NCBI GenBank assembly: GCA_963720545.1
Contig: OY970399.1
Coordinates: 2,848,001 to 2,912,000, forward strand
Direction of reading: 5' to 3'
Source: an uncultured Acidobacteriota bacterium
GTDB lineage: Bacteria > Acidobacteriota > Vicinamibacteria > Fen-336
Length of the DNA stretch: 64,000 nucleotides
This document shows, one piece after another, positions 1 to 64,000 of this stretch. Each line of letters starts with the position of its first letter. Within the stretch, counting starts at the first letter, position 1. The notes beneath the pieces were generated by a model. That model did no database searches. It saw nothing but the letters and a program-made list of their open reading frames with translations, and was not told where the DNA came from. A program made the translations under genes and the position numbers.

Positions 1-463
1 CCGCCGCGGGCTACAAGAAGGTCGACGCCTACTCGCCTTATCCGAACGAGGAGCTGTCCGAGGCGCTGCAGTTGCCGAAGTCGCACGTGCCGAAGCTGGT
101 GCTGCTTGGCGGGTGTCTTCGGCCTGCTCGGCGGGTATGGCCTCGAGTACTGGGCGTCGGCAATCGCCTATCCCGATGAACATCGGCGGCCGTCCGTACC
201 ACAGCTGGCCGGCCTTCATCCCGCCGGCGTTCGAGACCACCATCCTGGTGGCGGCGGCGTTCGCCGTCCTCGGCATGCTGGCGCTGAACGGCCTGCCGCA
301 GCCGTACCATCCGGTCTTCAACGTGCCGGCGTTCGCGCTCGCAAGCCGCGACAAGTTCTTCGTCTGCATCGAGTCGAAGGACGCGAAGTTCGAACGCGGC
401 GGCACCCGGCGCTTCCTCGAATCGCTGCACGGCCAGAGCGGTGTCTACGATGTCGAGCACTGA
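1..463 (+). CDS. actD: ACIII subunit ActD (DUF3341), 5'-truncated by window edge, frameshifted
   Basis: Pieces in successive frames: 'GYKKVDAYSPYP', 'GYGLEYWASAIAYP', 'MNIGGRPYHSWPAFIPPAFETTIL...NGLPQPYHPVF...SRDKFFVCIES'. Apparent indels near 113 and 175. Confidence 0.85.
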   Translation, partial: RRGLQEGRRLLALSERGAVRGAAVAEVARAEAGAAWRVSSACSAGMASSTGRRQSPIPMNIGGRPYHSWPAFIPPAFETTILVAAAFAVLGMLALNGLPQPYHPVFNVPAFALASRDKFFVCIESKDAKFERGGTRRFLESLHGQSGVYDVEH

Positions 464-1053
464 GATGAGGGCGAAGCGCCTGCTGCGCGCTGCTGCGCTG
501 CTTCTCGACAGCGCTCGTGGCGGGCGGCTGCCGGCAGGACATGCACGACCAGCCGCGCTACAAGCCCTATGCGCAGAGCGAATTCTGGGGCGACGACCGC
601 TCGGCGCGGCCGCTGCCCGAGGGCACGGTGGCGCGCGGCTTCCTGCGCGCCGATGCGGCGTTCTACACCGGCAAGGAGGACGGGGCCTTCGTGGCCTCGT
701 TCCCGCTCGCGGTGGACGAGGCGTTGCTGCAGCGCGGCCGGCAGCGCTTCGACATCTACTGCACGCCGTGCCACGGCCGCACCGGCGCCGGCAACGGCAT
801 GGTGGTGCAGCGCGGCCTGAAGCAGCCGCCGTCCTTCCACGTCGCGCGCCTGCGCGACAGCCCGCCCGGCTACTTCTTCGACGTGATGACGAACGGCTTC
901 GGCGCCATGCAGGACTACGCCGCCGCCATCGAACCGAAGGATCGCTGGGCGATTGCCGCGTACCTGCGCGCATTGCAGTTCAGCCAGGCCGCGGCACCCG
1001 CGGACGTGCCGGCGGCCACGCCGGCCAGCCCCGCCGCGGAGGCGCACGAATGA
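450..1053 (+). CDS. actE: ACIII monoheme cytochrome c lipoprotein ActE (frameshift in signal region)
   Basis: 'AGGCRQDMHDQPRYKP...RPLPEGTVARG', CTPCH heme motif, 'NGFGAM'. Start region lies in another frame (indel ~510). Confidence 0.85.
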
Positions 1054-2247
1054 CGTCGAGCGAGCGCACCATTCCGCCGGGCGTCGCCGCGGTGCAGCGC
1101 CTCGGCATGGCCGCGGGCGTCCTCGGCGTCCTGGGCTGCGCCGCCGGCTTGTTCCTGCAGCCCGCGCAGTTCTTCCGCTCGTACCTCTTCGGATTCCTGT
1201 TCTGGGCGTTCCTCGCCTTCGGCGCCACCGCGCTGCTGATGATCCAGCACCTCTCCGGCGGCATGTGGGGGCTCGTCAACCGCCGCATGCTCGAAGCCGC
1301 GAGCCGCACGGCACCGGTGGTGGCGCTGCTCTTCATCCCGGTGGCGCTGGGCATCTCGTCGATCTATCCGTGGGCGCATCCGCAGGACGTGCCCGAGATC
1401 GTGCGCCTCAAGCTCGGCTACCTGAACGCGCCGTTCTTCACCTTGCGCGCCGCCGCCTACTTCTTCCTCTGGATGGTCGTCACTTTGTTCCTCAACAAGT
1501 GGTCGCTGCAAGCAGGACCGCGAGCCGAGTGCAGGCGCTCAGCTACCGCCTCGAGAACCTCTCCGGCGCTGGCCTCGTGCTGCTGGCGTTCGTTACTACC
1601 TTCGCCTCGATCGACTGGGCGATGTCCCTCTCGCCCGACTGGTTCTCGACCATCTACGGCGTGCTCTTCATGGTCGGCGGCCTGTTGTCTCGGCGTGGTC
1701 TTTCGTCATCCTGCTGATCGCCGTCTGGGGCGACGACGCAGCCGTTCGATCGCGTCTGCGAAGCCCGGACTTCATCCAGGACATGGGCAAGTTCCTGCTG
1801 ACCTTCATCATGCTGTGGGCCTACATGCACCTCTCGCAGTTCCTCATTATCTGGTCCGGGAACCTGCCCGAGGAGATCCCCTGGTACCTGAACGCGCATG
1901 AGCGGGCGCCTACATGTACCTGGGACAGGCGCTCGTGGTGCTTCACTTCGCCCTGCCGTTCCTGATACTGCTGTCGCGCGATTTGAAGCGCGTGCGCAAG
2001 AAGCTCGCCGATGGTCGCGGGCCTGGTCTTCGTCATGCGCGCCTTCGAACTGCTGTGGATCATCGGCCCGCGAGATCCACGGGGCGTCGTGGTGCACTGG
2101 CTGGACGTCGCGGCCTGGGCGGCGGTCGGCGGCATCTGGGTGTGGTTCTTCACCCAGCAGCTCAAGAACCGGCCGATGCTGCCGCTCGGCGAACCCGAGC
2201 ATCCGCGAATTGCTCGAGTGCCAAGGCGGAGGCACCAGGCGCGATGA
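1050..2247 (+). CDS. actF: ACIII membrane subunit ActF, multiply frameshifted
   Basis: Segments 'QFFRSYLFGFLFW..IQHLSGGMWG', 'FASIDWAMSLSPDWFSTIYG', 'DMGKFLLTFIMLWAYMHLSQFLIIWSGNLPEEIPWY', 'HFALPFLILLSR' spread over three frames. Confidence 0.85.
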
Positions 2248-2718
2248 CCACGACGCAGCACGGGCACGGCTACCGACGGCTCCCGCTCGAATCCGCACGT
2301 GCGCTACGAAACCGTAGACATCGACGGCTCGCCGATCATGCGCTCGGCCGTATACCTGTTCGTCATCCTGACCATGGTGCTGGCGCTCCTCTGGTTCTTC
2401 TTTGGCTTCCTCACGCGCCGCGAAGCCGCCGCGCAGCCGCCGCCACGGCCGATCGCCTTTCCCGCGGACCGCCGGCCGCCGCTGCCGAACCTGCTCATCG
2501 ACGAGCCGAAGAACCTGAAGGAGTTCCGCGCGAGCGAGGATGCGCTGCTGCATTCCTCGGGCACGGTCGATCCGGCGCCCGCCGGCGGCGGTGAGCCCGT
2601 GATGCGCATCCCCATCGACGACGCGATCCGCATCGTGGCGAAGCGTGGGCTGCCTACGCGCAGCACGCCGTCGGCGTCACCAAGCGCGACGCCGTCGCCC
2701 GCAAAGGCGAGCCACTGA
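2244..2718 (+). CDS. Single-TM ACIII-associated protein (ActG-like), frameshift near 2297
   Basis: 'RYETVDID' + TM helix + 'PPLPNL...RIPIDDAIRIVAKRGLP'; located between actF and sco. Confidence 0.65.
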
Positions 2719-3559
2719 TGACCATGCGCCGCCTGCTCGCCGTCATTCATCCTCGTCGCAGCCGCGCTGCCTGCGATGCGCACGCGCAGGTGCCGGCGCC
2801 GCCGCCGCCGCCGGTGGACCTGAAGCCACCGATCAGCGCGCAGATCGGCTGGGACCAGAAGCTCGGCACCACCCTACCGATGGACGTGGCTTTCCGCGAC
2901 GAATCGGGCGCCACGGTTGCGCTCGGCGATTACTTCAAGGGCAAGCCGGTGGTGCTCTCCTTCAACTATTACGAATGCCCGATGCTGTGCAAGGTGCAGC
3001 TGCAAGGCTTCCTCTCGGCGCTGGGCGTCCTCAGCTTCGACGCCGGGCGGGAGTTCGAGGTGCTGACCGTGAGCATCAACCCCGCCGACGGTCCGGGCGA
3101 GGCGGCGCGCTACAAGAAGGGCTACATGGACCGCTATAGGCGGCCCACCGCGAGCGCCGGCTGGCATTTCCTCACCGGCGACGAAGCCGCCATCAAGCAC
3201 CTCGCCGATGCCGCCGGCTTCCGCTACGCCTGGGACGAGGAGACCAAGCAGTACGCGCACCCGGCCGGGATCATGGTGCTGACGCCGGAAGGGCGCATCG
3301 CGCAGTACCTCTACGGCATCGAGTATGCGCCGCGCGACCTGCGCCTTGCGCTCGTCGAGGCTTCGAACGGCAAGATCGGCAACCGCATCGACCAGGCGGT
3401 GCTCTACTGCTACCGCTACGATCCCGCCACCGGCCGCTACGGCGCCGCCATCATGCGCATCCTGCGCACGCTCTCGGTGCTGACGCTCGCGGCGTTCGCC
3501 GCCTTCTTCCTGGCGATGCGCCGGCGCGAACAGCGCCTTGCCGCCGCGAGGGCAGCCTC

Positions 3560-3563
<4 letters not shown>
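2718..3563 (+). CDS. SCO/SenC family copper chaperone
   Basis: 'YYECPMLC' CxxxC motif, 'WHFLTG', 'YAHPAG', C-terminal TM; directly upstream of coxB. Confidence 0.9.
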
Positions 3564-4515
<952 letters not shown>

Positions 4516-4519
<4 letters not shown>

Positions 4520-6141
4520 CGAGCGAAGTGCGCGAAGCGCCCCGGCGGAACTACCTCAACACCGAATACGGTGTGTGGTCGTGGCTCCTCACCAAGGATC
4601 ACAAGCGGATCGCCATCCTCTATCTCGCGGTGATCACGCTGATGTTCGCGATCGGGGGCTTCTACGCGATGCTGATCCGCGTCGAGCTGCTGACGCCGCA
4701 GGGCGACCTGATGAGCTCCGAGACCTACAACCGTGCGTTCACCGCGCACGGCATCATCATGGTGTTCTTCTTCCTGATCCCGTCGATCCCCGCGGTGCTC
4801 GGCAACTTTCTCATCCCCCTGATGATCGGCGCCAAGGACCTGGCGTTCCCGAAGATCAACCTGCTGAGCTGGTACCTGTACGTGATCGGCTCGGGCTTCG
4901 CGCTCGCCGCCATCCTGAGCGGCGGCCTCGACACCGGCTGGACCTTCTACACCCCCTACAGCACCTCGTTCGCGAACGGGGCCGTGACCACTGCCGCGCT
5001 CGGCGTGTTCATCGCCGGCTTCTCCTCGATCCTCACCGGCTTCAACTTCATCGTCACCATCCACAAGATGCGCGCCCCGGGCCAGACGTGGTTCCGGCTG
5101 CCCCTCTTCGTCTGGGCGCACTACGCCACTTCGATCATCCAGGTTCTCGGCACGCCGGTGATCGCGGTGACCATCCTGATGGTCGCGCTCGAGCGCGTCT
5201 TCCACTTCGGCTTCTTCGACCCGGCACGCGGCGGCGACCCGGTGCTGTTCCAGCACCTCTTCTGGTTCTACTCGCACCCGGCGGTCTACATCATGATCCT
5301 GCCGGCGATGGGTGTGGTCAGCGAGCTGGTCACGTGCTTCTCGCGCAAGCGCATCTTCGGCTACGGCCTGATCGCCGCCTCGAGCTTCGGCATCGCCATC
5401 ATCGGCTTCTTCGTCTGGGCGCACCACATGTTCGTCGCCGGCATCTCGGTGTACTCGGCGATGGTGTTCTCGGCGCTCAGCTTCCTGGTCGCGATCCCGT
5501 CGGCGATCAAGGTGTTCAACTGGACCGCCACCCTCTACAAGGGCTCGATCTCGTACCAGACGCCGATGCTGTACGCGCTCGGCTTCATCGGCCTGTTCAC
5601 GATCGGCGGCCTCACCGGCCTGTTCCTCGCCACCCTCGGCGTCGACGTGCACGTCACCGACACCTACTTCATCATTGCCCACTTCCACTACATCATGGTG
5701 GGCGGCGCCATCATGGGCTACCTCGGCGGGCTGCACTTCTGGTGGCCGAAGATCACCGGCCGCATGTATCCCGAGTGGTGGTCGCGGGTCTCCGCGTTCC
5801 TGGTGTTCTTCGGCTTCAACCTCACGTTCTTCCCGCAGTTCATCCTCGGCTACCTCGGCATGCCGCGCCGCTACCATGCCTACCCCGACGAGTTCCAGGT
5901 GCTGAACGTGATGTCGACCGCGGGCGCCTCGATCCTCGCGGTCGGCTACCTGCTGCCGATGTTCTACTTCGCCTGGTCGATGCGCTACGGCAAGCTGGCG
6001 CCCGCCAACCCGTGGCCCGCCACCGGCCTCGAGTGGACGACGCCGTCGCCGCCGCCGCCCGACAATTTCGAGGAGACCCCGACCGTCACCGGCGAGGTCT
6101 ACGACTACAGGCACCTGCCGAAGGAGCTGTACCTTGGCTGA
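4516..6141 (+). CDS. coxA: Cytochrome c oxidase subunit I, A2 type
   Basis: 'DHKRI', 'WFYSHPAVY' (YS motif of A2), 'WAHHMF', 'AIPSAIKVF' (K-channel Lys present), 'AHFHY', 'GMPRRY'. Confidence 0.97.
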
Positions 6142-6796
6142 CGACCTCGCGCTGCGGCATCACTTCGCCACCGTCGAGCAGCAGAAGGCCGCGTCGACGC
6201 TCGGCATGTGGGTGTTCATCGCCCAGGAAGTGCTGTTCTTCGGCGGCCTGTTCGGCGCGTACGCCGTCTACCGCAACCTCTACTTCGATGCGTTCGCGGC
6301 CAGCAGCCACCACCTCGACCTGAAGCTCGGCTTCATCAACACGCTGGTGCTCATCGGCAGCAGCCTGACGATGGCGATGGGCGTGCATGCCGCGGCGCTC
6401 GGCAAGCCGAAGCAGATCGTCGCCTGGATCCTCGCCACGGTCGGGCTCGGCGGCGTGTTCCTCAGCATCAAGGTGGTGGAGTACGCCGACAAGTTCCATC
6501 ACCACCTGGTGCCCGGCCCGCACTTCAGCGCCGAGTCGCTCGGCCTCACCGGCGTGGCCGCGCAGCACGCGCAGATCTTCTACTCGCTGTACTTCGCGAT
6601 GACCGGGCTGCATGCGGCGCACATGATCATCGGCATCCCGATCCTGCTGCTGACCGCGTTCTTCGCCTGGCGCGGGCGCTACTCGGTTGAGTACCACACC
6701 CCGGTCGAGCTCGTCGGCCTGTACTGGCACTTCGTCGACATCATCTGGATCTTCCTCTTCCCGCTCCTCTACCTCATCGGCCACAGGACCTTCTGA
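6134..6796 (+). CDS. coxC: Cytochrome c oxidase subunit III
   Basis: '[17 protein letters not shown]', 'MTGLHAAH', '[18 protein letters not shown]'. Confidence 0.95.
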
Positions 6797-6798
6797 AC

Positions 6799-7077
6799 AT
6801 GTCGAGCCACATCGTCCCGGTCAGGATCTACATCACGGTGTTCCTCGCCCTGGTCGTCGGTACCATGCTCACGGTGTATGCCGCCACCCACGACTTTGGC
6901 ATGTTCAATACACCCGTCGCGCTGCTGATCGCGTTCTCGAAAGCGACCCTGGTGGTGCTGTTCTTCATGCACGTGAAGTACAGCGACAGCCTGACGCGGC
7001 TCTGGGTGGTCGCCGGCATCGCGTTCCTGCTGATCCTCTTCCTGCTCACCGGCTCGGACTACATCACCCGCCACTGA
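6799..7077 (+). CDS. Cytochrome c oxidase subunit IV (caa3 CtaF/CoxD family)
   Basis: Three TMs, 'KATLVVLFFMHVKY'. Confidence 0.9.
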   Translation: MSSHIVPVRIYITVFLALVVGTMLTVYAATHDFGMFNTPVALLIAFSKATLVVLFFMHVKYSDSLTRLWVVAGIAFLLILFLLTGSDYITRH

Positions 7078-7078
7078 T

Positions 7079-7516
7079 TTGGAACGCAAAAAGGCCCGCT
7101 GGCGGCGTGAGTTCGCGGCGAGCGCCGAGACCGGCAGCATCTCGCCGGTGGTCCGCTCGGTGATGAAGCTGATCGCCGAGCACCGCGCGCTGCCGCGCCG
7201 CCGCCACGACGTGGAGCTGGCGCTGCGCGAAGCGCTCGCGAACGCCATCGTCCACGGCAGCCACAAGGACCCAGGCAAGCAGGTCCACGTCGCGGTCAGC
7301 GGGGATCGCGAACGCATCCGGATCATGGTGCGCGACGAAGGCCCCGGCTTCGACTACCGCCGCCCACCCGACCCGCTCGAAGCCGAGCGCATCCACGCCC
7401 ATCACGGCCGCGGCATCTTCCTCATCCGCCGCCTCATGGACCAGGTCCGCTTCGCCCAGGGCGGCCGCGAAATCCGCATGTGGAAGGAAGAGAAGCGCCG
7501 CAGCCGGAAGCGCTGA
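7079..7516 (+). CDS. RsbW-like anti-sigma factor / HATPase_c protein (start uncertain)
   Basis: 'ELALREALANAIVHG', 'VRDEGPGFD', 'HGRGIFLIRRLMD'. Confidence 0.85.
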   Translation: MERKKARWRREFAASAETGSISPVVRSVMKLIAEHRALPRRRHDVELALREALANAIVHGSHKDPGKQVHVAVSGDRERIRIMVRDEGPGFDYRRPPDPLEAERIHAHHGRGIFLIRRLMDQVRFAQGGREIRMWKEEKRRSRKR

Positions 7517-7526
7517 GCGGCGCCTA

Positions 7527-8951
7527 CTACTGCTGCGGCTGTTGTTGTTGGGCTGCCGCGGCCTCCGCGCCAGACTCGGACTGCCAGCCGCCGCCTAGCG
7601 CGCGGTAGAGGTTCACCACCGCGAGGAGCTGGTCGCGGCGGGTGCGGGCGAGGTTGATTTCGGCGGGGAACAGCTGCTGCTGGGCGTCGAGGACCTCGAA
7701 GTAGGCCGAGAGGCCCGAGGTGTAGCGCAGGTTGGCGAGGCGTACCGCCTCAGTGAACGCTCGGACCGTGCGGGTGCGCTGCTCTTCGGTTTCGACCAGG
7801 CGGGTACGGTCGACGAGTGCCGTCGAGACCTCGACGAGGGCGTTCGTCACCGCCCGCTCATAAAGGACGCGGCTCTGTTCGTAGCGGGCCACCGCGGCAG
7901 CGTGGTTACGGCGCAGGGCGCCGCCGGTGAAGATCGGGCCGGTGAGGGACGGCTCGAGGTTCCAGGCCTTGCCCGAGGAGAACAGGTCGCCCAGTTCCTT
8001 GCTGACGTTGCCGAAGAAGCCGGTGAGGCTGAGGGTGGGGAAGTAGCGCGCCTTCGCTTCGCCAACCAGGGCGTTGGCCGAGCGCAGCGCCTGCTCGCTT
8101 TCGCGAATGTCGGGGCGGCGCTCGAGGAGCTCCGCAGGCAGTCCCGGCGGGATATCTGGTGGCCGCTCCGTCGCGGCCGTATCCCGCTCGATCGGGTGCG
8201 GCGGCTGGCCGAGGAGGAACGAGATCTGGTTCTCGCGCGCCGCGATCGCGCGCTCGATCTCGGGGATCTGAGCCGCCACCTCGCCAAGCGCCGCTTCGGC
8301 GCGGGCGGTCTCGAGCGCGGAGGCGGCGCCGCCGGTGAGCCGCCGGTCGAAGAGGCGATAGGTGTCCTCGAACGCGACGGTGGTGCGCCGCGCGATCGCA
8401 AGCTCGGCGTCCAGCTCGCGCAGATCGAAATAGGCAGTGGCGACGTCGGCGATCAACGACACCGCCACACCGCGGCGCGCGTCTTCGCTCGCAAAATAGT
8501 TTGCGAGCGCCGCCTCGTTCTGCCTGCGGATCCGGCCCCACAAGTCGAGCTCCCAGCTGAAGCCGACGTTCGCGGTGTACACGGTGCGCACCGGCTGCGC
8601 CGCGTTCGCCACCTGGTCCACGTGTTCGCGCCTCACGGAGCCGGAGTAGCCGACGCTCGGGAACAGGTCGGCGCGCGAGACTCCGTAGAGAGCGCGCGCT
8701 TCGGCCACGCGCGCCGCGGCGAGGCGTGCGTCGAAGCCTTGCGCGAGCGCCTGTTCGATGAGCTGCTTCAGCACGGGGTCGTTGAACACGTCCCACCACG
8801 GCACGCTCGCGAGCGTGCGTGCTTCAGCGGCGCTTTCTTCTGCGCCGGCATACTTTGGCGGCAGGTTCAGCGGCGGGCGCTCGTACTTTGGCCCTACGGC
8901 GCAGGCGCTGCTTGCGGCCGCCAGCGCCAGGACCAGGGCCGTGCGCTTCAC
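7527..8951 (-). CDS. Efflux outer membrane lipoprotein (OprM/NodT family)
   Basis: GTG start overlapping the RND stop; lipobox 'ASSAC-AVGP', 'WELDLWG', 'LLERRPDI', 'LYRALGGGW'. Confidence 0.92.
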   Translation of the reverse strand: MKRTALVLALAAASSACAVGPKYERPPLNLPPKYAGAEESAAEARTLASVPWWDVFNDPVLKQLIEQALAQGFDARLAAARVAEARALYGVSRADLFPSVGYSGSVRREHVDQVANAAQPVRTVYTANVGFSWELDLWGRIRRQNEAALANYFASEDARRGVAVSLIADVATAYFDLRELDAELAIARRTTVAFEDTYRLFDRRLTGGAASALETARAEAALGEVAAQIPEIERAIAARENQISFLLGQPPHPIERDTAATERPPDIPPGLPAELLERRPDIRESEQALRSANALVGEAKARYFPTLSLTGFFGNVSKELGDLFSSGKAWNLEPSLTGPIFTGGALRRNHAAAVARYEQSRVLYERAVTNALVEVSTALVDRTRLVETEEQRTRTVRAFTEAVRLANLRYTSGLSAYFEVLDAQQQLFPAEINLARTRRDQLLAVVNLYRALGGGWQSESGAEAAAAQQQQPQQ

Positions 8952-11900
8952 TTCTGTTCCGCCTCGCGGTGCTTGCCGGAGCGCTTCTCGATCCATACGA
9001 ACAGCAGCGGGATGAGGAAGATCGCGATGCCGGTGGCCGCCAGCATTCCGGTAATCACCGCGGTGCCCATGACCTGGCGGCCGTTGGCGCCGGCGCCGCT
9101 GGCGAGCCACAACGGCACGCAGCCGAGCACGAAGGCGAAGGAGGTCATGAGGATGGGCCGCAGCCGCAGGCGCGCGCCTTCGAGCGCCGCGTCGGTGAGG
9201 CTCTTGCCCTGCTCGTAGCCGTCCTTGGCGAACTCCACGATCAGGATCGCGTTCTTGGCGGCGAGGCCGATGAGCATGACGAGGCCGATCTGGCCGAAGA
9301 CGTCGAGCGACATGCCGCGCGCCAACAGGCCGAGGAAGGCGCCGACCACCGCGATCGGCACCGACAGCAGCACGCTGAAGGGCAGGGACCAGCTCTCGTA
9401 GAGGGCCGCGAGGATCAGGAACACGAAGCCGATCGAGAGCCCGAACACGATGCCGCTGCGGCCGGCGGCCTTCTTCTCCTGGTAGGAGAGGTCGCTCCAG
9501 TCGTAGCTCATCTCGAGCGGCAGCACCTGCGCCGCCACTTCCTCCATGGCGGCCATCGCCTGCCCGGAGCTGTATCCCGGCGCCGGCTGCCCGGTGATCT
9601 GCGCGGCGCGGAACAGGTTGAAGCGCTGCGTGTACTCGGGGCCAAACAGGCGCCTGGTGCTCACCACTGTCGAGAGGGGCACCATGGTGCCGTCGCCGTT
9701 GCGCACGTGGAACAGGCCGATGTCCTCGGGGGTGAGGCGGTCCTCGGCCTCGGCCTGCAGGAACACCCGCCACTGCCGGCCGAAGCGGTTGAACTGGTTG
9801 ATGTAGAGGCCGCCGAGGAATGCCTGCAGCGTCTGGTAGACGTCGCCGACGGCGACGCCCTGCTTCAGCACCTTTTCCTTGTTGACCTCGGCGTACACCT
9901 GCGGCACCGCGGCGCGGAACGGCGCGTTGACGTTGGCAAGCTCGGGGCGCGCACGCGCCGCCTCCAGCATCTTCTGCAGGTTCTGGTAAAGGAAATCGAC
10001 GGTGCCGCCGCTGCGGTCCTCGAGCCAGAACGAGAAGCCGCCGGTGGAGCCGATGCCGGGAATGGCCGGCGGCGCGAACGCGAACGCGACCGCCTCGTTC
10101 ACCTGCGCGCGCAGCGCCTTGTTGAGACGCGCCATGATCGCAACCGAGGTGGCGCGGCGCTCGTCCCAGGGCGCCAACGAGACGAAGAAGAACGCCTGGT
10201 ATGACGACGAGGTGCGGGTGAGAAGGCTGAAGCCGTTGATGGTCGCATAGCCCGCGACGCCTTCGGTGTCTTTCAGCATGCCTTCGATCTTGCGCGTCAC
10301 CTGGAGGGTGCGCTGGAACGATGCGGCGTCGGGCAGTTGCACGTTCATCAGGAAGAACGCCTGGTCTTCATCCGGTATGAAGCCCGTCGGCAGCTTGCGA
10401 CCGAGCCCCGCGGCGAGCAGCGCGAATGCCGCGAGGATGGCGAAGCCGATGCCGGCCTTGCGGATGAGGCGCCCCGAGAGCGACACGTAGCCGTCGGTCG
10501 CGCGCGCGAACCAGCGGTTGAAGGCGGCGAAGAAGCGGCCGAGGGGGCCGCGCGACTCGGTGCGCGGCCGCAGCAGCATGGCCGAGAGCGCCGGCGACAG
10601 CGTCAGCGCGTTGAACGCGGAGATCAGCACCGAGATCGCGATGGTGCCGGCGAACTGCTTGTTGAGCTGTCCCTGGATGCCGCCCATCAGGCCGATGGGT
10701 ATGAAGACGGACGACAGCACCAGTGCGATGCCGACCACGGGGCCCGAGACCTCGGACATCGCCTTCAACGTGGCGTCGCGGGCGCTCATGCCCTCCTCGA
10801 TGTGGTGCTCCACCGCTTCCACCACCACGATCGCGTCGTCGACCACCAGGCCGATCGCGAGCACCAGGCCGAAGAGCGACAACGTGTTGATCGAAAAGCC
10901 GAGCAGCGGGAAGAACGCGAACGTGCCGATGAGCGACACCGGCACCGCGATGAGGGGGATGAGGGTGGCGCGCCAGTTCTGCAGGAACAGGAACACCACC
11001 ATGATGACGAGTACCATCGCGATCACCAGCGTCACGGCGATCTCGTGTATGCCCGCGGTCACCGGCCGGCTGGTGTCCACAGAGACCGCGTATTCCATGT
11101 CGCTGGGGAATCGCGTCTTCAAGCCGTCCATCGCCGCCTTCAGGCCGTTAGCCACCTGCAGCGCGTTGGCGCCCGGCGCCAGGTACGCGGCGACCAGCGC
11201 GGCGGGGCGGCCGTTGAAGCGCGACGACTGGTTGTAGTTGAGGGCGCCCAGCTCGATGCGGGCGACGTCCTTGAGGCGCACCACCGAGCCCTGCGGGTCG
11301 ATGCGCACCACCACGTCCCCGAACTGTTCAGCGGTCACCAGGCGACCCTGCACGCGCACGGTGTAGGTGAGCTGCTGCCCGGGCGGCGCCGGCTCGCCGC
11401 CGACCTTGCCGGCGGGGTTGACGTTGCTCTGCTGCTGCACCGCGCGCACCAGGTCAGGCACGGTCAGGCCCAGCCGTGCCAGCTTGTCCGGCTTCACCCA
11501 GATGCGCATCGAGTATTCGGACAGACCGAAGTTCGTCACCTGGCCGACGCCCGGCACGCGGTAGAGCGCATCGTTGATGTTGATGAGCGCGTAGTTGCCG
11601 AGGAACAGGGCGTCGTAGGTCTGGTTCGGCGAGTAGACGGCGAAGATCAGGAGCGGCAGGCCGACGGTGCTGCGATAGGTGAGGCCGAACTGGCTGACGT
11701 CGGGCGGCAGGTTGGGCTGCGCCTGCGAGACCCGGTTCTGCGCGTTCACCTGGTTGATGTTGGGCTGGGTGCCGAGGTCGAAGGTGACGATCAGCGTCAT
11801 CGAGCCGTCGTTGGCGTTCGTCGACTGCATGTAGAGCGCGCGGTCGACGCCGTTCATCTGCTGCTCGAGCGGCGTCGCCACCGACTGCTCGATGGTGGTG

Positions 11901-12061
11901 GCATCGGCGCCCGTGTAGGTCGTCTGGATCTGGATCTGCGGCGGGATGATGTCGGGGAACTGCGCCACCGGCAACCCGCTGGCGCTCACCAGGCCGAGGA
12001 TCACCGTGATGATGGCAATGACCATGGCGACGATCGGCCGGTCGACGAAGAACCGTGACAT
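8948..12061 (-). CDS. RND efflux permease (HAE1/AcrB family)
   Basis: 1037 aa; 'FFVDRPIVA', 'IGLVVDDAIVVVE', 'KNAILIVEFA', 'RLRPILMT'. Confidence 0.97.
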   Translation of the reverse strand: MSRFFVDRPIVAMVIAIITVILGLVSASGLPVAQFPDIIPPQIQIQTTYTGADATTIEQSVATPLEQQMNGVDRALYMQSTNANDGSMTLIVTFDLGTQPNINQVNAQNRVSQAQPNLPPDVSQFGLTYRSTVGLPLLIFAVYSPNQTYDALFLGNYALININDALYRVPGVGQVTNFGLSEYSMRIWVKPDKLARLGLTVPDLVRAVQQQSNVNPAGKVGGEPAPPGQQLTYTVRVQGRLVTAEQFGDVVVRIDPQGSVVRLKDVARIELGALNYNQSSRFNGRPAALVAAYLAPGANALQVANGLKAAMDGLKTRFPSDMEYAVSVDTSRPVTAGIHEIAVTLVIAMVLVIMVVFLFLQNWRATLIPLIAVPVSLIGTFAFFPLLGFSINTLSLFGLVLAIGLVVDDAIVVVEAVEHHIEEGMSARDATLKAMSEVSGPVVGIALVLSSVFIPIGLMGGIQGQLNKQFAGTIAISVLISAFNALTLSPALSAMLLRPRTESRGPLGRFFAAFNRWFARATDGYVSLSGRLIRKAGIGFAILAAFALLAAGLGRKLPTGFIPDEDQAFFLMNVQLPDAASFQRTLQVTRKIEGMLKDTEGVAGYATINGFSLLTRTSSSYQAFFFVSLAPWDERRATSVAIMARLNKALRAQVNEAVAFAFAPPAIPGIGSTGGFSFWLEDRSGGTVDFLYQNLQKMLEAARARPELANVNAPFRAAVPQVYAEVNKEKVLKQGVAVGDVYQTLQAFLGGLYINQFNRFGRQWRVFLQAEAEDRLTPEDIGLFHVRNGDGTMVPLSTVVSTRRLFGPEYTQRFNLFRAAQITGQPAPGYSSGQAMAAMEEVAAQVLPLEMSYDWSDLSYQEKKAAGRSGIVFGLSIGFVFLILAALYESWSLPFSVLLSVPIAVVGAFLGLLARGMSLDVFGQIGLVMLIGLAAKNAILIVEFAKDGYEQGKSLTDAALEGARLRLRPILMTSFAFVLGCVPLWLASGAGANGRQVMGTAVITGMLAATGIAIFLIPLLFVWIEKRSGKHREAEQK

Positions 12062-12070
12062 CGCGAGCCG

Positions 12071-13168
12071 CTACTGCTTGACCTTGACCGTGACCCCGGG
12101 CTTCACGAACTGCAGCCCGGTGACGATCACTTTCTCGCCTTCCTTCACGCCTTTCAGGACCACCCACTCCTCGTCGATGCGCGGGCCGAGCTCGACGTTG
12201 CGCATGTCCACCTTGCTGTCGCCGCCCACCACCGCAACGCGCTGCCCGCCCTGCAGCTCGATCACCGCCTTCTGCGGCACCAGCAGCGCGCCCGGCACCA
12301 CCTCCATGTCGGCGCGCACCCGCGCGTATTGGCCGGGGCGCAGGACGTGCTGCGGATTGGGGAAGAGCCCCTTGATCGTCATGGTGCCGGTGCGCGGGTC
12401 CACCTCACGGTCGGCATTGATACCGCGGCCGGGCAGCGAATAGGTGGTGCCGTCGTCGAGGATCAGGTGCAGGACCGGGCCTTCCATGGTGGTCGCGTAG
12501 GTGGCGCGGTTGATGCGCAGCGCGCGCCGCATGTATTCCTGCTCGCTGATGCCGAAAGTCACCCGGATCGGGTCCACGGTTGAGACCGTCGTCATGACGG
12601 TCGTCGGCCCGACGAGCGCGCCCACCTGGGTGTTGGCGATGCCGACGATGCCGTCGATCGGCGAGGTGACAGTGGTCCAGTTGAGGTTCAGGGACGCCTG
12701 GTCACGCGCCGCGCGCGCCGACGACAGCGCCGCTGTGGCATTGCGCTGCGCCGAGACCGCATCGTCCACTTCCTGCTGGCTGACGGCGTGCTCGGCCGCG
12801 AGCGGCGTGAAGCGCTCGACGTCCTTGTCGGTCTTGGCCAGCACCGCCTCGGCCTGGCCCACGGCGCCCTGCGCCTGCTCCAGCGAGGCGCGGAAAGCGC
12901 GCGTATCGATCTGGAAGAGCGGCGCGCCGGCCTTGACGAACTGCCCTTCCTTGTAAAGAAGGCGCAGCAGGTAGCCCTCGACGCGCGGCCGGATGTCGGC
13001 GTTGACCGAGCCGTCGAGCGTCCCGATCCACTCGTTCTGGTTGGGGACGTCGCGCTTCACGACCGGTGCGACTTCGACCTCGGGCGGCGCCGCCGCGGGC
13101 GCGGGGGTCTTGCGGCACGCGGGGAAAAACACGACGAGCACGGCTATCGACCACGCCGATTTTTTCAT
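12071..13168 (-). CDS. RND membrane fusion protein (AcrA family)
   Basis: Lipoprotein-like start 'MKKSAW..FPAC', 'IRPRVEGYL', 'SPIDG', 'LRPGQY'. Confidence 0.93.
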   Translation of the reverse strand: MKKSAWSIAVLVVFFPACRKTPAPAAAPPEVEVAPVVKRDVPNQNEWIGTLDGSVNADIRPRVEGYLLRLLYKEGQFVKAGAPLFQIDTRAFRASLEQAQGAVGQAEAVLAKTDKDVERFTPLAAEHAVSQQEVDDAVSAQRNATAALSSARAARDQASLNLNWTTVTSPIDGIVGIANTQVGALVGPTTVMTTVSTVDPIRVTFGISEQEYMRRALRINRATYATTMEGPVLHLILDDGTTYSLPGRGINADREVDPRTGTMTIKGLFPNPQHVLRPGQYARVRADMEVVPGALLVPQKAVIELQGGQRVAVVGGDSKVDMRNVELGPRIDEEWVVLKGVKEGEKVIVTGLQFVKPGVTVKVKQ

Positions 13169-13225
13169 TGCATCCCTGGAGAGCAGTCTTCGATTGTAGC
13201 TCCCGTTTTCCCGACGCGCGGCGGC

Positions 13226-13255
13226 TTGACCATACATTCACGTGAAAGGTAACCT
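13226..13255 (+). promoter_or_regulatory. Putative sigma70 promoter for the actA operon with a palindrome in the spacer
   Basis: TTGACC-N18-TAACCT; perfect palindrome TTCACGTGAA at 13237-13246; in the divergent intergenic region. Confidence 0.35.
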
Positions 13256-13313
13256 CGCGCGACGTCATAGAAATGTCGGAGTCGGCGGCACACGGATCGC
13301 AATATGAGGTTCC

Positions 13314-13961
13314 TTGGCCCAGATTTTCCCCCGCTCACTGAACCGGCTCCCCTTGTACCTGGCCCTCGCGGGTGTGCTGGTGCCGAGCACCGCCGTCGCC
13401 TTCGTCTGGTACTACTTTTCGCCGCGATTCACCGACGTCGGCTACCAGCCTGAACAGCCGGTTCCCTACAGCCACAAGCTGCATGTCGGCGAGCTGCGCC
13501 TCGACTGCCGCTATTGCCACGCCTCGGTCGAGAAATCGTCGGTTGCGAACGTGCCGCCCACCCAGGCCTGCATGAACTGCCACCAGCTGGTGATGCGCGA
13601 CAGCGAGAAGCTGAAGCCGATCCGCGACAGCGCCGCCTCCGGCCAGCCGATGCGCTGGGTGCGCGTCCACAAGCTGCCCGAATACGCGTACTTCAACCAC
13701 CGCGCGCACATCAGCGCCGGGGTGGGGTGCGTCAGCTGCCACGGGCGCATCGACGAGATGGAAGTGGTGCACCAGGAGCAGCCGCTGTCGATGGGCTGGT
13801 GCCTCGACTGCCACCGCAACCCCGCACCCAACCTGCGGCCCCTGTCCGAGATCACCAACATGACGTGGCGGCCGGCGCGCGACGCCAAGGCCCGCGAACA
13901 GCAGATCGCGGCATTGCGACCTGTCCATCCGCCGCAAGACTGCACGGGGTGCCATCGATGA
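13314..13961 (+). CDS. actA: ACIII pentaheme cytochrome c ActA
   Basis: TTG start; 'MAQIFP', one TM, 'QPVPYSHKLHV', five CxxCH (CRYCH, CMNCH, CVSCH, CLDCH, CTGCH). Confidence 0.95.
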   Translation: MAQIFPRSLNRLPLYLALAGVLVPSTAVAFVWYYFSPRFTDVGYQPEQPVPYSHKLHVGELRLDCRYCHASVEKSSVANVPPTQACMNCHQLVMRDSEKLKPIRDSAASGQPMRWVRVHKLPEYAYFNHRAHISAGVGCVSCHGRIDEMEVVHQEQPLSMGWCLDCHRNPAPNLRPLSEITNMTWRPARDAKAREQQIAALRPVHPPQDCTGCHR

Positions 13962-16911
13962 GTTCGGCTTCGTCCACGACGCCCGAATACTGGCGCAGCC
14001 TCGGCGGGCTTGCCGGCAGCGACGAGTCGCGCGAGTACCGCGAGCGCGAGTTCCCGGAAGGCGCGTCGGAAGCGCCCGACGTGCTGACGCGGCGCCAGGC
14101 CCTCACCCTCATGGGTGCGTCGGTTTCGCTCGCGAGCCTGGCCGCCTGCCGGCGCCCCACCGAGCACATCGTGCCCTACGTCAACGCGCCCGAGCAGGTG
14201 ATCCCCGGCGTGCCGCGCCACTACGCGACCACCATGCCCTCGGGCACCAGCGCTTACGGCCTCGTGGTCGAGAACCACGAGGGCCGGCCCACCAAGATCG
14301 AAGGCAACGAACTGCATCCCGCGACCCTCGGCTCGTCGAGCGCCCGCGTCCAGGCCGCGGTCCTCGACCTCTACGACCCCGACCGGTCGCCGTTCGTCAC
14401 GAGCAGGGGCGAGGCCACCAACTGGGACGCATTCGTGAACGCCTGGAAGGTGCGGACGAAGGCGCACGCCGACGACGGCGGCGCATCGCTCGCGCTGCTG
14501 CTGCCGCCCTCCGCGTCGCCAACCCTGTTCCGCGGCGTCGACGCCTTCCGCAAGGCGTTTCCGCAGGCGCTGGTGGTGGTGGCCGGTCCGGTGACCGACC
14601 GCAACGTCCATGCCGGCGTCGCACGCGCCGCCGGGCGCGCGCTCCTGGGCGTGCACCATTTCGACAAGGCGCGCGCGGTGCTCGCGATCGACTCCGACTT
14701 CCTCAACACCGACGCCGAGATGATCCGCAACACGCGCGGCTACGCCGCGGCGCGGCGCCTCGCGAAGGCCGACGACTCGATGGTCCGCTTGTGGTCGGTG
14801 GAGGCCGTCTTCTCCAACACCGGGGCCAACGCCGACCATCGCCTGCGGGTGCCGGCACGCAGCATTCCCGCTGTGGTCGCAGCGCTCGCGGCCGAGCTGG
14901 GCGCGGCGCCTGCCGCCGCCCTGCCCGAGGGTGTCGATGCGGCATGGATCAAGGCGGCGGCGGCCGACCTCACGGCACACAAGGGCGCCTCGCTCGTCGT
15001 CGCCGGGCCGCGCCAGCCGCCGGCGGTGCACGCCGCGGTGCTGGCACTGAACCAGCGCCTCGGCAACCTCGGCGCGACGCTCGAGTATCACGAGCCCGTG
15101 GATGCGCTGCTGCCCACCCCCGGCGGTCTCGCCGAGCTGACGACGGCGCTCGGCGCCGGACGCGTGAAGACGCTGGTGATCGCCGGGGGCAACCCCGCCT
15201 ACGACGCGCCGGCCGATCTCGACTTCCCGAACGCGGCGAAAAAGGCGGAAGAAGTCATCCACCTCGGCCTGCACCGCGACGAGACTGGCCAGCTTGCCAA
15301 TTGGCACATCCCGCAGGCGCACTTTCTCGAGTCGTGGGACGATGCGCGCGCGAGCTGTGGCACGCTGAGCGTGGTGCAGCCGATGATCCTGCCGCTCTAC
15401 TCCGGCAAGAGCACGGCCGAACTGTTGCACCTGCTGGCGTCGTCCGAATCGAAGGCCGCCTACGACCTGGTGCGCGAGACCTGGCAGGGACTGCTCGGCG
15501 CCGACTTCGAGAAGAAGTGGCGCCGCGTCCTGCACGACGGCGTGCTTGGCGGCAGCGCGTTGCCCGCGGTGGCGGTCGCGGCCGGGAACGCGGCATCCGT
15601 CCGCCGGCGAACTCGCCGCGCTGTCGGCACCCGCCGCAGGCGACCTCGACCTCGTGTTCGCGGCCTGCCCAAAGGTCGGCGACGGCAGTGCTGCCAACAA
15701 CCCGTGGCTGCAGGAGCTGCCCGATCCGCTCACCAAGGTCACCTGGGACAACCCGCTGCTCGTCAGCCCGAAAACCGCCGCGGCCAAGGGGCTGAAGGAC
15801 GGCGACATCGTCAAGGTGGAGGCCGGCGGCCGCAGCCTCGAGCTGCCGATCTTCCGCGTTCCCGGCATGGCCGAGCGGACCGCGGTCGCGGTACTCGGCT
15901 ATGGCCGCAGCAGCGCCGGCCGGGCCGCGAACGGCGTCGGCTTTGCCACATATGCCCTGCGCGCGGCGGCGCAGATGGACCTCACCCCCGCCGTCATCAG
16001 CGGGACGGGGCGCAACTATGCCCTGGCGCAGACGCAGGAGCACGGCAGCATGGACGGCCGTTCCATCGTGCGCAGCGCGAGCCTCGCCGCCTATCGCAAG
16101 AACCCGAAATTCGCCGCCGACCACGAGGAGCTCGTTCTCCCTGTGGAAGGAGCACGAGTACAAGAGCAAGCCGCAGTGGGGGATGGTGATCGACCTCGGC
16201 TCCTGCACCGGCTGCAACGCCTGCGCGGTGGCGTGCCAGAGCGAGAACAACATTCCGGTGGTCGGCCGCGACCAGGTGAGCCGCGGCCGCGAGATGGCCT
16301 GGATCCGCATCGACCGCTACTTCACCGGCGAACCCGAGGATGCCGGCGCCGTGTTCCAGCCGGTGCCGTGCATGCAGTGCGAAAACGCGCCTTGCGAACA
16401 GGTCTGTCCGGTGGCGGCGACGGTGCACGACGCCGAAGGCCTGAACGCGATGGTCTACAACCGCTGCATCGGCACCCGCTATTGCTCGAACAACTGCCCC
16501 TACAAGGTGCGCCACTTCAACTTCTACAACTACACCAAGGACACGCCCGAGCTGTTCAAGATGGCGAACAACCCGGACGTCACGGTGCGCGCCCGCGGCG
16601 TGATGGAGAAGTGCACCTACTGCGTGCAGCGCATCAGCGAGGCGCGCATCGACGCGCGGCTCGGGGGACGCGAGCTGAAGGACGGCGACGTCAAGACCGC
16701 GTGCCAGCAGGCGTGCCCGGCCGAAGCGATCCGCTTCGGCGACATCCTCGACCAGCAGAGCGCCGTCGCCACGGCGCGCGCCAGCGACCGCAACTACTCC
16801 CTGCTCGCAGAGCTCAACACCAAGCCGCGCACCACCTACCTGGCGCGCGTGCGCAACCCCGACCCGGCGCTCGAGCCGGAGAAAGACGCGCCGGCGGAGG
16901 AACATGCATAG
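13958..16911 (+). CDS. actB: ACIII subunit ActB (TAT-exported molybdopterin-oxidoreductase-like domain + Fe-S domain), two frameshifts
   Basis: '[23 protein letters not shown]', '[14 protein letters not shown]', '[11 protein letters not shown]', '[11 protein letters not shown]', '[14 protein letters not shown]', '[13 protein letters not shown]'. Frame changes near 15600 and 16135. Confidence 0.93.
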
Positions 16912-17542
16912 TTCGCCGGTCCTGCGCGGCGCGGCCATCGCGCTGCTGGTGGTCACCACCGGGTGCCGTGGCTGCCGCTCGTCGCAGCCGCCGATCCACG
17001 TCAACCCGAGCATGGATCACCAGCCGAAGTACCTGCCGCAGGCGGAAAGCGACTTCTTCTACGACGGCATGACCATGCGCCAGCCGGTGCCCGGCACGGT
17101 GGCGCGCGGCGAGTTGCGCGAGGACACGGTGCTGTTCGACGGCAAGGACGCGGCCGGCGCCATCGTCGCCAACTCGCCGCTGGCGCAGACGCCGGAACTG
17201 CTGGCGCGCGGCGCCGACCGCTACCACATCTATTGCGAGCCGTGCCACGACGCGCGCGGCGACGGCAAGGGCATCCTGTTCGTGCGCGGCAACATCCCGA
17301 CCGCGTCGCTGCACGATCCGACCAAGACCGCGACCGACGGCCACATCTTCGACGTCATCACCAACGGTCAGGGGCTGATGCCCGCCTACAAGTGGCCGCT
17401 GCCGCCCGAGGATCGCTGGGCCATCATCGCCCACGTCCGCGAGCTGCAGCGCGTGCGCGCCGAGCAGGTGGCAAGCGGCGCGGAAGCGGCGCCCGCCCCG
17501 GCGGCGCCCGCCGCAGAGCCGCCCGCCGGAGCGGTGAAATGA
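16904..17542 (+). CDS. actE: ACIII ActE-like monoheme cytochrome c lipoprotein
   Basis: Lipobox 'VTTGC', '[27 protein letters not shown]', CEPCH, 'GLMP'. Confidence 0.88.
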
Positions 17543-19401
17543 ACATCAGGATCACGCGCACCCGCCTGGCGGTCGGAACGCTGCTCGTCACCGGGGTGAT
17601 GTTCGCCGGTGCGGTCGGCCTGGTGCGCACGCTGACCAACCAGGAATACCACGCTCCGGTGATCGCGGAGAAGACCGATTCCGCCGCAGCGCCGCGCGAG
17701 CAGGCGCTGAAGGATGCTTCCGAAGCGCGCCTCAAGTCGGAGCGGGAACGTCCCTACAAGGACGACGAGTACCGTGCCTTCCCGATGGTGGGCAGCCGCG
17801 TCGCGGTCTGGATCATCGCCCAGCTGCACCTGCTGTTCGCGGCATTCGTGCTGGCGGTGCCGCTGTTCGCGCTCATCATCGAGTTCATCGGCTTCCTCAA
17901 GAAAGACAAGCGCTTCGACCGGCTCGCCTACGAATTCACCAAGCTGCTGTCGGTTTCGTTCTCGCTCACCGCCACCTTCGGCGCCTTCCTGCTGTTCATG
18001 CTGGTGGTCCTGTACCCGAAGTTCATGGTGTACCTGACGCACGTGTTTTCACCGACCTTCGCACCCTACGTCGGCCTTTTCTTCTTCGAGGCGTTCTTCC
18101 TCTACACGTACTACTACGGCTGGGGAAAGTTCTCGCCAAAGGTGCACCTGTTCCTCGGCCTCTGCCTCAACCTGGTCGGCACCGGCATCATGCTGATCGC
18201 GAACGCGTGGCTCACGTTCATGACGACGCCCGCCGGCGTCTCCGAGAGCGGTGCCGTCATCAGCACCTGGGACGCCGTCCACAACTACACCTGGATGCCG
18301 ATCAACATCCACCGCATCATCGCGAACGTCGCGTTCGGCGGCTCGGTGGCGGCCGCATACGCTGCCTTCAAGTACCTGGGAGCCACCACCGACGAGGAGC
18401 GCGCCCAGTACGACTGGATGGGCTACATCGGTAACTTCATCGCCATCTGCGCGTTCCTGCCGCTGCCGTTCGCCGGCTACTGGCTGGCGTCGGAGATCTA
18501 CGCCTACTCGCAGACCCTTGGCCTCACGATGATGGGCGGCGCCTTCTCGTGGCTGTTCATCATCCAGGCGGTGCTCATCGGCAACCTGTTCCTCGGCGCC
18601 AACTATTACCTGTGGCTCGGCATGGGCCGGGTGGACGCCTCGCGCCGCTTCCAGGGCTACATCAAGTACCTGCTCATCGTCATCGCCATCTGCTTCGCCA
18701 TCTGGGGCACGCCGCGCTCGATCATCGCCACCGTCTCCGAGACGCGCGCGATGGGCGGCGCTTCGCACCCGCAGCTCGGCTACCTCGGCGTCATGTCGGC
18801 GAAGAACACCGCGGTCAACATCCTCATCCTCACCACCTACGTGAGCTTCCTGCTGTACCGCCGTTCCGGGCGCGTGCCGACAGTCTCGTGGGCGCGGCTC
18901 GGCAACATCGCGCAAGGCGCAATCGCGCTGCTGGCGGGCGGCATCGTCATCTTCCTCGGCATCTACGGCTACTTCGTCGAGGCGAAGGTGCGCATAGGAT
19001 TTTCCGTGCCCCAGGTGGGGTCGGTGCTGACCGCCATGATCGTGGTGACGATCATCGACGTGTTCATGTACCGAAACGCGCGCGACCTGGGTGAAATCCA
19101 CTGGGGGCGCATCCACCCGATCTCGCAGTACGTGCTCATCTTCCTCGCGGTCACGTTCACGTGGCTGATGGGGCTCATGGGCTACGTGCGCTCGGGCCTG
19201 CGCCAGCACTGGCACGTCTACGGCATCATGCGCGACACCTCGGTCGACGCATTTACGCCGACGCTCGGCTTCGCCACTCGCATCGTCTCGGTGACGGTGC
19301 TGCTCTTCTTCATGCTCATCGGCTTCGTGTTCTGGCTCGCGAGCCTCTCCGACCACGACCCCACCGCCGATTCGGGGCATGGCCACGGGAACAAGTCGTG
19401 A
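17539..19401 (+). CDS. Cytochrome bd-like oxidoreductase, CydA homologue without Q-loop
   Basis: ATG overlaps actE stop. CydA-like motifs 'AQLHLLFAAF', 'FFFEAFF', 'ANAWLTFMTTP', 'IHRIIAN', 'MGYVRSGLRQHWHVYGIMR'. No cydB follows. Confidence 0.85.
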   Translation: MNIRITRTRLAVGTLLVTGVMFAGAVGLVRTLTNQEYHAPVIAEKTDSAAAPREQALKDASEARLKSERERPYKDDEYRAFPMVGSRVAVWIIAQLHLLFAAFVLAVPLFALIIEFIGFLKKDKRFDRLAYEFTKLLSVSFSLTATFGAFLLFMLVVLYPKFMVYLTHVFSPTFAPYVGLFFFEAFFLYTYYYGWGKFSPKVHLFLGLCLNLVGTGIMLIANAWLTFMTTPAGVSESGAVISTWDAVHNYTWMPINIHRIIANVAFGGSVAAAYAAFKYLGATTDEERAQYDWMGYIGNFIAICAFLPLPFAGYWLASEIYAYSQTLGLTMMGGAFSWLFIIQAVLIGNLFLGANYYLWLGMGRVDASRRFQGYIKYLLIVIAICFAIWGTPRSIIATVSETRAMGGASHPQLGYLGVMSAKNTAVNILILTTYVSFLLYRRSGRVPTVSWARLGNIAQGAIALLAGGIVIFLGIYGYFVEAKVRIGFSVPQVGSVLTAMIVVTIIDVFMYRNARDLGEIHWGRIHPISQYVLIFLAVTFTWLMGLMGYVRSGLRQHWHVYGIMRDTSVDAFTPTLGFATRIVSVTVLLFFMLIGFVFWLASLSDHDPTADSGHGHGNKS

Positions 19402-19949
19402 GGGTGCCGGTGGTCGTCAAGATCGGCGTGCTGACCATCGCCACCACCAGCTTCTACATGTTCATCGGCCAGCTGGTGCCGCAGAAGGAAGTGCACCCGC
19501 CGAAGGAGACCGCCCTCAAGAAGGAGATGGGCGAGGCCGAGCTGGTGCAGGCGGGCCACCAGATCATGGAAGGCAAGGGGCTGTGCTTCACCTGCCACAC
19601 CATCGGCAAGTCGGGTGCCTTGCGCTTTCCCGACCTCGCCGGCATCGGCGCGCGCGCCGGGACGCGGGTGCCGGGCCTCAACGACGTCCAGTACCTGGCG
19701 CAGTCGATCTACGAGCCGAGCCATTTCATCGTGCCCGGCTTCAACCCCGGCATGCCGGTCATCAACAAGCCGCCCATCGGCCTCACCGACCAGGAAATCC
19801 TGGCCGTGATCGCCTGGCTGCAGAGCCAGGGCGGCAAGGTGAGCGTGACACTCAACTCGAAGGTGTGGCCGCTCGATGCTGCCGGCGCGGCGCCCGCTGC
19901 CGACGCGGCGGCCCCGGCGGCGTCGCCGGCAGCGGAGCCGAAGACCTAG
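19398..19949 (+). CDS. Membrane-anchored monoheme cytochrome c
   Basis: GTG overlaps upstream stop; N-terminal TM, CFTCH, 'YLAQSIYEPS..PGMP'. Confidence 0.88.
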   Translation: MRVPVVVKIGVLTIATTSFYMFIGQLVPQKEVHPPKETALKKEMGEAELVQAGHQIMEGKGLCFTCHTIGKSGALRFPDLAGIGARAGTRVPGLNDVQYLAQSIYEPSHFIVPGFNPGMPVINKPPIGLTDQEILAVIAWLQSQGGKVSVTLNSKVWPLDAAGAAPAADAAAPAASPAAEPKT

Positions 19950-19953
19950 CGCC

Positions 19954-20781
19954 ATGACCTTCCTGTTCTTCAACCTGCCGATCCTGCTCGCCGTGATCGC
20001 GGCGTGGCTGCTGCTGCGGTGGCGCAAGGCCGGCAGCTTCACCTGGACGCTCGCCATCTGGATCGGGATGTTCCTGATCTTCCGCCTCGGCTTCGCGGTG
20101 CCGATCCCGCTCTCGGTGATCCTCCTCTACATGGGCATCGTCTCGCTGGCGCTGACCGCGTACGTGACGTCCGACTCGGAGCGGCGCACGGCGTTTGCCG
20201 CGCCGATCCTGTCGCTGGTGCTCGATCCCGCAAAGAAGCTGTTGCTCGCCGGTGTGCTGGTGCTGCTGCCGGCGCTCGCCGTCGCCGGCGCCTGGCTCAG
20301 CACCCGCGAGAAGCTCGAGGCGCCGGGCTTCGGCCGCACCGTGCACCCGGCGCCGCCCGACACCATCACCGTGCACGACAAGAGCGTCGACCTCGTCAAG
20401 GGCCACAACCCGCTGCGCGAGCTTGAGACCACGAACCCGGAACAGTTCAAGCAGCACCTCGCCAACGGCCGCAAGACGTACTACCAGAACTGCGTCTTCT
20501 GCCACGGCGACGACATGGCCGGCGACGGCATGTTCATCCACGGCCTCAACCCGATCCCGACCAACTTCACCGACAAGGGCAACATCCCGCAACTGCAGGA
20601 GACGTTCCTCTTCTGGCGCATCTCCAAGGGCGGCCCGGGACTACCGGCCGAGGGCGGCCCGTGGGATTCGGCTATGCCCGCGTGGGAGAGGTTCCTGAGC
20701 GAAGAGCAGATCTGGGAAGTGATCCTGTTCGTCTACGACTACACCGGCTACCGGCCGCGAGCCTCGGAGGCGCACGAATGA
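19954..20781 (+). CDS. Multi-TM monoheme cytochrome c
   Basis: About four N-terminal TMs, CVFCH, 'FWRISKGGPGLP..WDSAMPAW'. Confidence 0.88.
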   Translation: MTFLFFNLPILLAVIAAWLLLRWRKAGSFTWTLAIWIGMFLIFRLGFAVPIPLSVILLYMGIVSLALTAYVTSDSERRTAFAAPILSLVLDPAKKLLLAGVLVLLPALAVAGAWLSTREKLEAPGFGRTVHPAPPDTITVHDKSVDLVKGHNPLRELETTNPEQFKQHLANGRKTYYQNCVFCHGDDMAGDGMFIHGLNPIPTNFTDKGNIPQLQETFLFWRISKGGPGLPAEGGPWDSAMPAWERFLSEEQIWEVILFVYDYTGYRPRASEAHE

Positions 20782-22421
20782 TCGGCCGCGGCACCTTCGT
20801 GCGCGTCTTGCTGGCGGCCGCCGTCGCGGGCAGCCCGGCGATCCTCGCGAACGACCTCGACACCGGCAAGAAGGTCTACGACAAGAACTGCGCGCAGTGC
20901 CACGGCGACGCGGGCGACGGCAACGGCGTGGCGGCAGCGCACCTGCGGCCACGGCCCCGCGACTTCACGAGCGGCAAGTTCAAGCTGCGCACCACGCCCT
21001 CGGGCGCGCTGCCGACGGACGACGACCTGAAGCGCGTCATCCGCAAGGGCATGCCGTACACCACGATGCCGGCGTGGCCGAATCTCAGCGACGCCGAGGT
21101 CAACGGCGTCGTGATGTACGTGAAGAAATTCCACGACGGTTTCGCCGACCCGACACAGGCGCCCAAGCCCATCGACCTGCCGGCGGCGCCCGCGTTCAGC
21201 AAGGAGTCGGCGCAGAAGGGCCGCCAGATCTACGTGGACAACGGCTGCGTGCGCTGCCACGGCGACTCCGGGCGCGGCGAAGGGCCGTCCGGCCCGACGC
21301 TCGCGGACGACGCCGGCCATCCGCTGCGCGCGGCCGACCTCAACTACCGCTGGACGTTCCGCGGCGGCCCGACGCGCGAGGACATCTTCCGCACCTTCAG
21401 CACCGGGGTGAACGGCACGCCCATGCCGTCCTTCTACGATTCGCTGAAACCCGAGGAGCGCTGGAACCTCACCGACTACATCTACTCGCTGGGCGATGCC
21501 GACCTGCCGAACTACGCGACGCTGCTGGTCGCAAAGGCGGCCAGCGAAGACCTCGACGTCGCCAAGGGGGCTTCGCTCTTCGATGCGGCGCCGATGGCTC
21601 GCTTCCCGCTCGTCGGCCAGATCATGGAGCCCGGCAGGGCGTTTTCGCCGTCCTCGACGGCGGTCGAGGTCAAGGCGGTCTACGACGGCGCGCGCATCGC
21701 CTTCCTGGTGCGTTGGCACGACATCCAGGCGGACACCACCGGCAAGAATTCGCCGATGCTGGAGGTGCCGCTCGAGGAAGAGTCGTCGTCGGCCGCGCCT
21801 GCCCCTGCAGCTGGCGGCGCTGAGGATCCCTTCGCCGCGGAAGCGGCCGCGCCGGCCCCGGCGGCCGCAGCGCCGGCCGATCCGTGGGGAGACGCCGGCG
21901 CCGAAGGCGCTGCTTCGGGCTCCGCCACGGAGTTCTCCGATGCAGTCGCGATGCAGATTCCGGTGGCGCCGCCCGACGGCCCAGCCAAGCCCTACTTCCT
22001 GTTCGGCGACGGCTCGCGCGCAGTGGACCTGTGGTTCCTGGACACCGCCCAGAAGCGGGTCCACCAGTACGTCGGCCGCGGCACCGGGGCCTTGACGCTC
22101 GCCGAAGGCAGCGAGGTGGACGGCAGCGCCACCTACGCGAACGGCGAGTGGTCGGCGATCTTCATCCGCGACCTGCGCTCGACCAACAGCATCTCGTTCG
22201 CGGAAGGCGGCTACGTGCCCATCTCGTTCTCGGTCTGGGACGGGCTCGACCGCGAGCGCGGCAGCCGCCGCGCCATCACGCAGTGGTTCTACGTGTACCT
22301 CGACCCGATGGAGAAGCCGTCGGCCATCGTGCCGATCGTCACCGCCGGTGCCGCAGTGCTGTTGCTCGAGCTTCTCGGCGTGTTCCTGATCCGCCGCGGC
22401 CGCGCTCGCGCGGCGGCTTGA
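20778..22421 (+). CDS. Diheme cytochrome c fused to an EB_dh (EbdC/NxrC-like heme-b) domain, C-terminal TM anchor
   Basis: Signal peptide, CAQCH and CVRCH, 'FSDAVAMQIP..KPYFLFGD..VDLWF', 'PISFSVWDG..RERGSRR'. Confidence 0.85.
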   Translation: MIGRGTFVRVLLAAAVAGSPAILANDLDTGKKVYDKNCAQCHGDAGDGNGVAAAHLRPRPRDFTSGKFKLRTTPSGALPTDDDLKRVIRKGMPYTTMPAWPNLSDAEVNGVVMYVKKFHDGFADPTQAPKPIDLPAAPAFSKESAQKGRQIYVDNGCVRCHGDSGRGEGPSGPTLADDAGHPLRAADLNYRWTFRGGPTREDIFRTFSTGVNGTPMPSFYDSLKPEERWNLTDYIYSLGDADLPNYATLLVAKAASEDLDVAKGASLFDAAPMARFPLVGQIMEPGRAFSPSSTAVEVKAVYDGARIAFLVRWHDIQADTTGKNSPMLEVPLEEESSSAAPAPAAGGAEDPFAAEAAAPAPAAAAPADPWGDAGAEGAASGSATEFSDAVAMQIPVAPPDGPAKPYFLFGDGSRAVDLWFLDTAQKRVHQYVGRGTGALTLAEGSEVDGSATYANGEWSAIFIRDLRSTNSISFAEGGYVPISFSVWDGLDRERGSRRAITQWFYVYLDPMEKPSAIVPIVTAGAAVLLLELLGVFLIRRGRARAAA

Positions 22422-22822
22422 ACCCGACACCGAAAGCAACCGTCGAGACGCTTCTGCGCCGCGAATGGCGCCTCGACCGTTCCTTCGAGGCGGTCGTCGT
22501 CGCCCTGGTCGGCAGCTTCCTGTTCGTCTACTTGCTCGGTCATCTCGGCAGTGCCGCGCCGGTATCTCTTTACCTGATCGCGCCCTGGTTGCCGTTCCTC
22601 CTGCTCGCGTGTTACGCGTGGTACGTGGTCGAGGCGATCCTGACCGCCCGCGCGGTCGGCCGCAGCCCGTGGCTCATCGGCGCGTGGCTCCTCGCCGCGC
22701 CGTTCCTGTCGCTGCTGCCCATCCCCGTAGTGGCTTTGGTCCTGCAGGCATCGCCCCTGATCCTGAAGTTCATCCTGGCGCGCGAGCTGCGCGCGCAAAT
22801 TCACCAGCAGACCTTCGACTGA
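22418..22822 (+). CDS. Hypothetical membrane protein
   Basis: TTG overlapping upstream stop; 3-4 hydrophobic segments. Confidence 0.5.
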   Translation: MNPTPKATVETLLRREWRLDRSFEAVVVALVGSFLFVYLLGHLGSAAPVSLYLIAPWLPFLLLACYAWYVVEAILTARAVGRSPWLIGAWLLAAPFLSLLPIPVVALVLQASPLILKFILARELRAQIHQQTFD

Positions 22823-22824
22823 CC

Positions 22825-23045
22825 TCATCGACGGATTGGCTGCCGTTCCGTCCAATCCGTCGATTTCCGTTGATCCGTTCCCCAGGCGCTTGCGTCGGTC
22901 ATCGACGGATTGGCTGCCGTTCCGTCCAATCCGTCGATTTCCGTTCTTGTCGTTCCCCAGGCGCTTGCGTCGGTCATCGACGGATTGGCTCCGGTTCCGT
23001 CCAATCCGTCGATTTCCGCTGATCCGTTCCCCAGGCGCTTGCGTC
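22825..23045. repeat. Tandem array of three 74-75 bp units, each with a perfect 13 bp stem hairpin (REP/BIME-like)
   Basis: Units start at 22825, 22899 and 22974; stem ATCGACGGATTGG-N12-CCAATCCGTCGAT followed by a conserved 'CGTTCCCCAGGCGCTTGCGTC'. Confidence 0.93.
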
Positions 23046-23101
23046 AGCATCCGTTCCGTCCTTGTCGCTGATTGTCGCCGCGGGCTTGGTAGGATCGGCA
23101 G

Positions 23102-23539
23102 ATGATCCGAGAGCTTGTGGACGAGGGCGACGTGCGCCGCAGCTACGACGTCATGCGCGAGCTGCGCGGCAACCTGTCCGAGGATGACTACGTGGCGCAG
23201 GTGGCGCGGCAGCGCGGCGAAGGCTACCGGCTGGCCGTGGTCGAGGACGAGAAGGACGGCACGATGACAGCGGCTGCCGGCTTCCGCATCCGCGAGATGC
23301 TGTTCCAGGGCCGCCACCTCTACGTGGACGACCTGGTGACCGCCGAGACCGAGCGCTCCAAGGGCCACGGCGATGCGCTCCTCACCTGGCTGCTGCAGCT
23401 CGCCGCGCACGAATCCTGCACGGCCCTGGAGCTCGACTCGGGGGTGCAGCGCGCCCGCGCCCACGCCTTCTACTTCTCGCAGGGAATGCACATCGCCGCC
23501 TACCACTTCGCTCTCGACCTGCCGGGCAAGGACCGCTAG
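23102..23539 (+). CDS. GNAT family N-acetyltransferase
   Basis: 'LYVDDLVT..RSKGHG', 'LDSGVQRARAHAFY'. Confidence 0.9.
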   Translation: MIRELVDEGDVRRSYDVMRELRGNLSEDDYVAQVARQRGEGYRLAVVEDEKDGTMTAAAGFRIREMLFQGRHLYVDDLVTAETERSKGHGDALLTWLLQLAAHESCTALELDSGVQRARAHAFYFSQGMHIAAYHFALDLPGKDR

Positions 23540-23543
23540 CGCC

Positions 23544-25211
23544 ATGCCGCCGGGCGAACCCCTCCAGGCCGACGACTTGCCGCAGGTGCTGGGCGAGATC
23601 TTCCCGACGCTCTCGGCGGCGCAGATCGCCGCGATCGAGCCGCTCGCCGAGGAGCGCAGCTTCGCCGACGGCGATCACATCTGGGAGCAGGGCGACCGCA
23701 ACAACCCGATGTTCGTGGTGCTCGAAGGCGGCATCGAGATCATCTCGGGCAAGGAGCAGGCGGTCACGGTGCACAAGAAGGGTGGCTTCAGCGGCGACGT
23801 GGACCTGCTGTCGGGCCGCCCGGCGGTGGTGCGGGCGCGCGCCAAGGGCGCGACCCGGGTGCTGCAGCTGCCGGCCGCCAGGCTGCGCGAGCTGGTGCAG
23901 ACCAACTCGGAGCTGATGGAGGTGTTCCTCAAGGCCTTCATGCTGCGGCGCGTGGCCCTCGTGTCGTTGGGCGCCGGCAACGTGGTGCTGATCGGCTCGG
24001 CGCACTCGCCGGGGACGTTGGCACTTCGGGAGTTCCTGAGCCGCAACAACCAGCCCTTCACCTATATCGACCTGGACGTGGACGCCGACGTCCAGCAGAC
24101 GCTCGACAGCTTCGGCGTCGGCGTCGCCGACGTGCCGGTCTTCATCTGCCGCGGCGAACGGGTGCTGCGCAAGCCGACGGTGCAGGAAGCGGCCGAGTGC
24201 CTGGGGCTCGATCGCTTCGACGAGGACGTGGTGCGCGACGTGGTGGTGATCGGCGGCGGTCCGGCCGGGCTCGCCGCCGCCGTCTACGGCGCTTCCGAGG
24301 GCCTCGATACGCTGGTGGTGGAAGCAAACGCGCCCGGCGGCCAGGCCGGCTCCAGCTCGCGCATCGAGAACTACCTCGGGTTCCCGGTCGGCATCACCGG
24401 CCAGAAGCTGACCGAGCGGGCGATCGTGCAGGCGGAGAAGTTCGGCGCCGAGGTGGCGGTGGCGCGCACCGCGGTGAAGCTCGTCTGCCAGCGCCGCCCG
24501 TACGTCGTGGACGTCGGCGGCGCGCTGGTGAAGGCGCGCACCGTGGTGATCGCGACCGGCGTGCAGTACCGCAAGGCGGAGATCCCGAACCTCGCGCGCT
24601 TCGAGGGGCTCGGCGTCTATTACAGCGCCACCCACATCGAGGCGATGGTGTGCGGCGGCGAGGAAGTGATCGTGGTCGGCGGCGGCAACTCGGCCGGCCA
24701 GGCGGCGGTGTTCCTCGCGTCGAACCGTTGCCGGGTGCAGATGCTGGTGCGCGGCCCGTGCCTCGCCGCCAGCATGTCGCGGTACCTGGTGCACCGCATC
24801 GAGGAGACGCCGAACATCGCGCTGCAGACGCACGCGCAGATCGAGTCGTTCGACGGCGACGAGACGCTTCGCGCGGTCACCTGGCGCGTACGCAACGGCA
24901 GCGACGAGGTGACGACGCGCGACGTGCGCCACGTGTTCTTCATGACCGGCGCCATTCCCAACACCGACTGGCTGCAAGACTGCCTGGCGCTCGACGAGAA
25001 GCGCTTCGTCAAGACCGGGCCCGACCTGTCGCAGGCCGAGCTGGAGGCCGCGCGCTGGCCGCTGCAGCGCCCGCCGCTGCTGTTCGAAACCAGCCTGCCC
25101 GGCGTGTTCGCGGTCGGCGACGTGCGCGCCAACAGCGTCAAGCGCGTTGCGGCGGCGGTGGGCGAGGGCTCGGTGTGCGTGCAGCTCGTCCACAAGGTGC
25201 TGGCCGAGTAG
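23544..25211 (+). CDS. Cyclic-nucleotide-binding domain + thioredoxin-reductase-like FAD oxidoreductase
   Basis: N-terminal cNMP domain ('MFVVLEGGIEI..FSGDVDLL'); 'VIGGGPAG', 'SSRIENYLGFP', 'VGGGNSAGQAA', 'GVFAVGDVR'. Confidence 0.9.
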   Translation: MPPGEPLQADDLPQVLGEIFPTLSAAQIAAIEPLAEERSFADGDHIWEQGDRNNPMFVVLEGGIEIISGKEQAVTVHKKGGFSGDVDLLSGRPAVVRARAKGATRVLQLPAARLRELVQTNSELMEVFLKAFMLRRVALVSLGAGNVVLIGSAHSPGTLALREFLSRNNQPFTYIDLDVDADVQQTLDSFGVGVADVPVFICRGERVLRKPTVQEAAECLGLDRFDEDVVRDVVVIGGGPAGLAAAVYGASEGLDTLVVEANAPGGQAGSSSRIENYLGFPVGITGQKLTERAIVQAEKFGAEVAVARTAVKLVCQRRPYVVDVGGALVKARTVVIATGVQYRKAEIPNLARFEGLGVYYSATHIEAMVCGGEEVIVVGGGNSAGQAAVFLASNRCRVQMLVRGPCLAASMSRYLVHRIEETPNIALQTHAQIESFDGDETLRAVTWRVRNGSDEVTTRDVRHVFFMTGAIPNTDWLQDCLALDEKRFVKTGPDLSQAELEAARWPLQRPPLLFETSLPGVFAVGDVRANSVKRVAAAVGEGSVCVQLVHKVLAE

Positions 25212-25311
25212 CGCCGTGCGGGCCGCCATGGCGGCGCCCGCTCGCGATGGACCGCCGCCGGGCCGCCGCGCGTTCGCGCGTGTCTGGCCCGGCGACAGGC
25301 GACGACAAGGG

Positions 25312-25935
25312 CTAGATCGGCAGACCGTTATACTCGCGAGCGACGGGCACGAGCTGCTCCAGCACCACCTCCGCCGGAACTGCCTGGCCGACCGGCAGCT
25401 TCAGGCGCGGATCGTCCACGATCGGCGTCAGCAAGAGAGCCTTCTCCACCCGCCGTGCGATGAAATAGAGGTTGAGCGCGGGGACGCGCACCACGAAATC
25501 GGCCGCGCCCGCCTGGCGATACCGGGCAAGTTCGCGAGCCAGTGCTGCGTTGCCGAAGCTCGACGGTTTGAAACGCCCCTCCAGCCCGACGATGGTGACG
25601 GACGAGCGGACCTCGCCGCGCACCGCCACGGGGTAAATCGTCTGGCTGCTCTTCGTCAGCATCCCGTTCACATCGGCGCCCTTTTCAAAGCGGGTCAACT
25701 GGTCGAGGCCGACGTTCTGCACCTCGAGCGGCGGAGTGAGAACGGCCTGTTTCACGTCATCGGCGCTCTCGAAGCCGAGATCGCGGTAGTTCTGGCCGTT
25801 CACCAGCTGCTGCAACACCGAAAGTGCGTCCGCCGCCGCCTGGGCAGGATCGCTGGCCGGCGGCTTTGCGGGTTGCTCCCGTTGGCAGGCCATCGCGAGG
25901 ATCAGCGTACACGGCGCTAGCCACATTGGTTTCAT
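25312..25935 (-). CDS. Hypothetical lipoprotein
   Basis: ATG at 25935, lipobox 'LAMAC'; immediately downstream of the papain-like gene. Confidence 0.7.
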   Translation of the reverse strand: MKPMWLAPCTLILAMACQREQPAKPPASDPAQAAADALSVLQQLVNGQNYRDLGFESADDVKQAVLTPPLEVQNVGLDQLTRFEKGADVNGMLTKSSQTIYPVAVRGEVRSSVTIVGLEGRFKPSSFGNAALARELARYRQAGAADFVVRVPALNLYFIARRVEKALLLTPIVDDPRLKLPVGQAVPAEVVLEQLVPVAREYNGLPI

Positions 25936-25936
25936 G

Positions 25937-26542
25937 TTACGAGCCTCCCGTGTAGGTGATGTCGTAGTAGTCGTTCCAGTGCGAGTGGTCGTAACCTGCT
26001 CCACCGACGTAGTTGTCGTACGTGTAGACCTCCTGGACGCCGCCGTTTTCGGCCAGCTGTGGATTGCTCGGCGGCCAGGGGTTGTTGACGCTGACGTAGT
26101 TCGTGCCGTTGATCGTCACGTAGCCCGTTGCGACCATCATGTGCCCGCCGCCTCCGTTCCAGTGCCATGCGAACGCGAAAGGCCGTTGCGCGCAGTGAAT
26201 CTGGCTGCGCAGCTGGGCCCAGGTGAGCGGTGCATCGGAAGTGACCTTGGCGGTGAAGCTGTACTTTTCGTACTCGGGCCAGCCGCCCTGCACGCAGGCG
26301 TTCGGCACCGGATTGTTGCAGCAGTCGTTGCGCCCGAAGCGGCGGTTCGCCTCGTCGCACTGCACTACGCTCGAAGCAGGGTGCAGGTGATTCATGGTCA
26401 TCTGGCCGCTCGCGGCCCAGCACCACATGTTCGTTTGCTGGCCGCGCAAGGTGACGGGCAGCGCGGCGATGTTAGGCGGATTGCAGCAGCCTGCCATGGC
26501 CAGCAGCAAGGGCAGGTTTACTGCCCACGAGATCCTCGCCAT
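25937..26542 (-). CDS. Papain-fold (C39-like) cysteine peptidase lipoprotein
   Basis: RBS AGGAGG; lipobox 'LAMAGC'; 'QQTNMWCWAAS', 'GGHMMVATGY', 'VNNPWP' (Q/C/H/N-type catalytic pattern). Confidence 0.75.
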   Translation of the reverse strand: MARISWAVNLPLLLAMAGCCNPPNIAALPVTLRGQQTNMWCWAASGQMTMNHLHPASSVVQCDEANRRFGRNDCCNNPVPNACVQGGWPEYEKYSFTAKVTSDAPLTWAQLRSQIHCAQRPFAFAWHWNGGGGHMMVATGYVTINGTNYVSVNNPWPPSNPQLAENGGVQEVYTYDNYVGGAGYDHSHWNDYYDITYTGGS

Positions 26543-26675
26543 ACGGCTCCTCCTTCTGTTCGTCGACGGAGGGGGTCCAATCGGAACGTTGGCGCGAAGA
26601 TACGCCCGGCGGCAGTTGCAAGGCTTCACGAATTCCTAAGGATTGAAGCATTCGGCTAGTCTCCGCCCAAGGACC

Positions 26676-27665
26676 ATGCGCGGAACTCTGGCGCTACAGT
26701 GTCTGCTTGGCACGGCGCTGCTGGCGTCGGCCGGCGACCAAACCCGGTACACACCGACTCCTGGCCAGCTTGTTCGCCTCAACGACGGCAAGCCGATCCT
26801 GTCGCCTTCGGGCACCGGGTTCGCCGCGAAGGGCACCTTCAACCCAGCCGTGGTCCGTCACGCCGATCGGTTCGTCATGCTGTACCGCGCGCAGGACGCG
26901 CAGGGAATTTCGCGTCTGGGCTACGCGGAGAGCAGCGACGGCATCGCCTTCACGCCAGCGCCCGCGCCGGTGCTCTCGCCGGAAGCGCCTTACGAGCGCG
27001 GCGGCGGCGTCGAGGACCCGCGCCTGGTGCTGATTGGCGACACCTACTACCTCACCTACACCGCCTACAACGGCAAGGACGCGCAGCTGGCGCTCGCGAC
27101 CTCGCGCGACTTGCGCAGCTTCGAGCGCAAGGGCGTGATCCTGCCGGCCTACAAGGGCCGCTGGAACGTGAACTGGACGAAGTCGGGAGCGATCCTCGCC
27201 GAGCGTGTCGGCGGCCGCCACTGGATGTACTTCATGGCCGACGCGCGCGGCGCGCATGACCAGACGGGCGTTGCCTGGTCGGACGACCTCGTCCACTGGC
27301 ACGAGCCGCTCGCAGCGCCGGTGCTGCCGCGCCGCCCGGGCCGCTTCGACTCGCGCGTGGTCGAGCCCGGTCCGCCGCCGCTGCTCACGCCGCACGGCAT
27401 CCTGCTCTTCTACAACGCCGCCGACGACGCTCTCGTGTACCGCACCGGCTGGGCTCTCTTCGACCGTGACGATCCCACGAAGCTGCTGGCGCGCTCGGAC
27501 GAGCCGCTGTTCGCGCCGGAAACCGAGTGGGAGAAGGTCGGGCAGGTGCCGAACGTGGTGTTCGTCGAGGGCCTCGTGGTGGAACCCGCACGCTGGCTCC
27601 TCTATTACGGCGCCGCCGACACGCACGTCGGCGTCGCATCGGTGCCGCCGCCCACCTGGCGCTGA
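26676..27665 (+). CDS. Glycoside hydrolase family 130 protein
   Basis: 'FNPAV..MLYRA', 'GVEDPR', 'YYLTYTAY', 'GQVPNVVF', 'YYGAADT'. Confidence 0.9.
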   Translation: MRGTLALQCLLGTALLASAGDQTRYTPTPGQLVRLNDGKPILSPSGTGFAAKGTFNPAVVRHADRFVMLYRAQDAQGISRLGYAESSDGIAFTPAPAPVLSPEAPYERGGGVEDPRLVLIGDTYYLTYTAYNGKDAQLALATSRDLRSFERKGVILPAYKGRWNVNWTKSGAILAERVGGRHWMYFMADARGAHDQTGVAWSDDLVHWHEPLAAPVLPRRPGRFDSRVVEPGPPPLLTPHGILLFYNAADDALVYRTGWALFDRDDPTKLLARSDEPLFAPETEWEKVGQVPNVVFVEGLVVEPARWLLYYGAADTHVGVASVPPPTWR

Positions 27666-27675
27666 CCTAAAGCGC

Positions 27676-29202
27676 CTACAAGGACCGCGCGGCCCACCAC
27701 TCGCGGGCGCGTTCCTGGGTCCACGGCGCGGCGAATGGAATCTCCGCGAGGGCGAGCGCCAGGTCGCGCGCCGCGGGGCGCGCCTGTGGGTCCTTGGCGA
27801 GGCACGACAGCACCAGGGCGTCGAGCTGCGGCGGAATCGCCTGCGCTGCGCGGCGCGACGGCGCGACCGGCTGCATGTGGATGTGTTGGGAGATGACCGC
27901 CATGGCATTTTCGCCGGGGAAGACCAGCTGGCCGGTGAGCAGCCAGTAGGCGACGCAGCCTGCGGCGTACACGTCGGCGCGGCCATCGATGGCGGTGCCC
28001 ATTGCCTGCTCGGGCGCCATGAACGCCGGCGTTCCGTGGACGGCGTTCTCGCGGGTGAGCGCGGCGTCGTTGGCCGAAGCTTCGTGTGCGGCGTCCTGCG
28101 GCGCCTTGACGATGCCGAAGTCGAGCACCTTGACGAAGTCGAATTCCTCACCGTAGTGGCAGAGGAAGATGTTGGCTGGCTTGACGTCGCGGTGCACCAG
28201 GCCACGCGACTCCGCTTCCGACAGGGAATGGCACACCTGCCGCAGGATGAAGACCGCGCGCTCGGGGCTGACGGCCCCGTGGCGCTTCACCAGCGCGTCG
28301 ATGTCGAGCCCGTCGAGCAGCTCCATCACGTAGTAGAAGGCGCCGTCGGCGGCAACCCCGAAGTCGAAGAGGTCCACCGTGTGCGGCGAGCGCAGTTCGG
28401 CGATCACCTGCGCCTCGCGCTCGAAGCGCCGCAGCGCTTCGCCCGACACGCCCGGGCGCGGGTCGCCCGTGACCGACGGGCGGATCAGCTTGATGGCCGC
28501 CGGCCGCGCCAAGAACCGGTGGCGGGCGCGCCACACCTCGCCCATGCCACCCTGGCCCAGCTTTGCCTCGAGGCGATAGGCGCCCAGTTCCCGGGCCAAA
28601 GACACCGCGCGGCGCAGGCGGTGGACGACACGCGAGCCCATGGCGGCGAACACCACGGCGATGGCGGAGCCGACCACCACGTTCACGTAAGCCGCGGCGC
28701 CCGCCACCAGCTGGCCGCCGCGATCGAGGAGGAAGAGGGCCATCGGCTGCATGGCGGCCGAGGCGAGCGCCGCCGCCAGCATGCGCCGCGGCGCCGCCGG
28801 CACGATCAGCGGGAAGAGGATGATCACGGCCGGCACCCACGTCAGGTTCGGCAACATGCCGGTGTCGTGGAAGTACTCCCAGTACGTGCGAAGCGCCAGC
28901 CAGAAGCAGAGCGCGACCTCGTAGAAGAGGCCGGCGTCGAGCAGCCGGGCCGCCTCACGGATGACCCGCCCGCTGCGCGCCGCGAACCCGAGGCACAACG
29001 ACAGGGCCACCACCACGAGGTCGCCGAGGTAGAACGGCAGGTCCGCGAGATAGCCGGGTTCGAGCGGCCGCCCGCCGGTGCGCGCCAGCACCCACGTGAG
29101 CGCGTAGAAGAAAGGATCGATGGCGAACGCGAACGCCATCAGCAGGGCGAGGAGCCCGAGGCGCCGCCGGCCCTCCTCGAGCATGTCGGCGGGCAGCGGC
29201 AC
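27676..29202 (-). CDS. Membrane Ser/Thr protein kinase (start may be a CTG near 29283)
   Basis: N-terminal TMs; 'LGQGGMGEVW', 'AAIKLI', 'HRDVKPAN', 'DFGIVK', 'GTPAFMAPE'. Confidence 0.93.
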   Translation of the reverse strand: MPLPADMLEEGRRRLGLLALLMAFAFAIDPFFYALTWVLARTGGRPLEPGYLADLPFYLGDLVVVALSLCLGFAARSGRVIREAARLLDAGLFYEVALCFWLALRTYWEYFHDTGMLPNLTWVPAVIILFPLIVPAAPRRMLAAALASAAMQPMALFLLDRGGQLVAGAAAYVNVVVGSAIAVVFAAMGSRVVHRLRRAVSLARELGAYRLEAKLGQGGMGEVWRARHRFLARPAAIKLIRPSVTGDPRPGVSGEALRRFEREAQVIAELRSPHTVDLFDFGVAADGAFYYVMELLDGLDIDALVKRHGAVSPERAVFILRQVCHSLSEAESRGLVHRDVKPANIFLCHYGEEFDFVKVLDFGIVKAPQDAAHEASANDAALTRENAVHGTPAFMAPEQAMGTAIDGRADVYAAGCVAYWLLTGQLVFPGENAMAVISQHIHMQPVAPSRRAAQAIPPQLDALVLSCLAKDPQARPAARDLALALAEIPFAAPWTQERAREWWAARSL

Positions 29203-29293
29203 CGACGAAGAAGACGACGCGCCGCCGTCTTCCGCGCTGCCGCGCTCGGGGCGCAGCAGCGTGACGTCTTGTGGTTCGCTCAGGTCCTTCGGG

Positions 29294-30106
29294 CTACTGC
29301 CAGGCGTCGCCGGACTCGGCGTCGGACTTCAGCTGCGCCTGCTGCTCGTCCATCCACTTCTGGTAGCCCTCGGCGGTGTCCACCGTGACGAAGCCGCGCA
29401 TGCGGTAGTGGCCGAGGCCGCACAGCTGCGCGCAGCCGATCTCGTATTGGAAGTCGGCCTTGCCAGTGCGCTGGCGCATCTCTTCAGTGGTGACGTCCGG
29501 CACGAACCACACCGGGATCGTCAGCCCCGGCACCGCGTCCTGCTTGATGCGCATCTCCCAGAGGGCAAACGAGTGGATGACGTCCTTGCTCGACAGCTCG
29601 ATCAGCACCGGCTTGTTCGCCGGCAGGTAGAGCTGGTTGATGGTGGTGACGTCGTCCTTCGCGTGCGGGTCGGTGCGGTCGAGGCCGAGCGGGTTGGTGG
29701 AGGCGTCGATGAGCGAGTTGTCGCGCCGCCCGAACTCGCCGTCCGGCCCCGGGTAGTGGATGTTCCAGGCGAACTGCTCGCCGATCACGTGGACCACCGT
29801 CGCATCGGCGCGCGGCGGCAGGTTCTCGACGCGCTCGGCCCACAACGGGAACGAGAGGCCGATGAGCAGGAAGGCTTCGGCGACCGCGACCGCCACCTCG
29901 AGATAGGTGGACGCCTTGCTCTTGACGCCGGCGTAGTCGGCCACCGGGTTGGCACCCTTGCGGAAGCGGAACAGGGCAAACAGGAAGAAGCCGCCCCAGC
30001 CGACGAACAGCGCCAGCATTATCCAGTGGACGACCGCGGTCGCCTGATCGAGGGCCAGGCCGTGGGCCGAGGCGAGCTGCGGGAATCCGAGCCAGCGGGT
30101 CATCAT
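29294..30106 (-). CDS. coxB: Cytochrome c oxidase subunit II (no fused cytochrome c)
   Basis: Two TMs, 'EQFAWNIHY', 'DVIHSF', CuA motif 'CAQLCGLGHYRM'. Confidence 0.93.
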   Translation of the reverse strand: MMTRWLGFPQLASAHGLALDQATAVVHWIMLALFVGWGGFFLFALFRFRKGANPVADYAGVKSKASTYLEVAVAVAEAFLLIGLSFPLWAERVENLPPRADATVVHVIGEQFAWNIHYPGPDGEFGRRDNSLIDASTNPLGLDRTDPHAKDDVTTINQLYLPANKPVLIELSSKDVIHSFALWEMRIKQDAVPGLTIPVWFVPDVTTEEMRQRTGKADFQYEIGCAQLCGLGHYRMRGFVTVDTAEGYQKWMDEQQAQLKSDAESGDAWQ

Positions 30107-30318
30107 CGGGCGTTCGCTCCGGTTACGAGCCGCAGGCGCGGCTGCGCGTTGGCGGCGGCCAGCTTCGCGTGCTTGCGCAGGTGCAGGAAGAAGGCGACGA
30201 ACGCCCCCTGGATGCAGGCGGTGATGCCGAGCAGCAGCCAGATGCCGAGCCGCGCCGCGTCGACCATGGGACCGTCGGCCTGGCCCAGGCAGGCCGTGCA
30301 GGCGATGAGCGCGTTCAC
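30103..30318 (-). CDS. Small CxxC membrane protein in cox operon
   Basis: GTG start; 'IACTACLG' then one TM; stop overlaps coxB start. Confidence 0.65.
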   Translation of the reverse strand: MNALIACTACLGQADGPMVDAARLGIWLLLGITACIQGAFVAFFLHLRKHAKLAAANAQPRLRLVTGANAR

Positions 30319-30512
30319 GAGACCCCCTTGTTCTTCTTCAGGAAATGAATTTCGTAGGCGATGAGCGCCAGCCCGACGAGGGCCGCGCCCAGGGCGCCGC
30401 CGAGCCGCGCGGCGCTGTCCACCGGCAGCATCTGGTAGCACCACGCGGCGACGAAGAAAGACAGCAGCACCGAGGCGCTGATGAACACGAGGTGAAAGCC
30501 GCGCAGCGTCAT
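30315..30512 (-). CDS. Small two-TM hypothetical protein in cox operon
   Basis: 'MTLRGFHLVFISAS..YEIHFLKK'; overlaps neighbours at both ends. Confidence 0.65.
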   Translation of the reverse strand: MTLRGFHLVFISASVLLSFFVAAWCYQMLPVDSAARLGGALGAALVGLALIAYEIHFLKKNKGVS

Positions 30513-30820
30513 CAGTGGATCAGGTGGATGCTGCCCTTGTCGCCGAGGACCGGCGCGAGCAGCAGGACGAAGAACATGAAGACCGTGAGCGCCAGCACGA
30601 AGTAAATGAGCTTCTTCTCGGCGATGAGGTGCATGAACCACGCGCACACCAGCGAGCCCTTGACGAGCGCGATGCCGAGCGCCAGCGTGATCGCGAACTT
30701 GTGCGGCAGGTGCAGGAAATAGGCGCCGACCGTGAAGCCGGTCAGCGCCAGCAGCGCCCCGAACACGAACAGCGCCGAGCGCACGTGCCGGTCGAGGGCC
30801 GCGGTGTCGTTATGGTCCAT
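30512..30820 (-). CDS. Cytochrome c oxidase subunit IV family
   Basis: Three TMs, 'KGSLVCAWFMHL'. Confidence 0.85.
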   Translation of the reverse strand: MDHNDTAALDRHVRSALFVFGALLALTGFTVGAYFLHLPHKFAITLALGIALVKGSLVCAWFMHLIAEKKLIYFVLALTVFMFFVLLLAPVLGDKGSIHLIH

Positions 30821-30837
30821 GGTTTCTTTCTAAGCCT

Positions 30838-31428
30838 CTAGAGCAGGTAAAGGATGGGAAAGAGGAAGATCCAGACGAGGTCCACGAGGTGCCAGAAGAG
30901 CCCCGCATTCTCGACCCGGTTGGTGAAATGCACGGGGTCGGTGTGGTACAGCTTCGACCCCGGACCCAGCAGGTAGCCGTTCACGATCATGCCGCCGATC
31001 ACGTGCAGTCCGTGCAGGCCGGTGAGCGTGAAGTAGATGGCGAGGAACGTGTTGGTGTGCGGCAGGTAGCCGTGGTGGAACTTCGCCTCGTACTCGACAT
31101 ACTTGATGCCGAGGAAGATGAAGCCGGCGAGGATCGTGAGACCCATGTAGATGTTGAACTTGCCCTTGTCGCGGCGCGCCACGGCGGCCCAGGCGAGCAC
31201 CACCGTGATCGACGAGCTGATGAGCACCACGGTGTTGACCGTGGCGAGCGGGATGTTCAGGTAGGTGGCTCCGGGCGGCCAGGACGCGGCACCGACGCGC
31301 AGCATGATGTAGGACGCGAACAGCGCGCCGAACAGCATCACCTCGGAGGCGAGAAAGAGCCAGATGCCGATCTTGCCGTTGGTGAGCCCGGTGTCGGGCC
31401 GGGCGTGGACGGTGTAGGGGATTTCCAT
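30838..31428 (-). CDS. coxC: Cytochrome c oxidase subunit III
   Basis: 'GIWLFLASEVMLFGALF', 'TGLHGLHV', 'FWHLVDLVWIFLFP'. Confidence 0.93.
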   Translation of the reverse strand: MEIPYTVHARPDTGLTNGKIGIWLFLASEVMLFGALFASYIMLRVGAASWPPGATYLNIPLATVNTVVLISSSITVVLAWAAVARRDKGKFNIYMGLTILAGFIFLGIKYVEYEAKFHHGYLPHTNTFLAIYFTLTGLHGLHVIGGMIVNGYLLGPGSKLYHTDPVHFTNRVENAGLFWHLVDLVWIFLFPILYLL

Positions 31429-31432
31429 CGCC

Positions 31433-33208
31433 TTAGGCCTTTCCTTCCGCTTCCCACTGGGGCGAATAGTCGCGCGGTGCGCCGGGGACCGAATACTCGT
31501 AGGGCCCGCGGTAGACCTCGACCGGGGTGAGGAAGTTGCCGTGCGGCGGCGGCGACGGCGCCGCCCATTCGAGGGTGGTCGCCTGCCACGGGTTGTCGCC
31601 GACCTTCTTGCCCTTGAAGGCGCTGTAGAAGAAGTTGGCGATGAACACGAGCTGCACGAGGCCCAGGCTCCAGGCGCCGATCGAGGACACCACGTTCCAG
31701 TGCAGGACGTGCTGCGCGTGCGCGTAGGTGGCGCCGCCGTCATAGAGGCGCCGCGACACGCCGGCGAGCCCCATGATGAAGAACGGCATGAAGATCACGT
31801 TCATGAAGATGATCGAGCCGGCGAAGTGGATCTTGCCGAGCGTCTCGTTCATCTGCCGTCCGGTCGCCTTCGGGAACCAGTAGTAGATGCCGGCGAACAG
31901 GCCGAAGATGGTGCCCGGCGCGACCACGTAGTGGAAGTGGCCGATGACGTAGAGGGTGTCGTGCAGGTGGATGTCGGTGGCGGTGAGGCCGAGCGGCAGG
32001 CCGGTGAGGCCGCCGATGCCGAACATCGGCAGGAAGCCGAGCGCGAACAGCATCGGCGTGTTGAAGCGGATCGACCCGCCCCAAAGCGACAGGATCAGGG
32101 ACGTCAGGATCACGACCGAGGGGATCGAGATGATCATGGTCGTGGTCTGGAAGAACTCCGCCATCTTCGTGCCCATGCCGGTGATGAACATGTGGTGGGC
32201 CCAGACGACGAACGACAGGAAGCCGAGCGCCACCAGCGAGTACACCATCGAGCGCACGCCGAACAGCGGCTTGCGGGTGTTGTTGGCGACGATCTCGGCG
32301 ACGATGCCGAGCGCCGGCAGGATCAGCACGTAGACCTCGGGGTGGGCGAGGAACCAGAAGAGGTGCTGCCAGAGGAGCGGGCTGCCGCCGCCGCTGACCT
32401 CGAGCACCTGGCCGCTGATCACCAGGCCGCTCGGGTTGAAGAAGCTGGTGCGTGCGACGCGGTCCATGAGCTGCAGCACCGCCGCGGCTTCGAGCGGCGG
32501 GAAGGCGAGCAGCAGCAGGAACGAGGTCACGAACTCGGTCCAGACGAAAAACGGCAGGCGCCAGAAGGTCAGGCCGGGCGCGCGCAGCTGAATGGTGGTG
32601 ACGATGAAGTTGAGCGAGCCGAGCAGCGACGAGGTGATGAGGAAGACCATGCCGATGAGCCACCAGGTCTGGCCCTCGGTGGCGATGTTCGAGAGCGGCG
32701 TGTAGGAGGTCCAGCCCGACTGCGCCGCGCCGCCCGGCACGAAGAAGCTCGCGATCATGATCACGCCGCCGACGAAGTAGCTCCAGTAGCTCACCGCGTT
32801 GATCTTCGGGAAGGCCATGTCGGGCGCGCCGATCTGCAGCGGCAGCACGAAGTTGCCGAAGCCGCCGACCGCCAGCGGCACGACGCCGAGGAACACCATG
32901 ATGGTGCCGTGCATGGCGCCCAGCTGGTTGTAGAACTCGGGGAGCATGGTGCCGCCCGGCATGCGCGAATCGCCGAACAGCGCGCCGAGGAACGGCAGGG
33001 GCGCGCCCGGATAGGCAAGCTGCCACCGGGCCAGGGCCATGAGGCTGAACCCGAACAGCAGGAACAGCAGGCCGGTGACCGCGTACTGCATGCCGATGAC
33101 CTTGTGGTCCACCGAAAAGACGTACTTGCGCCAGAAGCCGAGCACCTCTTCGTGGTGCCCGGCGTCATGGCCGCCCGTCGCAACGTGCGCGGTGTGAGGA
33201 TGCGCCAA
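31433..33208 (-). CDS. coxA: Heme-copper oxidase subunit I, A-family (HPEVY), K-channel Lys replaced by Ile
   Basis: TTG start after AAGGGG; 'DHKVIG', 'MHGTIM', 'PDMAFPKIN', 'WFLAHPEVY', 'WAHHMF', 'HDTLYVIGHFHY', 'GVSRR'. Confidence 0.93.
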   Translation of the reverse strand: MAHPHTAHVATGGHDAGHHEEVLGFWRKYVFSVDHKVIGMQYAVTGLLFLLFGFSLMALARWQLAYPGAPLPFLGALFGDSRMPGGTMLPEFYNQLGAMHGTIMVFLGVVPLAVGGFGNFVLPLQIGAPDMAFPKINAVSYWSYFVGGVIMIASFFVPGGAAQSGWTSYTPLSNIATEGQTWWLIGMVFLITSSLLGSLNFIVTTIQLRAPGLTFWRLPFFVWTEFVTSFLLLLAFPPLEAAAVLQLMDRVARTSFFNPSGLVISGQVLEVSGGGSPLLWQHLFWFLAHPEVYVLILPALGIVAEIVANNTRKPLFGVRSMVYSLVALGFLSFVVWAHHMFITGMGTKMAEFFQTTTMIISIPSVVILTSLILSLWGGSIRFNTPMLFALGFLPMFGIGGLTGLPLGLTATDIHLHDTLYVIGHFHYVVAPGTIFGLFAGIYYWFPKATGRQMNETLGKIHFAGSIIFMNVIFMPFFIMGLAGVSRRLYDGGATYAHAQHVLHWNVVSSIGAWSLGLVQLVFIANFFYSAFKGKKVGDNPWQATTLEWAAPSPPPHGNFLTPVEVYRGPYEYSVPGAPRDYSPQWEAEGKA

Positions 33209-33270
33209 TGAATCCCCCTTCAGGAGCGGCGCCTCCGAACCATCGAAGACGCCGCGTTTAGGTTGCCCGT

Positions 33271-33987
33271 TTACTTGGCGGCGGGTGCGTTGAACTTGAA
33301 GGCGACCGACTTGGTGTCGCTGGCGCCGACGGTCACCGACGACTTCTGCACGCCGAGCCGCTCGTGCCACGCCTCGACCTCGTAGGTGCCGGCAGGCAGG
33401 TTGGCGATCGAGAACTTGCCGTCGGCGCCGGTGACCGCGAAGTACGGATGGCTGAACACCGCCATGTACGACTTCATCCACGGGTGGACGTCGCACTTGA
33501 TCTCGAACACGCCCTCTTCCTTGCCGAAGGTCTCGGTCGCTTCCTTGCGGCTCGGCGGCATCGCCATGTTGGTCGGCTTGTTCACCTTGGGCAGCGTGTG
33601 GACGTTGTGCAGCACGCCGTCGGTGTTGATGATCTTGAACGGCTGGTTGACCATGATGCCCATGACGTGCGGCTTGTACTGGCAGCCCACCTGGTCCATC
33701 TCCACCGGCTTGGTCGGCGCGGGATAGCTCTTGCCGGCAGGCAGGCCGGAGGAGATGCGCACCAGCACGTTCGCCATGCTGTTGCCGGTGCCGAGCACCA
33801 GCATCTCGTTGGGGATCGTCGGGTGCTTGGCGGCGCACATCGGCTCGGCGGCCACGGCGATCGGCTTGAGGGCCGGAACCTTGCCCTCATAAACCACGGT
33901 GCCCGCGACTGTGCCGGCCCAGGCGGTGCCGCACAACATGGCCACGCCCGCGCCGAAGGCCAGGGTCCTTCCAGAATGATTTCGCAT
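33271..33987 (-). CDS. Periplasmic protein with cupredoxin-like Cu motif and carboxypeptidase-regulatory-like beta domain
   Basis: Signal peptide; 'DQVGCQYKPHV', 'LHNVH', 'KCDVHPWM', 'TGADGKFSIANLPAGTYEVEAWHE'. Confidence 0.75.
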   Translation of the reverse strand: MRNHSGRTLAFGAGVAMLCGTAWAGTVAGTVVYEGKVPALKPIAVAAEPMCAAKHPTIPNEMLVLGTGNSMANVLVRISSGLPAGKSYPAPTKPVEMDQVGCQYKPHVMGIMVNQPFKIINTDGVLHNVHTLPKVNKPTNMAMPPSRKEATETFGKEEGVFEIKCDVHPWMKSYMAVFSHPYFAVTGADGKFSIANLPAGTYEVEAWHERLGVQKSSVTVGASDTKSVAFKFNAPAAK

Positions 33988-34071
33988 CGCGTCTTCTCTC
34001 CCTTGAGCCGGAATGGCCGGCTATTTGATTGATGATCGTACCGCTGCCAATCGCCTGCTGTCGCGCCCCGA

Positions 34072-35280
34072 TCAGAAGTTCTCGAACGCGAGCGATTCGC
34101 CGAGCCGGGGATCGCCCACCGGCACGACCGGATGGCTCTGCAGCAGCCAGCCGAACGCAGCCATGAACAAGGCGCCCACCGTAACGAATGCGGCCACGTC
34201 GAGGAGGCCGAAGTGTGGCCCGTGTTCGTTGAAATTGGGGGCCACCACCCAATAGATGTCGAGGAGGTGCATGGCCAGCATCCACACCGCCCCGAGCAGC
34301 AGGGTGGCCGGCTTGCGCTTCAGCCCGCGCATCAGCAGGTAGGGGAAGGGGATGCCGAAATGGCCGATGGCGAGCGCCATCGACAGCGGCCGCCAGCCGC
34401 CCTCGAGCCGGTGCTTGAACCAGATGGTCTCCTCCGGGATGTTGCCGTACCAGATGAGGAAGTACTGCGAGAAGCCGATGTAGGCCCAGAAGACAGTGAA
34501 GGCGAGGAGCAGCTTGCCGAGGTCCTGGAAGTGCTCGGGGGTGAAGATGCCGCGCACCCCGGCATGATGCAAACCGAGCACCACCACCGTCATGAATGCG
34601 AAGGCCGCGACCAGGCTGCCGGCGAACGAGTACACGCCGAAGATGGTGGAGAACCAGTGCGGGTCGAGCGACATCAGCCAGTCGACCGAGGCGAAGTGGT
34701 GGGTGATCGCGAGCGGAATGAGGGCGGCGGCGCTGTAGCGGCGTAGCTGCGCGGAAAGCAGCGGATCGTGCGAGGCGTCCTGCGCGTAGGAGGCGCGCGC
34801 GAACCACCAGGCGAGCCCCGACCACACCAGGAAGTAAACCGCGGCGCGCACGTAAAAGAAGCTGGTGTTGAGGTAGGCCGCTTTCGTCTGGATCAACGGG
34901 TCGCTGGCCGCGGCCGGCAGCGTCCACGGGAACAGTTCGTTCATGCCCAGGGCGACGGGCAGGAACAGCAGCGCGAACAGCGGCAGCGTGGCCGCGCCGT
35001 TCTCGGCCACACGGCGCACCACGATGCCCCAGCCGCCCTGGAAGGAGGTGTGGATGAGCACGAAGTAGAGGCAGCCGAGGGCGATGGTGAGGAAGTAGAT
35101 GAAGGCCACGAGCCACGCCGCGTAGAACTCCTGGGCGTGTCCGCGCGCCAGGATGGCGCAGGACAGCGCGCCGACGACGCCCACGGCGACGCCGATCATC
35201 CGCAGCCTTGCCCAGATGCTCTGCGCAGGCAGCGTGGCCTGCGCGATGCTCACCGAGGCGGCAGCGGCGTGTGCGGTCAT
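34072..35280 (-). CDS. actF: ACIII membrane subunit ActF (intact)
   Basis: '[11 protein letters not shown]', '[19 protein letters not shown]', '[36 protein letters not shown]'. Confidence 0.92.
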
Positions 35281-37248
35281 GCGCTCACCCATTCAAGGCC
35301 CGCGACCCCGGCCTTGCGCAGCAGGTCGGGTGTCGCCGACTCGCTGAAGCGCGGGTCGGTGCTGTCGATCGAGATGAAGAAGCGGTCGTCGGTGGCCCGC
35401 TCGAAGCGCGTCGAGTCGAACAGCGGATGGTTGTGCAGCGGCAGCCGGTTCATGTGGAACATGCCGAGCACCGCGCCCAGGGCGCCGCCCAGCACCGACA
35501 GCTCGAAGGTGACCGGGATGAACGCCTGCCACGAAGCAGCGGCTTGCCGCTGATGACGAGCGGGTAGGCCATGGTGTGGACCCACACCTGCAGGGCGAAG
35601 CCGCCGGCCGCGCCGAGAAGCGCCAGGACCAGCACGAACAGCGGCAGCCGGCGAACGCTTCAGGCCCATCGCCTTGTCGAGCCCGTGCACCGGGAACGGC
35701 GTGTGCGCGTCCCAGTTGGTGAAGCCGGCGTCGCGCACGCGACTCGCAGCGCGTGGTAGAGCGCAGCCGGCGTCTTGAACTCGGCGAGCAGCACCCGGCT
35801 GTCGCCTTCGGCCTTCGCCGGAGCGGGCGCCAGGATGGCCGGAGCCTGGGGCTCGATGTCCGGCGCCGGTTCGGCGTGCGGATCGGCCTGCGGCAGCACC
35901 GACTTCACCTCGGCCGCGGCCACCATCGGCAGGAAGCGCACGAACAGGCAGAACAGCGTGAAGAACAGGCCGAAGCTGCCGATGAAGGTGCGCGAAGTCC
36001 CAGATGGTCGGGTGGAAGTAGCCCCAGGTCGACGGCAGGAAGTCGCGGTGCAGCGAGGTCACGATGATGACGAAGCGCTCGAACCACATGCCGATGTTGA
36101 CGAAGATCGAGAGCGATGAACAGCGCGACCAGGCTGCGTGCGCACCTTCTTGAACCAGAAGAGCTGCGGGAAGAAGACGTTGCAGCTGATCATGGTCCAG
36201 TAGGCCCAGGCGTACGGGCCGAAGGCGCGGTTGATGAACGCGAAGAGCTCGTAGGGGTTGCCGCTGTACCAGGCGATGAAGAACTCCATGCCGTAGGCGT
36301 AGCCGACCATCAGCCCGGTCACCAGCATGATCTTCGCCATGTAGTCGAGGTGGCGCATGGTGATGATCTGCTCGAGCCCGAACGCCCAGCGGCAGATCAC
36401 CATCAGCGTCACCACCATCGCGAAGCCGGAGAAGATGGCGCCGGCGACGAAGTAGGGCGGGAAGATCGTCGTGTGCCAGCCGGGCAGCTGCGAGACGGCG
36501 AAGTCCATCGAGACGATCGAGTGCACCGAGAGCACCAGCGGCGTCGCGAGGCCGGCGAGGATCAGGTAGGCCATCTCGTAGTGCTGCCAGTGCCGCTGCG
36601 AGCCGCGCCAGCCGAGCGACGAAGAAGCCGTAGGCGCAGCTTGCGGATCTGCGTCTTGGCGCGGTCGCGCATCGTCGCGAGGTCGGGGATCAGGCCGACG
36701 TACCAGAAGAGCGCCGAGACCGTGCCGTAGGTGCTGACCGCGAACACGTCCCAGAGCAGCGGGCTGCGGAAGTTCGGCCACGTGCCCATCTGGTTCGGGA
36801 GCGGGAACATCCAGTACGCCACCCAGACGCGGCCGACGTGGATGCCGGGGAAGATCAGCGCGCACATGACCGCGAAGATCGTCATCGCCTCGGCGGCGCG
36901 GTTGATCGAGGTGCGCCACTTCTGGCGGAACAGGAAGAGGATGGCCGAGATCAGCGTGCCGGCGTGGCCGATGCCGACCCAGAACACGAAGTTGGTGATG
37001 TCCCAGGCCCAGCCGACCGGCACGTTGAGGCCCCAGATGCCGATGCCTTCCCAGAAGAGCCACGGCACGCCGATGGCGAGCCCCTGCAGCATGACGAGCG
37101 CGATGCCGAAGACCACCCACCAGCCGCGCGGTGTCTTGCGCTCCATCACCCCGGAAACGATCTCGGTGACGGAATGGAAGTCGTGGCCGCCGAGGATCAG
37201 CGGGGCGCGGCCGGAAACCGGGTTGGCTGGGTCGACCTGCGCGTTCAA
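35277..37248 (-). CDS. actC: ACIII ActC (NrfD/PsrC family) apparently fused to ActD; about six frameshifts
   Basis: '[35 protein letters not shown]', '[35 protein letters not shown]', '[10 protein letters not shown]', then 'LLAEFKTP', '[10 protein letters not shown]', 'FIPVTFEL', '[10 protein letters not shown]'. Confidence 0.88.
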
Positions 37249-37391
37249 TCGTCCTCCAGCCCGCGCTCTCGGGGAGCCACAGGCCGCGTTGCTGCTACTT
37301 GGGTGCCTTGAGATACCAAATTAGAGACGACAAAGCAACCGACCCGCGACGACGAATCAGCGCATCGAAACGCGACGTTACCCGAATTGAG

Positions 37392-37730
37392 CTAACCCTT
37401 CGAGCCGGGTTTCGTTGGGCGTGCCGTTGCGGTTCGTCCGTGCGACCGCGCTTTGGGCATTTGGCGGACGTCGGTGGCGCCGTAGAGCGCCGCGGAGGCG
37501 ATGCCGGCGCCGTTGCTCCACACGAGCGAGCCGCCGTGGAGCGAGAAGCGCTTGAAGAACGCCACAACCTGCAGCGGCTGGAACACCGGTCCCTTCAGCC
37601 AGCGGCGGCAGTCCACCGTCTTTTCGACGCCGTCCTTGAAGCGCAGGTGGATCCGGTGGTTGCCGGCATGCACCGCCGATGCAATCTTCGGCAGCGGCGA
37701 CTCGCGTTGGTCATTGGGCGACATCGGCAT
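37392..37730 (-). CDS. DUF2442 domain protein
   Basis: 'IHLRFKDG..VD..WLKGPVFQPL..F..GSLVWSNGAGIA..LY'. Confidence 0.7.
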   Translation of the reverse strand: MPMSPNDQRESPLPKIASAVHAGNHRIHLRFKDGVEKTVDCRRWLKGPVFQPLQVVAFFKRFSLHGGSLVWSNGAGIASAALYGATDVRQMPKARSHGRTATARPTKPGSKG

Positions 37731-37785
37731 TCATTCTCGCCCAGTCCTTGTCACCCCGTGCCGTCGCGTTCAGAATGCCGGGGTG

Positions 37786-38655
37786 GTGAAGATCCGCACC
37801 TATAACGAGGTGAGCGGCGGCGACTCGTCCGGCATCCTGGCGCAGGTGGTGGCGCAGCGCGACCGGGTGAGCGAGCGCCTGGCCTCGGTCCGCCACGTGG
37901 TCGCGGTGATGAGCGGCAAGGGCGGGGTGGGCAAGAGCCTGGCGACCGCGGGTCTCGCGCGGGTGCTCGCGCGCAAGCCCTGGCGCGTCGGCGTCCTCGA
38001 TGCGGACCTGCACGGCCCGACCACGGCACGCATGCTGGGCGCCGTGCCCGGCAGCCTTGCCGTCCGCGACGGCGCCGTCGCGCCGGCTGCGGGCGCCGAT
38101 GGCATCCGCGTCATGTCGAGCGAACTGCTGCTCGACGAAGCGGCGCCTCTGCGCTGGAAGGAGCCGGGCGCCGACGGGTTCGTCTGGCGCGGCACCCTCG
38201 AGACCGGCATGCTGCGCGAGTTCCTCGCCGACGTCTCCTGGGGCGAACTCGACGTGCTGCTCCTCGACCTGCCGCCTGGCACCGAACGCCTCGAGGCGCT
38301 TGCGGCGCTGGTGCCGGCGCTGCGCGGCGTCGTGGTCGTCACCATCCCGACGGACGAGTCGTACCAGTCGGTGCGGCGCTCGGTGGCGGTTGCGCAGAAG
38401 GCAGGCATTCCCATCCTCGGGCTCATCGAGAACATGTCCACCTACCGCTGCGCGCATTGCCACGCCGCCGGGGCGCTCTTCGCCGGCGATGCCGCCGAGC
38501 GGCTGGCACGAGAATCGGGCGCGCCCATCCTCGACCGCGTCCCGTTCGACCCGCGCCTGCAACTCACCGCAGCCGGCTTGCCCGACAGCGTTCACGACGC
38601 GTTCGCGCCGGCCGCGGCGGCGCTCGCGGCGCGGCTGGAAGCGGCGGCCCGTTGA
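37786..38655 (+). CDS. Mrp/ApbC/NBP35 family Fe-S carrier ATPase
   Basis: 'VMSGKGGVGKS', 'LDADLHGP', 'DLPPGT', 'ENMSTYRCAHC'. Confidence 0.92.
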   Translation: MKIRTYNEVSGGDSSGILAQVVAQRDRVSERLASVRHVVAVMSGKGGVGKSLATAGLARVLARKPWRVGVLDADLHGPTTARMLGAVPGSLAVRDGAVAPAAGADGIRVMSSELLLDEAAPLRWKEPGADGFVWRGTLETGMLREFLADVSWGELDVLLLDLPPGTERLEALAALVPALRGVVVVTIPTDESYQSVRRSVAVAQKAGIPILGLIENMSTYRCAHCHAAGALFAGDAAERLARESGAPILDRVPFDPRLQLTAAGLPDSVHDAFAPAAAALAARLEAAAR

Positions 38656-39092
38656 AGTTCCTGTGCATCGCCTGCGATTCGGTGATGGCGTTCGCCGAAC
38701 GGCAGCTGCCGGGCGACGGCACGCTGGCCGCGATGTTCACGTGCCCGAAGTGCGACCGCTCTGTCGCGATGCTGACGAACCCGATGGAGACGCAGCTCGT
38801 CTCGTCGCTCGGCATCCAGATCGGCGGCAAGTCGGTTCCTGACCAGCCGTTCGAGCTGACGCGCACCGCGGTGGACGGCGGCCGCAGCGACGCCTTCGCC
38901 GACGCGCCGGTGCCCTCGGGCAGCGTCGTCTGGGAAGCCGAAGCCAAAGCGCGCCTCGAGCGCGTGCCGACTTTCGTTCGCGGCATGGTGCTGCGCATCT
39001 ACAACGACTACGCCAAGGAACGCGGTATTCGCTCGATGACCACCGAAGTCATGGACACGGCGCGCCGCGAGCTCGGCCTCGAGGGCATGTAG
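38652..39092 (+). CDS. Zn-ribbon-like (2x CxxC) + PCP_red domain protein
   Basis: TTG overlaps upstream stop; 'CIACD', 'CPKCD'; C-terminal 'WEAEAKARLERVPTFVRGMV..YAKERG..TTEVM'. Confidence 0.8.
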   Translation: MKFLCIACDSVMAFAERQLPGDGTLAAMFTCPKCDRSVAMLTNPMETQLVSSLGIQIGGKSVPDQPFELTRTAVDGGRSDAFADAPVPSGSVVWEAEAKARLERVPTFVRGMVLRIYNDYAKERGIRSMTTEVMDTARRELGLEGM

Positions 39093-39094
39093 CC

Positions 39095-39340
39095 GTGGCC
39101 TTCGACGAGCGCGACGCGGCTGGCCTGCGGCTGCGCATCGACCGCGACCTGTGCGTCGGCTTCGGCGACTGCATCACCGAAGCGCCCGACGGCTTCGTGC
39201 TCGACGACGATGGCATCGCCGTGTACACGAAGCCGGAGACGTGCACTCGTGAGCAACTGCTCGCGGCCTGCGAAGCCTGCCCCGTAGACGCGATCACGGC
39301 TTTCGGCGCAGACGGCGAGGTGTTGGCGCCGAAGCGCTGA
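39095..39340 (+). CDS. Small single-cluster ferredoxin
   Basis: 'IDRDLCVGFGDCITEAP', 'ACPVDAI'. Confidence 0.88.
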   Translation: MAFDERDAAGLRLRIDRDLCVGFGDCITEAPDGFVLDDDGIAVYTKPETCTREQLLAACEACPVDAITAFGADGEVLAPKR

Positions 39341-39344
39341 ACTG

Positions 39345-39422
39345 GACGTTGAGTCCGCACAGCTCAAGAGTGACTCGTTCCGTTCCGGAACGAGTTGGAG
39401 TTGAGTCGTCGACGCGCAGGAA
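39345..39422. repeat. Direct repeat copy 1 (78 bp), palindromic core
   Basis: GACGTTGAGTCCGCACAGCTCAAGAGTGACTCGTTCC(GTTCC)GGAACGAGTTGGAGTTGAGTCGTCGACGCGCAGGAA; matches 41736-41808. Confidence 0.92.
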
Positions 39423-39425
39423 TGC

Positions 39426-40808
39426 ATGGATCAAGAGAGCAGAGTCGTCAACGACGTCCATTCGCGGATGAATGAGACGCAGGTTCGCGAGATCGTGCAG
39501 CCGCAGTCCGCCGCCGATGTGCGCACCAGTGTTCGAAGAGCGGCGACGCAGGGTATCGCGGTGGCGACCAGCGGTGCGCGCCATGCGATGGGTGGGCAGC
39601 AGTTCCGCACGAGCGGGCTGCTGCTCGACATGCGCCTGATGAACCGGGTCGTGCATCTCGACGGTGGCGCCGGCCTTCTGCGAATCGAGGCCGGCGCTTC
39701 TTGGCCCGACATTGTCCAAGCCACGGCGCGTTCTCCATGGAGCATCCGCCAAAAACAAACGGGCGCCGATGCGCTGACGCTCGGTGGCTCCATCGCCTGC
39801 AATGCGCACGGCCGTGGGCTGGTGATGGGGCCGCTAGTTGATGACATCGAATGCTTGACGCTGTGCGATGCCCGTGGCGAACTCATCACTTGTTCGCGGC
39901 AGGCGAATGCGGAGCTCTTCTCCCTTGTGGTAGGCGGCTACGGCCTGTTTGGCGTTGTCATCGACGCGACTCTGCGACTCACACGTCGAATGGCATTGCG
40001 CCGACTGGTGGACATCATCGACATCGATGATGCCGTTGCCGCGGTCGCCCGCCGCGTCGCGGAGGGTTGTCTCTACGGCGACTTTCAGTACGCCATCGAC
40101 GCGACGGACGACTCTTTCCTGCGGCGCGGCGTGATGGCCTGCTACAGACCGGTTGCCGACGATATGCCGGCGACGGACGGGAGTTCGGATCTCTCGCGGG
40201 AGGATTGGCTGAAGTTGCTAACCCTCGCGCATACCGACAAGCGCCGGGCATTCCAGGCTTATTCCGAGCACTACCTGGCCACCCACGGCCAAATTTACGC
40301 CTCTGACACGATGCAGCTTGGCACCTACATTCCCTCGTACGCGGAGTTCCTTGCCGAAGCTCTCGGCCACACGGTGCCGGAGAGCCTGATGATCACCGAG
40401 CTGTACGTCCCGCCCCAACGAATCGTCGCATTCATGGCCGCGGCTCGCGCCGTGTTGCGCTCGACCGGCGTCGAGGACATCTACGGCACGATCCGTTCGA
40501 TCCGAAAGGACAACACCACATTCCTCCCCTGGGCTCGTGCGGATTTCGCTTGTGTGATCTTCAACCTGCGCACGCCCGCCACCGTCGCCGGCCGCGCACG
40601 AACGGCCGACGCGGCGCGCGGTCTCATCGACGCGGCCGCAGCTCTCGGTGGTTCCTTCTATCTCACCTACCATCGGTGGGCGACGCGCGACCAGGTCCTC
40701 CTCTGTCACCCCCGGTTACCAGCGATGCTTGCTTTGAAGCGGCAGTACGACCCGACACTCGTCTTCCAGAGCGACTGGTACGCACATCATGTCGCCTTGC
40801 TGCAATGA
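39426..40808 (+). CDS. FAD-binding oxidoreductase (FAD_binding_4 / VAO-type)
   Basis: 'GARHAMGGQ', 'TLGGSIACNAHGR', 'ELFSLVVGGYGLFGVV', 'LKRQYDP..FQSDW'. Confidence 0.9.
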   Translation: MDQESRVVNDVHSRMNETQVREIVQPQSAADVRTSVRRAATQGIAVATSGARHAMGGQQFRTSGLLLDMRLMNRVVHLDGGAGLLRIEAGASWPDIVQATARSPWSIRQKQTGADALTLGGSIACNAHGRGLVMGPLVDDIECLTLCDARGELITCSRQANAELFSLVVGGYGLFGVVIDATLRLTRRMALRRLVDIIDIDDAVAAVARRVAEGCLYGDFQYAIDATDDSFLRRGVMACYRPVADDMPATDGSSDLSREDWLKLLTLAHTDKRRAFQAYSEHYLATHGQIYASDTMQLGTYIPSYAEFLAEALGHTVPESLMITELYVPPQRIVAFMAAARAVLRSTGVEDIYGTIRSIRKDNTTFLPWARADFACVIFNLRTPATVAGRARTADAARGLIDAAAALGGSFYLTYHRWATRDQVLLCHPRLPAMLALKRQYDPTLVFQSDWYAHHVALLQ

Positions 40809-41701
40809 AGACGGCGAGCCCCAGCGCCACCGCGCGCCTTATCGCCGCGGCCACGGTGTTGTCGGCTTCCGATCCGTCGACCGCCAGCCTCATTCCGCCG
40901 GCCGCCGCTTCGTGGTGCGCCAGCTTCCTGTCCTTTGTGATCGCCGATCGCCTGCTGCTGGCTTCGGTACGCACGGCACCGGGTCGGGCCGGTTGGCGCC
41001 TCGTTGAGCGCATGACGCTGCCCGGCATGATTCGGCATTACGCGCTGCGCAAGGCGTACATCGAGACAGTATGGCGTCAGGCCAAGGGGGACGGATACCG
41101 CCAGCTCCTGGTGCTTGGAGCCGGCCTCGACACGCTGGGTTTGCGGGTTGCGGCTGCGGATTCGATGGTCCGCGTCGTAGAGCTCGACCATCCCGCCACG
41201 CAGTCGATCAAGAGACGGGCTCTGCTTGAACGCGCCCCTCACAACTTTCATATGGTCGAAGGTCGCTTGGACCGCGCAGGCTGGTCACCGGCGATACGCG
41301 AGGCGGGCGCGCTGGATCCGGCACTCGCGACCCTCGTGTTGCTCGAGGGTGTCTCCATGTACCTCAATGAAGCGGCTGTGATAGCACTGCTGGGCGAGGT
41401 TGGACGGTTGCCTGCGCCGCGGCTGCGGCTGGTCATGACACTGTTCGACCGCAGCGAAAAGCGCCGCATCGGCTTCCGGCCAACGAGCCGTCTCGTCACC
41501 GGTTGGTTGCGCGTGGTCGGCGAGCCATTCTTCTGGGGCTGCGAGGACGACCGTGTCGGGTCGTTCCTTCGATCCTGTGGATTCGGACTGATTCGTCTCG
41601 CCAAACCCCGCGACTTCACACCGGAGGCTCGCGCAACCGCGACGAGTGCCGTTCTCGAAGGTGAGGGCGTTGCGGTGGCAGATCATGTGACAAGCGGCTG
41701 A
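40805..41701 (+). CDS. Class I SAM-dependent methyltransferase (LCM-like)
   Basis: ATG overlaps upstream stop; 'QLLVLGAGLDT', 'ELDHPATQ', 'LLEGVSMYL'. Confidence 0.88.
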   Translation: MKTASPSATARLIAAATVLSASDPSTASLIPPAAASWCASFLSFVIADRLLLASVRTAPGRAGWRLVERMTLPGMIRHYALRKAYIETVWRQAKGDGYRQLLVLGAGLDTLGLRVAAADSMVRVVELDHPATQSIKRRALLERAPHNFHMVEGRLDRAGWSPAIREAGALDPALATLVLLEGVSMYLNEAAVIALLGEVGRLPAPRLRLVMTLFDRSEKRRIGFRPTSRLVTGWLRVVGEPFFWGCEDDRVGSFLRSCGFGLIRLAKPRDFTPEARATATSAVLEGEGVAVADHVTSG

Positions 41702-41735
41702 GGTTCGCCAACGTGTACCGAGTGTGCCAAGCGAC

Positions 41736-41808
41736 GACGTTGAGTCCGCACAGCTCAAGAGTGACTCGTTCCGGAACGGGTTGGAGTCGAGTCGTCGACG
41801 CGCAAGAA
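41736..41808. repeat. Direct repeat copy 2 (73 bp)
   Basis: Same as 39345-39422 except for the missing GTTCC duplication and three substitutions. Confidence 0.92.
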
Positions 41809-41872
41809 CCGAACGATTTGTCCTGGGCTCAGCGGCGTCCAGCGGCGGTCCAGCCGTAGACAGCTACCGCTG

Positions 41873-43879
41873 TCACCGGCTTCCGCTCGCCTTGGCGATG
41901 AGGGCGAGCGACGCCGGCTGCGTCGCGTAAGCGGTCTTGTAGGTCGCGGCCTTGGCGGCGGGCAGGCGATAGCCCGCGGCGATCAGCTCTTCGAGGCCGT
42001 CGTGGCCGCTCCACAGTCCCATCTCGAAGGCGGTCAGGCCCATCGCGTTCGCGGCCTTCACGTCGCCGCCCGAGCGGATCAGCAGGCGCATCACCGTGCG
42101 GTCGCAGCCCGCGATCGCGGCGTCCATCAGCGGGGTGTTGCCGTTCTTGTCCTTGTGCGCGGCGCTTGCGCCCTTCTCGACCAGCGCCTGCACGATCGCG
42201 AGCGTCGCGGCTTTCGTCGGCCGCTCGGTCGGCGCGCATGCCTGGTTGACGAGCGCCATCTTGAGCGGCGGATCGTCGCCGGTGCCCTCGAAGCCGCGGT
42301 TCACCGGGATGCCGGCGTCCACGAACGCCTTCACCAGTTCCGCGTCGCCCTGGCCGATGGCGCGGTAGAAGTTCCAGTCGTCGAAGGCGACGCCGCGTTC
42401 ACGCAGCAGCGCGAGCGCGGCACGTTCGCCTGCGGGCGCCGCCTGGGAGGCGGCTGCTGCCGTCGCCGCCACCGGCGCGCCGCCTGGCGTGGCGCGCCGG
42501 CCGCTCTTCACGCGCTCCGCGGCTTCCTGCGCCGCCGCACGGACACGTGGCTCGGGATCACGCGCCAGCGCTTCGATCGCCGGCAGGGCCGACCTGGCCT
42601 CCGCCTCGCGGTTGCGCAGGTGCGAGAGCGCGCGCAGCCGCACCTCGAGCGCGTTGCCGGAGCCTGCGATCGTCGCGAGGTCGCCGGCCGACCCCTCTTC
42701 ACCAAGCGCCAGGCCGTTCAGCGCATCGAGGGCCTCGAGCCGCGTGTCCACTTCGGCATCGCCGGCGATGGCCTTCAGGAGCGGCGCGTGGGCGCGTTGC
42801 GCGACCGCCTGCTTCGCCGCCACGGGCACCGCCGCCGTGCGGTCGCCCATCTTGACGAGTGCGCGCGCGGCGCTGCGCCTCACGTACTTGTCGGGATCGC
42901 CGCCGAGCGCGTCAACGACGGCGCCCACTTGTTCGGCGGCCAGGCCGCCCGCTGCGCCGAGCGCATCGAGCGCCGCCGATCGCACGTCGTCGTCGGGACT
43001 CTTCACAAACCGCGCCGCGGGGGATGCCCACGCCGCGACGTCCTTCTCGGTGTGCTGTCCGGCGAGTTCCTTGAGCGCCGCTTCCTGCACGTCCACGTTG
43101 GCGGAGCCGAGCAGCTCGACCAGCGTCGCGGTCCAGCCGGTCGGCTTCGGCTCGAAGCTGCCAAGCGCCTTGATGATGAGGGGCGTGCCCGGCTGGCCGG
43201 AACGGGCCGCCTTCGTGAGCGGCGCGACCAGGCCGCGGTCGCGGGTGGCAGCCAGCTCCTGCAGCGCGTTCGTTGCGAGCTCGCTGTTGGTGCGCTGCGC
43301 GTCGTAGTTCGGATCGCTCACCGGCACCGCCGTCGACCATTCGGCCGTGTACGCGAGCACCGGGCCGAGGAGCCGCGTCGGTTCGTCGATGCCGATGAGG
43401 CCGCTCGCCGCGAGAAAGCGCGTGTCAGTGGCGCTTGCCGGCCCATCCAGGACCCGCCGCCGCGTGGCGGCCAGATCTTTTGCCGGCACACCCAGCGCCT
43501 GGAGAGCGCCGGCGGCGCGCACGGCGACGTCCCCGCTGACGTCATCGAGCGCCTTCGTCAACGCGGCGCGCGCCGGCTCCGCGGCCTTGTGCGAGCGCCA
43601 CAGGGACCGCGCCGCTGCCACCCGCACGCGCGGCGCCGGATCGGCGAGCGCCGCGGTCAGCGCGCTGATGGCCGCGGGGTACTCCGAGCCGCCGAGATAC
43701 TCCGCGGCATCCTCGCGCTTTTGCGGATCCTTTTCGGCCTGGAGCGCCTTGATCTTTTCGTCCACCCACTTGCGAGCCTGCCGGTCGCTCTTCTCGTCGA
43801 CGCCTGGCGGTGCTGCGGCATGCGCCGGCAAGGCGGTTGCGAGGAACGACAAGGCGAGGCAGCGAAGCAGCAGGCGCAT
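41873..43879 (-). CDS. Secreted HEAT-repeat protein with C-terminal ankyrin repeats
   Basis: Signal peptide 'MRLLLRCLALSFLATALPAHA'; repeated 'L.D....VR..AA.AL'; 'DKNGNTPLMDAA', 'NAMGLTA'. Confidence 0.8.
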   Translation of the reverse strand: MRLLLRCLALSFLATALPAHAAAPPGVDEKSDRQARKWVDEKIKALQAEKDPQKREDAAEYLGGSEYPAAISALTAALADPAPRVRVAAARSLWRSHKAAEPARAALTKALDDVSGDVAVRAAGALQALGVPAKDLAATRRRVLDGPASATDTRFLAASGLIGIDEPTRLLGPVLAYTAEWSTAVPVSDPNYDAQRTNSELATNALQELAATRDRGLVAPLTKAARSGQPGTPLIIKALGSFEPKPTGWTATLVELLGSANVDVQEAALKELAGQHTEKDVAAWASPAARFVKSPDDDVRSAALDALGAAGGLAAEQVGAVVDALGGDPDKYVRRSAARALVKMGDRTAAVPVAAKQAVAQRAHAPLLKAIAGDAEVDTRLEALDALNGLALGEEGSAGDLATIAGSGNALEVRLRALSHLRNREAEARSALPAIEALARDPEPRVRAAAQEAAERVKSGRRATPGGAPVAATAAAASQAAPAGERAALALLRERGVAFDDWNFYRAIGQGDAELVKAFVDAGIPVNRGFEGTGDDPPLKMALVNQACAPTERPTKAATLAIVQALVEKGASAAHKDKNGNTPLMDAAIAGCDRTVMRLLIRSGGDVKAANAMGLTAFEMGLWSGHDGLEELIAAGYRLPAAKAATYKTAYATQPASLALIAKASGSR

Positions 43880-43943
43880 GTTGAAAGCCTCCGGAGTGCC
43901 GATGCTAAGCGAGCGGCCCTTTGCCGCGGCGATAGCGCGCAAA

Positions 43944-43972
43944 TTGCCTCGCGTGTAAGCGTTTGCGATACT
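43944..43972 (+). promoter_or_regulatory. Putative sigma70 promoter for the 43999-48715 operon
   Basis: TTGCCT-N17-GATACT about 27 bp upstream of the ATG at 43999. Confidence 0.4.
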
Positions 43973-43998
43973 GCCACTTCGTTCGATCCGGGGGTGAC

Positions 43999-44715
43999 AT
44001 GACTGACGTTGAAACGGTGCCTGAGGCGCCACAGGTAAAGGTCGAAAGCGGCGTCGCCAGGGTCCTGGTGGACGGCAAGGAACGCGAGTTCCAGTTGAAG
44101 CCGCTGCCCGAGGAGTTCACCAAGTGGCAGCTCGAGTACAAGCACCGGATCTACGATTCGATCCTCAAGGACGAGTACGTGCGCTTCAACGCCGGCCACC
44201 TGCCGGTGGTCGGCTCGTGGGACGAGGAGTCTCTGTTCCCGAACCTCGCCAACAAGGGCGTCGGCTTCACGCCGAAGGACGAGTACATCGAGAAGTACCT
44301 GAAGCTCGTCGAGGACGCGGTCGCCGAGATCGAGAAGCTGCCGACGCACGCGGTGGACGAGACCCGCAAGATGCGCATCGCGACGGCGCGCGAGTTCTAC
44401 GCGCATCCCGAGCACATCGACTGGAGCCGCCTGGGGCTGCTCGAGATCTTCGAGGGCGGCACCTACCGCAACTTCGTCAAGAACCCGTTCGCCTCGGTGC
44501 TCTGGACCGGCGACTCGCCGGTGTTCGTGAGCTACCAGGTCGACTGCATCGTCGAGGTGATCACGCCGGAGCACCCGCGCTACCGCTTCTCCTGGGCGAT
44601 GCGGCGGCTCTTCGAGTTCGAGCCGTTCCACATCGTGCAGACCATGTTCCCGTACGCGTACACGCTGTGGGTCTACGACTACAAGGACAAGACCCCGCGC
44701 CGCCGCTTCAAGTGA
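43999..44715 (+). CDS. Hypothetical protein, probable PNPOx-like FMN/heme split-barrel fold
   Basis: Strong GC3 codon bias; 'LLEIFEGGTYRNFVKNPFASVLW..SYQVDCIVEVI' resembles the split-barrel core. Confidence 0.55.
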   Translation: MTDVETVPEAPQVKVESGVARVLVDGKEREFQLKPLPEEFTKWQLEYKHRIYDSILKDEYVRFNAGHLPVVGSWDEESLFPNLANKGVGFTPKDEYIEKYLKLVEDAVAEIEKLPTHAVDETRKMRIATAREFYAHPEHIDWSRLGLLEIFEGGTYRNFVKNPFASVLWTGDSPVFVSYQVDCIVEVITPEHPRYRFSWAMRRLFEFEPFHIVQTMFPYAYTLWVYDYKDKTPRRRFK

Positions 44716-44731
44716 GCGCCGCCGCACATCG

Positions 44732-45352
44732 ATGATCCAGCACAAGCGTGTCGACCGCGGCCAGCTCGCCGCGTTCCTGAAGGACGTCGCGGGCCGGCTC
44801 ACCCGGCCGGTGCATCTTTATCTCATCGGCGAGAGCGCCCTGGTGCTGGCGGGCGCTCGCGAGGCGACCGAGGAGAAGTTCGTCTACACGGCGAGCCCCT
44901 CGGACCGCGCGGCGCTCGACAAGGCCGTGGCCACGAGTGCGTCCGGCATCGGCATCGAGGTGCAGGCCGAGTCTCCGGCCGAGGTCGTGCCGACGCCAGA
45001 CGGCGCCGAGTCGCGCGCGCGGCCGATTGCCGAATGGCAGGCAGGGCCGCTCAAGGTCAGCGTCTACGATCCCTACGGCGCCGCCATCCGCCTGGTGGCG
45101 CGCGGCGACGAGCCCGATTATCACGCGGTCGTCGGCTACATGCGCCTCGGCTGGATGACGATGGAAGAGCTCGACCGCATTGTCGAGACGCTGATCGCGC
45201 GCTTCACCAAGGAAACGATCGCGCAGGATCCGGAGGAGTTCCGCCGCAAGCTGAAGGGCCTGCGGCAGATGTGGCGCGCCGACGTCTCGCGCCGCGCCGG
45301 CCAGCCCGTTTGGCAAGAGACCCCCCGCGGAGATACGCTCACGAACACGTAG
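44732..45352 (+). CDS. Hypothetical protein, DUF6036/nucleotidyltransferase-like
   Basis: 'LYLIGESALVLAG.R.AT', 'DPY..AI..V.RG..D' pattern; the usual acidic DxD is not evident. Confidence 0.5.
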   Translation: MIQHKRVDRGQLAAFLKDVAGRLTRPVHLYLIGESALVLAGAREATEEKFVYTASPSDRAALDKAVATSASGIGIEVQAESPAEVVPTPDGAESRARPIAEWQAGPLKVSVYDPYGAAIRLVARGDEPDYHAVVGYMRLGWMTMEELDRIVETLIARFTKETIAQDPEEFRRKLKGLRQMWRADVSRRAGQPVWQETPRGDTLTNT

Positions 45353-45398
45353 CTGCACCTGCCGCAGTCGGCCGTTTCTCGTCCACGAGGTCCGCGGA

Positions 45399-47390
45399 AT
45401 GTACAAGGAAGTGTTCGTCCCGGTCGACAACTCGCAGCACTCGGACTGGGCGGTGGAGCGCGCGATCGAGATGTGCCAGGCGACCGGCGGGCGCATCACC
45501 GCGAACCACGTGTATGCGGCGCGCCTGCACGACGTGCGCTTCCGCCAGCTCGAAACCGGGCTGCCGGCGCAGTTCCAGACGCCCGAAGAGATCAAGCGCC
45601 AGCGCAAGATCCACGACAAGCTGATCGAGAAGGGCCTGCAGCTGATCGCCGACAGCTTCCTCGACCAGGTCGGCAACCGCGCCGAGGCCGCCGGCGTGCC
45701 GCTGACGCGCCAGCTGCTCGAGGGCATCAACTACGAAGAGATCGTGCGCGAGCTGAACCGCGGTGAGGGCCGCCTGCCGGGCCTCATCGGCTTCGACCCC
45801 AATCGCGCCAAGGGCTACGACGGCGCCGACAAGATCCGCGGCGACGTGCAGCTCGGAGCCGACGGACGCATCGTCGCCGAGGACGAGGGCGAGGCGGCGA
45901 AGCTCGCCGGCAACTCCGGCCGCCAGTACGACCTCATGGTGATCGGCGCGCACGGCCTCGGCCGCCAGCAGTATTCGCAGGTGGGCGGCGTCGTCTCGCG
46001 TGCGCTGCGCTCGATCGAGAAGGACACGCTCATCGTCAAGGACGGCACGCCGCTGCGCGGCGGCAAGATCATGGTGTGCGTCGACGGCTCGTCCTACTCG
46101 TACCGCGGCATGAAGGCGGCGCTCGAGCTGGCGCAGCAGTTCGGCGCCGAGCTCTACGTCTGCAGCGCCTTCGACGTCGAGTATCACCACATCGTGTTCC
46201 ATAACATCAAGGACGTGCTCTCGGCCCAGGCCTCGAAGGTGTTCAAGTTCGAGGAGCAGGAAGAGCTGCACAACAACATCATCGACAAGGGCCTGCTGAA
46301 GCTGTGCCAGGCGAACATCAAGCGCGCCGAGGCGATGGCCAAGGAGTATCCCGGCGTGCCGATGAAGTCGCAGATCCTCATCGGCAAGCCGTTCCAGGTG
46401 ATCCTGCAGTGGGCCGAGGAGATCAAGCCCTCGATGGTGATCGCGGCGCGGCACGGCGCCCATCGCGTCGACGGCACCGACCTCGGCTCGCAGGCCGAGA
46501 ACCTGATTCGCCTCTCGCCCGCGAACCTGATGCTGATCGGCACCACCGGCATCCGCCCCGAGGACATTCCGTGGATCGAGGAGGACGGCCAGGCCGGGCT
46601 GCCGTGGGCGCCCGACGCCGAGGTGCGCATCCTGCGCGTGCCGCCGTTCGCGCAGGGCATCGCGCGGCGCGCGGTCGAGGAGTACATCCTCGAGAACAAC
46701 GGCGGCGAGCTGAACCCGATCGTGACCAACAAGTGGCTCGACCAGGCGATCGCCAAGCTGCTGCCGACGCACATGCAGCTCATCATGGGCATCGGCAGCG
46801 CCGAGGAGATCGCACTCGCCGAGACCAAGGCCGAGGAGCAGCTGCGCGCCACCAAGGTGGTGGGCTACGACGACGACCCGGAGCCGGAATCTTCGGACGT
46901 CGAGACGAAGTGCCCGATCACCGGCCAGGTCGGCAAGCGCCCGCGCATGGCCACCGACCCGATCGTCTGGACCAACGAGGCCTGGGACCGGCTGCGCGGC
47001 GTGCCGCTGATCGCGCGGCCGCTGGCGCGCAACACCGTCGAGCGCTTCTCGCGCAACCACGGCATCTGGCGCGTCACCACCCGCGTGATGGACGAGAACA
47101 AGGCGGCCATGATCGAGGCCGACGAGTTCGACGCCGAGACCATGATGACGATGTTCACCGAGCTGCGCGCCCGCCAGATCCGCGCCGAGGCGGAAGGCGG
47201 CAGCGCCATCTCCGAGGAGATGCGTCAGTTCATCGAGGAGGCGAAGGCGAACGGCGTCACCCGCTGCCCGATCCGCGACATCGAAGTGCAGATGGACAAG
47301 TGCCCGGTGGACATGAAGACGGTCTCGCCGGCGGACGCGAAGAAGGCGGTCGAGCAGTACCTGGAGACCGTGGGCGCGAAGAAGGAGTAG
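45399..47390 (+). CDS. Tandem universal stress protein domains + two PCP_red-like domains + Cys-Pro motifs
   Basis: USP1 'VFVPVDNSQHS..DLMVIGAHG', USP2 'IMVCVDGSSYS..LGSQAENLIR'; 'WAPDAEVRILRVPPFAQGIARRAVEEY', 'WTNEAWDRLRGVPLIARPLARNTVERF'. Confidence 0.85.
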   Translation: MYKEVFVPVDNSQHSDWAVERAIEMCQATGGRITANHVYAARLHDVRFRQLETGLPAQFQTPEEIKRQRKIHDKLIEKGLQLIADSFLDQVGNRAEAAGVPLTRQLLEGINYEEIVRELNRGEGRLPGLIGFDPNRAKGYDGADKIRGDVQLGADGRIVAEDEGEAAKLAGNSGRQYDLMVIGAHGLGRQQYSQVGGVVSRALRSIEKDTLIVKDGTPLRGGKIMVCVDGSSYSYRGMKAALELAQQFGAELYVCSAFDVEYHHIVFHNIKDVLSAQASKVFKFEEQEELHNNIIDKGLLKLCQANIKRAEAMAKEYPGVPMKSQILIGKPFQVILQWAEEIKPSMVIAARHGAHRVDGTDLGSQAENLIRLSPANLMLIGTTGIRPEDIPWIEEDGQAGLPWAPDAEVRILRVPPFAQGIARRAVEEYILENNGGELNPIVTNKWLDQAIAKLLPTHMQLIMGIGSAEEIALAETKAEEQLRATKVVGYDDDPEPESSDVETKCPITGQVGKRPRMATDPIVWTNEAWDRLRGVPLIARPLARNTVERFSRNHGIWRVTTRVMDENKAAMIEADEFDAETMMTMFTELRARQIRAEAEGGSAISEEMRQFIEEAKANGVTRCPIRDIEVQMDKCPVDMKTVSPADAKKAVEQYLETVGAKKE

Positions 47391-48715
47391 TGGCCGCGAC
47401 CGCCGTCAGTTCCTTCGTTGCGGGCGAGCGCGAACCGGCTTCGAGCGAGTTCCTGCCGCACGTCGTCGCCTGGAACCTGACGAAGAAGTGCAACCTCCAG
47501 TGCACGCACTGCTACATCTCGGCGGGGCCGTGGGAGGACGCGAGCGACGAGCTGACGCCAGCGGAGTGCCTGCGGGTGGTGGACCAGCTGGTCGAGGTGA
47601 ACCCGTCGCCGATGCTGATCCTGAGCGGCGGCGAGCCGCTGCTGCGGCCCGACCTGCCGGCGCTCGCGGCGCACGCGGTGCGGCGCGGCTGCACGGTGGT
47701 GGTCGGGACCAATGGCACGCTGCTCACGGCGGCCAAGGTGGGGATGCTGAAGGACGCCGGAGTCTCGGGTGTCGCGGTCAGCGTGGATTCGCTCGAGCCC
47801 GGCGCCCACGACGCCTTCCGCGGCGGCTCGCATGCGCTGCAGCGCACCATGGCGGCGCTCGAACATCTGAAGGCGCAGCAGCTCGACTTCGTCATCCAGA
47901 CGACCGCGAGCCCGGCCAACCAGGACCAGATCCCGCAGATCGTGCGCTGGGCCGCCGAACAGGGTGCCGTCTGCTTCAACCTTTACTTCCTGGTGCCCAC
48001 CGGCCGCGGCGCCGACCTCGTCGACCTTGCGCCCGCACGCATCGAGTCGTTGCTTTCCGACCTCGCCGCGGCGGAGCAGGAGCAGCGCGGCGCGATGATG
48101 GTGCGCGCCAAGTGCGCGCCGCACTTCATCCGCCACGTCCACGGCACCGATCCCGACTCGCCGGTGCTCAGCTATCGCACGCGCTGTCCCTGCGGCATCG
48201 ACTACTGCCGCATCACCCCCGACGGCAAGCTGACGCCGTGCCCGTACATGCCAAGTGTCGCCGGCGACCTGCGCCGGCAGACCTTCGGCGAGATCTGGCG
48301 CGAGTCGCAGCTCCTCGCCTCGCTGCGCGAACGCTCCCTGGGCGGCCGCTGCGGCCGCTGCGAGTACCGCCTCATCTGCGGCGGCTGCCGCGCGCGGGCG
48401 CTGGCAGCCACCGGCGACGTGCTGGCCGAAGACCCGTCGTGCACCTACGAGCCGCAGCCCGACCGAGCGCCGATCCCGCGGCGCGCCATGACGTACGGCG
48501 GCGCGCACACGGCCACCCTCACGTGGCACCCGGCGGCGCAGGAGCGCATGAACAAGATCCCGTCGTTCGTGCGCGGCGTGGTGATGAAGCGCGTCGAAGA
48601 CTTCGCCCGCGAAAAAGGCGCCGCGACCGTGACCATCGACCTGCTGAAGGACATCCGCTCCGCCATGCCGGTCGACTTCTCGAAGAAGCGCCCGTTCTTC
48701 CTCAAGGACGAATGA
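47390..48715 (+). CDS. Radical SAM/SPASM enzyme (AhbC/AhbD/NirJ-like) with C-terminal PCP_red domain
   Basis: 'WNLTKKCNLQCTHCY', 'LSGGEPLLR', SPASM 'CPCG..C.ITPDG.LTPCPY..CGRCEY..CGGCRARA..DPSC'; tail 'WHPAAQERMNKIPSFVRGVV..VEDFAREKG'. Confidence 0.9.
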   Translation: MAATAVSSFVAGEREPASSEFLPHVVAWNLTKKCNLQCTHCYISAGPWEDASDELTPAECLRVVDQLVEVNPSPMLILSGGEPLLRPDLPALAAHAVRRGCTVVVGTNGTLLTAAKVGMLKDAGVSGVAVSVDSLEPGAHDAFRGGSHALQRTMAALEHLKAQQLDFVIQTTASPANQDQIPQIVRWAAEQGAVCFNLYFLVPTGRGADLVDLAPARIESLLSDLAAAEQEQRGAMMVRAKCAPHFIRHVHGTDPDSPVLSYRTRCPCGIDYCRITPDGKLTPCPYMPSVAGDLRRQTFGEIWRESQLLASLRERSLGGRCGRCEYRLICGGCRARALAATGDVLAEDPSCTYEPQPDRAPIPRRAMTYGGAHTATLTWHPAAQERMNKIPSFVRGVVMKRVEDFAREKGAATVTIDLLKDIRSAMPVDFSKKRPFFLKDE

Positions 48716-50369
48716 CGGCTGGCGCCTTCCTGAACCGGAGGTCCAGGACCCGGCCGGTGTTGATGGTGAGGCCGTTGATGGCGCCGCGCTTGTCACGGTC
48801 GAAGCGCACCGTGCCGAACTCGGCGTTCAGGAACAAGTCTCGGCCGAGCGGCACCAGCGCCTCGCCAGCGGGCAGCTTCATGGTGGTCACCACCAGCGCG
48901 CCGCTGCGCGCCTCGACCCGGTAAACCGGTTCGAGCTCGTCGCTCGTGTAAGCGCCTGCGTACTGCGCAAGGTCCGCGGCTTGCGGCACGAACTGCGCGA
49001 CCCGCTCGTAGACGACCGGGTCTTCGTCCTCGAACGTCTGCGTGAAGCGTGCGGCGTTGGCGGCAAAGGTGAAGACCGGGCCGCTGTCGCCGAGGCGGAA
49101 GCGGCTCTTCCCGAGCGGCTGCAGCGCGCGGATGCGCTCGTCGGTCGAGGAGCTGATGCCGAGCTTTCCTTCGCGCACCAGCACCCGCGCGCCGTCGCGG
49201 CCGTCGGCGCTGACGAAGGCGCCGGTGAGTTTCTGCAGGTCGGTCGCGGCCACCTCGACCTCCTTCTCGGGAACAGGCTCCGGCTGCAGCTGCGCGGCGA
49301 GGTAGATGTCGGCGACCTTGTGGCTCAGGGTCCAGGGCTGGGCGTGCGCGGCGTTGCAGAGGATGGTGACGGCGAAGCGCTGGTCGGGGAACCAGCTGAT
49401 GTTGGCGCGATAGCCGGCGTCGGCGCCGCCGTGGCCCACGGTCCGCAGTCCGCGGTACGTGCCCACCGAAAGGCCGAACGCGTAGTCGGTCTTCTTGCCG
49501 CTCGTCAGCACGCCCGGCACCTGCAGGCTGTCGAGGAACTCCCGGTCGAGGACCTTGCCGGTCCAGAAGTTCTGTGCCCACTTCACGAGGTCGCCGGCCG
49601 TCGTCATCAGGCTGGTGGCGCCGACGGTGTCGAAGTTGGTGACGCTCAGCCGGTACGTGCTGCCGGCGCGTTCGTAGCCGTAGGCGATCTCCGGCACCAG
49701 TTCGGCATGGTCGTCGCGGAAGTGGGTGCGGTTCATGCCGAGCGGCCTGAAGAACCGTTCGGTCGTGAACTCGCGCAGCGACTTGCCGGAGACACGCTTC
49801 ACGATCTGGCTCAGAAGCGTGAAGCCGGTGTTCGAGTAGAGGTACTTCGAACCGGGCGGGAAGTTGAGCGCCTTCTGCCGCTTCACCAGGCTCATGACGT
49901 CGTCGTCGGTGATGAGGTCGAGGGAATAGCGCCAGCCGGAAAGGCCGAGCAGGTCCCACTGGTCGCGCAGCCCGCTCTGGTGATGGATCAACTGGCGGAT
50001 CGTCACCGGCGTGCCGAAGTCGGGCAGTTCGGTCACGTACTTGCGCGCCGGGTCATCGAGCGAGAGCTTGCCTTCCTTCGCCAGCAGCGCCACCGCCGCG
50101 GCCGTGAACTCCTTGGAGACGGAAGCCACGTGGAACACGGTGGCCGCGGTGTTGGCGATGCCGTGGTCGAGGTCGGCCATGCCGTAGCCGCGCGTGTAGG
50201 CGACGGCGTCGTCCTGCAGCACGGCGAGCGAACAGCCCGGCGCATCCGAGCGGTTCCACTCCGCGAAAACCGCGTCCACGCGCTCTGGGTTCGTTTGCGC
50301 GAGGAGCCGCTCCGCAGCCGCCAGGGAAAGCGCCGCGAGTGCCGCCGCGCCGAAGCCGATCGATTTCAT
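48702..50369 (-). CDS. Serine hydrolase (beta-lactamase/class C-like family)
   Basis: Signal peptide; 'FHVASVSKEF' (SxxK), 'YLYSNTGF', 'GHGGA'. Confidence 0.92.
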   Translation of the reverse strand: MKSIGFGAAALAALSLAAAERLLAQTNPERVDAVFAEWNRSDAPGCSLAVLQDDAVAYTRGYGMADLDHGIANTAATVFHVASVSKEFTAAAVALLAKEGKLSLDDPARKYVTELPDFGTPVTIRQLIHHQSGLRDQWDLLGLSGWRYSLDLITDDDVMSLVKRQKALNFPPGSKYLYSNTGFTLLSQIVKRVSGKSLREFTTERFFRPLGMNRTHFRDDHAELVPEIAYGYERAGSTYRLSVTNFDTVGATSLMTTAGDLVKWAQNFWTGKVLDREFLDSLQVPGVLTSGKKTDYAFGLSVGTYRGLRTVGHGGADAGYRANISWFPDQRFAVTILCNAAHAQPWTLSHKVADIYLAAQLQPEPVPEKEVEVAATDLQKLTGAFVSADGRDGARVLVREGKLGISSSTDERIRALQPLGKSRFRLGDSGPVFTFAANAARFTQTFEDEDPVVYERVAQFVPQAADLAQYAGAYTSDELEPVYRVEARSGALVVTTMKLPAGEALVPLGRDLFLNAEFGTVRFDRDKRGAINGLTINTGRVLDLRFRKAPAVIRP

Positions 50370-50427
50370 GGACGAACCTCCAGGGCGGATCGTACCGGGA
50401 GACGGCGCTCGCCGTAATATTGCCGCG

Positions 50428-52242
50428 ATGAGGAACAGCACCAGCTGGCTGGCTGTCGCCGCCATTGCCGCAATCGCCGCAGCACCGGCGCTCGCGGTCA
50501 CTGGCAATGCCGATCAGCGTGCAGCCGCGCAGCGCGTCGCCGCCGACGTGGCACGCCTTGCGGGCGACGAGATGGAGGGCCGCCGCGCCGGCACGCGGGG
50601 CGCCGACCGCGCCGCGGCGTTCGTCGCCGCGCAGATGAAGGCCATCGGCCTCGAGCCTGGCGACGCGGGCGCCTTCGAGCAGCGCTTCTCGTTTGCCGCC
50701 GGCGTCAAGGAAGGCTCGGGCAACAATCTGGCCGTCGGCACGCGCGTCCTGAAGGCCGGCGCCGACTTCCGGCCGCTGGCGTTCTCGCTGAAGGGCGAGA
50801 GCGCCGCCGAGGCGGTGTTCGCCGGCTATGGCCTCGTCTCGGATGACAGGAAACGGGACGACTTCGCGGGCGCCGAGGTTCGTGGGCGCATCGCGATCGT
50901 GCTGCGCTACAGCCCCGACGGCCTCGACCCGCATTCGCAGTGGGGCGCCCTCGCGACCCTGCGCGCCAAGGCGGCCGCGGCGCGCGAAAAAGGCGCCACC
51001 GGCATCCTCATCGTCACCGGGCCGCGCACCAGTAACGCCAAGGACGAACTCATTTCGGGACAGGCGGACATCGGCGACATCGACGTCGGCATTCCGGCGA
51101 TGAGCGTGCTGCGCGCCGCTGTCGAGCCGCTGTTTGCGGCGGCCGGCACCACGCTCGACGGGGAACAGGCGCGCGCCGACGCGGCGGCAGGCGGCACGGC
51201 CCGACGCCTTGGCGGCACGCAGGTGGCGATGCGGGGCGACGTCACGCCGCAGCACGCCACCGGACGCAACGTCATCGGCATCCTGCGCGTTGCGGGCGCC
51301 GCACAGACGCTGGTGGTCGGCGCGCACTACGACCACCTCGGCACCGGCGCTCCCGGTTCGCTGGAACCGTCGCCGCAGGGCAAGATCCATCACGGCGCCG
51401 ACGACAACGCCTCGGGCGTGGCGGCGGTCCTCGAGCTGGCCCGCCGCCTCAGTGCCAACCGCGCTGCGCTCGCGCGCAACGTCGTGTTCGTCGCCTTCGG
51501 CGGCGAGGAGCTGGGCCTGCTCGGCTCGGCCTACTTCGTGCGGCACCCGCCGCTGCCGCTCGCGCGCGTCACCGCCATGGTCAACCTCGACATGGTGGGC
51601 CGGCTCCACGAGGACACCGTTGACGTGCACGGCATGGGCACGAGCCCCGCGTGGCCGGGCCTGGTGGAGCCCGCCGCCGCGGCCGCGGGCATCAAGCTGC
51701 GCGAGCACCAGGGCGGGTTCGGCCCGTCCGACCACAGCTCGTTCTACGCAGCCGGAAAGCCGGTCCTGTTCTTTTTCACGGGCAACCATGCCGACTACCA
51801 TCGCGCCTCGGACACCGCCGAGAAGGTGAACTCGGACGGCATCGTCAGGTTGTTGAACGTCCTGGAGCCGGTGATTCGGGGTGCGGCGAAGGAATCGACT
51901 CTGGTAGCCTTCAGCGCTGTGAGTGGCGACCAGCAGCAGCCGCAAGGCGGCGCGACCCAGGGGTTCAAGGTGTGGGTCGGCGGCATTCCCGATTACAGCG
52001 CCCCGGGACCGGGCGTCACGTTCTCCGGCGTCTCGCCCGGATCGCCTGCCGAGAAGGCCGGGGTCCACGGCGGTGACATCCTCGTCAGGTTCAAGGGCAA
52101 GGACATCCGCGACATCTACGAGTACACGGCGGCGCTCGGCGACGCGAAGCCCGGCGAAACTGTCACGCTCGTGCTGAAGCGCGGGGGAAGCGAACTCTCC
52201 CTCGACCTGACCCTGGTGGAGCGTCCCAGCCCCGGGCGCTAG
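50428..52242 (+). CDS. M28 family aminopeptidase with PA and PDZ domains
   Basis: 'VGAHYDHLG', 'GADDNASG', 'GEELGLLGS', 'NLDMVGR', 'SDHSSF'; C-terminal PDZ 'GSPAEKAG..GD'. Confidence 0.93.
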   Translation: MRNSTSWLAVAAIAAIAAAPALAVTGNADQRAAAQRVAADVARLAGDEMEGRRAGTRGADRAAAFVAAQMKAIGLEPGDAGAFEQRFSFAAGVKEGSGNNLAVGTRVLKAGADFRPLAFSLKGESAAEAVFAGYGLVSDDRKRDDFAGAEVRGRIAIVLRYSPDGLDPHSQWGALATLRAKAAAAREKGATGILIVTGPRTSNAKDELISGQADIGDIDVGIPAMSVLRAAVEPLFAAAGTTLDGEQARADAAAGGTARRLGGTQVAMRGDVTPQHATGRNVIGILRVAGAAQTLVVGAHYDHLGTGAPGSLEPSPQGKIHHGADDNASGVAAVLELARRLSANRAALARNVVFVAFGGEELGLLGSAYFVRHPPLPLARVTAMVNLDMVGRLHEDTVDVHGMGTSPAWPGLVEPAAAAAGIKLREHQGGFGPSDHSSFYAAGKPVLFFFTGNHADYHRASDTAEKVNSDGIVRLLNVLEPVIRGAAKESTLVAFSAVSGDQQQPQGGATQGFKVWVGGIPDYSAPGPGVTFSGVSPGSPAEKAGVHGGDILVRFKGKDIRDIYEYTAALGDAKPGETVTLVLKRGGSELSLDLTLVERPSPGR

Positions 52243-52245
52243 CCG

Positions 52246-53220
52246 TCAGCAGTCGAGATCGACCTCGACTCCGAGCCCGCGTTCCGCGGCACGGCGCGCC
52301 ACCAGGGCGCCAAGCGCCAGGTCCTGGATCGCAAGGCCGACGCTCTTGAAGACGGTGGTCTCGTCGGGCGCCTGGCGCGCGAGGCGCGTGCCGATGAGCA
52401 CCTCGCCCAGCTCGGCCAGCTCGCGCCATTCGTAGTAGCCGGCGTTGACGCCGCGCAGCAAGTCGCCGGCCTCCGCTTCGGCCGCCGCGCGCGAATCGAC
52501 CACGATGCGGGCCTGCTGCAGCAGCTCGACCGGCAGCTCGCCCATGTCGAGGCGGAAGCTGCCGATGCCGTTGACGTGCACGCCGGGCGCAAGGTCGCTG
52601 GCGGCGAACACCGGCTGGTGCGATGTCGTCGCCGCGCACACGATGTCGGCACCGGCGACCGCATCGGCGGCGCTTTGTGCGGGGACCACGTCGCAGCCGA
52701 GATGGCGGGCTGCGTCGGCGGCGAACGCGCGGCGGTGGGCGCCGTCGCGGCAGAAGACCCGCACCTCGCCCAACTCGCGCACCCGCGCGATGGCCGCGAT
52801 CGCGTGGCGCGCCTGGAAGCCGGCACCGAGCACTCCGAGGCATGCGGCATCGGGCCGCGCCAGCACCTCGGTCGCGACCGCCACGGCCGCGGCGGTGCGC
52901 AAGGCGGTGAGCAGGCCCGCCTCGACGACGGCGAGCGGCGTGCCGGTCTCGGCGTCCAGGACGTGCAGCAGGCCGGTGGTGGTGCGCAGGCCGCGCGCCG
53001 CGTTGTCGGGATGCACCGACACCACCTTCACCACGGTTGCGCCGACCGCAGTGGAGCCCGCCGGCATGACGAGCGTGGTGCCGAAGGACGAGGCGATCGC
53101 CGTGCGCGCCGGGGCCGTCGCCTCGCCGCGCGCGGCCGCGGCGAACACGTCGCGCACGGCCGCGATCGCCTCGTCGAGGGACACGCAGGACGAGACGTCG
53201 GATCGCGAAAGGAGCCGCAC
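52246..53220 (-). CDS. Ornithine cyclodeaminase / mu-crystallin family
   Basis: 'LTALRTAA', 'GAGFQA', 'FKSVGLAIQDLA'. Confidence 0.92.
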   Translation of the reverse strand: MRLLSRSDVSSCVSLDEAIAAVRDVFAAAARGEATAPARTAIASSFGTTLVMPAGSTAVGATVVKVVSVHPDNAARGLRTTTGLLHVLDAETGTPLAVVEAGLLTALRTAAAVAVATEVLARPDAACLGVLGAGFQARHAIAAIARVRELGEVRVFCRDGAHRRAFAADAARHLGCDVVPAQSAADAVAGADIVCAATTSHQPVFAASDLAPGVHVNGIGSFRLDMGELPVELLQQARIVVDSRAAAEAEAGDLLRGVNAGYYEWRELAELGEVLIGTRLARQAPDETTVFKSVGLAIQDLALGALVARRAAERGLGVEVDLDC

Positions 53221-53253
53221 GGAATCCCGATGTTACGTGTTACTTTCTTAACC

Positions 53254-53775
53254 ATGAAGACACCGACACCGAAACTCATTGCAGTACTGTCTCTTGCCCT
53301 GGCGCCCTTGGCCCAGGCCGCGGAACCGCTCAAGGTCGGCGACACCGCACCGGCCTTCTCCCTGCCCTCCTCGCAAGGCAAGACCGTGTCGCTCGCGGAC
53401 TTCGCCGGCAAGCAGACGCTGGTGGTCGCCTTCTTCCCGAAGGCCTTCACCGGCGGCTGCACCAAGGAGATGACCTCGTACGGCGAACAGTTCAAGAGCT
53501 TCACCGCCGAGGGCGCCCATGTGGTGGGCGTCTCGATGGACAACCTCGATGAGCAGACGAAGTTCGCGCAGAGCCTCAAGCTGCCGTTCGACCTGCTCTC
53601 CGACGAGAAGGGAGTCGCGGCGGAGGCCTACGGCGTCAAGAGCGACAAGGGCCCCTACGCCAACCGCGTCACCTTCGTGGTGGACAAGGGCGGCAAGATC
53701 ACCGAGGTGATTTCCGGCGCCAATGCCATCGACCCCGCGGGCTCGCTGCAGGCGTGCAAGCGCAAGACCTCCTGA
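53254..53775 (+). CDS. Peroxiredoxin (BCP/PrxQ-like) with signal peptide
   Basis: 'GDTAPAFSL', 'FFPKAFTGGCTKE', 'RVTFVVD'. Confidence 0.9.
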   Translation: MKTPTPKLIAVLSLALAPLAQAAEPLKVGDTAPAFSLPSSQGKTVSLADFAGKQTLVVAFFPKAFTGGCTKEMTSYGEQFKSFTAEGAHVVGVSMDNLDEQTKFAQSLKLPFDLLSDEKGVAAEAYGVKSDKGPYANRVTFVVDKGGKITEVISGANAIDPAGSLQACKRKTS

Positions 53776-53784
53776 GCCCTTCGC

Positions 53785-54192
53785 TTGGTCACGGCGCCGA
53801 CGGTTGTCGACCTCACCTGGGAGGGTGAGCTCCGCTTCGCCGCGAAGAGCGGCGCCGCGGCGCTGACGCTCGACAGCGCGGGGCAGGCGGGCCCGTCGCC
53901 GGTGCAGGCGCTGGCGGCGGCGCTCGGCGGCTGCATGGGCATGGACGTGGTCCACATCCTCGCCAAGTCGCGGCTGCCAGTCACCGGCGTGCGCGCCCAC
54001 CTGGTCGCGGAGCGCGCGCCGGACGAGCCGCGGCGAGTCCTCGCCGTGGACCTGGCCTTCGTGGTCACTGGCGACGTGCCCGCCGACAAGGTGGAGCGCG
54101 CCATCGCCTTGTCGCGCGAGAAATACTGCTCGGTCTGGGCGAGCCTCAACCCCGACATCCGCTTCAACACCAGCTTCACCGTCGAGGCTTGA
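53785..54192 (+). CDS. OsmC family protein
   Basis: 'GPSPVQ..LGGCMGMDV', 'LSREKYCSV'. Confidence 0.9.
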   Translation: MVTAPTVVDLTWEGELRFAAKSGAAALTLDSAGQAGPSPVQALAAALGGCMGMDVVHILAKSRLPVTGVRAHLVAERAPDEPRRVLAVDLAFVVTGDVPADKVERAIALSREKYCSVWASLNPDIRFNTSFTVEA

Positions 54193-54223
54193 CCACCACC
54201 GACTGAGCGGCATAGCGTTCGTC

Positions 54224-55738
54224 ATGCGAACGCGGCGATATTTCATCCAGACGGTGGTGATGGGCGCCGCGGGGGCAACGGCCGCGGCCTGCCGCGACCA
54301 GCCGAAGAGCGCCGCAGCGACGGCGCCGAGCACTGCCCCGGGACCGCTGCCTCGCTCGCTCGACGGCGAGGGTTTCGAGATCTGCCACGCCGTTCGCGAC
54401 GGCGGCACCTATGCGAGCGCAGCGCCGACTGCGTCCCACGACGTCGTGATCGTCGGCGGCGGGCCGAGCGGCATGATGGCGGCCTGGCGGCTGCGCGACC
54501 GCGACGTGCTGCTGCTCGAGAAAGAGCCGCGCTTCGGCGGCAACTGCGTCCTCGACGAGTGGCAGGGCGTGCGCATGTCCACCGGCGGCGCCTTCTACAC
54601 CGAGGCGGAAGCGCCGCTCATCGCGCTCTTCAAGGAAGCCGGCATCGAGGGCATGCCGGTGACCGGCGGCGACAGCCTGGTCATCGGCGGTGTGCCGACG
54701 GTGGACTTCTTCCGCGACGGCGCCGCGAAGCTGCCGTTCTCGCAGAAGATCCGCGACGACTTCCGCCGCTCGCACGACGACCTGTCCGCGATGTACAAGA
54801 CGCGCCCCGCGGCCGAGCTCGACGCGCTGTCGTTCGCCGAGCTGCTGAAGCCGTACGACCCTATCGTCACGAAGTTCTGGGACCGTTTCGGCCCCTCCAA
54901 CTGGGGCGGCGACGCGAGGAGCACCTCCGGCTACATCGGCGCCGAGGCGTACACCTGGGCGGGCGGCGTCTCCGACCCGCGCTGGACGTTCCCCGGCGGG
55001 CTGTCGGGCGGAGCCACCAAGCTCGCGGAGAAGCTCTTGCCGATCCTCGGCGACCGCATGAAGAAGGGCGTCGCGGTTTACCGGGTGGAGCGCGAGGCGA
55101 AGGGCAGGGGCGCGGTGGTGCGCTACCTCGAGAATGGCGAGCCACGCGCGGTGCGCGCGCGCGCCGTGATCCTCGCGATCCCGAAGTACTTCACGATGCA
55201 CATCGTGCCCGGCCTGCCGAAGGCGCAGGTGGACGCGATGCGGGCCACGCGCTACGCGCCGTTTCCGGTGTTCAACGTGTGCATGAACAGCGTTGGTCCT
55301 GAGCCCGCGTACGACAACTGGTTCCTCGACACGCCGTTCACCGACTTCATCCCCGCCGAATGGATCCTGTCGGCGGGCAGGGGCCCGAAGGACCGCAAGA
55401 CGGCGCTCACCGTCTACCACCCGCTCGCCGAGAACATGCGCGGCCTGCTGCTCGCGGACGATTCGGTGCTGGAACTGGTGGACGGCGTCGCGGCGGGGCT
55501 CGAGAAGCATTTCCCCGGCACCGTCGCGAAGATCGCCGAGGTGCGCGTCTTCCGCCGTGGCCACCCGATGTTCATCCCCACGCCGGGGCGCCAGGCGCAG
55601 CTCGAAACGATCGCTGCGCCATTCGGCCCGATCCAGTTCGCGCACACCGACGCGCACACGCTGCCGTCCTTCTGGGGCGGCCTGATCGCCGCCGACAAGG
55701 CGGTCGCGCACGTGCGCGACACGCTCGCCAAGTCGTAG
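54224..55738 (+). CDS. TAT-exported FAD-dependent amine-oxidase-like oxidoreductase
   Basis: 'TRRYFI' twin-arginine signal; 'VVIVGGGPSG..LLEKEPRFGG', 'RRGHPMF', 'FAHTD'. Confidence 0.82.
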   Translation: MRTRRYFIQTVVMGAAGATAAACRDQPKSAAATAPSTAPGPLPRSLDGEGFEICHAVRDGGTYASAAPTASHDVVIVGGGPSGMMAAWRLRDRDVLLLEKEPRFGGNCVLDEWQGVRMSTGGAFYTEAEAPLIALFKEAGIEGMPVTGGDSLVIGGVPTVDFFRDGAAKLPFSQKIRDDFRRSHDDLSAMYKTRPAAELDALSFAELLKPYDPIVTKFWDRFGPSNWGGDARSTSGYIGAEAYTWAGGVSDPRWTFPGGLSGGATKLAEKLLPILGDRMKKGVAVYRVEREAKGRGAVVRYLENGEPRAVRARAVILAIPKYFTMHIVPGLPKAQVDAMRATRYAPFPVFNVCMNSVGPEPAYDNWFLDTPFTDFIPAEWILSAGRGPKDRKTALTVYHPLAENMRGLLLADDSVLELVDGVAAGLEKHFPGTVAKIAEVRVFRRGHPMFIPTPGRQAQLETIAAPFGPIQFAHTDAHTLPSFWGGLIAADKAVAHVRDTLAKS

Positions 55739-55741
55739 TTC

Positions 55742-57160
55742 TTAGGAGTTCGCCGGCCGCGACATTGCGATGAGCGCGCCGGGCACCACGATCGCGAGCA
55801 CCGAGGCGAGCGTCAGCCAGCTCGTGAGCACGTCGGCCGGCCGTGGCCAGCAGAGGTTCACGATCATCGCGACGCCGTAGGCGAGCGCCAGCCCCGCGAC
55901 CACGGTGCCGAAGCGGCCGAGGCTGAAGGCGCCTTGCGGCCGCCAGCCGCGCGCGCCGGCGATGAGGCGCCCGAGCACCACCGCCTGGAACGACAGGTAG
56001 ATGCCGGCGACCGCGTACGAACCGAGGAGCGCATTGGCGTTGACACCCTTCACCTGCACGTAGGTGAGGCCGGTGACCAGGGCGCCGACCGCGGCGGTGA
56101 ACAGGATGGCGTTGCCGGGTACGCCGTGCGACGAGACCGCCATGAGCCAGGGCGAGCCGGGCACCGCCTTGTCGCGCGCGTAGGAAAAGATGAGGCGCGC
56201 GCCTGCCGCCTGCACCGCGGCGGCGCACGAGAAGTAGGCGAACACCACGAGCACCAGGATCAGCGCGCGCCAGCCCGGGCCGAAGCGTTCGCCGAGGATG
56301 AAGGGGATCGTCTGCGCCGGATCGGCGGCGGCCGCGGCGAGGTCGCTCGTGCCGAGAATGAGCGCCGTCTCAACCAGCAGCGTCACGAACGCCGCGCCGA
56401 TCAGCGACGTGATCATCGCCCGCGGCACTTGCTTGCCGGGGTCCACAACCTCCTCCGCGACATCGGCCGCCGACTCGAAGCCGTAAAAGATCCAGGCCAT
56501 CGCCAGGGTCGAGGCGAAGAATGCGGGCAGGTACGAGGAGCCGGAGGGCGCCGCGGTGGTGAACAACGTGGCGAGCGGCTGGCGCGTGCCGCTCCAGAAG
56601 ATGACTCCGGCGATCACCAGGGTCGCGATCACCTCGACCGCGATGCCGGCGGAGGTGATGAAGGCGGTGCCCTTCACGCCGAAGTAGTTGAAAGCGGTGT
56701 GCGCCAGCAGCAGTGCGACGGCGATCCAAACCAGCACCGCCCGGTCGCTCGACAGGCCGAGGAGCGACGCGACGTAGGGCGCCGCGCCGAAGTCCACGGC
56801 CGCGATGGTGACGACCAGCGCCCAGCCGTAGGTCCAGCCGACGAACCAGCCGTAGCGCGGCCCCACCAGCCGCCGCGCCCACTGGTAGAGCGCGCCGGCG
56901 AGCGGGTAGCTCGCGGCCACCTCGCTGAAGGTGAGCGCCACCAGCAGCTGGCCGCCAACCACGATGGGCAGGCCCCAGATGAACGCCGGGCCGCCGGTGG
57001 CCAGGCCGTAGCCGAACAGGGTGTAGACGCCGACGACCGGGGAGATGTAGCAGAAGGCGATGCCGAAGCTCGCGAGCAGCCCGAGGGTGCGTTTCAGCTC
57101 CTGGGCGTAGCCGAACTTCGCGAGGCTGTCGGCGTCGGCTGACGTCCTGGTATCGCTCAT
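55742..57160 (-). CDS. APC family amino acid/amine permease
   Basis: 'GYAQELKRTL', 'YPLAGALYQW', 'YGFESA..AEE', 'ARLIFSYARD'; about 12 TMs. Confidence 0.92.
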   Translation of the reverse strand: MSDTRTSADADSLAKFGYAQELKRTLGLLASFGIAFCYISPVVGVYTLFGYGLATGGPAFIWGLPIVVGGQLLVALTFSEVAASYPLAGALYQWARRLVGPRYGWFVGWTYGWALVVTIAAVDFGAAPYVASLLGLSSDRAVLVWIAVALLLAHTAFNYFGVKGTAFITSAGIAVEVIATLVIAGVIFWSGTRQPLATLFTTAAPSGSSYLPAFFASTLAMAWIFYGFESAADVAEEVVDPGKQVPRAMITSLIGAAFVTLLVETALILGTSDLAAAAADPAQTIPFILGERFGPGWRALILVLVVFAYFSCAAAVQAAGARLIFSYARDKAVPGSPWLMAVSSHGVPGNAILFTAAVGALVTGLTYVQVKGVNANALLGSYAVAGIYLSFQAVVLGRLIAGARGWRPQGAFSLGRFGTVVAGLALAYGVAMIVNLCWPRPADVLTSWLTLASVLAIVVPGALIAMSRPANS

Positions 57161-57219
57161 GGCGGTCTTGCCCCCGGCGCAGATGCTAAGGTTCTCCAGA
57201 GTCCTCGTCCAACAGGAGC

Positions 57220-57711
57220 GTGGTCATGCGCAGGCGTAGCGCCCTCACCAGTCTCGGAGCCGCGGCGGCCGCCTTGGCAGCGCCGCGCAGCGCGCCCGCG
57301 GACGACGCCGGTTCCAAGGTCGCCGCGCAGGCGGTGCTCGACCGCTTCCTGCGCGCCTGGGAAAACCTCGACCTCGAGGCCATGGCCCCGACGCTGGCAG
57401 CCGACACGACCTTCTTCTTTCCGGCGCCCATGCCCTCCGAACGCTTCGCCGGGCGCGATGCCGTCCTGGCGCGCTTCGCGGTGACCGCCGCCAACTTGCG
57501 CAAGGCCTCGAACCGCACCACGCCGCCTTTCCAGAGCTTCGTTCCCGAGGACCTGCGGGTGGAGCAGCTCGGCGCCGATGTCGTGCTCTTCACCTTCCAC
57601 CTGCGCAACGACGAGCGCTTCGCGCGGCGTAGCTTCGTCCTCGGCCGCGGCGATGACGGGTGGAGCATCGTCCATGCGCACGGGTCGAACGTGCCGCGGG
57701 CGCGCGCATGA
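57220..57711 (+). CDS. NTF2/SnoaL-like domain protein
   Basis: RR-type signal; 'FLRAWENLD', 'GRDAV', 'WSIVHAHGS'. Confidence 0.8.
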   Translation: MVMRRRSALTSLGAAAAALAAPRSAPADDAGSKVAAQAVLDRFLRAWENLDLEAMAPTLAADTTFFFPAPMPSERFAGRDAVLARFAVTAANLRKASNRTTPPFQSFVPEDLRVEQLGADVVLFTFHLRNDERFARRSFVLGRGDDGWSIVHAHGSNVPRARA

Positions 57712-58454
57712 CCGCGATTCGCCTGTTTGGCCCGCTGCTTGGCGGCCACAAGGGCCCCGCGGTGCTGGTGCCGTTCGATCCGGCGGAACGCTGGGGCATC
57801 GAGGAAACGACGCTCGGACCTGGCCGGCGCGGGTTCCGGGTCCGCGCCAGCATCAAGAAGATCCCGTTCGACAGCGCCATCGTCTCGCGCCTGCGCCGCA
57901 ACTACCTGACGATCGACAAGTCGATCGTCGCCGAGGCCGGCTGCGTCGCGGGCAAGGACGTCGAGATCTTCGTCGAGCCGATGCGAGGGCCGGTGGCCGC
58001 GAAGGTGTCGCCCACCCGGCAGCTCGGCGAGTTCATCGCCCGCTTCACGCCGGAGATCGCAGCGCTGGCGCGCAAGGCGGTCGCGAAGATGCGGCGGCGT
58101 CTGCCGGGCGCGCACGTCCTCGTCTACGACAACTACAACGCGCTGGCCGTCGGCTTCGGCCCGTCCGAACGCACTTCGGAGGCGCTGCTCTCAATCGCCG
58201 TGTTCCCGAACGCGGTGGCGCTCTGCTTCGTCTGGGGCGTGCGCCTCGACGACCCGGAGCAGCTGCTGCGCGGCGAAGGCACCCAGGTGCGCACGCTGCG
58301 CCTCGAGAAGGCGAGCGACCTCGACAAGCCGGCCGTTGTCGCGCTCATCGAACAGGCGCAGGAACTCGCCGACCATAAGGTTCCGGCCGGCGTGCGCGGC
58401 CAGCTGATCATCAAGTCGGTGTCCGCCCGGCAGCGTCCGCGGCGCCCCGAGTAA
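57708..58454 (+). CDS. Hypothetical two-domain protein (DUF1905-like + DUF1801-like)
   Basis: N-terminal 'VLVPFDP..WG..VRASI..AG..GKDVEI'; C-terminal 'LVYDNYNAL..F..GVRLDDPEQLLRGEGTQVR'. Confidence 0.6.
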   Translation: MTAIRLFGPLLGGHKGPAVLVPFDPAERWGIEETTLGPGRRGFRVRASIKKIPFDSAIVSRLRRNYLTIDKSIVAEAGCVAGKDVEIFVEPMRGPVAAKVSPTRQLGEFIARFTPEIAALARKAVAKMRRRLPGAHVLVYDNYNALAVGFGPSERTSEALLSIAVFPNAVALCFVWGVRLDDPEQLLRGEGTQVRTLRLEKASDLDKPAVVALIEQAQELADHKVPAGVRGQLIIKSVSARQRPRRPE

Positions 58455-58462
58455 GCAGGGCG

Positions 58463-59008
58463 TTGGCGCGCTTCGTCGGCCTGCTTCGCGGCGTGAACGT
58501 GGGCGGCAATCGCATGGTCGCAATGGCCGACCTGCGCGACTGCTGCACCAGGCTCGGCCTGAAGGACCCGGCGACGCTGCTGCAAAGCGGCAACCTGGTG
58601 TTCGAAGGCGGTGCTTCGAAGCCGGCGGCGCTCGAGAAGCGGCTGGAGACGGGCGTGCGCGAGCGCTTCGGTTTCGACGTCGACTTCATGGTGCGCACCA
58701 GCGCCGAATGGACAGCCATCATCGCCGGCAATCCGTTCAGGAAGGAGGCGCTGGCGGATCCGGCCCACCTCCTGGTGTTCGCCTTCAAGGCGGAGCCGGC
58801 CCCGGCGGCGGTCGCCGCTGTGAGCGAGGCGGGCAAGTTCGCCGAACAGATACGCCAGCGCGGCCGCGAGTTGTACGTCACGTTCCCCAACGGGATAGGG
58901 AGGTCGGCGCTCTCGACGGCTGCGGCCTGGCGCAAGCTCACGGCCGCCGGCACCGCCCGCAACTGGAACACCGTGCTGAAGCTCGCGGCGCTCGTGGCAG
59001 GTGCCTGA
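58463..59008 (+). CDS. DUF1697 family protein
   Basis: 'LLRGVNVGGNR..MADL', 'QSGNLVF', 'TARNWNTV'. Confidence 0.9.
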   Translation: MARFVGLLRGVNVGGNRMVAMADLRDCCTRLGLKDPATLLQSGNLVFEGGASKPAALEKRLETGVRERFGFDVDFMVRTSAEWTAIIAGNPFRKEALADPAHLLVFAFKAEPAPAAVAAVSEAGKFAEQIRQRGRELYVTFPNGIGRSALSTAAAWRKLTAAGTARNWNTVLKLAALVAGA

Positions 59009-59094
59009 ACGGCAGCGCTCGCTATTTGCTATCGTGTGCAGCCGCCGCTGCCTGGGCAGTGGCACTCCCTGATCTCAGGAGGGACGCCGCAACG

Positions 59095-59820
59095 ATGAGC
59101 ATGGCCGCCGTGAAAGGCGTGATCCGCCGCCGGATACTGGTCAACTACCGCGTCGATCCCTGCACCATCCAGGCGGTGCTGCCTCGCCGCTTCCGCCCGA
59201 GGCTGCACAAGGAGCGCGCGATCTGCGGCATCTGCCTCATTCGCCTCGAGCACGTCCGGCCGCGCGGCCTGCCGGCCTTCGTCGGCGTCGCCAGTGAAAA
59301 CGCCGCGCACCGCATCGCGGTCGAATGGACCGACGACAATGGCACGATGCGCCAGGGCGTGTTCGTGCCGCGGCGCGACACCGATTCGCGCCTCAACCGT
59401 TTCGCCGGCGGCCGCCTGTTTCCCGGCCTCCACAACCCCGCGACATTCGACGTCCGCGAAAGCGCCGAGAGCATCGACCTGACGATGGTCTCGAACGACG
59501 GCAAGGTGGCGGTGCGGGTGAAGGGCACGGTTGCCGACCAGCTCGGACCGACGTCCGGGTTCGAGTCGCTCGACGACGCCGCGCGCTTTTTTGCGGCGGG
59601 CTGCTTCGGCTATTCGCCGAGCGCCGATCCGCATCGCCTCGAAGGCGTCGAGGTGCGCACCCACGGCTTCAACCTCGCATCCCTCGACGTCGAGAGCGCC
59701 ATCTCCACCTTCTTCGCGAACCCGATGCGCTTCCCGCCGGAAAGCATGTCGTTCGACAGCGCGCTCATCATGCGCAACCTGGAGCACGAGTGGGTGCGCA
59801 CCGGGGATATGCGCGTCTGA
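59095..59820 (+). CDS. DUF2071 family protein
   Basis: RBS AGGAGG; 'RRILVNYRVDP', 'GICLIRL', 'SENAAHRIAVEW', 'FDSALIMR..HEW'. Confidence 0.8.
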   Translation: MSMAAVKGVIRRRILVNYRVDPCTIQAVLPRRFRPRLHKERAICGICLIRLEHVRPRGLPAFVGVASENAAHRIAVEWTDDNGTMRQGVFVPRRDTDSRLNRFAGGRLFPGLHNPATFDVRESAESIDLTMVSNDGKVAVRVKGTVADQLGPTSGFESLDDAARFFAAGCFGYSPSADPHRLEGVEVRTHGFNLASLDVESAISTFFANPMRFPPESMSFDSALIMRNLEHEWVRTGDMRV

Positions 59821-59856
59821 GCCCCGTGCCACCGCCGAGGGAACGAAACTCGCGCG

Positions 59857-60690
59857 TTAAGCGAGCTTAGACAGCCGTTCGATGCGCTCTTCGAGTGGCG
59901 GGTGGGTGCTGAAGAGGCCCATCAGCGAGCGGCCGCGCAGCGGGTTGACGATGAAGAGGTGCGCGGTGGCCTGGGTTGCGCCCTGCAGCGGGCGCTGGGT
60001 GGAAGCGGCCTGCAGCTTGCGCAGCGCGGCCATCAGTCCCTGCGGGTAGCCGACGAGGCGCGCGCCGCTCTGGTCGGCGTTGTACTCGCGCGAGCGGCTC
60101 ACCGCCATCTGCACCATCAGGGCCGCGATCGGCGCGAGGATCATGGTGGCGATGGCGACGAGCGGGTTGCCGCCGCGATTGTCGTCGCGGCCGCCGCCGC
60201 CGAAGTACAGGCCGAAGTGGGCGATGTAGCTGATGGCGCCGGCGATGGTCGCGGCGATCGTGGAGATGAGCGTGTCGCGGTTCAGCACATGCGACAGCTC
60301 GTGTGCGAGGACGCCTTCGAGTTCTTCGGGGTTCAGCGCCCGCAGGATGCCTTCGGTCGCGGCCACGGCCGCGTGCTTCGGGCTGCGGCCGGTGGCGAAC
60401 GCGTTGAGGGCTGGATCGGGCAGGACGTAGAGCGCCGGCATCGGGATCTCCGCCTTGCGTGCCAGGCGCTCGACGATCGCGTAGAGCTGCGGCGCCTGCG
60501 CCTGGGTCACGGGCTGTGCGCGGTAAGCCTTGAGGACGATCTTGTCGCTCCAGAAGAACGACACGAAATTCATCAGGCCGGCCATGACCAGCGCGGCCAG
60601 CATGCCCCGCTCGCCGCCCAGGCTGTACCCGATGGCGAGGAAGATTCCCGTCAGGATGCCCAGCAGCAGCGTCGTCTTCACCATGTTCAT
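59857..60690 (-). CDS. htpX: Zinc metalloprotease HtpX
   Basis: 'NAFATGR', 'HELSH', 'SRSREY.AD', 'FSTHPP'. Confidence 0.95.
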   Translation of the reverse strand: MNMVKTTLLLGILTGIFLAIGYSLGGERGMLAALVMAGLMNFVSFFWSDKIVLKAYRAQPVTQAQAPQLYAIVERLARKAEIPMPALYVLPDPALNAFATGRSPKHAAVAATEGILRALNPEELEGVLAHELSHVLNRDTLISTIAATIAGAISYIAHFGLYFGGGGRDDNRGGNPLVAIATMILAPIAALMVQMAVSRSREYNADQSGARLVGYPQGLMAALRKLQAASTQRPLQGATQATAHLFIVNPLRGRSLMGLFSTHPPLEERIERLSKLA

Positions 60691-60802
60691 GACAGCCTCA
60701 CCGTCCGCGATATTCCTTTTTTGAGGGTACACTGACGGCCATCGACGGACAACAGGCGCAGGGCCGAGGTGTCCTTAACTAGAAGCAACGAAAGGTATTG
60801 CC

Positions 60803-62281
60803 GTGACCGGCGTCTGCGTCAGCCTGATCGCGTCACAGACCCCGGACCTGCTGCGCGACCTCTCGGCCGCTGAGGAGCTCGCTGACGTCATCGAGATCCG
60901 CGGCGACCGCGGACCGCTTCTCGACCTGAGGCAGATCCGGGCGGCGTCCTCCAAGGCGCTGCTCTACACCTGCCGCTCGGCTTCGCAGGGCGGCGCACTG
61001 GGCGACGACGACTCGCTGCGGGTTTCGCTCCTCGAAAAGGCGATCGTCGCGGGCTTCGACTACATCGACGTCGAGCTCGACAGCCTGCCGGCGATGGCGG
61101 GCCTGGTCGCCGGGCGCGAGGGCGCGGCGGTGGTTGTCTCCCATCACGACCTCGCCGGTACCCCGCAGGACCTCGACGCGCTCTATGCGCGCATGTGCGC
61201 CGCGGGCGCCGACATCGTCAAGATCGTGACCACGCCGCATTCGGTCGGCGACGTCGCGCGGCTGTTGGCGTTCGCGCGCCGCACACAGGGCACGGGGCCG
61301 CGGCCGCTCATTACGCTCGCCCTGGGCGCCATGGGGCAGGCAACCCGGGTGCTCGCTGCGCTGAGCGGAGCGCCGTTCACCTACGCGAGCCTGCGGCGCG
61401 GTGCCGAGGCTGCACCGGGACAGATCCCGGCGGCGGAGCTGCTCGATATCTACCGCATCCACTCGCTGTCGCCCGCCACCGCCGTCTACGGCCTGGTCGG
61501 GCGCGACGTCACCCACAGCCTGTCGCCGGCGATCCACAACGCGGCGTGCGCTGCCGCCGGCATCGACGCGGTGTACGTGCCGTTCTCGGCCGACGACTTC
61601 GCGGCGTTCATGACGCTCGCCGACGTCGCCGACCTTTCGGGCTTCAGCGTGACACGGCCGTTCAAGGCGGACGCGCTCGGCTTCGCGTCGGCCGCGGCGG
61701 CATCGCCCGCGGCGGCCGCGGGCAGCGTCAACACCATGACCCGGCGCGGCGGCGCCTGGCTCGCCTCGTCCACCGACGGCCGCGGCGTGTGCGCGCCGCT
61801 CGCGGCGCTGCGCGGCCTCGCCGACGCGCGGGTGCTGGTGCTGGGTGCCGGCGGCGCGGCGCGCGCCGCGGCCGTGGCGCTCGCCGCCGAGCGTGCCGCG
61901 GTCACAATCACGGCGCGCTCCGACCAGAAGGCGCGCGCCGTCGCCGAAGAACTGCACGTCTCGCTGTCCTCGTGGGTCGATCGCGCGGTGGCGCACTACG
62001 ACATCGTCATCAACGCGACGCCCGCCGGCTCGCACGAGGCGGTGGACGAGACGCCGGTGCCCGCCGAGCGCCTGATGGCGGACGCGATCATCTTCGACAT
62101 GGTGTATGCACCGGTGGAGACGCGGCTGCTGCGCGATGCCGCGGCGGCCGGATGCCGCACCGTGGACGGCATCGCGATGCTGGTGGCGCAGGCGGCGCCG
62201 CAATTCGAGGAGTGGCACGCGCGTGCGGCGCCGGTCGCGGCGATGGAGCGCGCGGCGCGGCGCGCGGCTGCGGCGGCATGA
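60803..62281 (+). CDS. aroDE: Bifunctional type I 3-dehydroquinate dehydratase / shikimate dehydrogenase
   Basis: 'IEIRGD..YIDVEL..VSHHD..DIVKI..APGQ' followed by 'HSLSPAIHN..SVTRPFK..SVNT..GAGGAARA..DMVY'. Confidence 0.9.
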   Translation: MTGVCVSLIASQTPDLLRDLSAAEELADVIEIRGDRGPLLDLRQIRAASSKALLYTCRSASQGGALGDDDSLRVSLLEKAIVAGFDYIDVELDSLPAMAGLVAGREGAAVVVSHHDLAGTPQDLDALYARMCAAGADIVKIVTTPHSVGDVARLLAFARRTQGTGPRPLITLALGAMGQATRVLAALSGAPFTYASLRRGAEAAPGQIPAAELLDIYRIHSLSPATAVYGLVGRDVTHSLSPAIHNAACAAAGIDAVYVPFSADDFAAFMTLADVADLSGFSVTRPFKADALGFASAAAASPAAAAGSVNTMTRRGGAWLASSTDGRGVCAPLAALRGLADARVLVLGAGGAARAAAVALAAERAAVTITARSDQKARAVAEELHVSLSSWVDRAVAHYDIVINATPAGSHEAVDETPVPAERLMADAIIFDMVYAPVETRLLRDAAAAGCRTVDGIAMLVAQAAPQFEEWHARAAPVAAMERAARRAAAAA

Positions 62282-63303
62282 GCGCGGCTTCGGACCGGTA
62301 CTCGCGCCAGGAACTGTTCGCCGGCATCGGCGCTCGCGGACAGGCGCGCATCCGCGGCGCGCGCGTGCTGGTGGCGGGCGCCGGTGCCCTCGGCTCGATG
62401 CTCGCCGAGACCCTGGCGCGCGCCGGGGTCGCGGCGCTCACCGTCGTCGACCGCGATTACGTCGAGGCCTCGAACCTGCAGCGCCAGTCGCTCTACACCG
62501 AAGCCGATGCCGCCTCCGGCCTACCGAAGGCCGTGGCCGCGGAGGCGCGCCTGCGCACCGTCAACTCCGAAGTCACGGTGCGCGGCGTGGTCGCCGACAT
62601 CAACCCGCGGAACGCGGCGGGGCTCTTCGCCGCGCACGACCTCGTGGTCGACGGCACCGACAACTTCGAGACCCGCTTCCTCATCAACGATGTGTGCGTC
62701 CGCACCGGCGTGCCGTGGGTCTACGGCGCCTGCGTCGGCTCCTACGGCATCGTGCTCGCGGTCCGCCCGGGCGAGACGCCGTGCCTGCGCTGCCTGCTCG
62801 AGGAGCTGCCGGCGCCGGGATCGGCGGAAACCTGCGACACGGCCGGCGTGATCGCGCCGATCGTGCAGGTGGTGGCCGGGGTGCAGGGCGCTGAGGCGCT
62901 GAAGCTGCTCGCGGGCGCTGCCGACCGCCTGCTGCCGGGCTACCTGCTCGCCGACGTCTGGAGCGGCGACTTCACCGTGGTTTCTCTCGCAGGCCGCGCG
63001 CCATCGTGTCCCGCGTGTACCGCCGCGCGCTTCGAGTACGAGGATGCGCCAGCCGCCGGTGCCGTCACGCTCTGCGGCCGCGGCGCGATGCACGTGCGCC
63101 CGGCGGGCACCGCGCCCGTCGACCTGGCGGCGCTTGCGCCGCGGCTGCAGGGCGTTGGCCCGGTGATCGTCAACGAGCATCTCGCCCGCGCTTCCGGCCC
63201 CGAAATGGAGATCGCCGTGTTTCGCGACGGGCGCGCCATCATCAAGGGAGCTCGCGACCTGGCCCATGCGCGCAGCCTGTACGCGCGCTACGTCGGAGCG
63301 TGA
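62278..63303 (+). CDS. ThiF/MoeB family adenylyltransferase
   Basis: 'RYSRQ', 'GAGALGS', 'DRDYVEASNLQRQ', 'DGTDNF', CLRC and CPAC Zn motifs. Confidence 0.92.
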   Translation: MSAASDRYSRQELFAGIGARGQARIRGARVLVAGAGALGSMLAETLARAGVAALTVVDRDYVEASNLQRQSLYTEADAASGLPKAVAAEARLRTVNSEVTVRGVVADINPRNAAGLFAAHDLVVDGTDNFETRFLINDVCVRTGVPWVYGACVGSYGIVLAVRPGETPCLRCLLEELPAPGSAETCDTAGVIAPIVQVVAGVQGAEALKLLAGAADRLLPGYLLADVWSGDFTVVSLAGRAPSCPACTAARFEYEDAPAAGAVTLCGRGAMHVRPAGTAPVDLAALAPRLQGVGPVIVNEHLARASGPEMEIAVFRDGRAIIKGARDLAHARSLYARYVGA

Positions 63304-64000
63304 TGACCATGACGAAGACGCGCGGCAAGGTCGAGATTCCGGCGGGCGTGCAGTGTTTCGTCGGCGCCGAGGCGCGCCGCCGGCGCGCGATCGAGGAGCA
63401 GGCGGTGCGCGTCTTCGAGGGCTGGGACTACGAAGAGATCATCCCGCCGCTCTTCGACTATGCCGACGTGTTCGCGGAAAGCTCGCTGCGCGACAAGACC
63501 TACTCGTTCGTGGCGCGCGACGGCAGCGTGCTGGCGCTGCGGCCCGACTTCACCGGCCTGATCGCGAAGCTCGCCGCGGGCCGGCTTGCCGACCGCGAGC
63601 CGCCACTGCGCCTCTACTACTCGGGCGAGGTGCTGCGCTGGGAGCCGCCGAAGGCCGGGCGCCAGAGCGAGCTCTACCAGATGGGGCTCGAACACCTGGG
63701 CGGCGCGCGCGCCGCGGGCGATGTCGAAGTGCTGGCGATCGCGTGCGAGACGCTCGAGTCGCTGGGCGCGCGCGAGTTCGTGCTCGCCATCGGCCACGTC
63801 GGAGTGTTCGAGGCGCTGGCGGCCGAGCTGCGCCTCGAGCCGGTGGAGACGGCGCTGGTACGCGAGAGGATCGCATCGAAGGACGGCGCCGGCGTGCGTG
63901 AAGCGCTGCAGCGCGCTGGCCGCTCCGGTCCCGCCGCCGAATCGTTGTGCGCGCTCGTCTCGTGGACCGGCGAGCCCGCGGTGCTCACCGCGGCTGCGCA
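63303..64000 (+). CDS. hisZ: ATP phosphoribosyltransferase regulatory subunit HisZ (3'-truncated by window edge)
   Basis: Hand translation from ATG 63303: 'IPAGVQCF..WDYEEIIPPLFDY..LALRPDFT..RLYYSGEVLR..SELYQMGLE..IGHVG'; open to the end of the window. Confidence 0.88.
   Translation, partial: MTMTKTRGKVEIPAGVQCFVGAEARRRRAIEEQAVRVFEGWDYEEIIPPLFDYADVFAESSLRDKTYSFVARDGSVLALRPDFTGLIAKLAAGRLADREPPLRLYYSGEVLRWEPPKAGRQSELYQMGLEHLGGARAAGDVEVLAIACETLESLGAREFVLAIGHVGVFEALAAELRLEPVETALVRERIASKDGAGVREALQRAGRSGPAAESLCALVSWTGEPAVLTAAA

Follow-up and report, generated by a model that had tools for sequence, protein, structure and literature searches.

The window analysed here, a 64,000-nucleotide stretch from an uncultured Acidobacteriota bacterium, carries a conserved gene module comprising a P-loop ATPase, a Zn-ribbon protein, a ferredoxin, a tandem USP protein and a radical SAM/SPASM enzyme, and marked by copies of the PCP_red domain (Table 1). 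The Mrp-type ATPase, ferredoxin, Usp, Radical_SAM and SPASM identifications were all upheld by Pfam. The initial annotation had described four PCP_red copies on three proteins, which was confirmed by Pfam as well as by motif. PF08369 exceeded its gathering cut-off (32.5 bits) in the proteins starting at 38652 (44.8 bits), 45399 (the USP protein, 61.3 bits, with the match split over two stretches) and 47390 (51.7 bits). When the copies were scored singly, three of the four were above 32.5 bits and the first USP copy alone gave 28.6 bits, and the pattern W-x-x-[EDA]-A-x-x-R-[LIM]-x-x-[VI]P-x-[FI]-x-[RQ] fitted all four exactly. Across all six reading frames of the 4.09-Mb genome, PCP_red was found at exactly four places (window 38931, 46605, 46968 and 48524), showing these to be its sole copies.

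Table 1. Features of the module locus and of the bd-like locus in the window
Feature	Position	Strand	Remarks
Cytochrome bd-like (OR-N/TO_1-type) membrane protein, 620 aa	17539..19401	+	PF01654 on N-terminal half; likely client
bd-like partners: two monoheme cytochromes c and a diheme cytochrome c with EB_dh heme b domain	19398..22421	+	
Small DUF2442 gene	37392-37730		between Mrp and divergent actC
Mrp/NUBPL-like P-loop ATPase paralogue, 289 aa	37786..38655	+	GKGGVGKS Walker A; PF10609 205.7 bits
Zn-ribbon/rubredoxin-like (CxxC...CxxC) protein, C-terminal PCP_red	38652..39092	+	start overlaps Mrp stop
PCP_red copy 1	38931..39065	+	47.1 bits
Single-cluster ferredoxin, 81 aa	39095..39340	+	PF13370 41.9 bits
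FAD-linked oxidase and LCM-type methyltransferase	39426..41701	+	intervening, not module; low GC3; absent from related loci
HEAT/ankyrin repeat protein	41873..43873	-	intervening, not module; absent from related loci
Split-barrel (FMN/F420/heme-binding fold) protein	44002..44715	+	optional member; predicted fold
206-aa protein, no family	44732..45352	+	no significant Pfam/NCBIfam match; in 0/80 related loci
Tandem USP protein, 663 aa	45399..47390	+	two PCP_red domains, three [KR]CP[VI] motifs
PCP_red copy 2, divergent, with insert	46605..46760	+	28.6 bits, E 7.7e-6; motif match
PCP_red copy 3	46968..47102	+	40.6 bits
Radical SAM/SPASM enzyme, 441 aa, AhbD/AhbC/NirJ neighbourhood, C-terminal PCP_red	47390..48715	+	start overlaps USP stop by 1 base
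PCP_red copy 4	48524..48655	+	55.2 bits

The genes had also been described as one co-oriented set. All module genes are indeed on the plus strand, but they form two sub-operons rather than a single unit, separated by unrelated genes for an FAD oxidase, a methyltransferase and, on the minus strand, a HEAT/ankyrin protein. The GC3 of the FAD oxidase and methyltransferase genes was 0.76 and 0.74, versus 0.87-0.96, and none of the three genes had a match in any related locus, so they were rejected as module members.

Members and domains of the module

The P-loop ATPase had been assigned a role in Fe-S loading. A conserved CxxC provides the cluster ligands of Mrp/ApbC Fe-S carriers. The window protein belongs to the same P-loop family as Mrp/ApbC/NBP35, with the deviant Walker A motif GKGGVGKS in common (68/68 Mrp copies), but it scores below the MrpORP and ApbC cut-offs, and a second Mrp is encoded elsewhere in the genome. 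By pattern, CxxC was kept in the window copy, in 10/58 close and in 8/9 distant copies, but it was missing in 48/58 close relatives, some of which have no cysteine at all; a conserved function of this homologue in Fe-S loading is thus not supported. The ferredoxin and the split barrel turned out to be optional members and not core parts. The ferredoxin gene was present in 73/80 close loci and 0/17 distant loci, being confined to the Gemmatimonadota-type operon, and the split-barrel gene was found in 0/40 genomes searched. The split-barrel assignment of the latter protein itself was supported by its predicted fold, which it has in common with the heme-binding split barrels HupZ, HutZ and ChuZ. 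In a wide structural search with the predicted structure, HupZ was matched at Z 11.3 (rmsd 2.5, 120 aligned) and FMN-binding barrels at Z 10.3, a tie in which the best matches did not separate the ligand classes heme, FMN and F420; Foldseek alone gave no match below E 0.001. In other organisms the split barrel is fused to USP-PCP_red (P0157 and P0167, at 42% identity), and 5/5 of its long homologues carry Usp and PCP_red.

The PCP_red domain is the same 45-residue domain as in BchB/ChlB (2KRU; stand-alone 2L09), as judged by Pfam and by matches to BchB chains and to 2KRU/2L09. Here, however, it sits on three unrelated proteins, and BchB/BchN are absent. The nitrogenase-like catalytic body N-terminal to PCP_red is missing, and the match to TIGR01278 (DPOR subunit B) was confined to its final 70 positions, at 31-44 bits versus a cut-off of 490; identity with DPOR subunit B and a photosynthesis role for the module were both rejected. 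The domain had further been suggested to bind tetrapyrroles, but it has no conserved ligand residue, leaving this suggestion without support. The DPOR substrate residues named in passages of a review (PMC13474568), Arg48, Asp290, His394 and Leu426, fall outside the PCP_red segment (474-528 of 2YNM chain D).

The tandem USP protein has two USP domains, as do Rv2623, TTHA0350 and UspE (Foldseek E 1e-15), but differs from them by a long helical insert in each domain with two histidines 28 residues apart, followed by repeated PCP_red domains plus CP or CxxC motifs. In the predicted model the histidines are H44/H72 in the first insert and H263/H291 in the second, and all four were invariant in 165/165 USP sequences. 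At least three CP[VIF] motifs were found in 120/120 close USPs, versus 0/71 with any CP motif in the Nitrospira-like lineage; one such motif occurs in 8/8 Acidobacteriota Zn-ribbon partners and in 4/6 Methylomirabilota ones. From these patterns, CP motifs appear to move between module partners (USP versus Zn-ribbon protein). CPV/F is the heme regulatory motif according to PMC3136693.

A nucleotide- and redox-sensing or repair system, which regulates or protects the bd-like complex and uses PCP_red repeats as signalling contacts, would be consistent with the resemblance of the tandem USP fold to Rv2623 and UspE, with the typically regulatory nature of CP motifs, and with distant members that carry up to six PCP_red domains per chain plus rubredoxin-like domains. 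Yet the domain search found no DNA-binding or kinase domain among the module proteins, a radical SAM with all three clusters intact invariably accompanies the USP, and in the supplement of PMC8115632 all three PCP_red-annotated proteins of N. marina were unchanged at low oxygen while ordinary USPs rose. Such a system is thus quite improbable.

Co-occurrence with a bd-like complex

A distance of 15-29 kb separates the module from the bd-like genes of the window, which counts against a helper role for the module. The bd-like protein has the CydA-like N-terminal half, the lack of CxxCH and the operon with cytochrome c donors that define OR-N, with H97, H203, H258, H410 and H559 conserved; a simple hydropathy scan gave 11 membrane segments, and the OR-N2 subfamily definition is 14 helices. 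A TO_1/bd-like_3/OR-N complex has been reported in Nitrospirota, Nitrospina and anammox bacteria (PMC6606698, PMC3578206, 10.1101/2021.11.15.468770), made up of a bd-like subunit with a pair of cytochromes c and a heme b protein of the periplasm, and the same set is encoded at 17539-22421. The relevant passages of these accounts make no mention of helper genes, of a radical SAM or stress protein, or of a special heme.

In Acidobacteriota, the phylum of the window, USP and bd-like genes were found in the same 18 of 251 genomes (18/18 carriers). Among Gemmatimonadota genomes, 31 had both, 1 and 1 had a single one and 88 had neither (31/32 carriers), and the corresponding numbers for Methylomirabilota were 59, 5 and 5, and 32 (59/64 carriers). 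The genomes that break the pairing (ten Methylomirabilota, two Gemmatimonadota) are incomplete assemblies in which the absence of a gene is uncertain either way; PCP_red proteins were present in 5/5 bd-only Methylomirabilota genomes, and the partner cytochrome in only 2/5 USP-only ones. The 80 close loci contained Mrp in 70, the Zn-ribbon protein in 71, the radical SAM in 77 and the bd-like gene in 70, the last being present in 68/68 loci with room downstream. A USP lineage of 33% identity adjoins the bd-like gene in 16/17 loci, distant homologues being assigned by their genomes and gene order. In 80 Nitrospira-like loci the USP/radical SAM pair (54/80) stood without bd-like, Mrp or ferredoxin genes within 10 kb, a point against the tie. 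The USP studied here has a median identity of 77% to Gemmatimonadota versus 33.5% to Acidobacteriota, while its bd-like protein is of Acidobacteriota type (70%, versus 55.5% to the Gemmatimonadota type); therefore the pairing outlived a swap. The co-occurrence counts overstate independence, since related genomes have genes in common and genes linked in an operon are inherited jointly. Co-occurrence and gene order make a link of the module to the bd-like complex very probable and support the earlier proposal of a dedicated, undescribed module tied to this enzyme. No description of the PCP_red/USP/radical SAM module was found in the open-access literature, although the operon figure of Murali et al. 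may name some of the genes.

The adjacent ACIII or aa3-type oxidase had been considered as another client. Service to it, or housekeeping heme synthesis, could be read from the divergent position of the module next to actC-cox in the window, from cox2/cox1 coming next in the same gene string in Gemmatimonadota (41/80 loci), and from hemE and a ChdC-family gene lying ~13 kb upstream of the module in one Gemmatimonadota genome. However, ActD is present in 178/251 own-phylum genomes versus 18/251 for the module, actA and actC were found in 0/80 close loci, and this genome has a full heme route of its own. ACIII was rejected as the client, and this explanation as a whole is largely refuted and very improbable.

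Transcription data in the supplement of PMC6606698 include a USP/radical SAM pair of N. moscoviensis (radical SAM NITMOv2_0497), matching in order and length, at 9.3 and 3.3 times the median, with bd-like_3 above the pair at 27 times the median.

The radical SAM enzyme and heme routes of carriers

As for the radical SAM enzyme, the best family models were all tetrapyrrole enzymes: 'NirJ2' (TIGR04055, 287 bits), AhbD (TIGR04545, 286 bits versus a cut-off of 500), NirJ (TIGR04051, 188.7 versus 515) and AhbC (TIGR04546, 180.5 versus 650). Three distant module radical SAMs gave 296-317 bits on the AhbD model; for AhbD-like proteins from the same phylum the scores were 420-496 bits. Conserved in the enzyme are C34/C38/C41, C242, C266, C284, C321, C324, C330, C333, C351 and CAPH. 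It has the radical SAM and SPASM domains and CAPH in common with AhbD, including 52 near-invariant columns shared with 19 AhbD-like proteins, but it has WNLT...CxHCY in place of W/F-E-x-T...CxHCR, differs at three invariant AhbD positions (E to N29, R to Y42, T to K241), adds a C-terminal PCP_red, is tied to one respiratory complex, and occurs in a genome without AhbA/B or AhbC. AhbC-like proteins match its WN...CxHCY start of the cluster motif but lack the CAPH that the window enzyme keeps, and their helper genes differ. Module radical SAMs formed one clade in a quick tree (34/34 rows, SH-aLRT 99), and a FastTree analysis that used 16 of these 34 rows and omitted the long-branch row L251 gave a support of 98 for a separate clade; AhbD is represented in these trees solely by the proteins at 420-496 bits, and the sister group of the clade is not fixed. 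The enzyme did not branch within these AhbD rows, and its scores do not identify it as AhbC or NirJ.

HemE, HemN, protoporphyrinogen oxidase and ferrochelatase were all above cut-off in this genome, completing a HemE-HemN-HemY-HemH route; the ferrochelatase may be of the protoporphyrin- or the coproporphyrin-specific type. AhbA/B, ChdC and HemF had no match in the genome, and siroheme decarboxylase (PF17805) was not found in it either (94.8% complete), so the siroheme route was rejected. Among 22 carriers tested, 16 had HemN (4), a strong ChdC-family match (7) or HemF (5 of 5 tested), and 6 had only weak or untested housekeeping heme matches. With other heme b routes in this genome and in carriers, and with a clade of its own, the module enzyme is AhbD/NirJ-related, as initially annotated, and not the housekeeping AhbD. 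Checks on the initial annotation, covering PCP_red matches, bd-like co-occurrence and the distinction from housekeeping AhbD, did not refute it.

SPASM enzymes frequently act on peptides. The enzyme may instead modify a protein: it could introduce a crosslink, or some other alteration, into the bd-like subunit or one of the partner cytochromes, for which the USP would provide a scaffold. Among solved structures PqqE is the closest to it in sequence (E 4.7e-18), and the tie to a single client would be accounted for. Peptide-maturase models, however, scored far below the tetrapyrrole models (PqqE 116, mycofactocin 134 bits), no PqqD/RRE domain was found among the module proteins by domain search, and the enzyme branches among AhbD/AhbC relatives, making protein modification improbable.

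Proposed role in heme modification and delivery

Considering gene content and motifs, radical modification and delivery of a heme for the bd-like complex is the reading we prefer, tentatively and at slightly less than even probability. Cytoplasmic helper proteins would accompany the complex and prepare its heme. In this scheme the radical SAM would act on finished heme b and change one of its side chains, while holding and delivering the heme would fall to the tandem USP. The substrate would be heme b because carriers reach heme b via HemN, HemF or ChdC and this genome lacks a siroheme route. In the USP, heme may be bound by the His pairs in the two modelled helical inserts; the CP motifs would serve as transient sites, and nucleotide binding would be the switch. 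The radical SAM clusters could receive or give up electrons via the Zn-ribbon/rubredoxin-like domain, and via the ferredoxin where present, while the P-loop ATPase may power the hand-over step instead of carrying Fe-S clusters, and PCP_red may be a shared docking tag gathering the module parts. The best analogy is the nir cluster for heme d1, described in passages of PMC7242693 as an operon making a special heme for one respiratory enzyme.

The same client could also be served without a new cofactor, by ordinary supply or insertion of heme b, with the radical SAM as a local coproheme decarboxylase, catalysing the AhbD reaction, or as a HemW-like heme chaperone. AhbD is a joint best model for the enzyme, CAPH and all SPASM cysteines are kept, and the seven carriers with a strong ChdC-family match probably make coproheme; the His and CP motifs suit plain heme b transfer equally well. 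The related archaeal CydAA' is described in part of 10.1101/2021.01.16.426971 as active with b hemes only, so a special heme is unnecessary for bd-family chemistry. On the other hand, the enzyme scores well below the AhbD cut-off and the AhbD-like proteins of its phylum and differs at three invariant AhbD positions, and nine carriers use HemN or HemF yet keep the radical SAM, although coproheme is no intermediate on these routes (established pathway knowledge; passages of PMC7242693). Plain heme b supply is somewhat unlikely.

In its fuller form, the preferred reading is that the module makes a new heme: the radical SAM would remodel heme b, the His-paired USP would load it into the OR-N/TO_1 complex, and PCP_red would be a general docking tag also used by chlorophyll reductase. 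We regard this proposal as possible but more doubtful.

According to PMC6606698, PMC3578206, PMC10839748 and 10.1101/2021.11.15.468770, the bd-like complex is one of the respiratory complexes that Nitrospira and manganese oxidisers express most highly. The named helper set provides the genes to co-express for obtaining the bd-like enzyme, and N. moscoviensis, which is cultured, transcribes a matching USP/radical SAM pair. The radical SAM clade is new and likely catalyses a reaction on a tetrapyrrole, and the orphan PCP_red domain gains a testable role outside photosynthesis. If the new-heme proposal is true, an unknown heme would be used by a complex that is a candidate terminal oxidase, or a candidate for reverse electron transfer, in Nitrospira, in manganese oxidisers and Rokubacteria, and in many Gemmatimonadota and Acidobacteriota from soil.

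Distribution of the module and its bd-like partner

As counted in samples of incomplete genomes, in which kin are not independent, the USP and bd-like genes occurred in the same 18 of 251 own-phylum genomes, together in 31 of 121 Gemmatimonadota genomes (USP only 1, bd-like only 1, neither 88) and together in 59 of 101 Methylomirabilota genomes (5, 5 and 32, respectively). Three more own-phylum genomes had weak CydA-level matches only. PCP_red was found in the 18 genomes and three others, one with two matches in BchB-sized frames; G023, a genome counted in the tallies only, had neither gene. In Methylomirabilota, all five bd-only genomes carried PCP_red proteins, and 2/5 USP-only genomes carried the partner cytochrome. 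These results agreed with the link to the bd-like enzyme proposed in the initial annotation, suggesting that the module is very probably tied to this complex, and strongly so. A link to ACIII, also proposed there, did not hold: ActD was present in 178/251 genomes versus 18/251 for the USP, so ACIII does not explain the module distribution, and actA and actC were each found in 0/80 of the close loci.

The close loci were the best 80 of 472 GTDB-genome stretches with a USP relative. Most came from Gemmatimonadota; Rokubacteria, Armatimonadota and Vicinamibacteria contributed a single record each. Among named loci, a Vicinamibacteria record had the closest USP, which suggests that the window genome probably belongs to the Acidobacteriota. 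Their order was Mrp (70/80), Zn-ribbon (71/80), ferredoxin (73/80), USP, radical SAM (77/80), bd-like (70/80, and 68/68 with room downstream), two cytochromes c, a diheme cytochrome c with EB_dh, a carboxypeptidase-regulatory-like protein, cox2 and cox1 (41/80); the split barrel was found in 0/80. In 37/80, a gene for a NifU-like scaffold protein preceded the operon by a few kb.

In 17/250 other own-phylum genomes, the USP belonged to a second lineage (about 33% identity), and the order was actA, actB, actE, bd-like (16/17), cytochromes, USP, then often Mrp (9/17), Zn-ribbon (8/17) and radical SAM (11/17), with ferredoxin in 0/17. A GNAT-like protein without counterpart in the window stood between USP and Mrp in 15/17. 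In the third, Nitrospira-like lineage, USP and radical SAM were adjacent in 54/80 metagenome loci, and no bd-like, Mrp or ferredoxin gene was found within 10 kb in the 80. Gene order and lengths, rather than sequence, matched N. moscoviensis NITMOv2_0499 to 0496; supplementary data of PMC6606698 give transcription of 9.3 and 3.3 times the median for its 2106-bp modular USP and radical SAM. A second radical SAM of 540 aa (48/80) and a DUF4149-sized membrane protein (59/80) flanked this pair, also at NITMOv2_0499 and 0496. The gene for one PCP_red-annotated N. marina protein is located two genes away from bd-like_2 (PMC8115632).

The window USP had a median identity of 77% to the Gemmatimonadota type versus 33.5% to the Acidobacteriota type, and the radical SAM 62% versus 43%, in agreement with the tree, while the bd-like protein had 70% identity to the Acidobacteriota type versus 55.5% to the Gemmatimonadota type. 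Such Gemmatimonadota-type helpers beside an Acidobacteriota-type bd-like protein suggested that the pairing outlasted an exchange of the helpers. The make-up of the client was that described for TO_1 and bd-like_3 in passages of PMC6606698, PMC3578206 and 10.1101/2021.11.15.468770, and it fitted the OR-N definition in the main text portions of the Murali preprint at family level, OR-N1 and OR-N2 taken together.

PCP_red copies and locus layout

The Pfam search (cut-off 32.5) gave 44.8 bits for the Zn-ribbon protein, 61.3 for the USP protein (two stretches) and 51.7 for the radical SAM, bearing out the claim of four PCP_red copies on three proteins. These were the only four places in the whole-genome search, and the genome therefore has no BchB. 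By sequence, the domain matched BchB chains, 2KRU and 2L09. The four copies had W, A, R and P in common but no His or Cys, and the segment does not include the substrate residues of BchB listed in a review (PMC13474568). For these reasons, of the two roles first proposed, docking appears likelier than pigment binding. Apart from helices, a Methylomirabilota protein of 256-278 aa contained nothing but three copies of PCP_red.

The co-oriented stretch described initially was confirmed as to its genes, but it forms two sub-operons split by a FAD oxidase, a methyltransferase and a minus-strand HEAT/ankyrin gene, for which no counterpart was found in any related locus. A search of 40 genomes, 30 carriers among them, did not recover the split barrel; in seven proteins it was joined to USP and PCP_red in a single chain. 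The 206-aa frame had no family match and may resemble a degenerate DUF6036-type nucleotidyltransferase.

The module genes were intact, unlike the frame-shifted act and cox genes of the window, whose shifts are probably assembly errors. The actC-actD-actF genes lay 12-15 kb from the actABE run; the actABE-bd-like order was found again in distant Acidobacteriota loci. The second Cox1 had FLAHPEVY where GHPEVY is usual and, at 581, fell below the CtaD cut-off (671).

Positions of features in the window, and of examples in related loci (L handles, local coordinates)
Feature	Position	Strand
actA-actB-actE, straight into bd-like gene and its cytochromes	13314-22421	+
bd-like gene	17539-19401	+
Peptidase_C70 (papain-like), weak match, 29 bits	25937-26629	-
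actC-actD-actF with second aa3-type oxidase	29294-37248	-
Second Cox1	31433-33838	-
actC, actD, actB and cox genes in shifted frames	35277-37248, 30838-33838, 13514-17072	
Sub-operon 1: Mrp, Zn-ribbon protein, ferredoxin	37786-39340	+
Sub-operon 2: split barrel, unknown gene, USP, radical SAM	44002-48715	+
206-aa frame	44732-45352	+
NifU-like scaffold protein	L011:3246-3863	
GNAT-like protein	L121:2722-3594	
Genes flanking the Nitrospira-like pair	L144:3692-5311, L206:5274-5786	
hemE and ChdC-family gene	L210:10193-12251	
Three-copy PCP_red protein	L274:1048-1884, L275:1111-1881	

Proteins of the module

The Mrp homologue kept its Walker A motif in 68/68 copies. The initial annotation had assigned it to Fe-S loading; CxxC was absent in 48/58 close relatives (one of the 48 unreadable by the pattern) and a second Mrp is encoded elsewhere in the genome, so that Fe-S loading appears not to be its conserved role.

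In the predicted USP model (mean pLDDT 77.5), the two USP domains resembled those of Rv2623 and UspE, and each domain bore a helical insert. The insert pairs H44/H72 and H263/H291, each 28 residues apart, were invariant in 165/165 sequences from three lineages, as were H37 and H355. Motifs of the [KR]CP[VI] type numbered three in 119/120 close USPs and four in the remaining one; the Zn-ribbon partner carried the motif in Acidobacteriota (8/8) and Methylomirabilota (4/6). It was found in 0/71 Nitrospira-like USPs, which bear CxxC motifs. CPV/F is a heme regulatory motif, according to part of PMC3136693. In distant USPs, PCP_red was present in as many as six copies, and rubredoxin-like domains also occurred.

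The best NCBIfam models of the radical SAM were NirJ2 (287 bits), AhbD (286), TIGR04053 (257), NirJ (189) and AhbC (181), all far below cut-offs; PqqE gave 116 bits, and AhbD-like proteins of the same phylum reached 420-496 bits on the AhbD model. The quick tree grouped all 34 PCP_red-bearing rows into a single clade (support 99) that excluded the 30 others; this clade was kept (98), without a settled sister group, when AhbC-like rows were added. With 19 AhbD-like rows the enzyme had 52 near-invariant columns in common, CAPH included, while departing from invariant AhbD positions (E to N29, R to Y42, T to K241); its WN...CY form was that of AhbC-like rows. HemE, HemN, protoporphyrinogen oxidase and ferrochelatase were all above cut-off in the window genome (94.8% complete), where ChdC, HemF and AhbA/B had no match. 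Since that set is present, the radical SAM would not be needed for housekeeping heme synthesis and does not look like a housekeeping AhbD. With these enzymes over cut-off and ActD so much wider spread than the module, a housekeeping role, or service to ACIII/aa3, is very unlikely.

Heme b as candidate substrate

Among 22 carriers tested, HemN was present in 4, a strong ChdC-family match in 7 (five more had weak ones only) and HemF in 5/5 tested; one lay outside the HemF test. In one Gemmatimonadota genome (G251), hemE and a ChdC-family gene lay about 13 kb upstream of USP. The HemN, HemF and ChdC routes converge on heme b, as set out in passages of PMC7242693, and carrier routes meeting there make heme b the likeliest shared substrate of the radical SAM.

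We tentatively favour a reading in which the radical SAM would modify heme b and the USP would then deliver the modified heme. Against it counts the Nitrospira-like USP/radical SAM pair, unlinked to bd-like genes, and also that a bd-family enzyme can function with b hemes alone, as reported in part of 10.1101/2021.01.16.426971; the latter speaks for the main rival, in which the module would supply or insert plain heme b and which we consider rather unlikely. Modification of a protein by the radical SAM seems improbable, and sensing or repair hardly probable. No description of the module was found in the literature searched, on which the Murali preprint supplements may bear, and 'radical SAM' did not occur in the searched passages of the Nitrospirales, Nitrospinota, Nitrospina, Manganitrophaceae and Murali texts. 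The module belongs to none of AhbD, AhbC, NirJ and DPOR; like the nir-type cofactor cluster, it would serve one respiratory enzyme.
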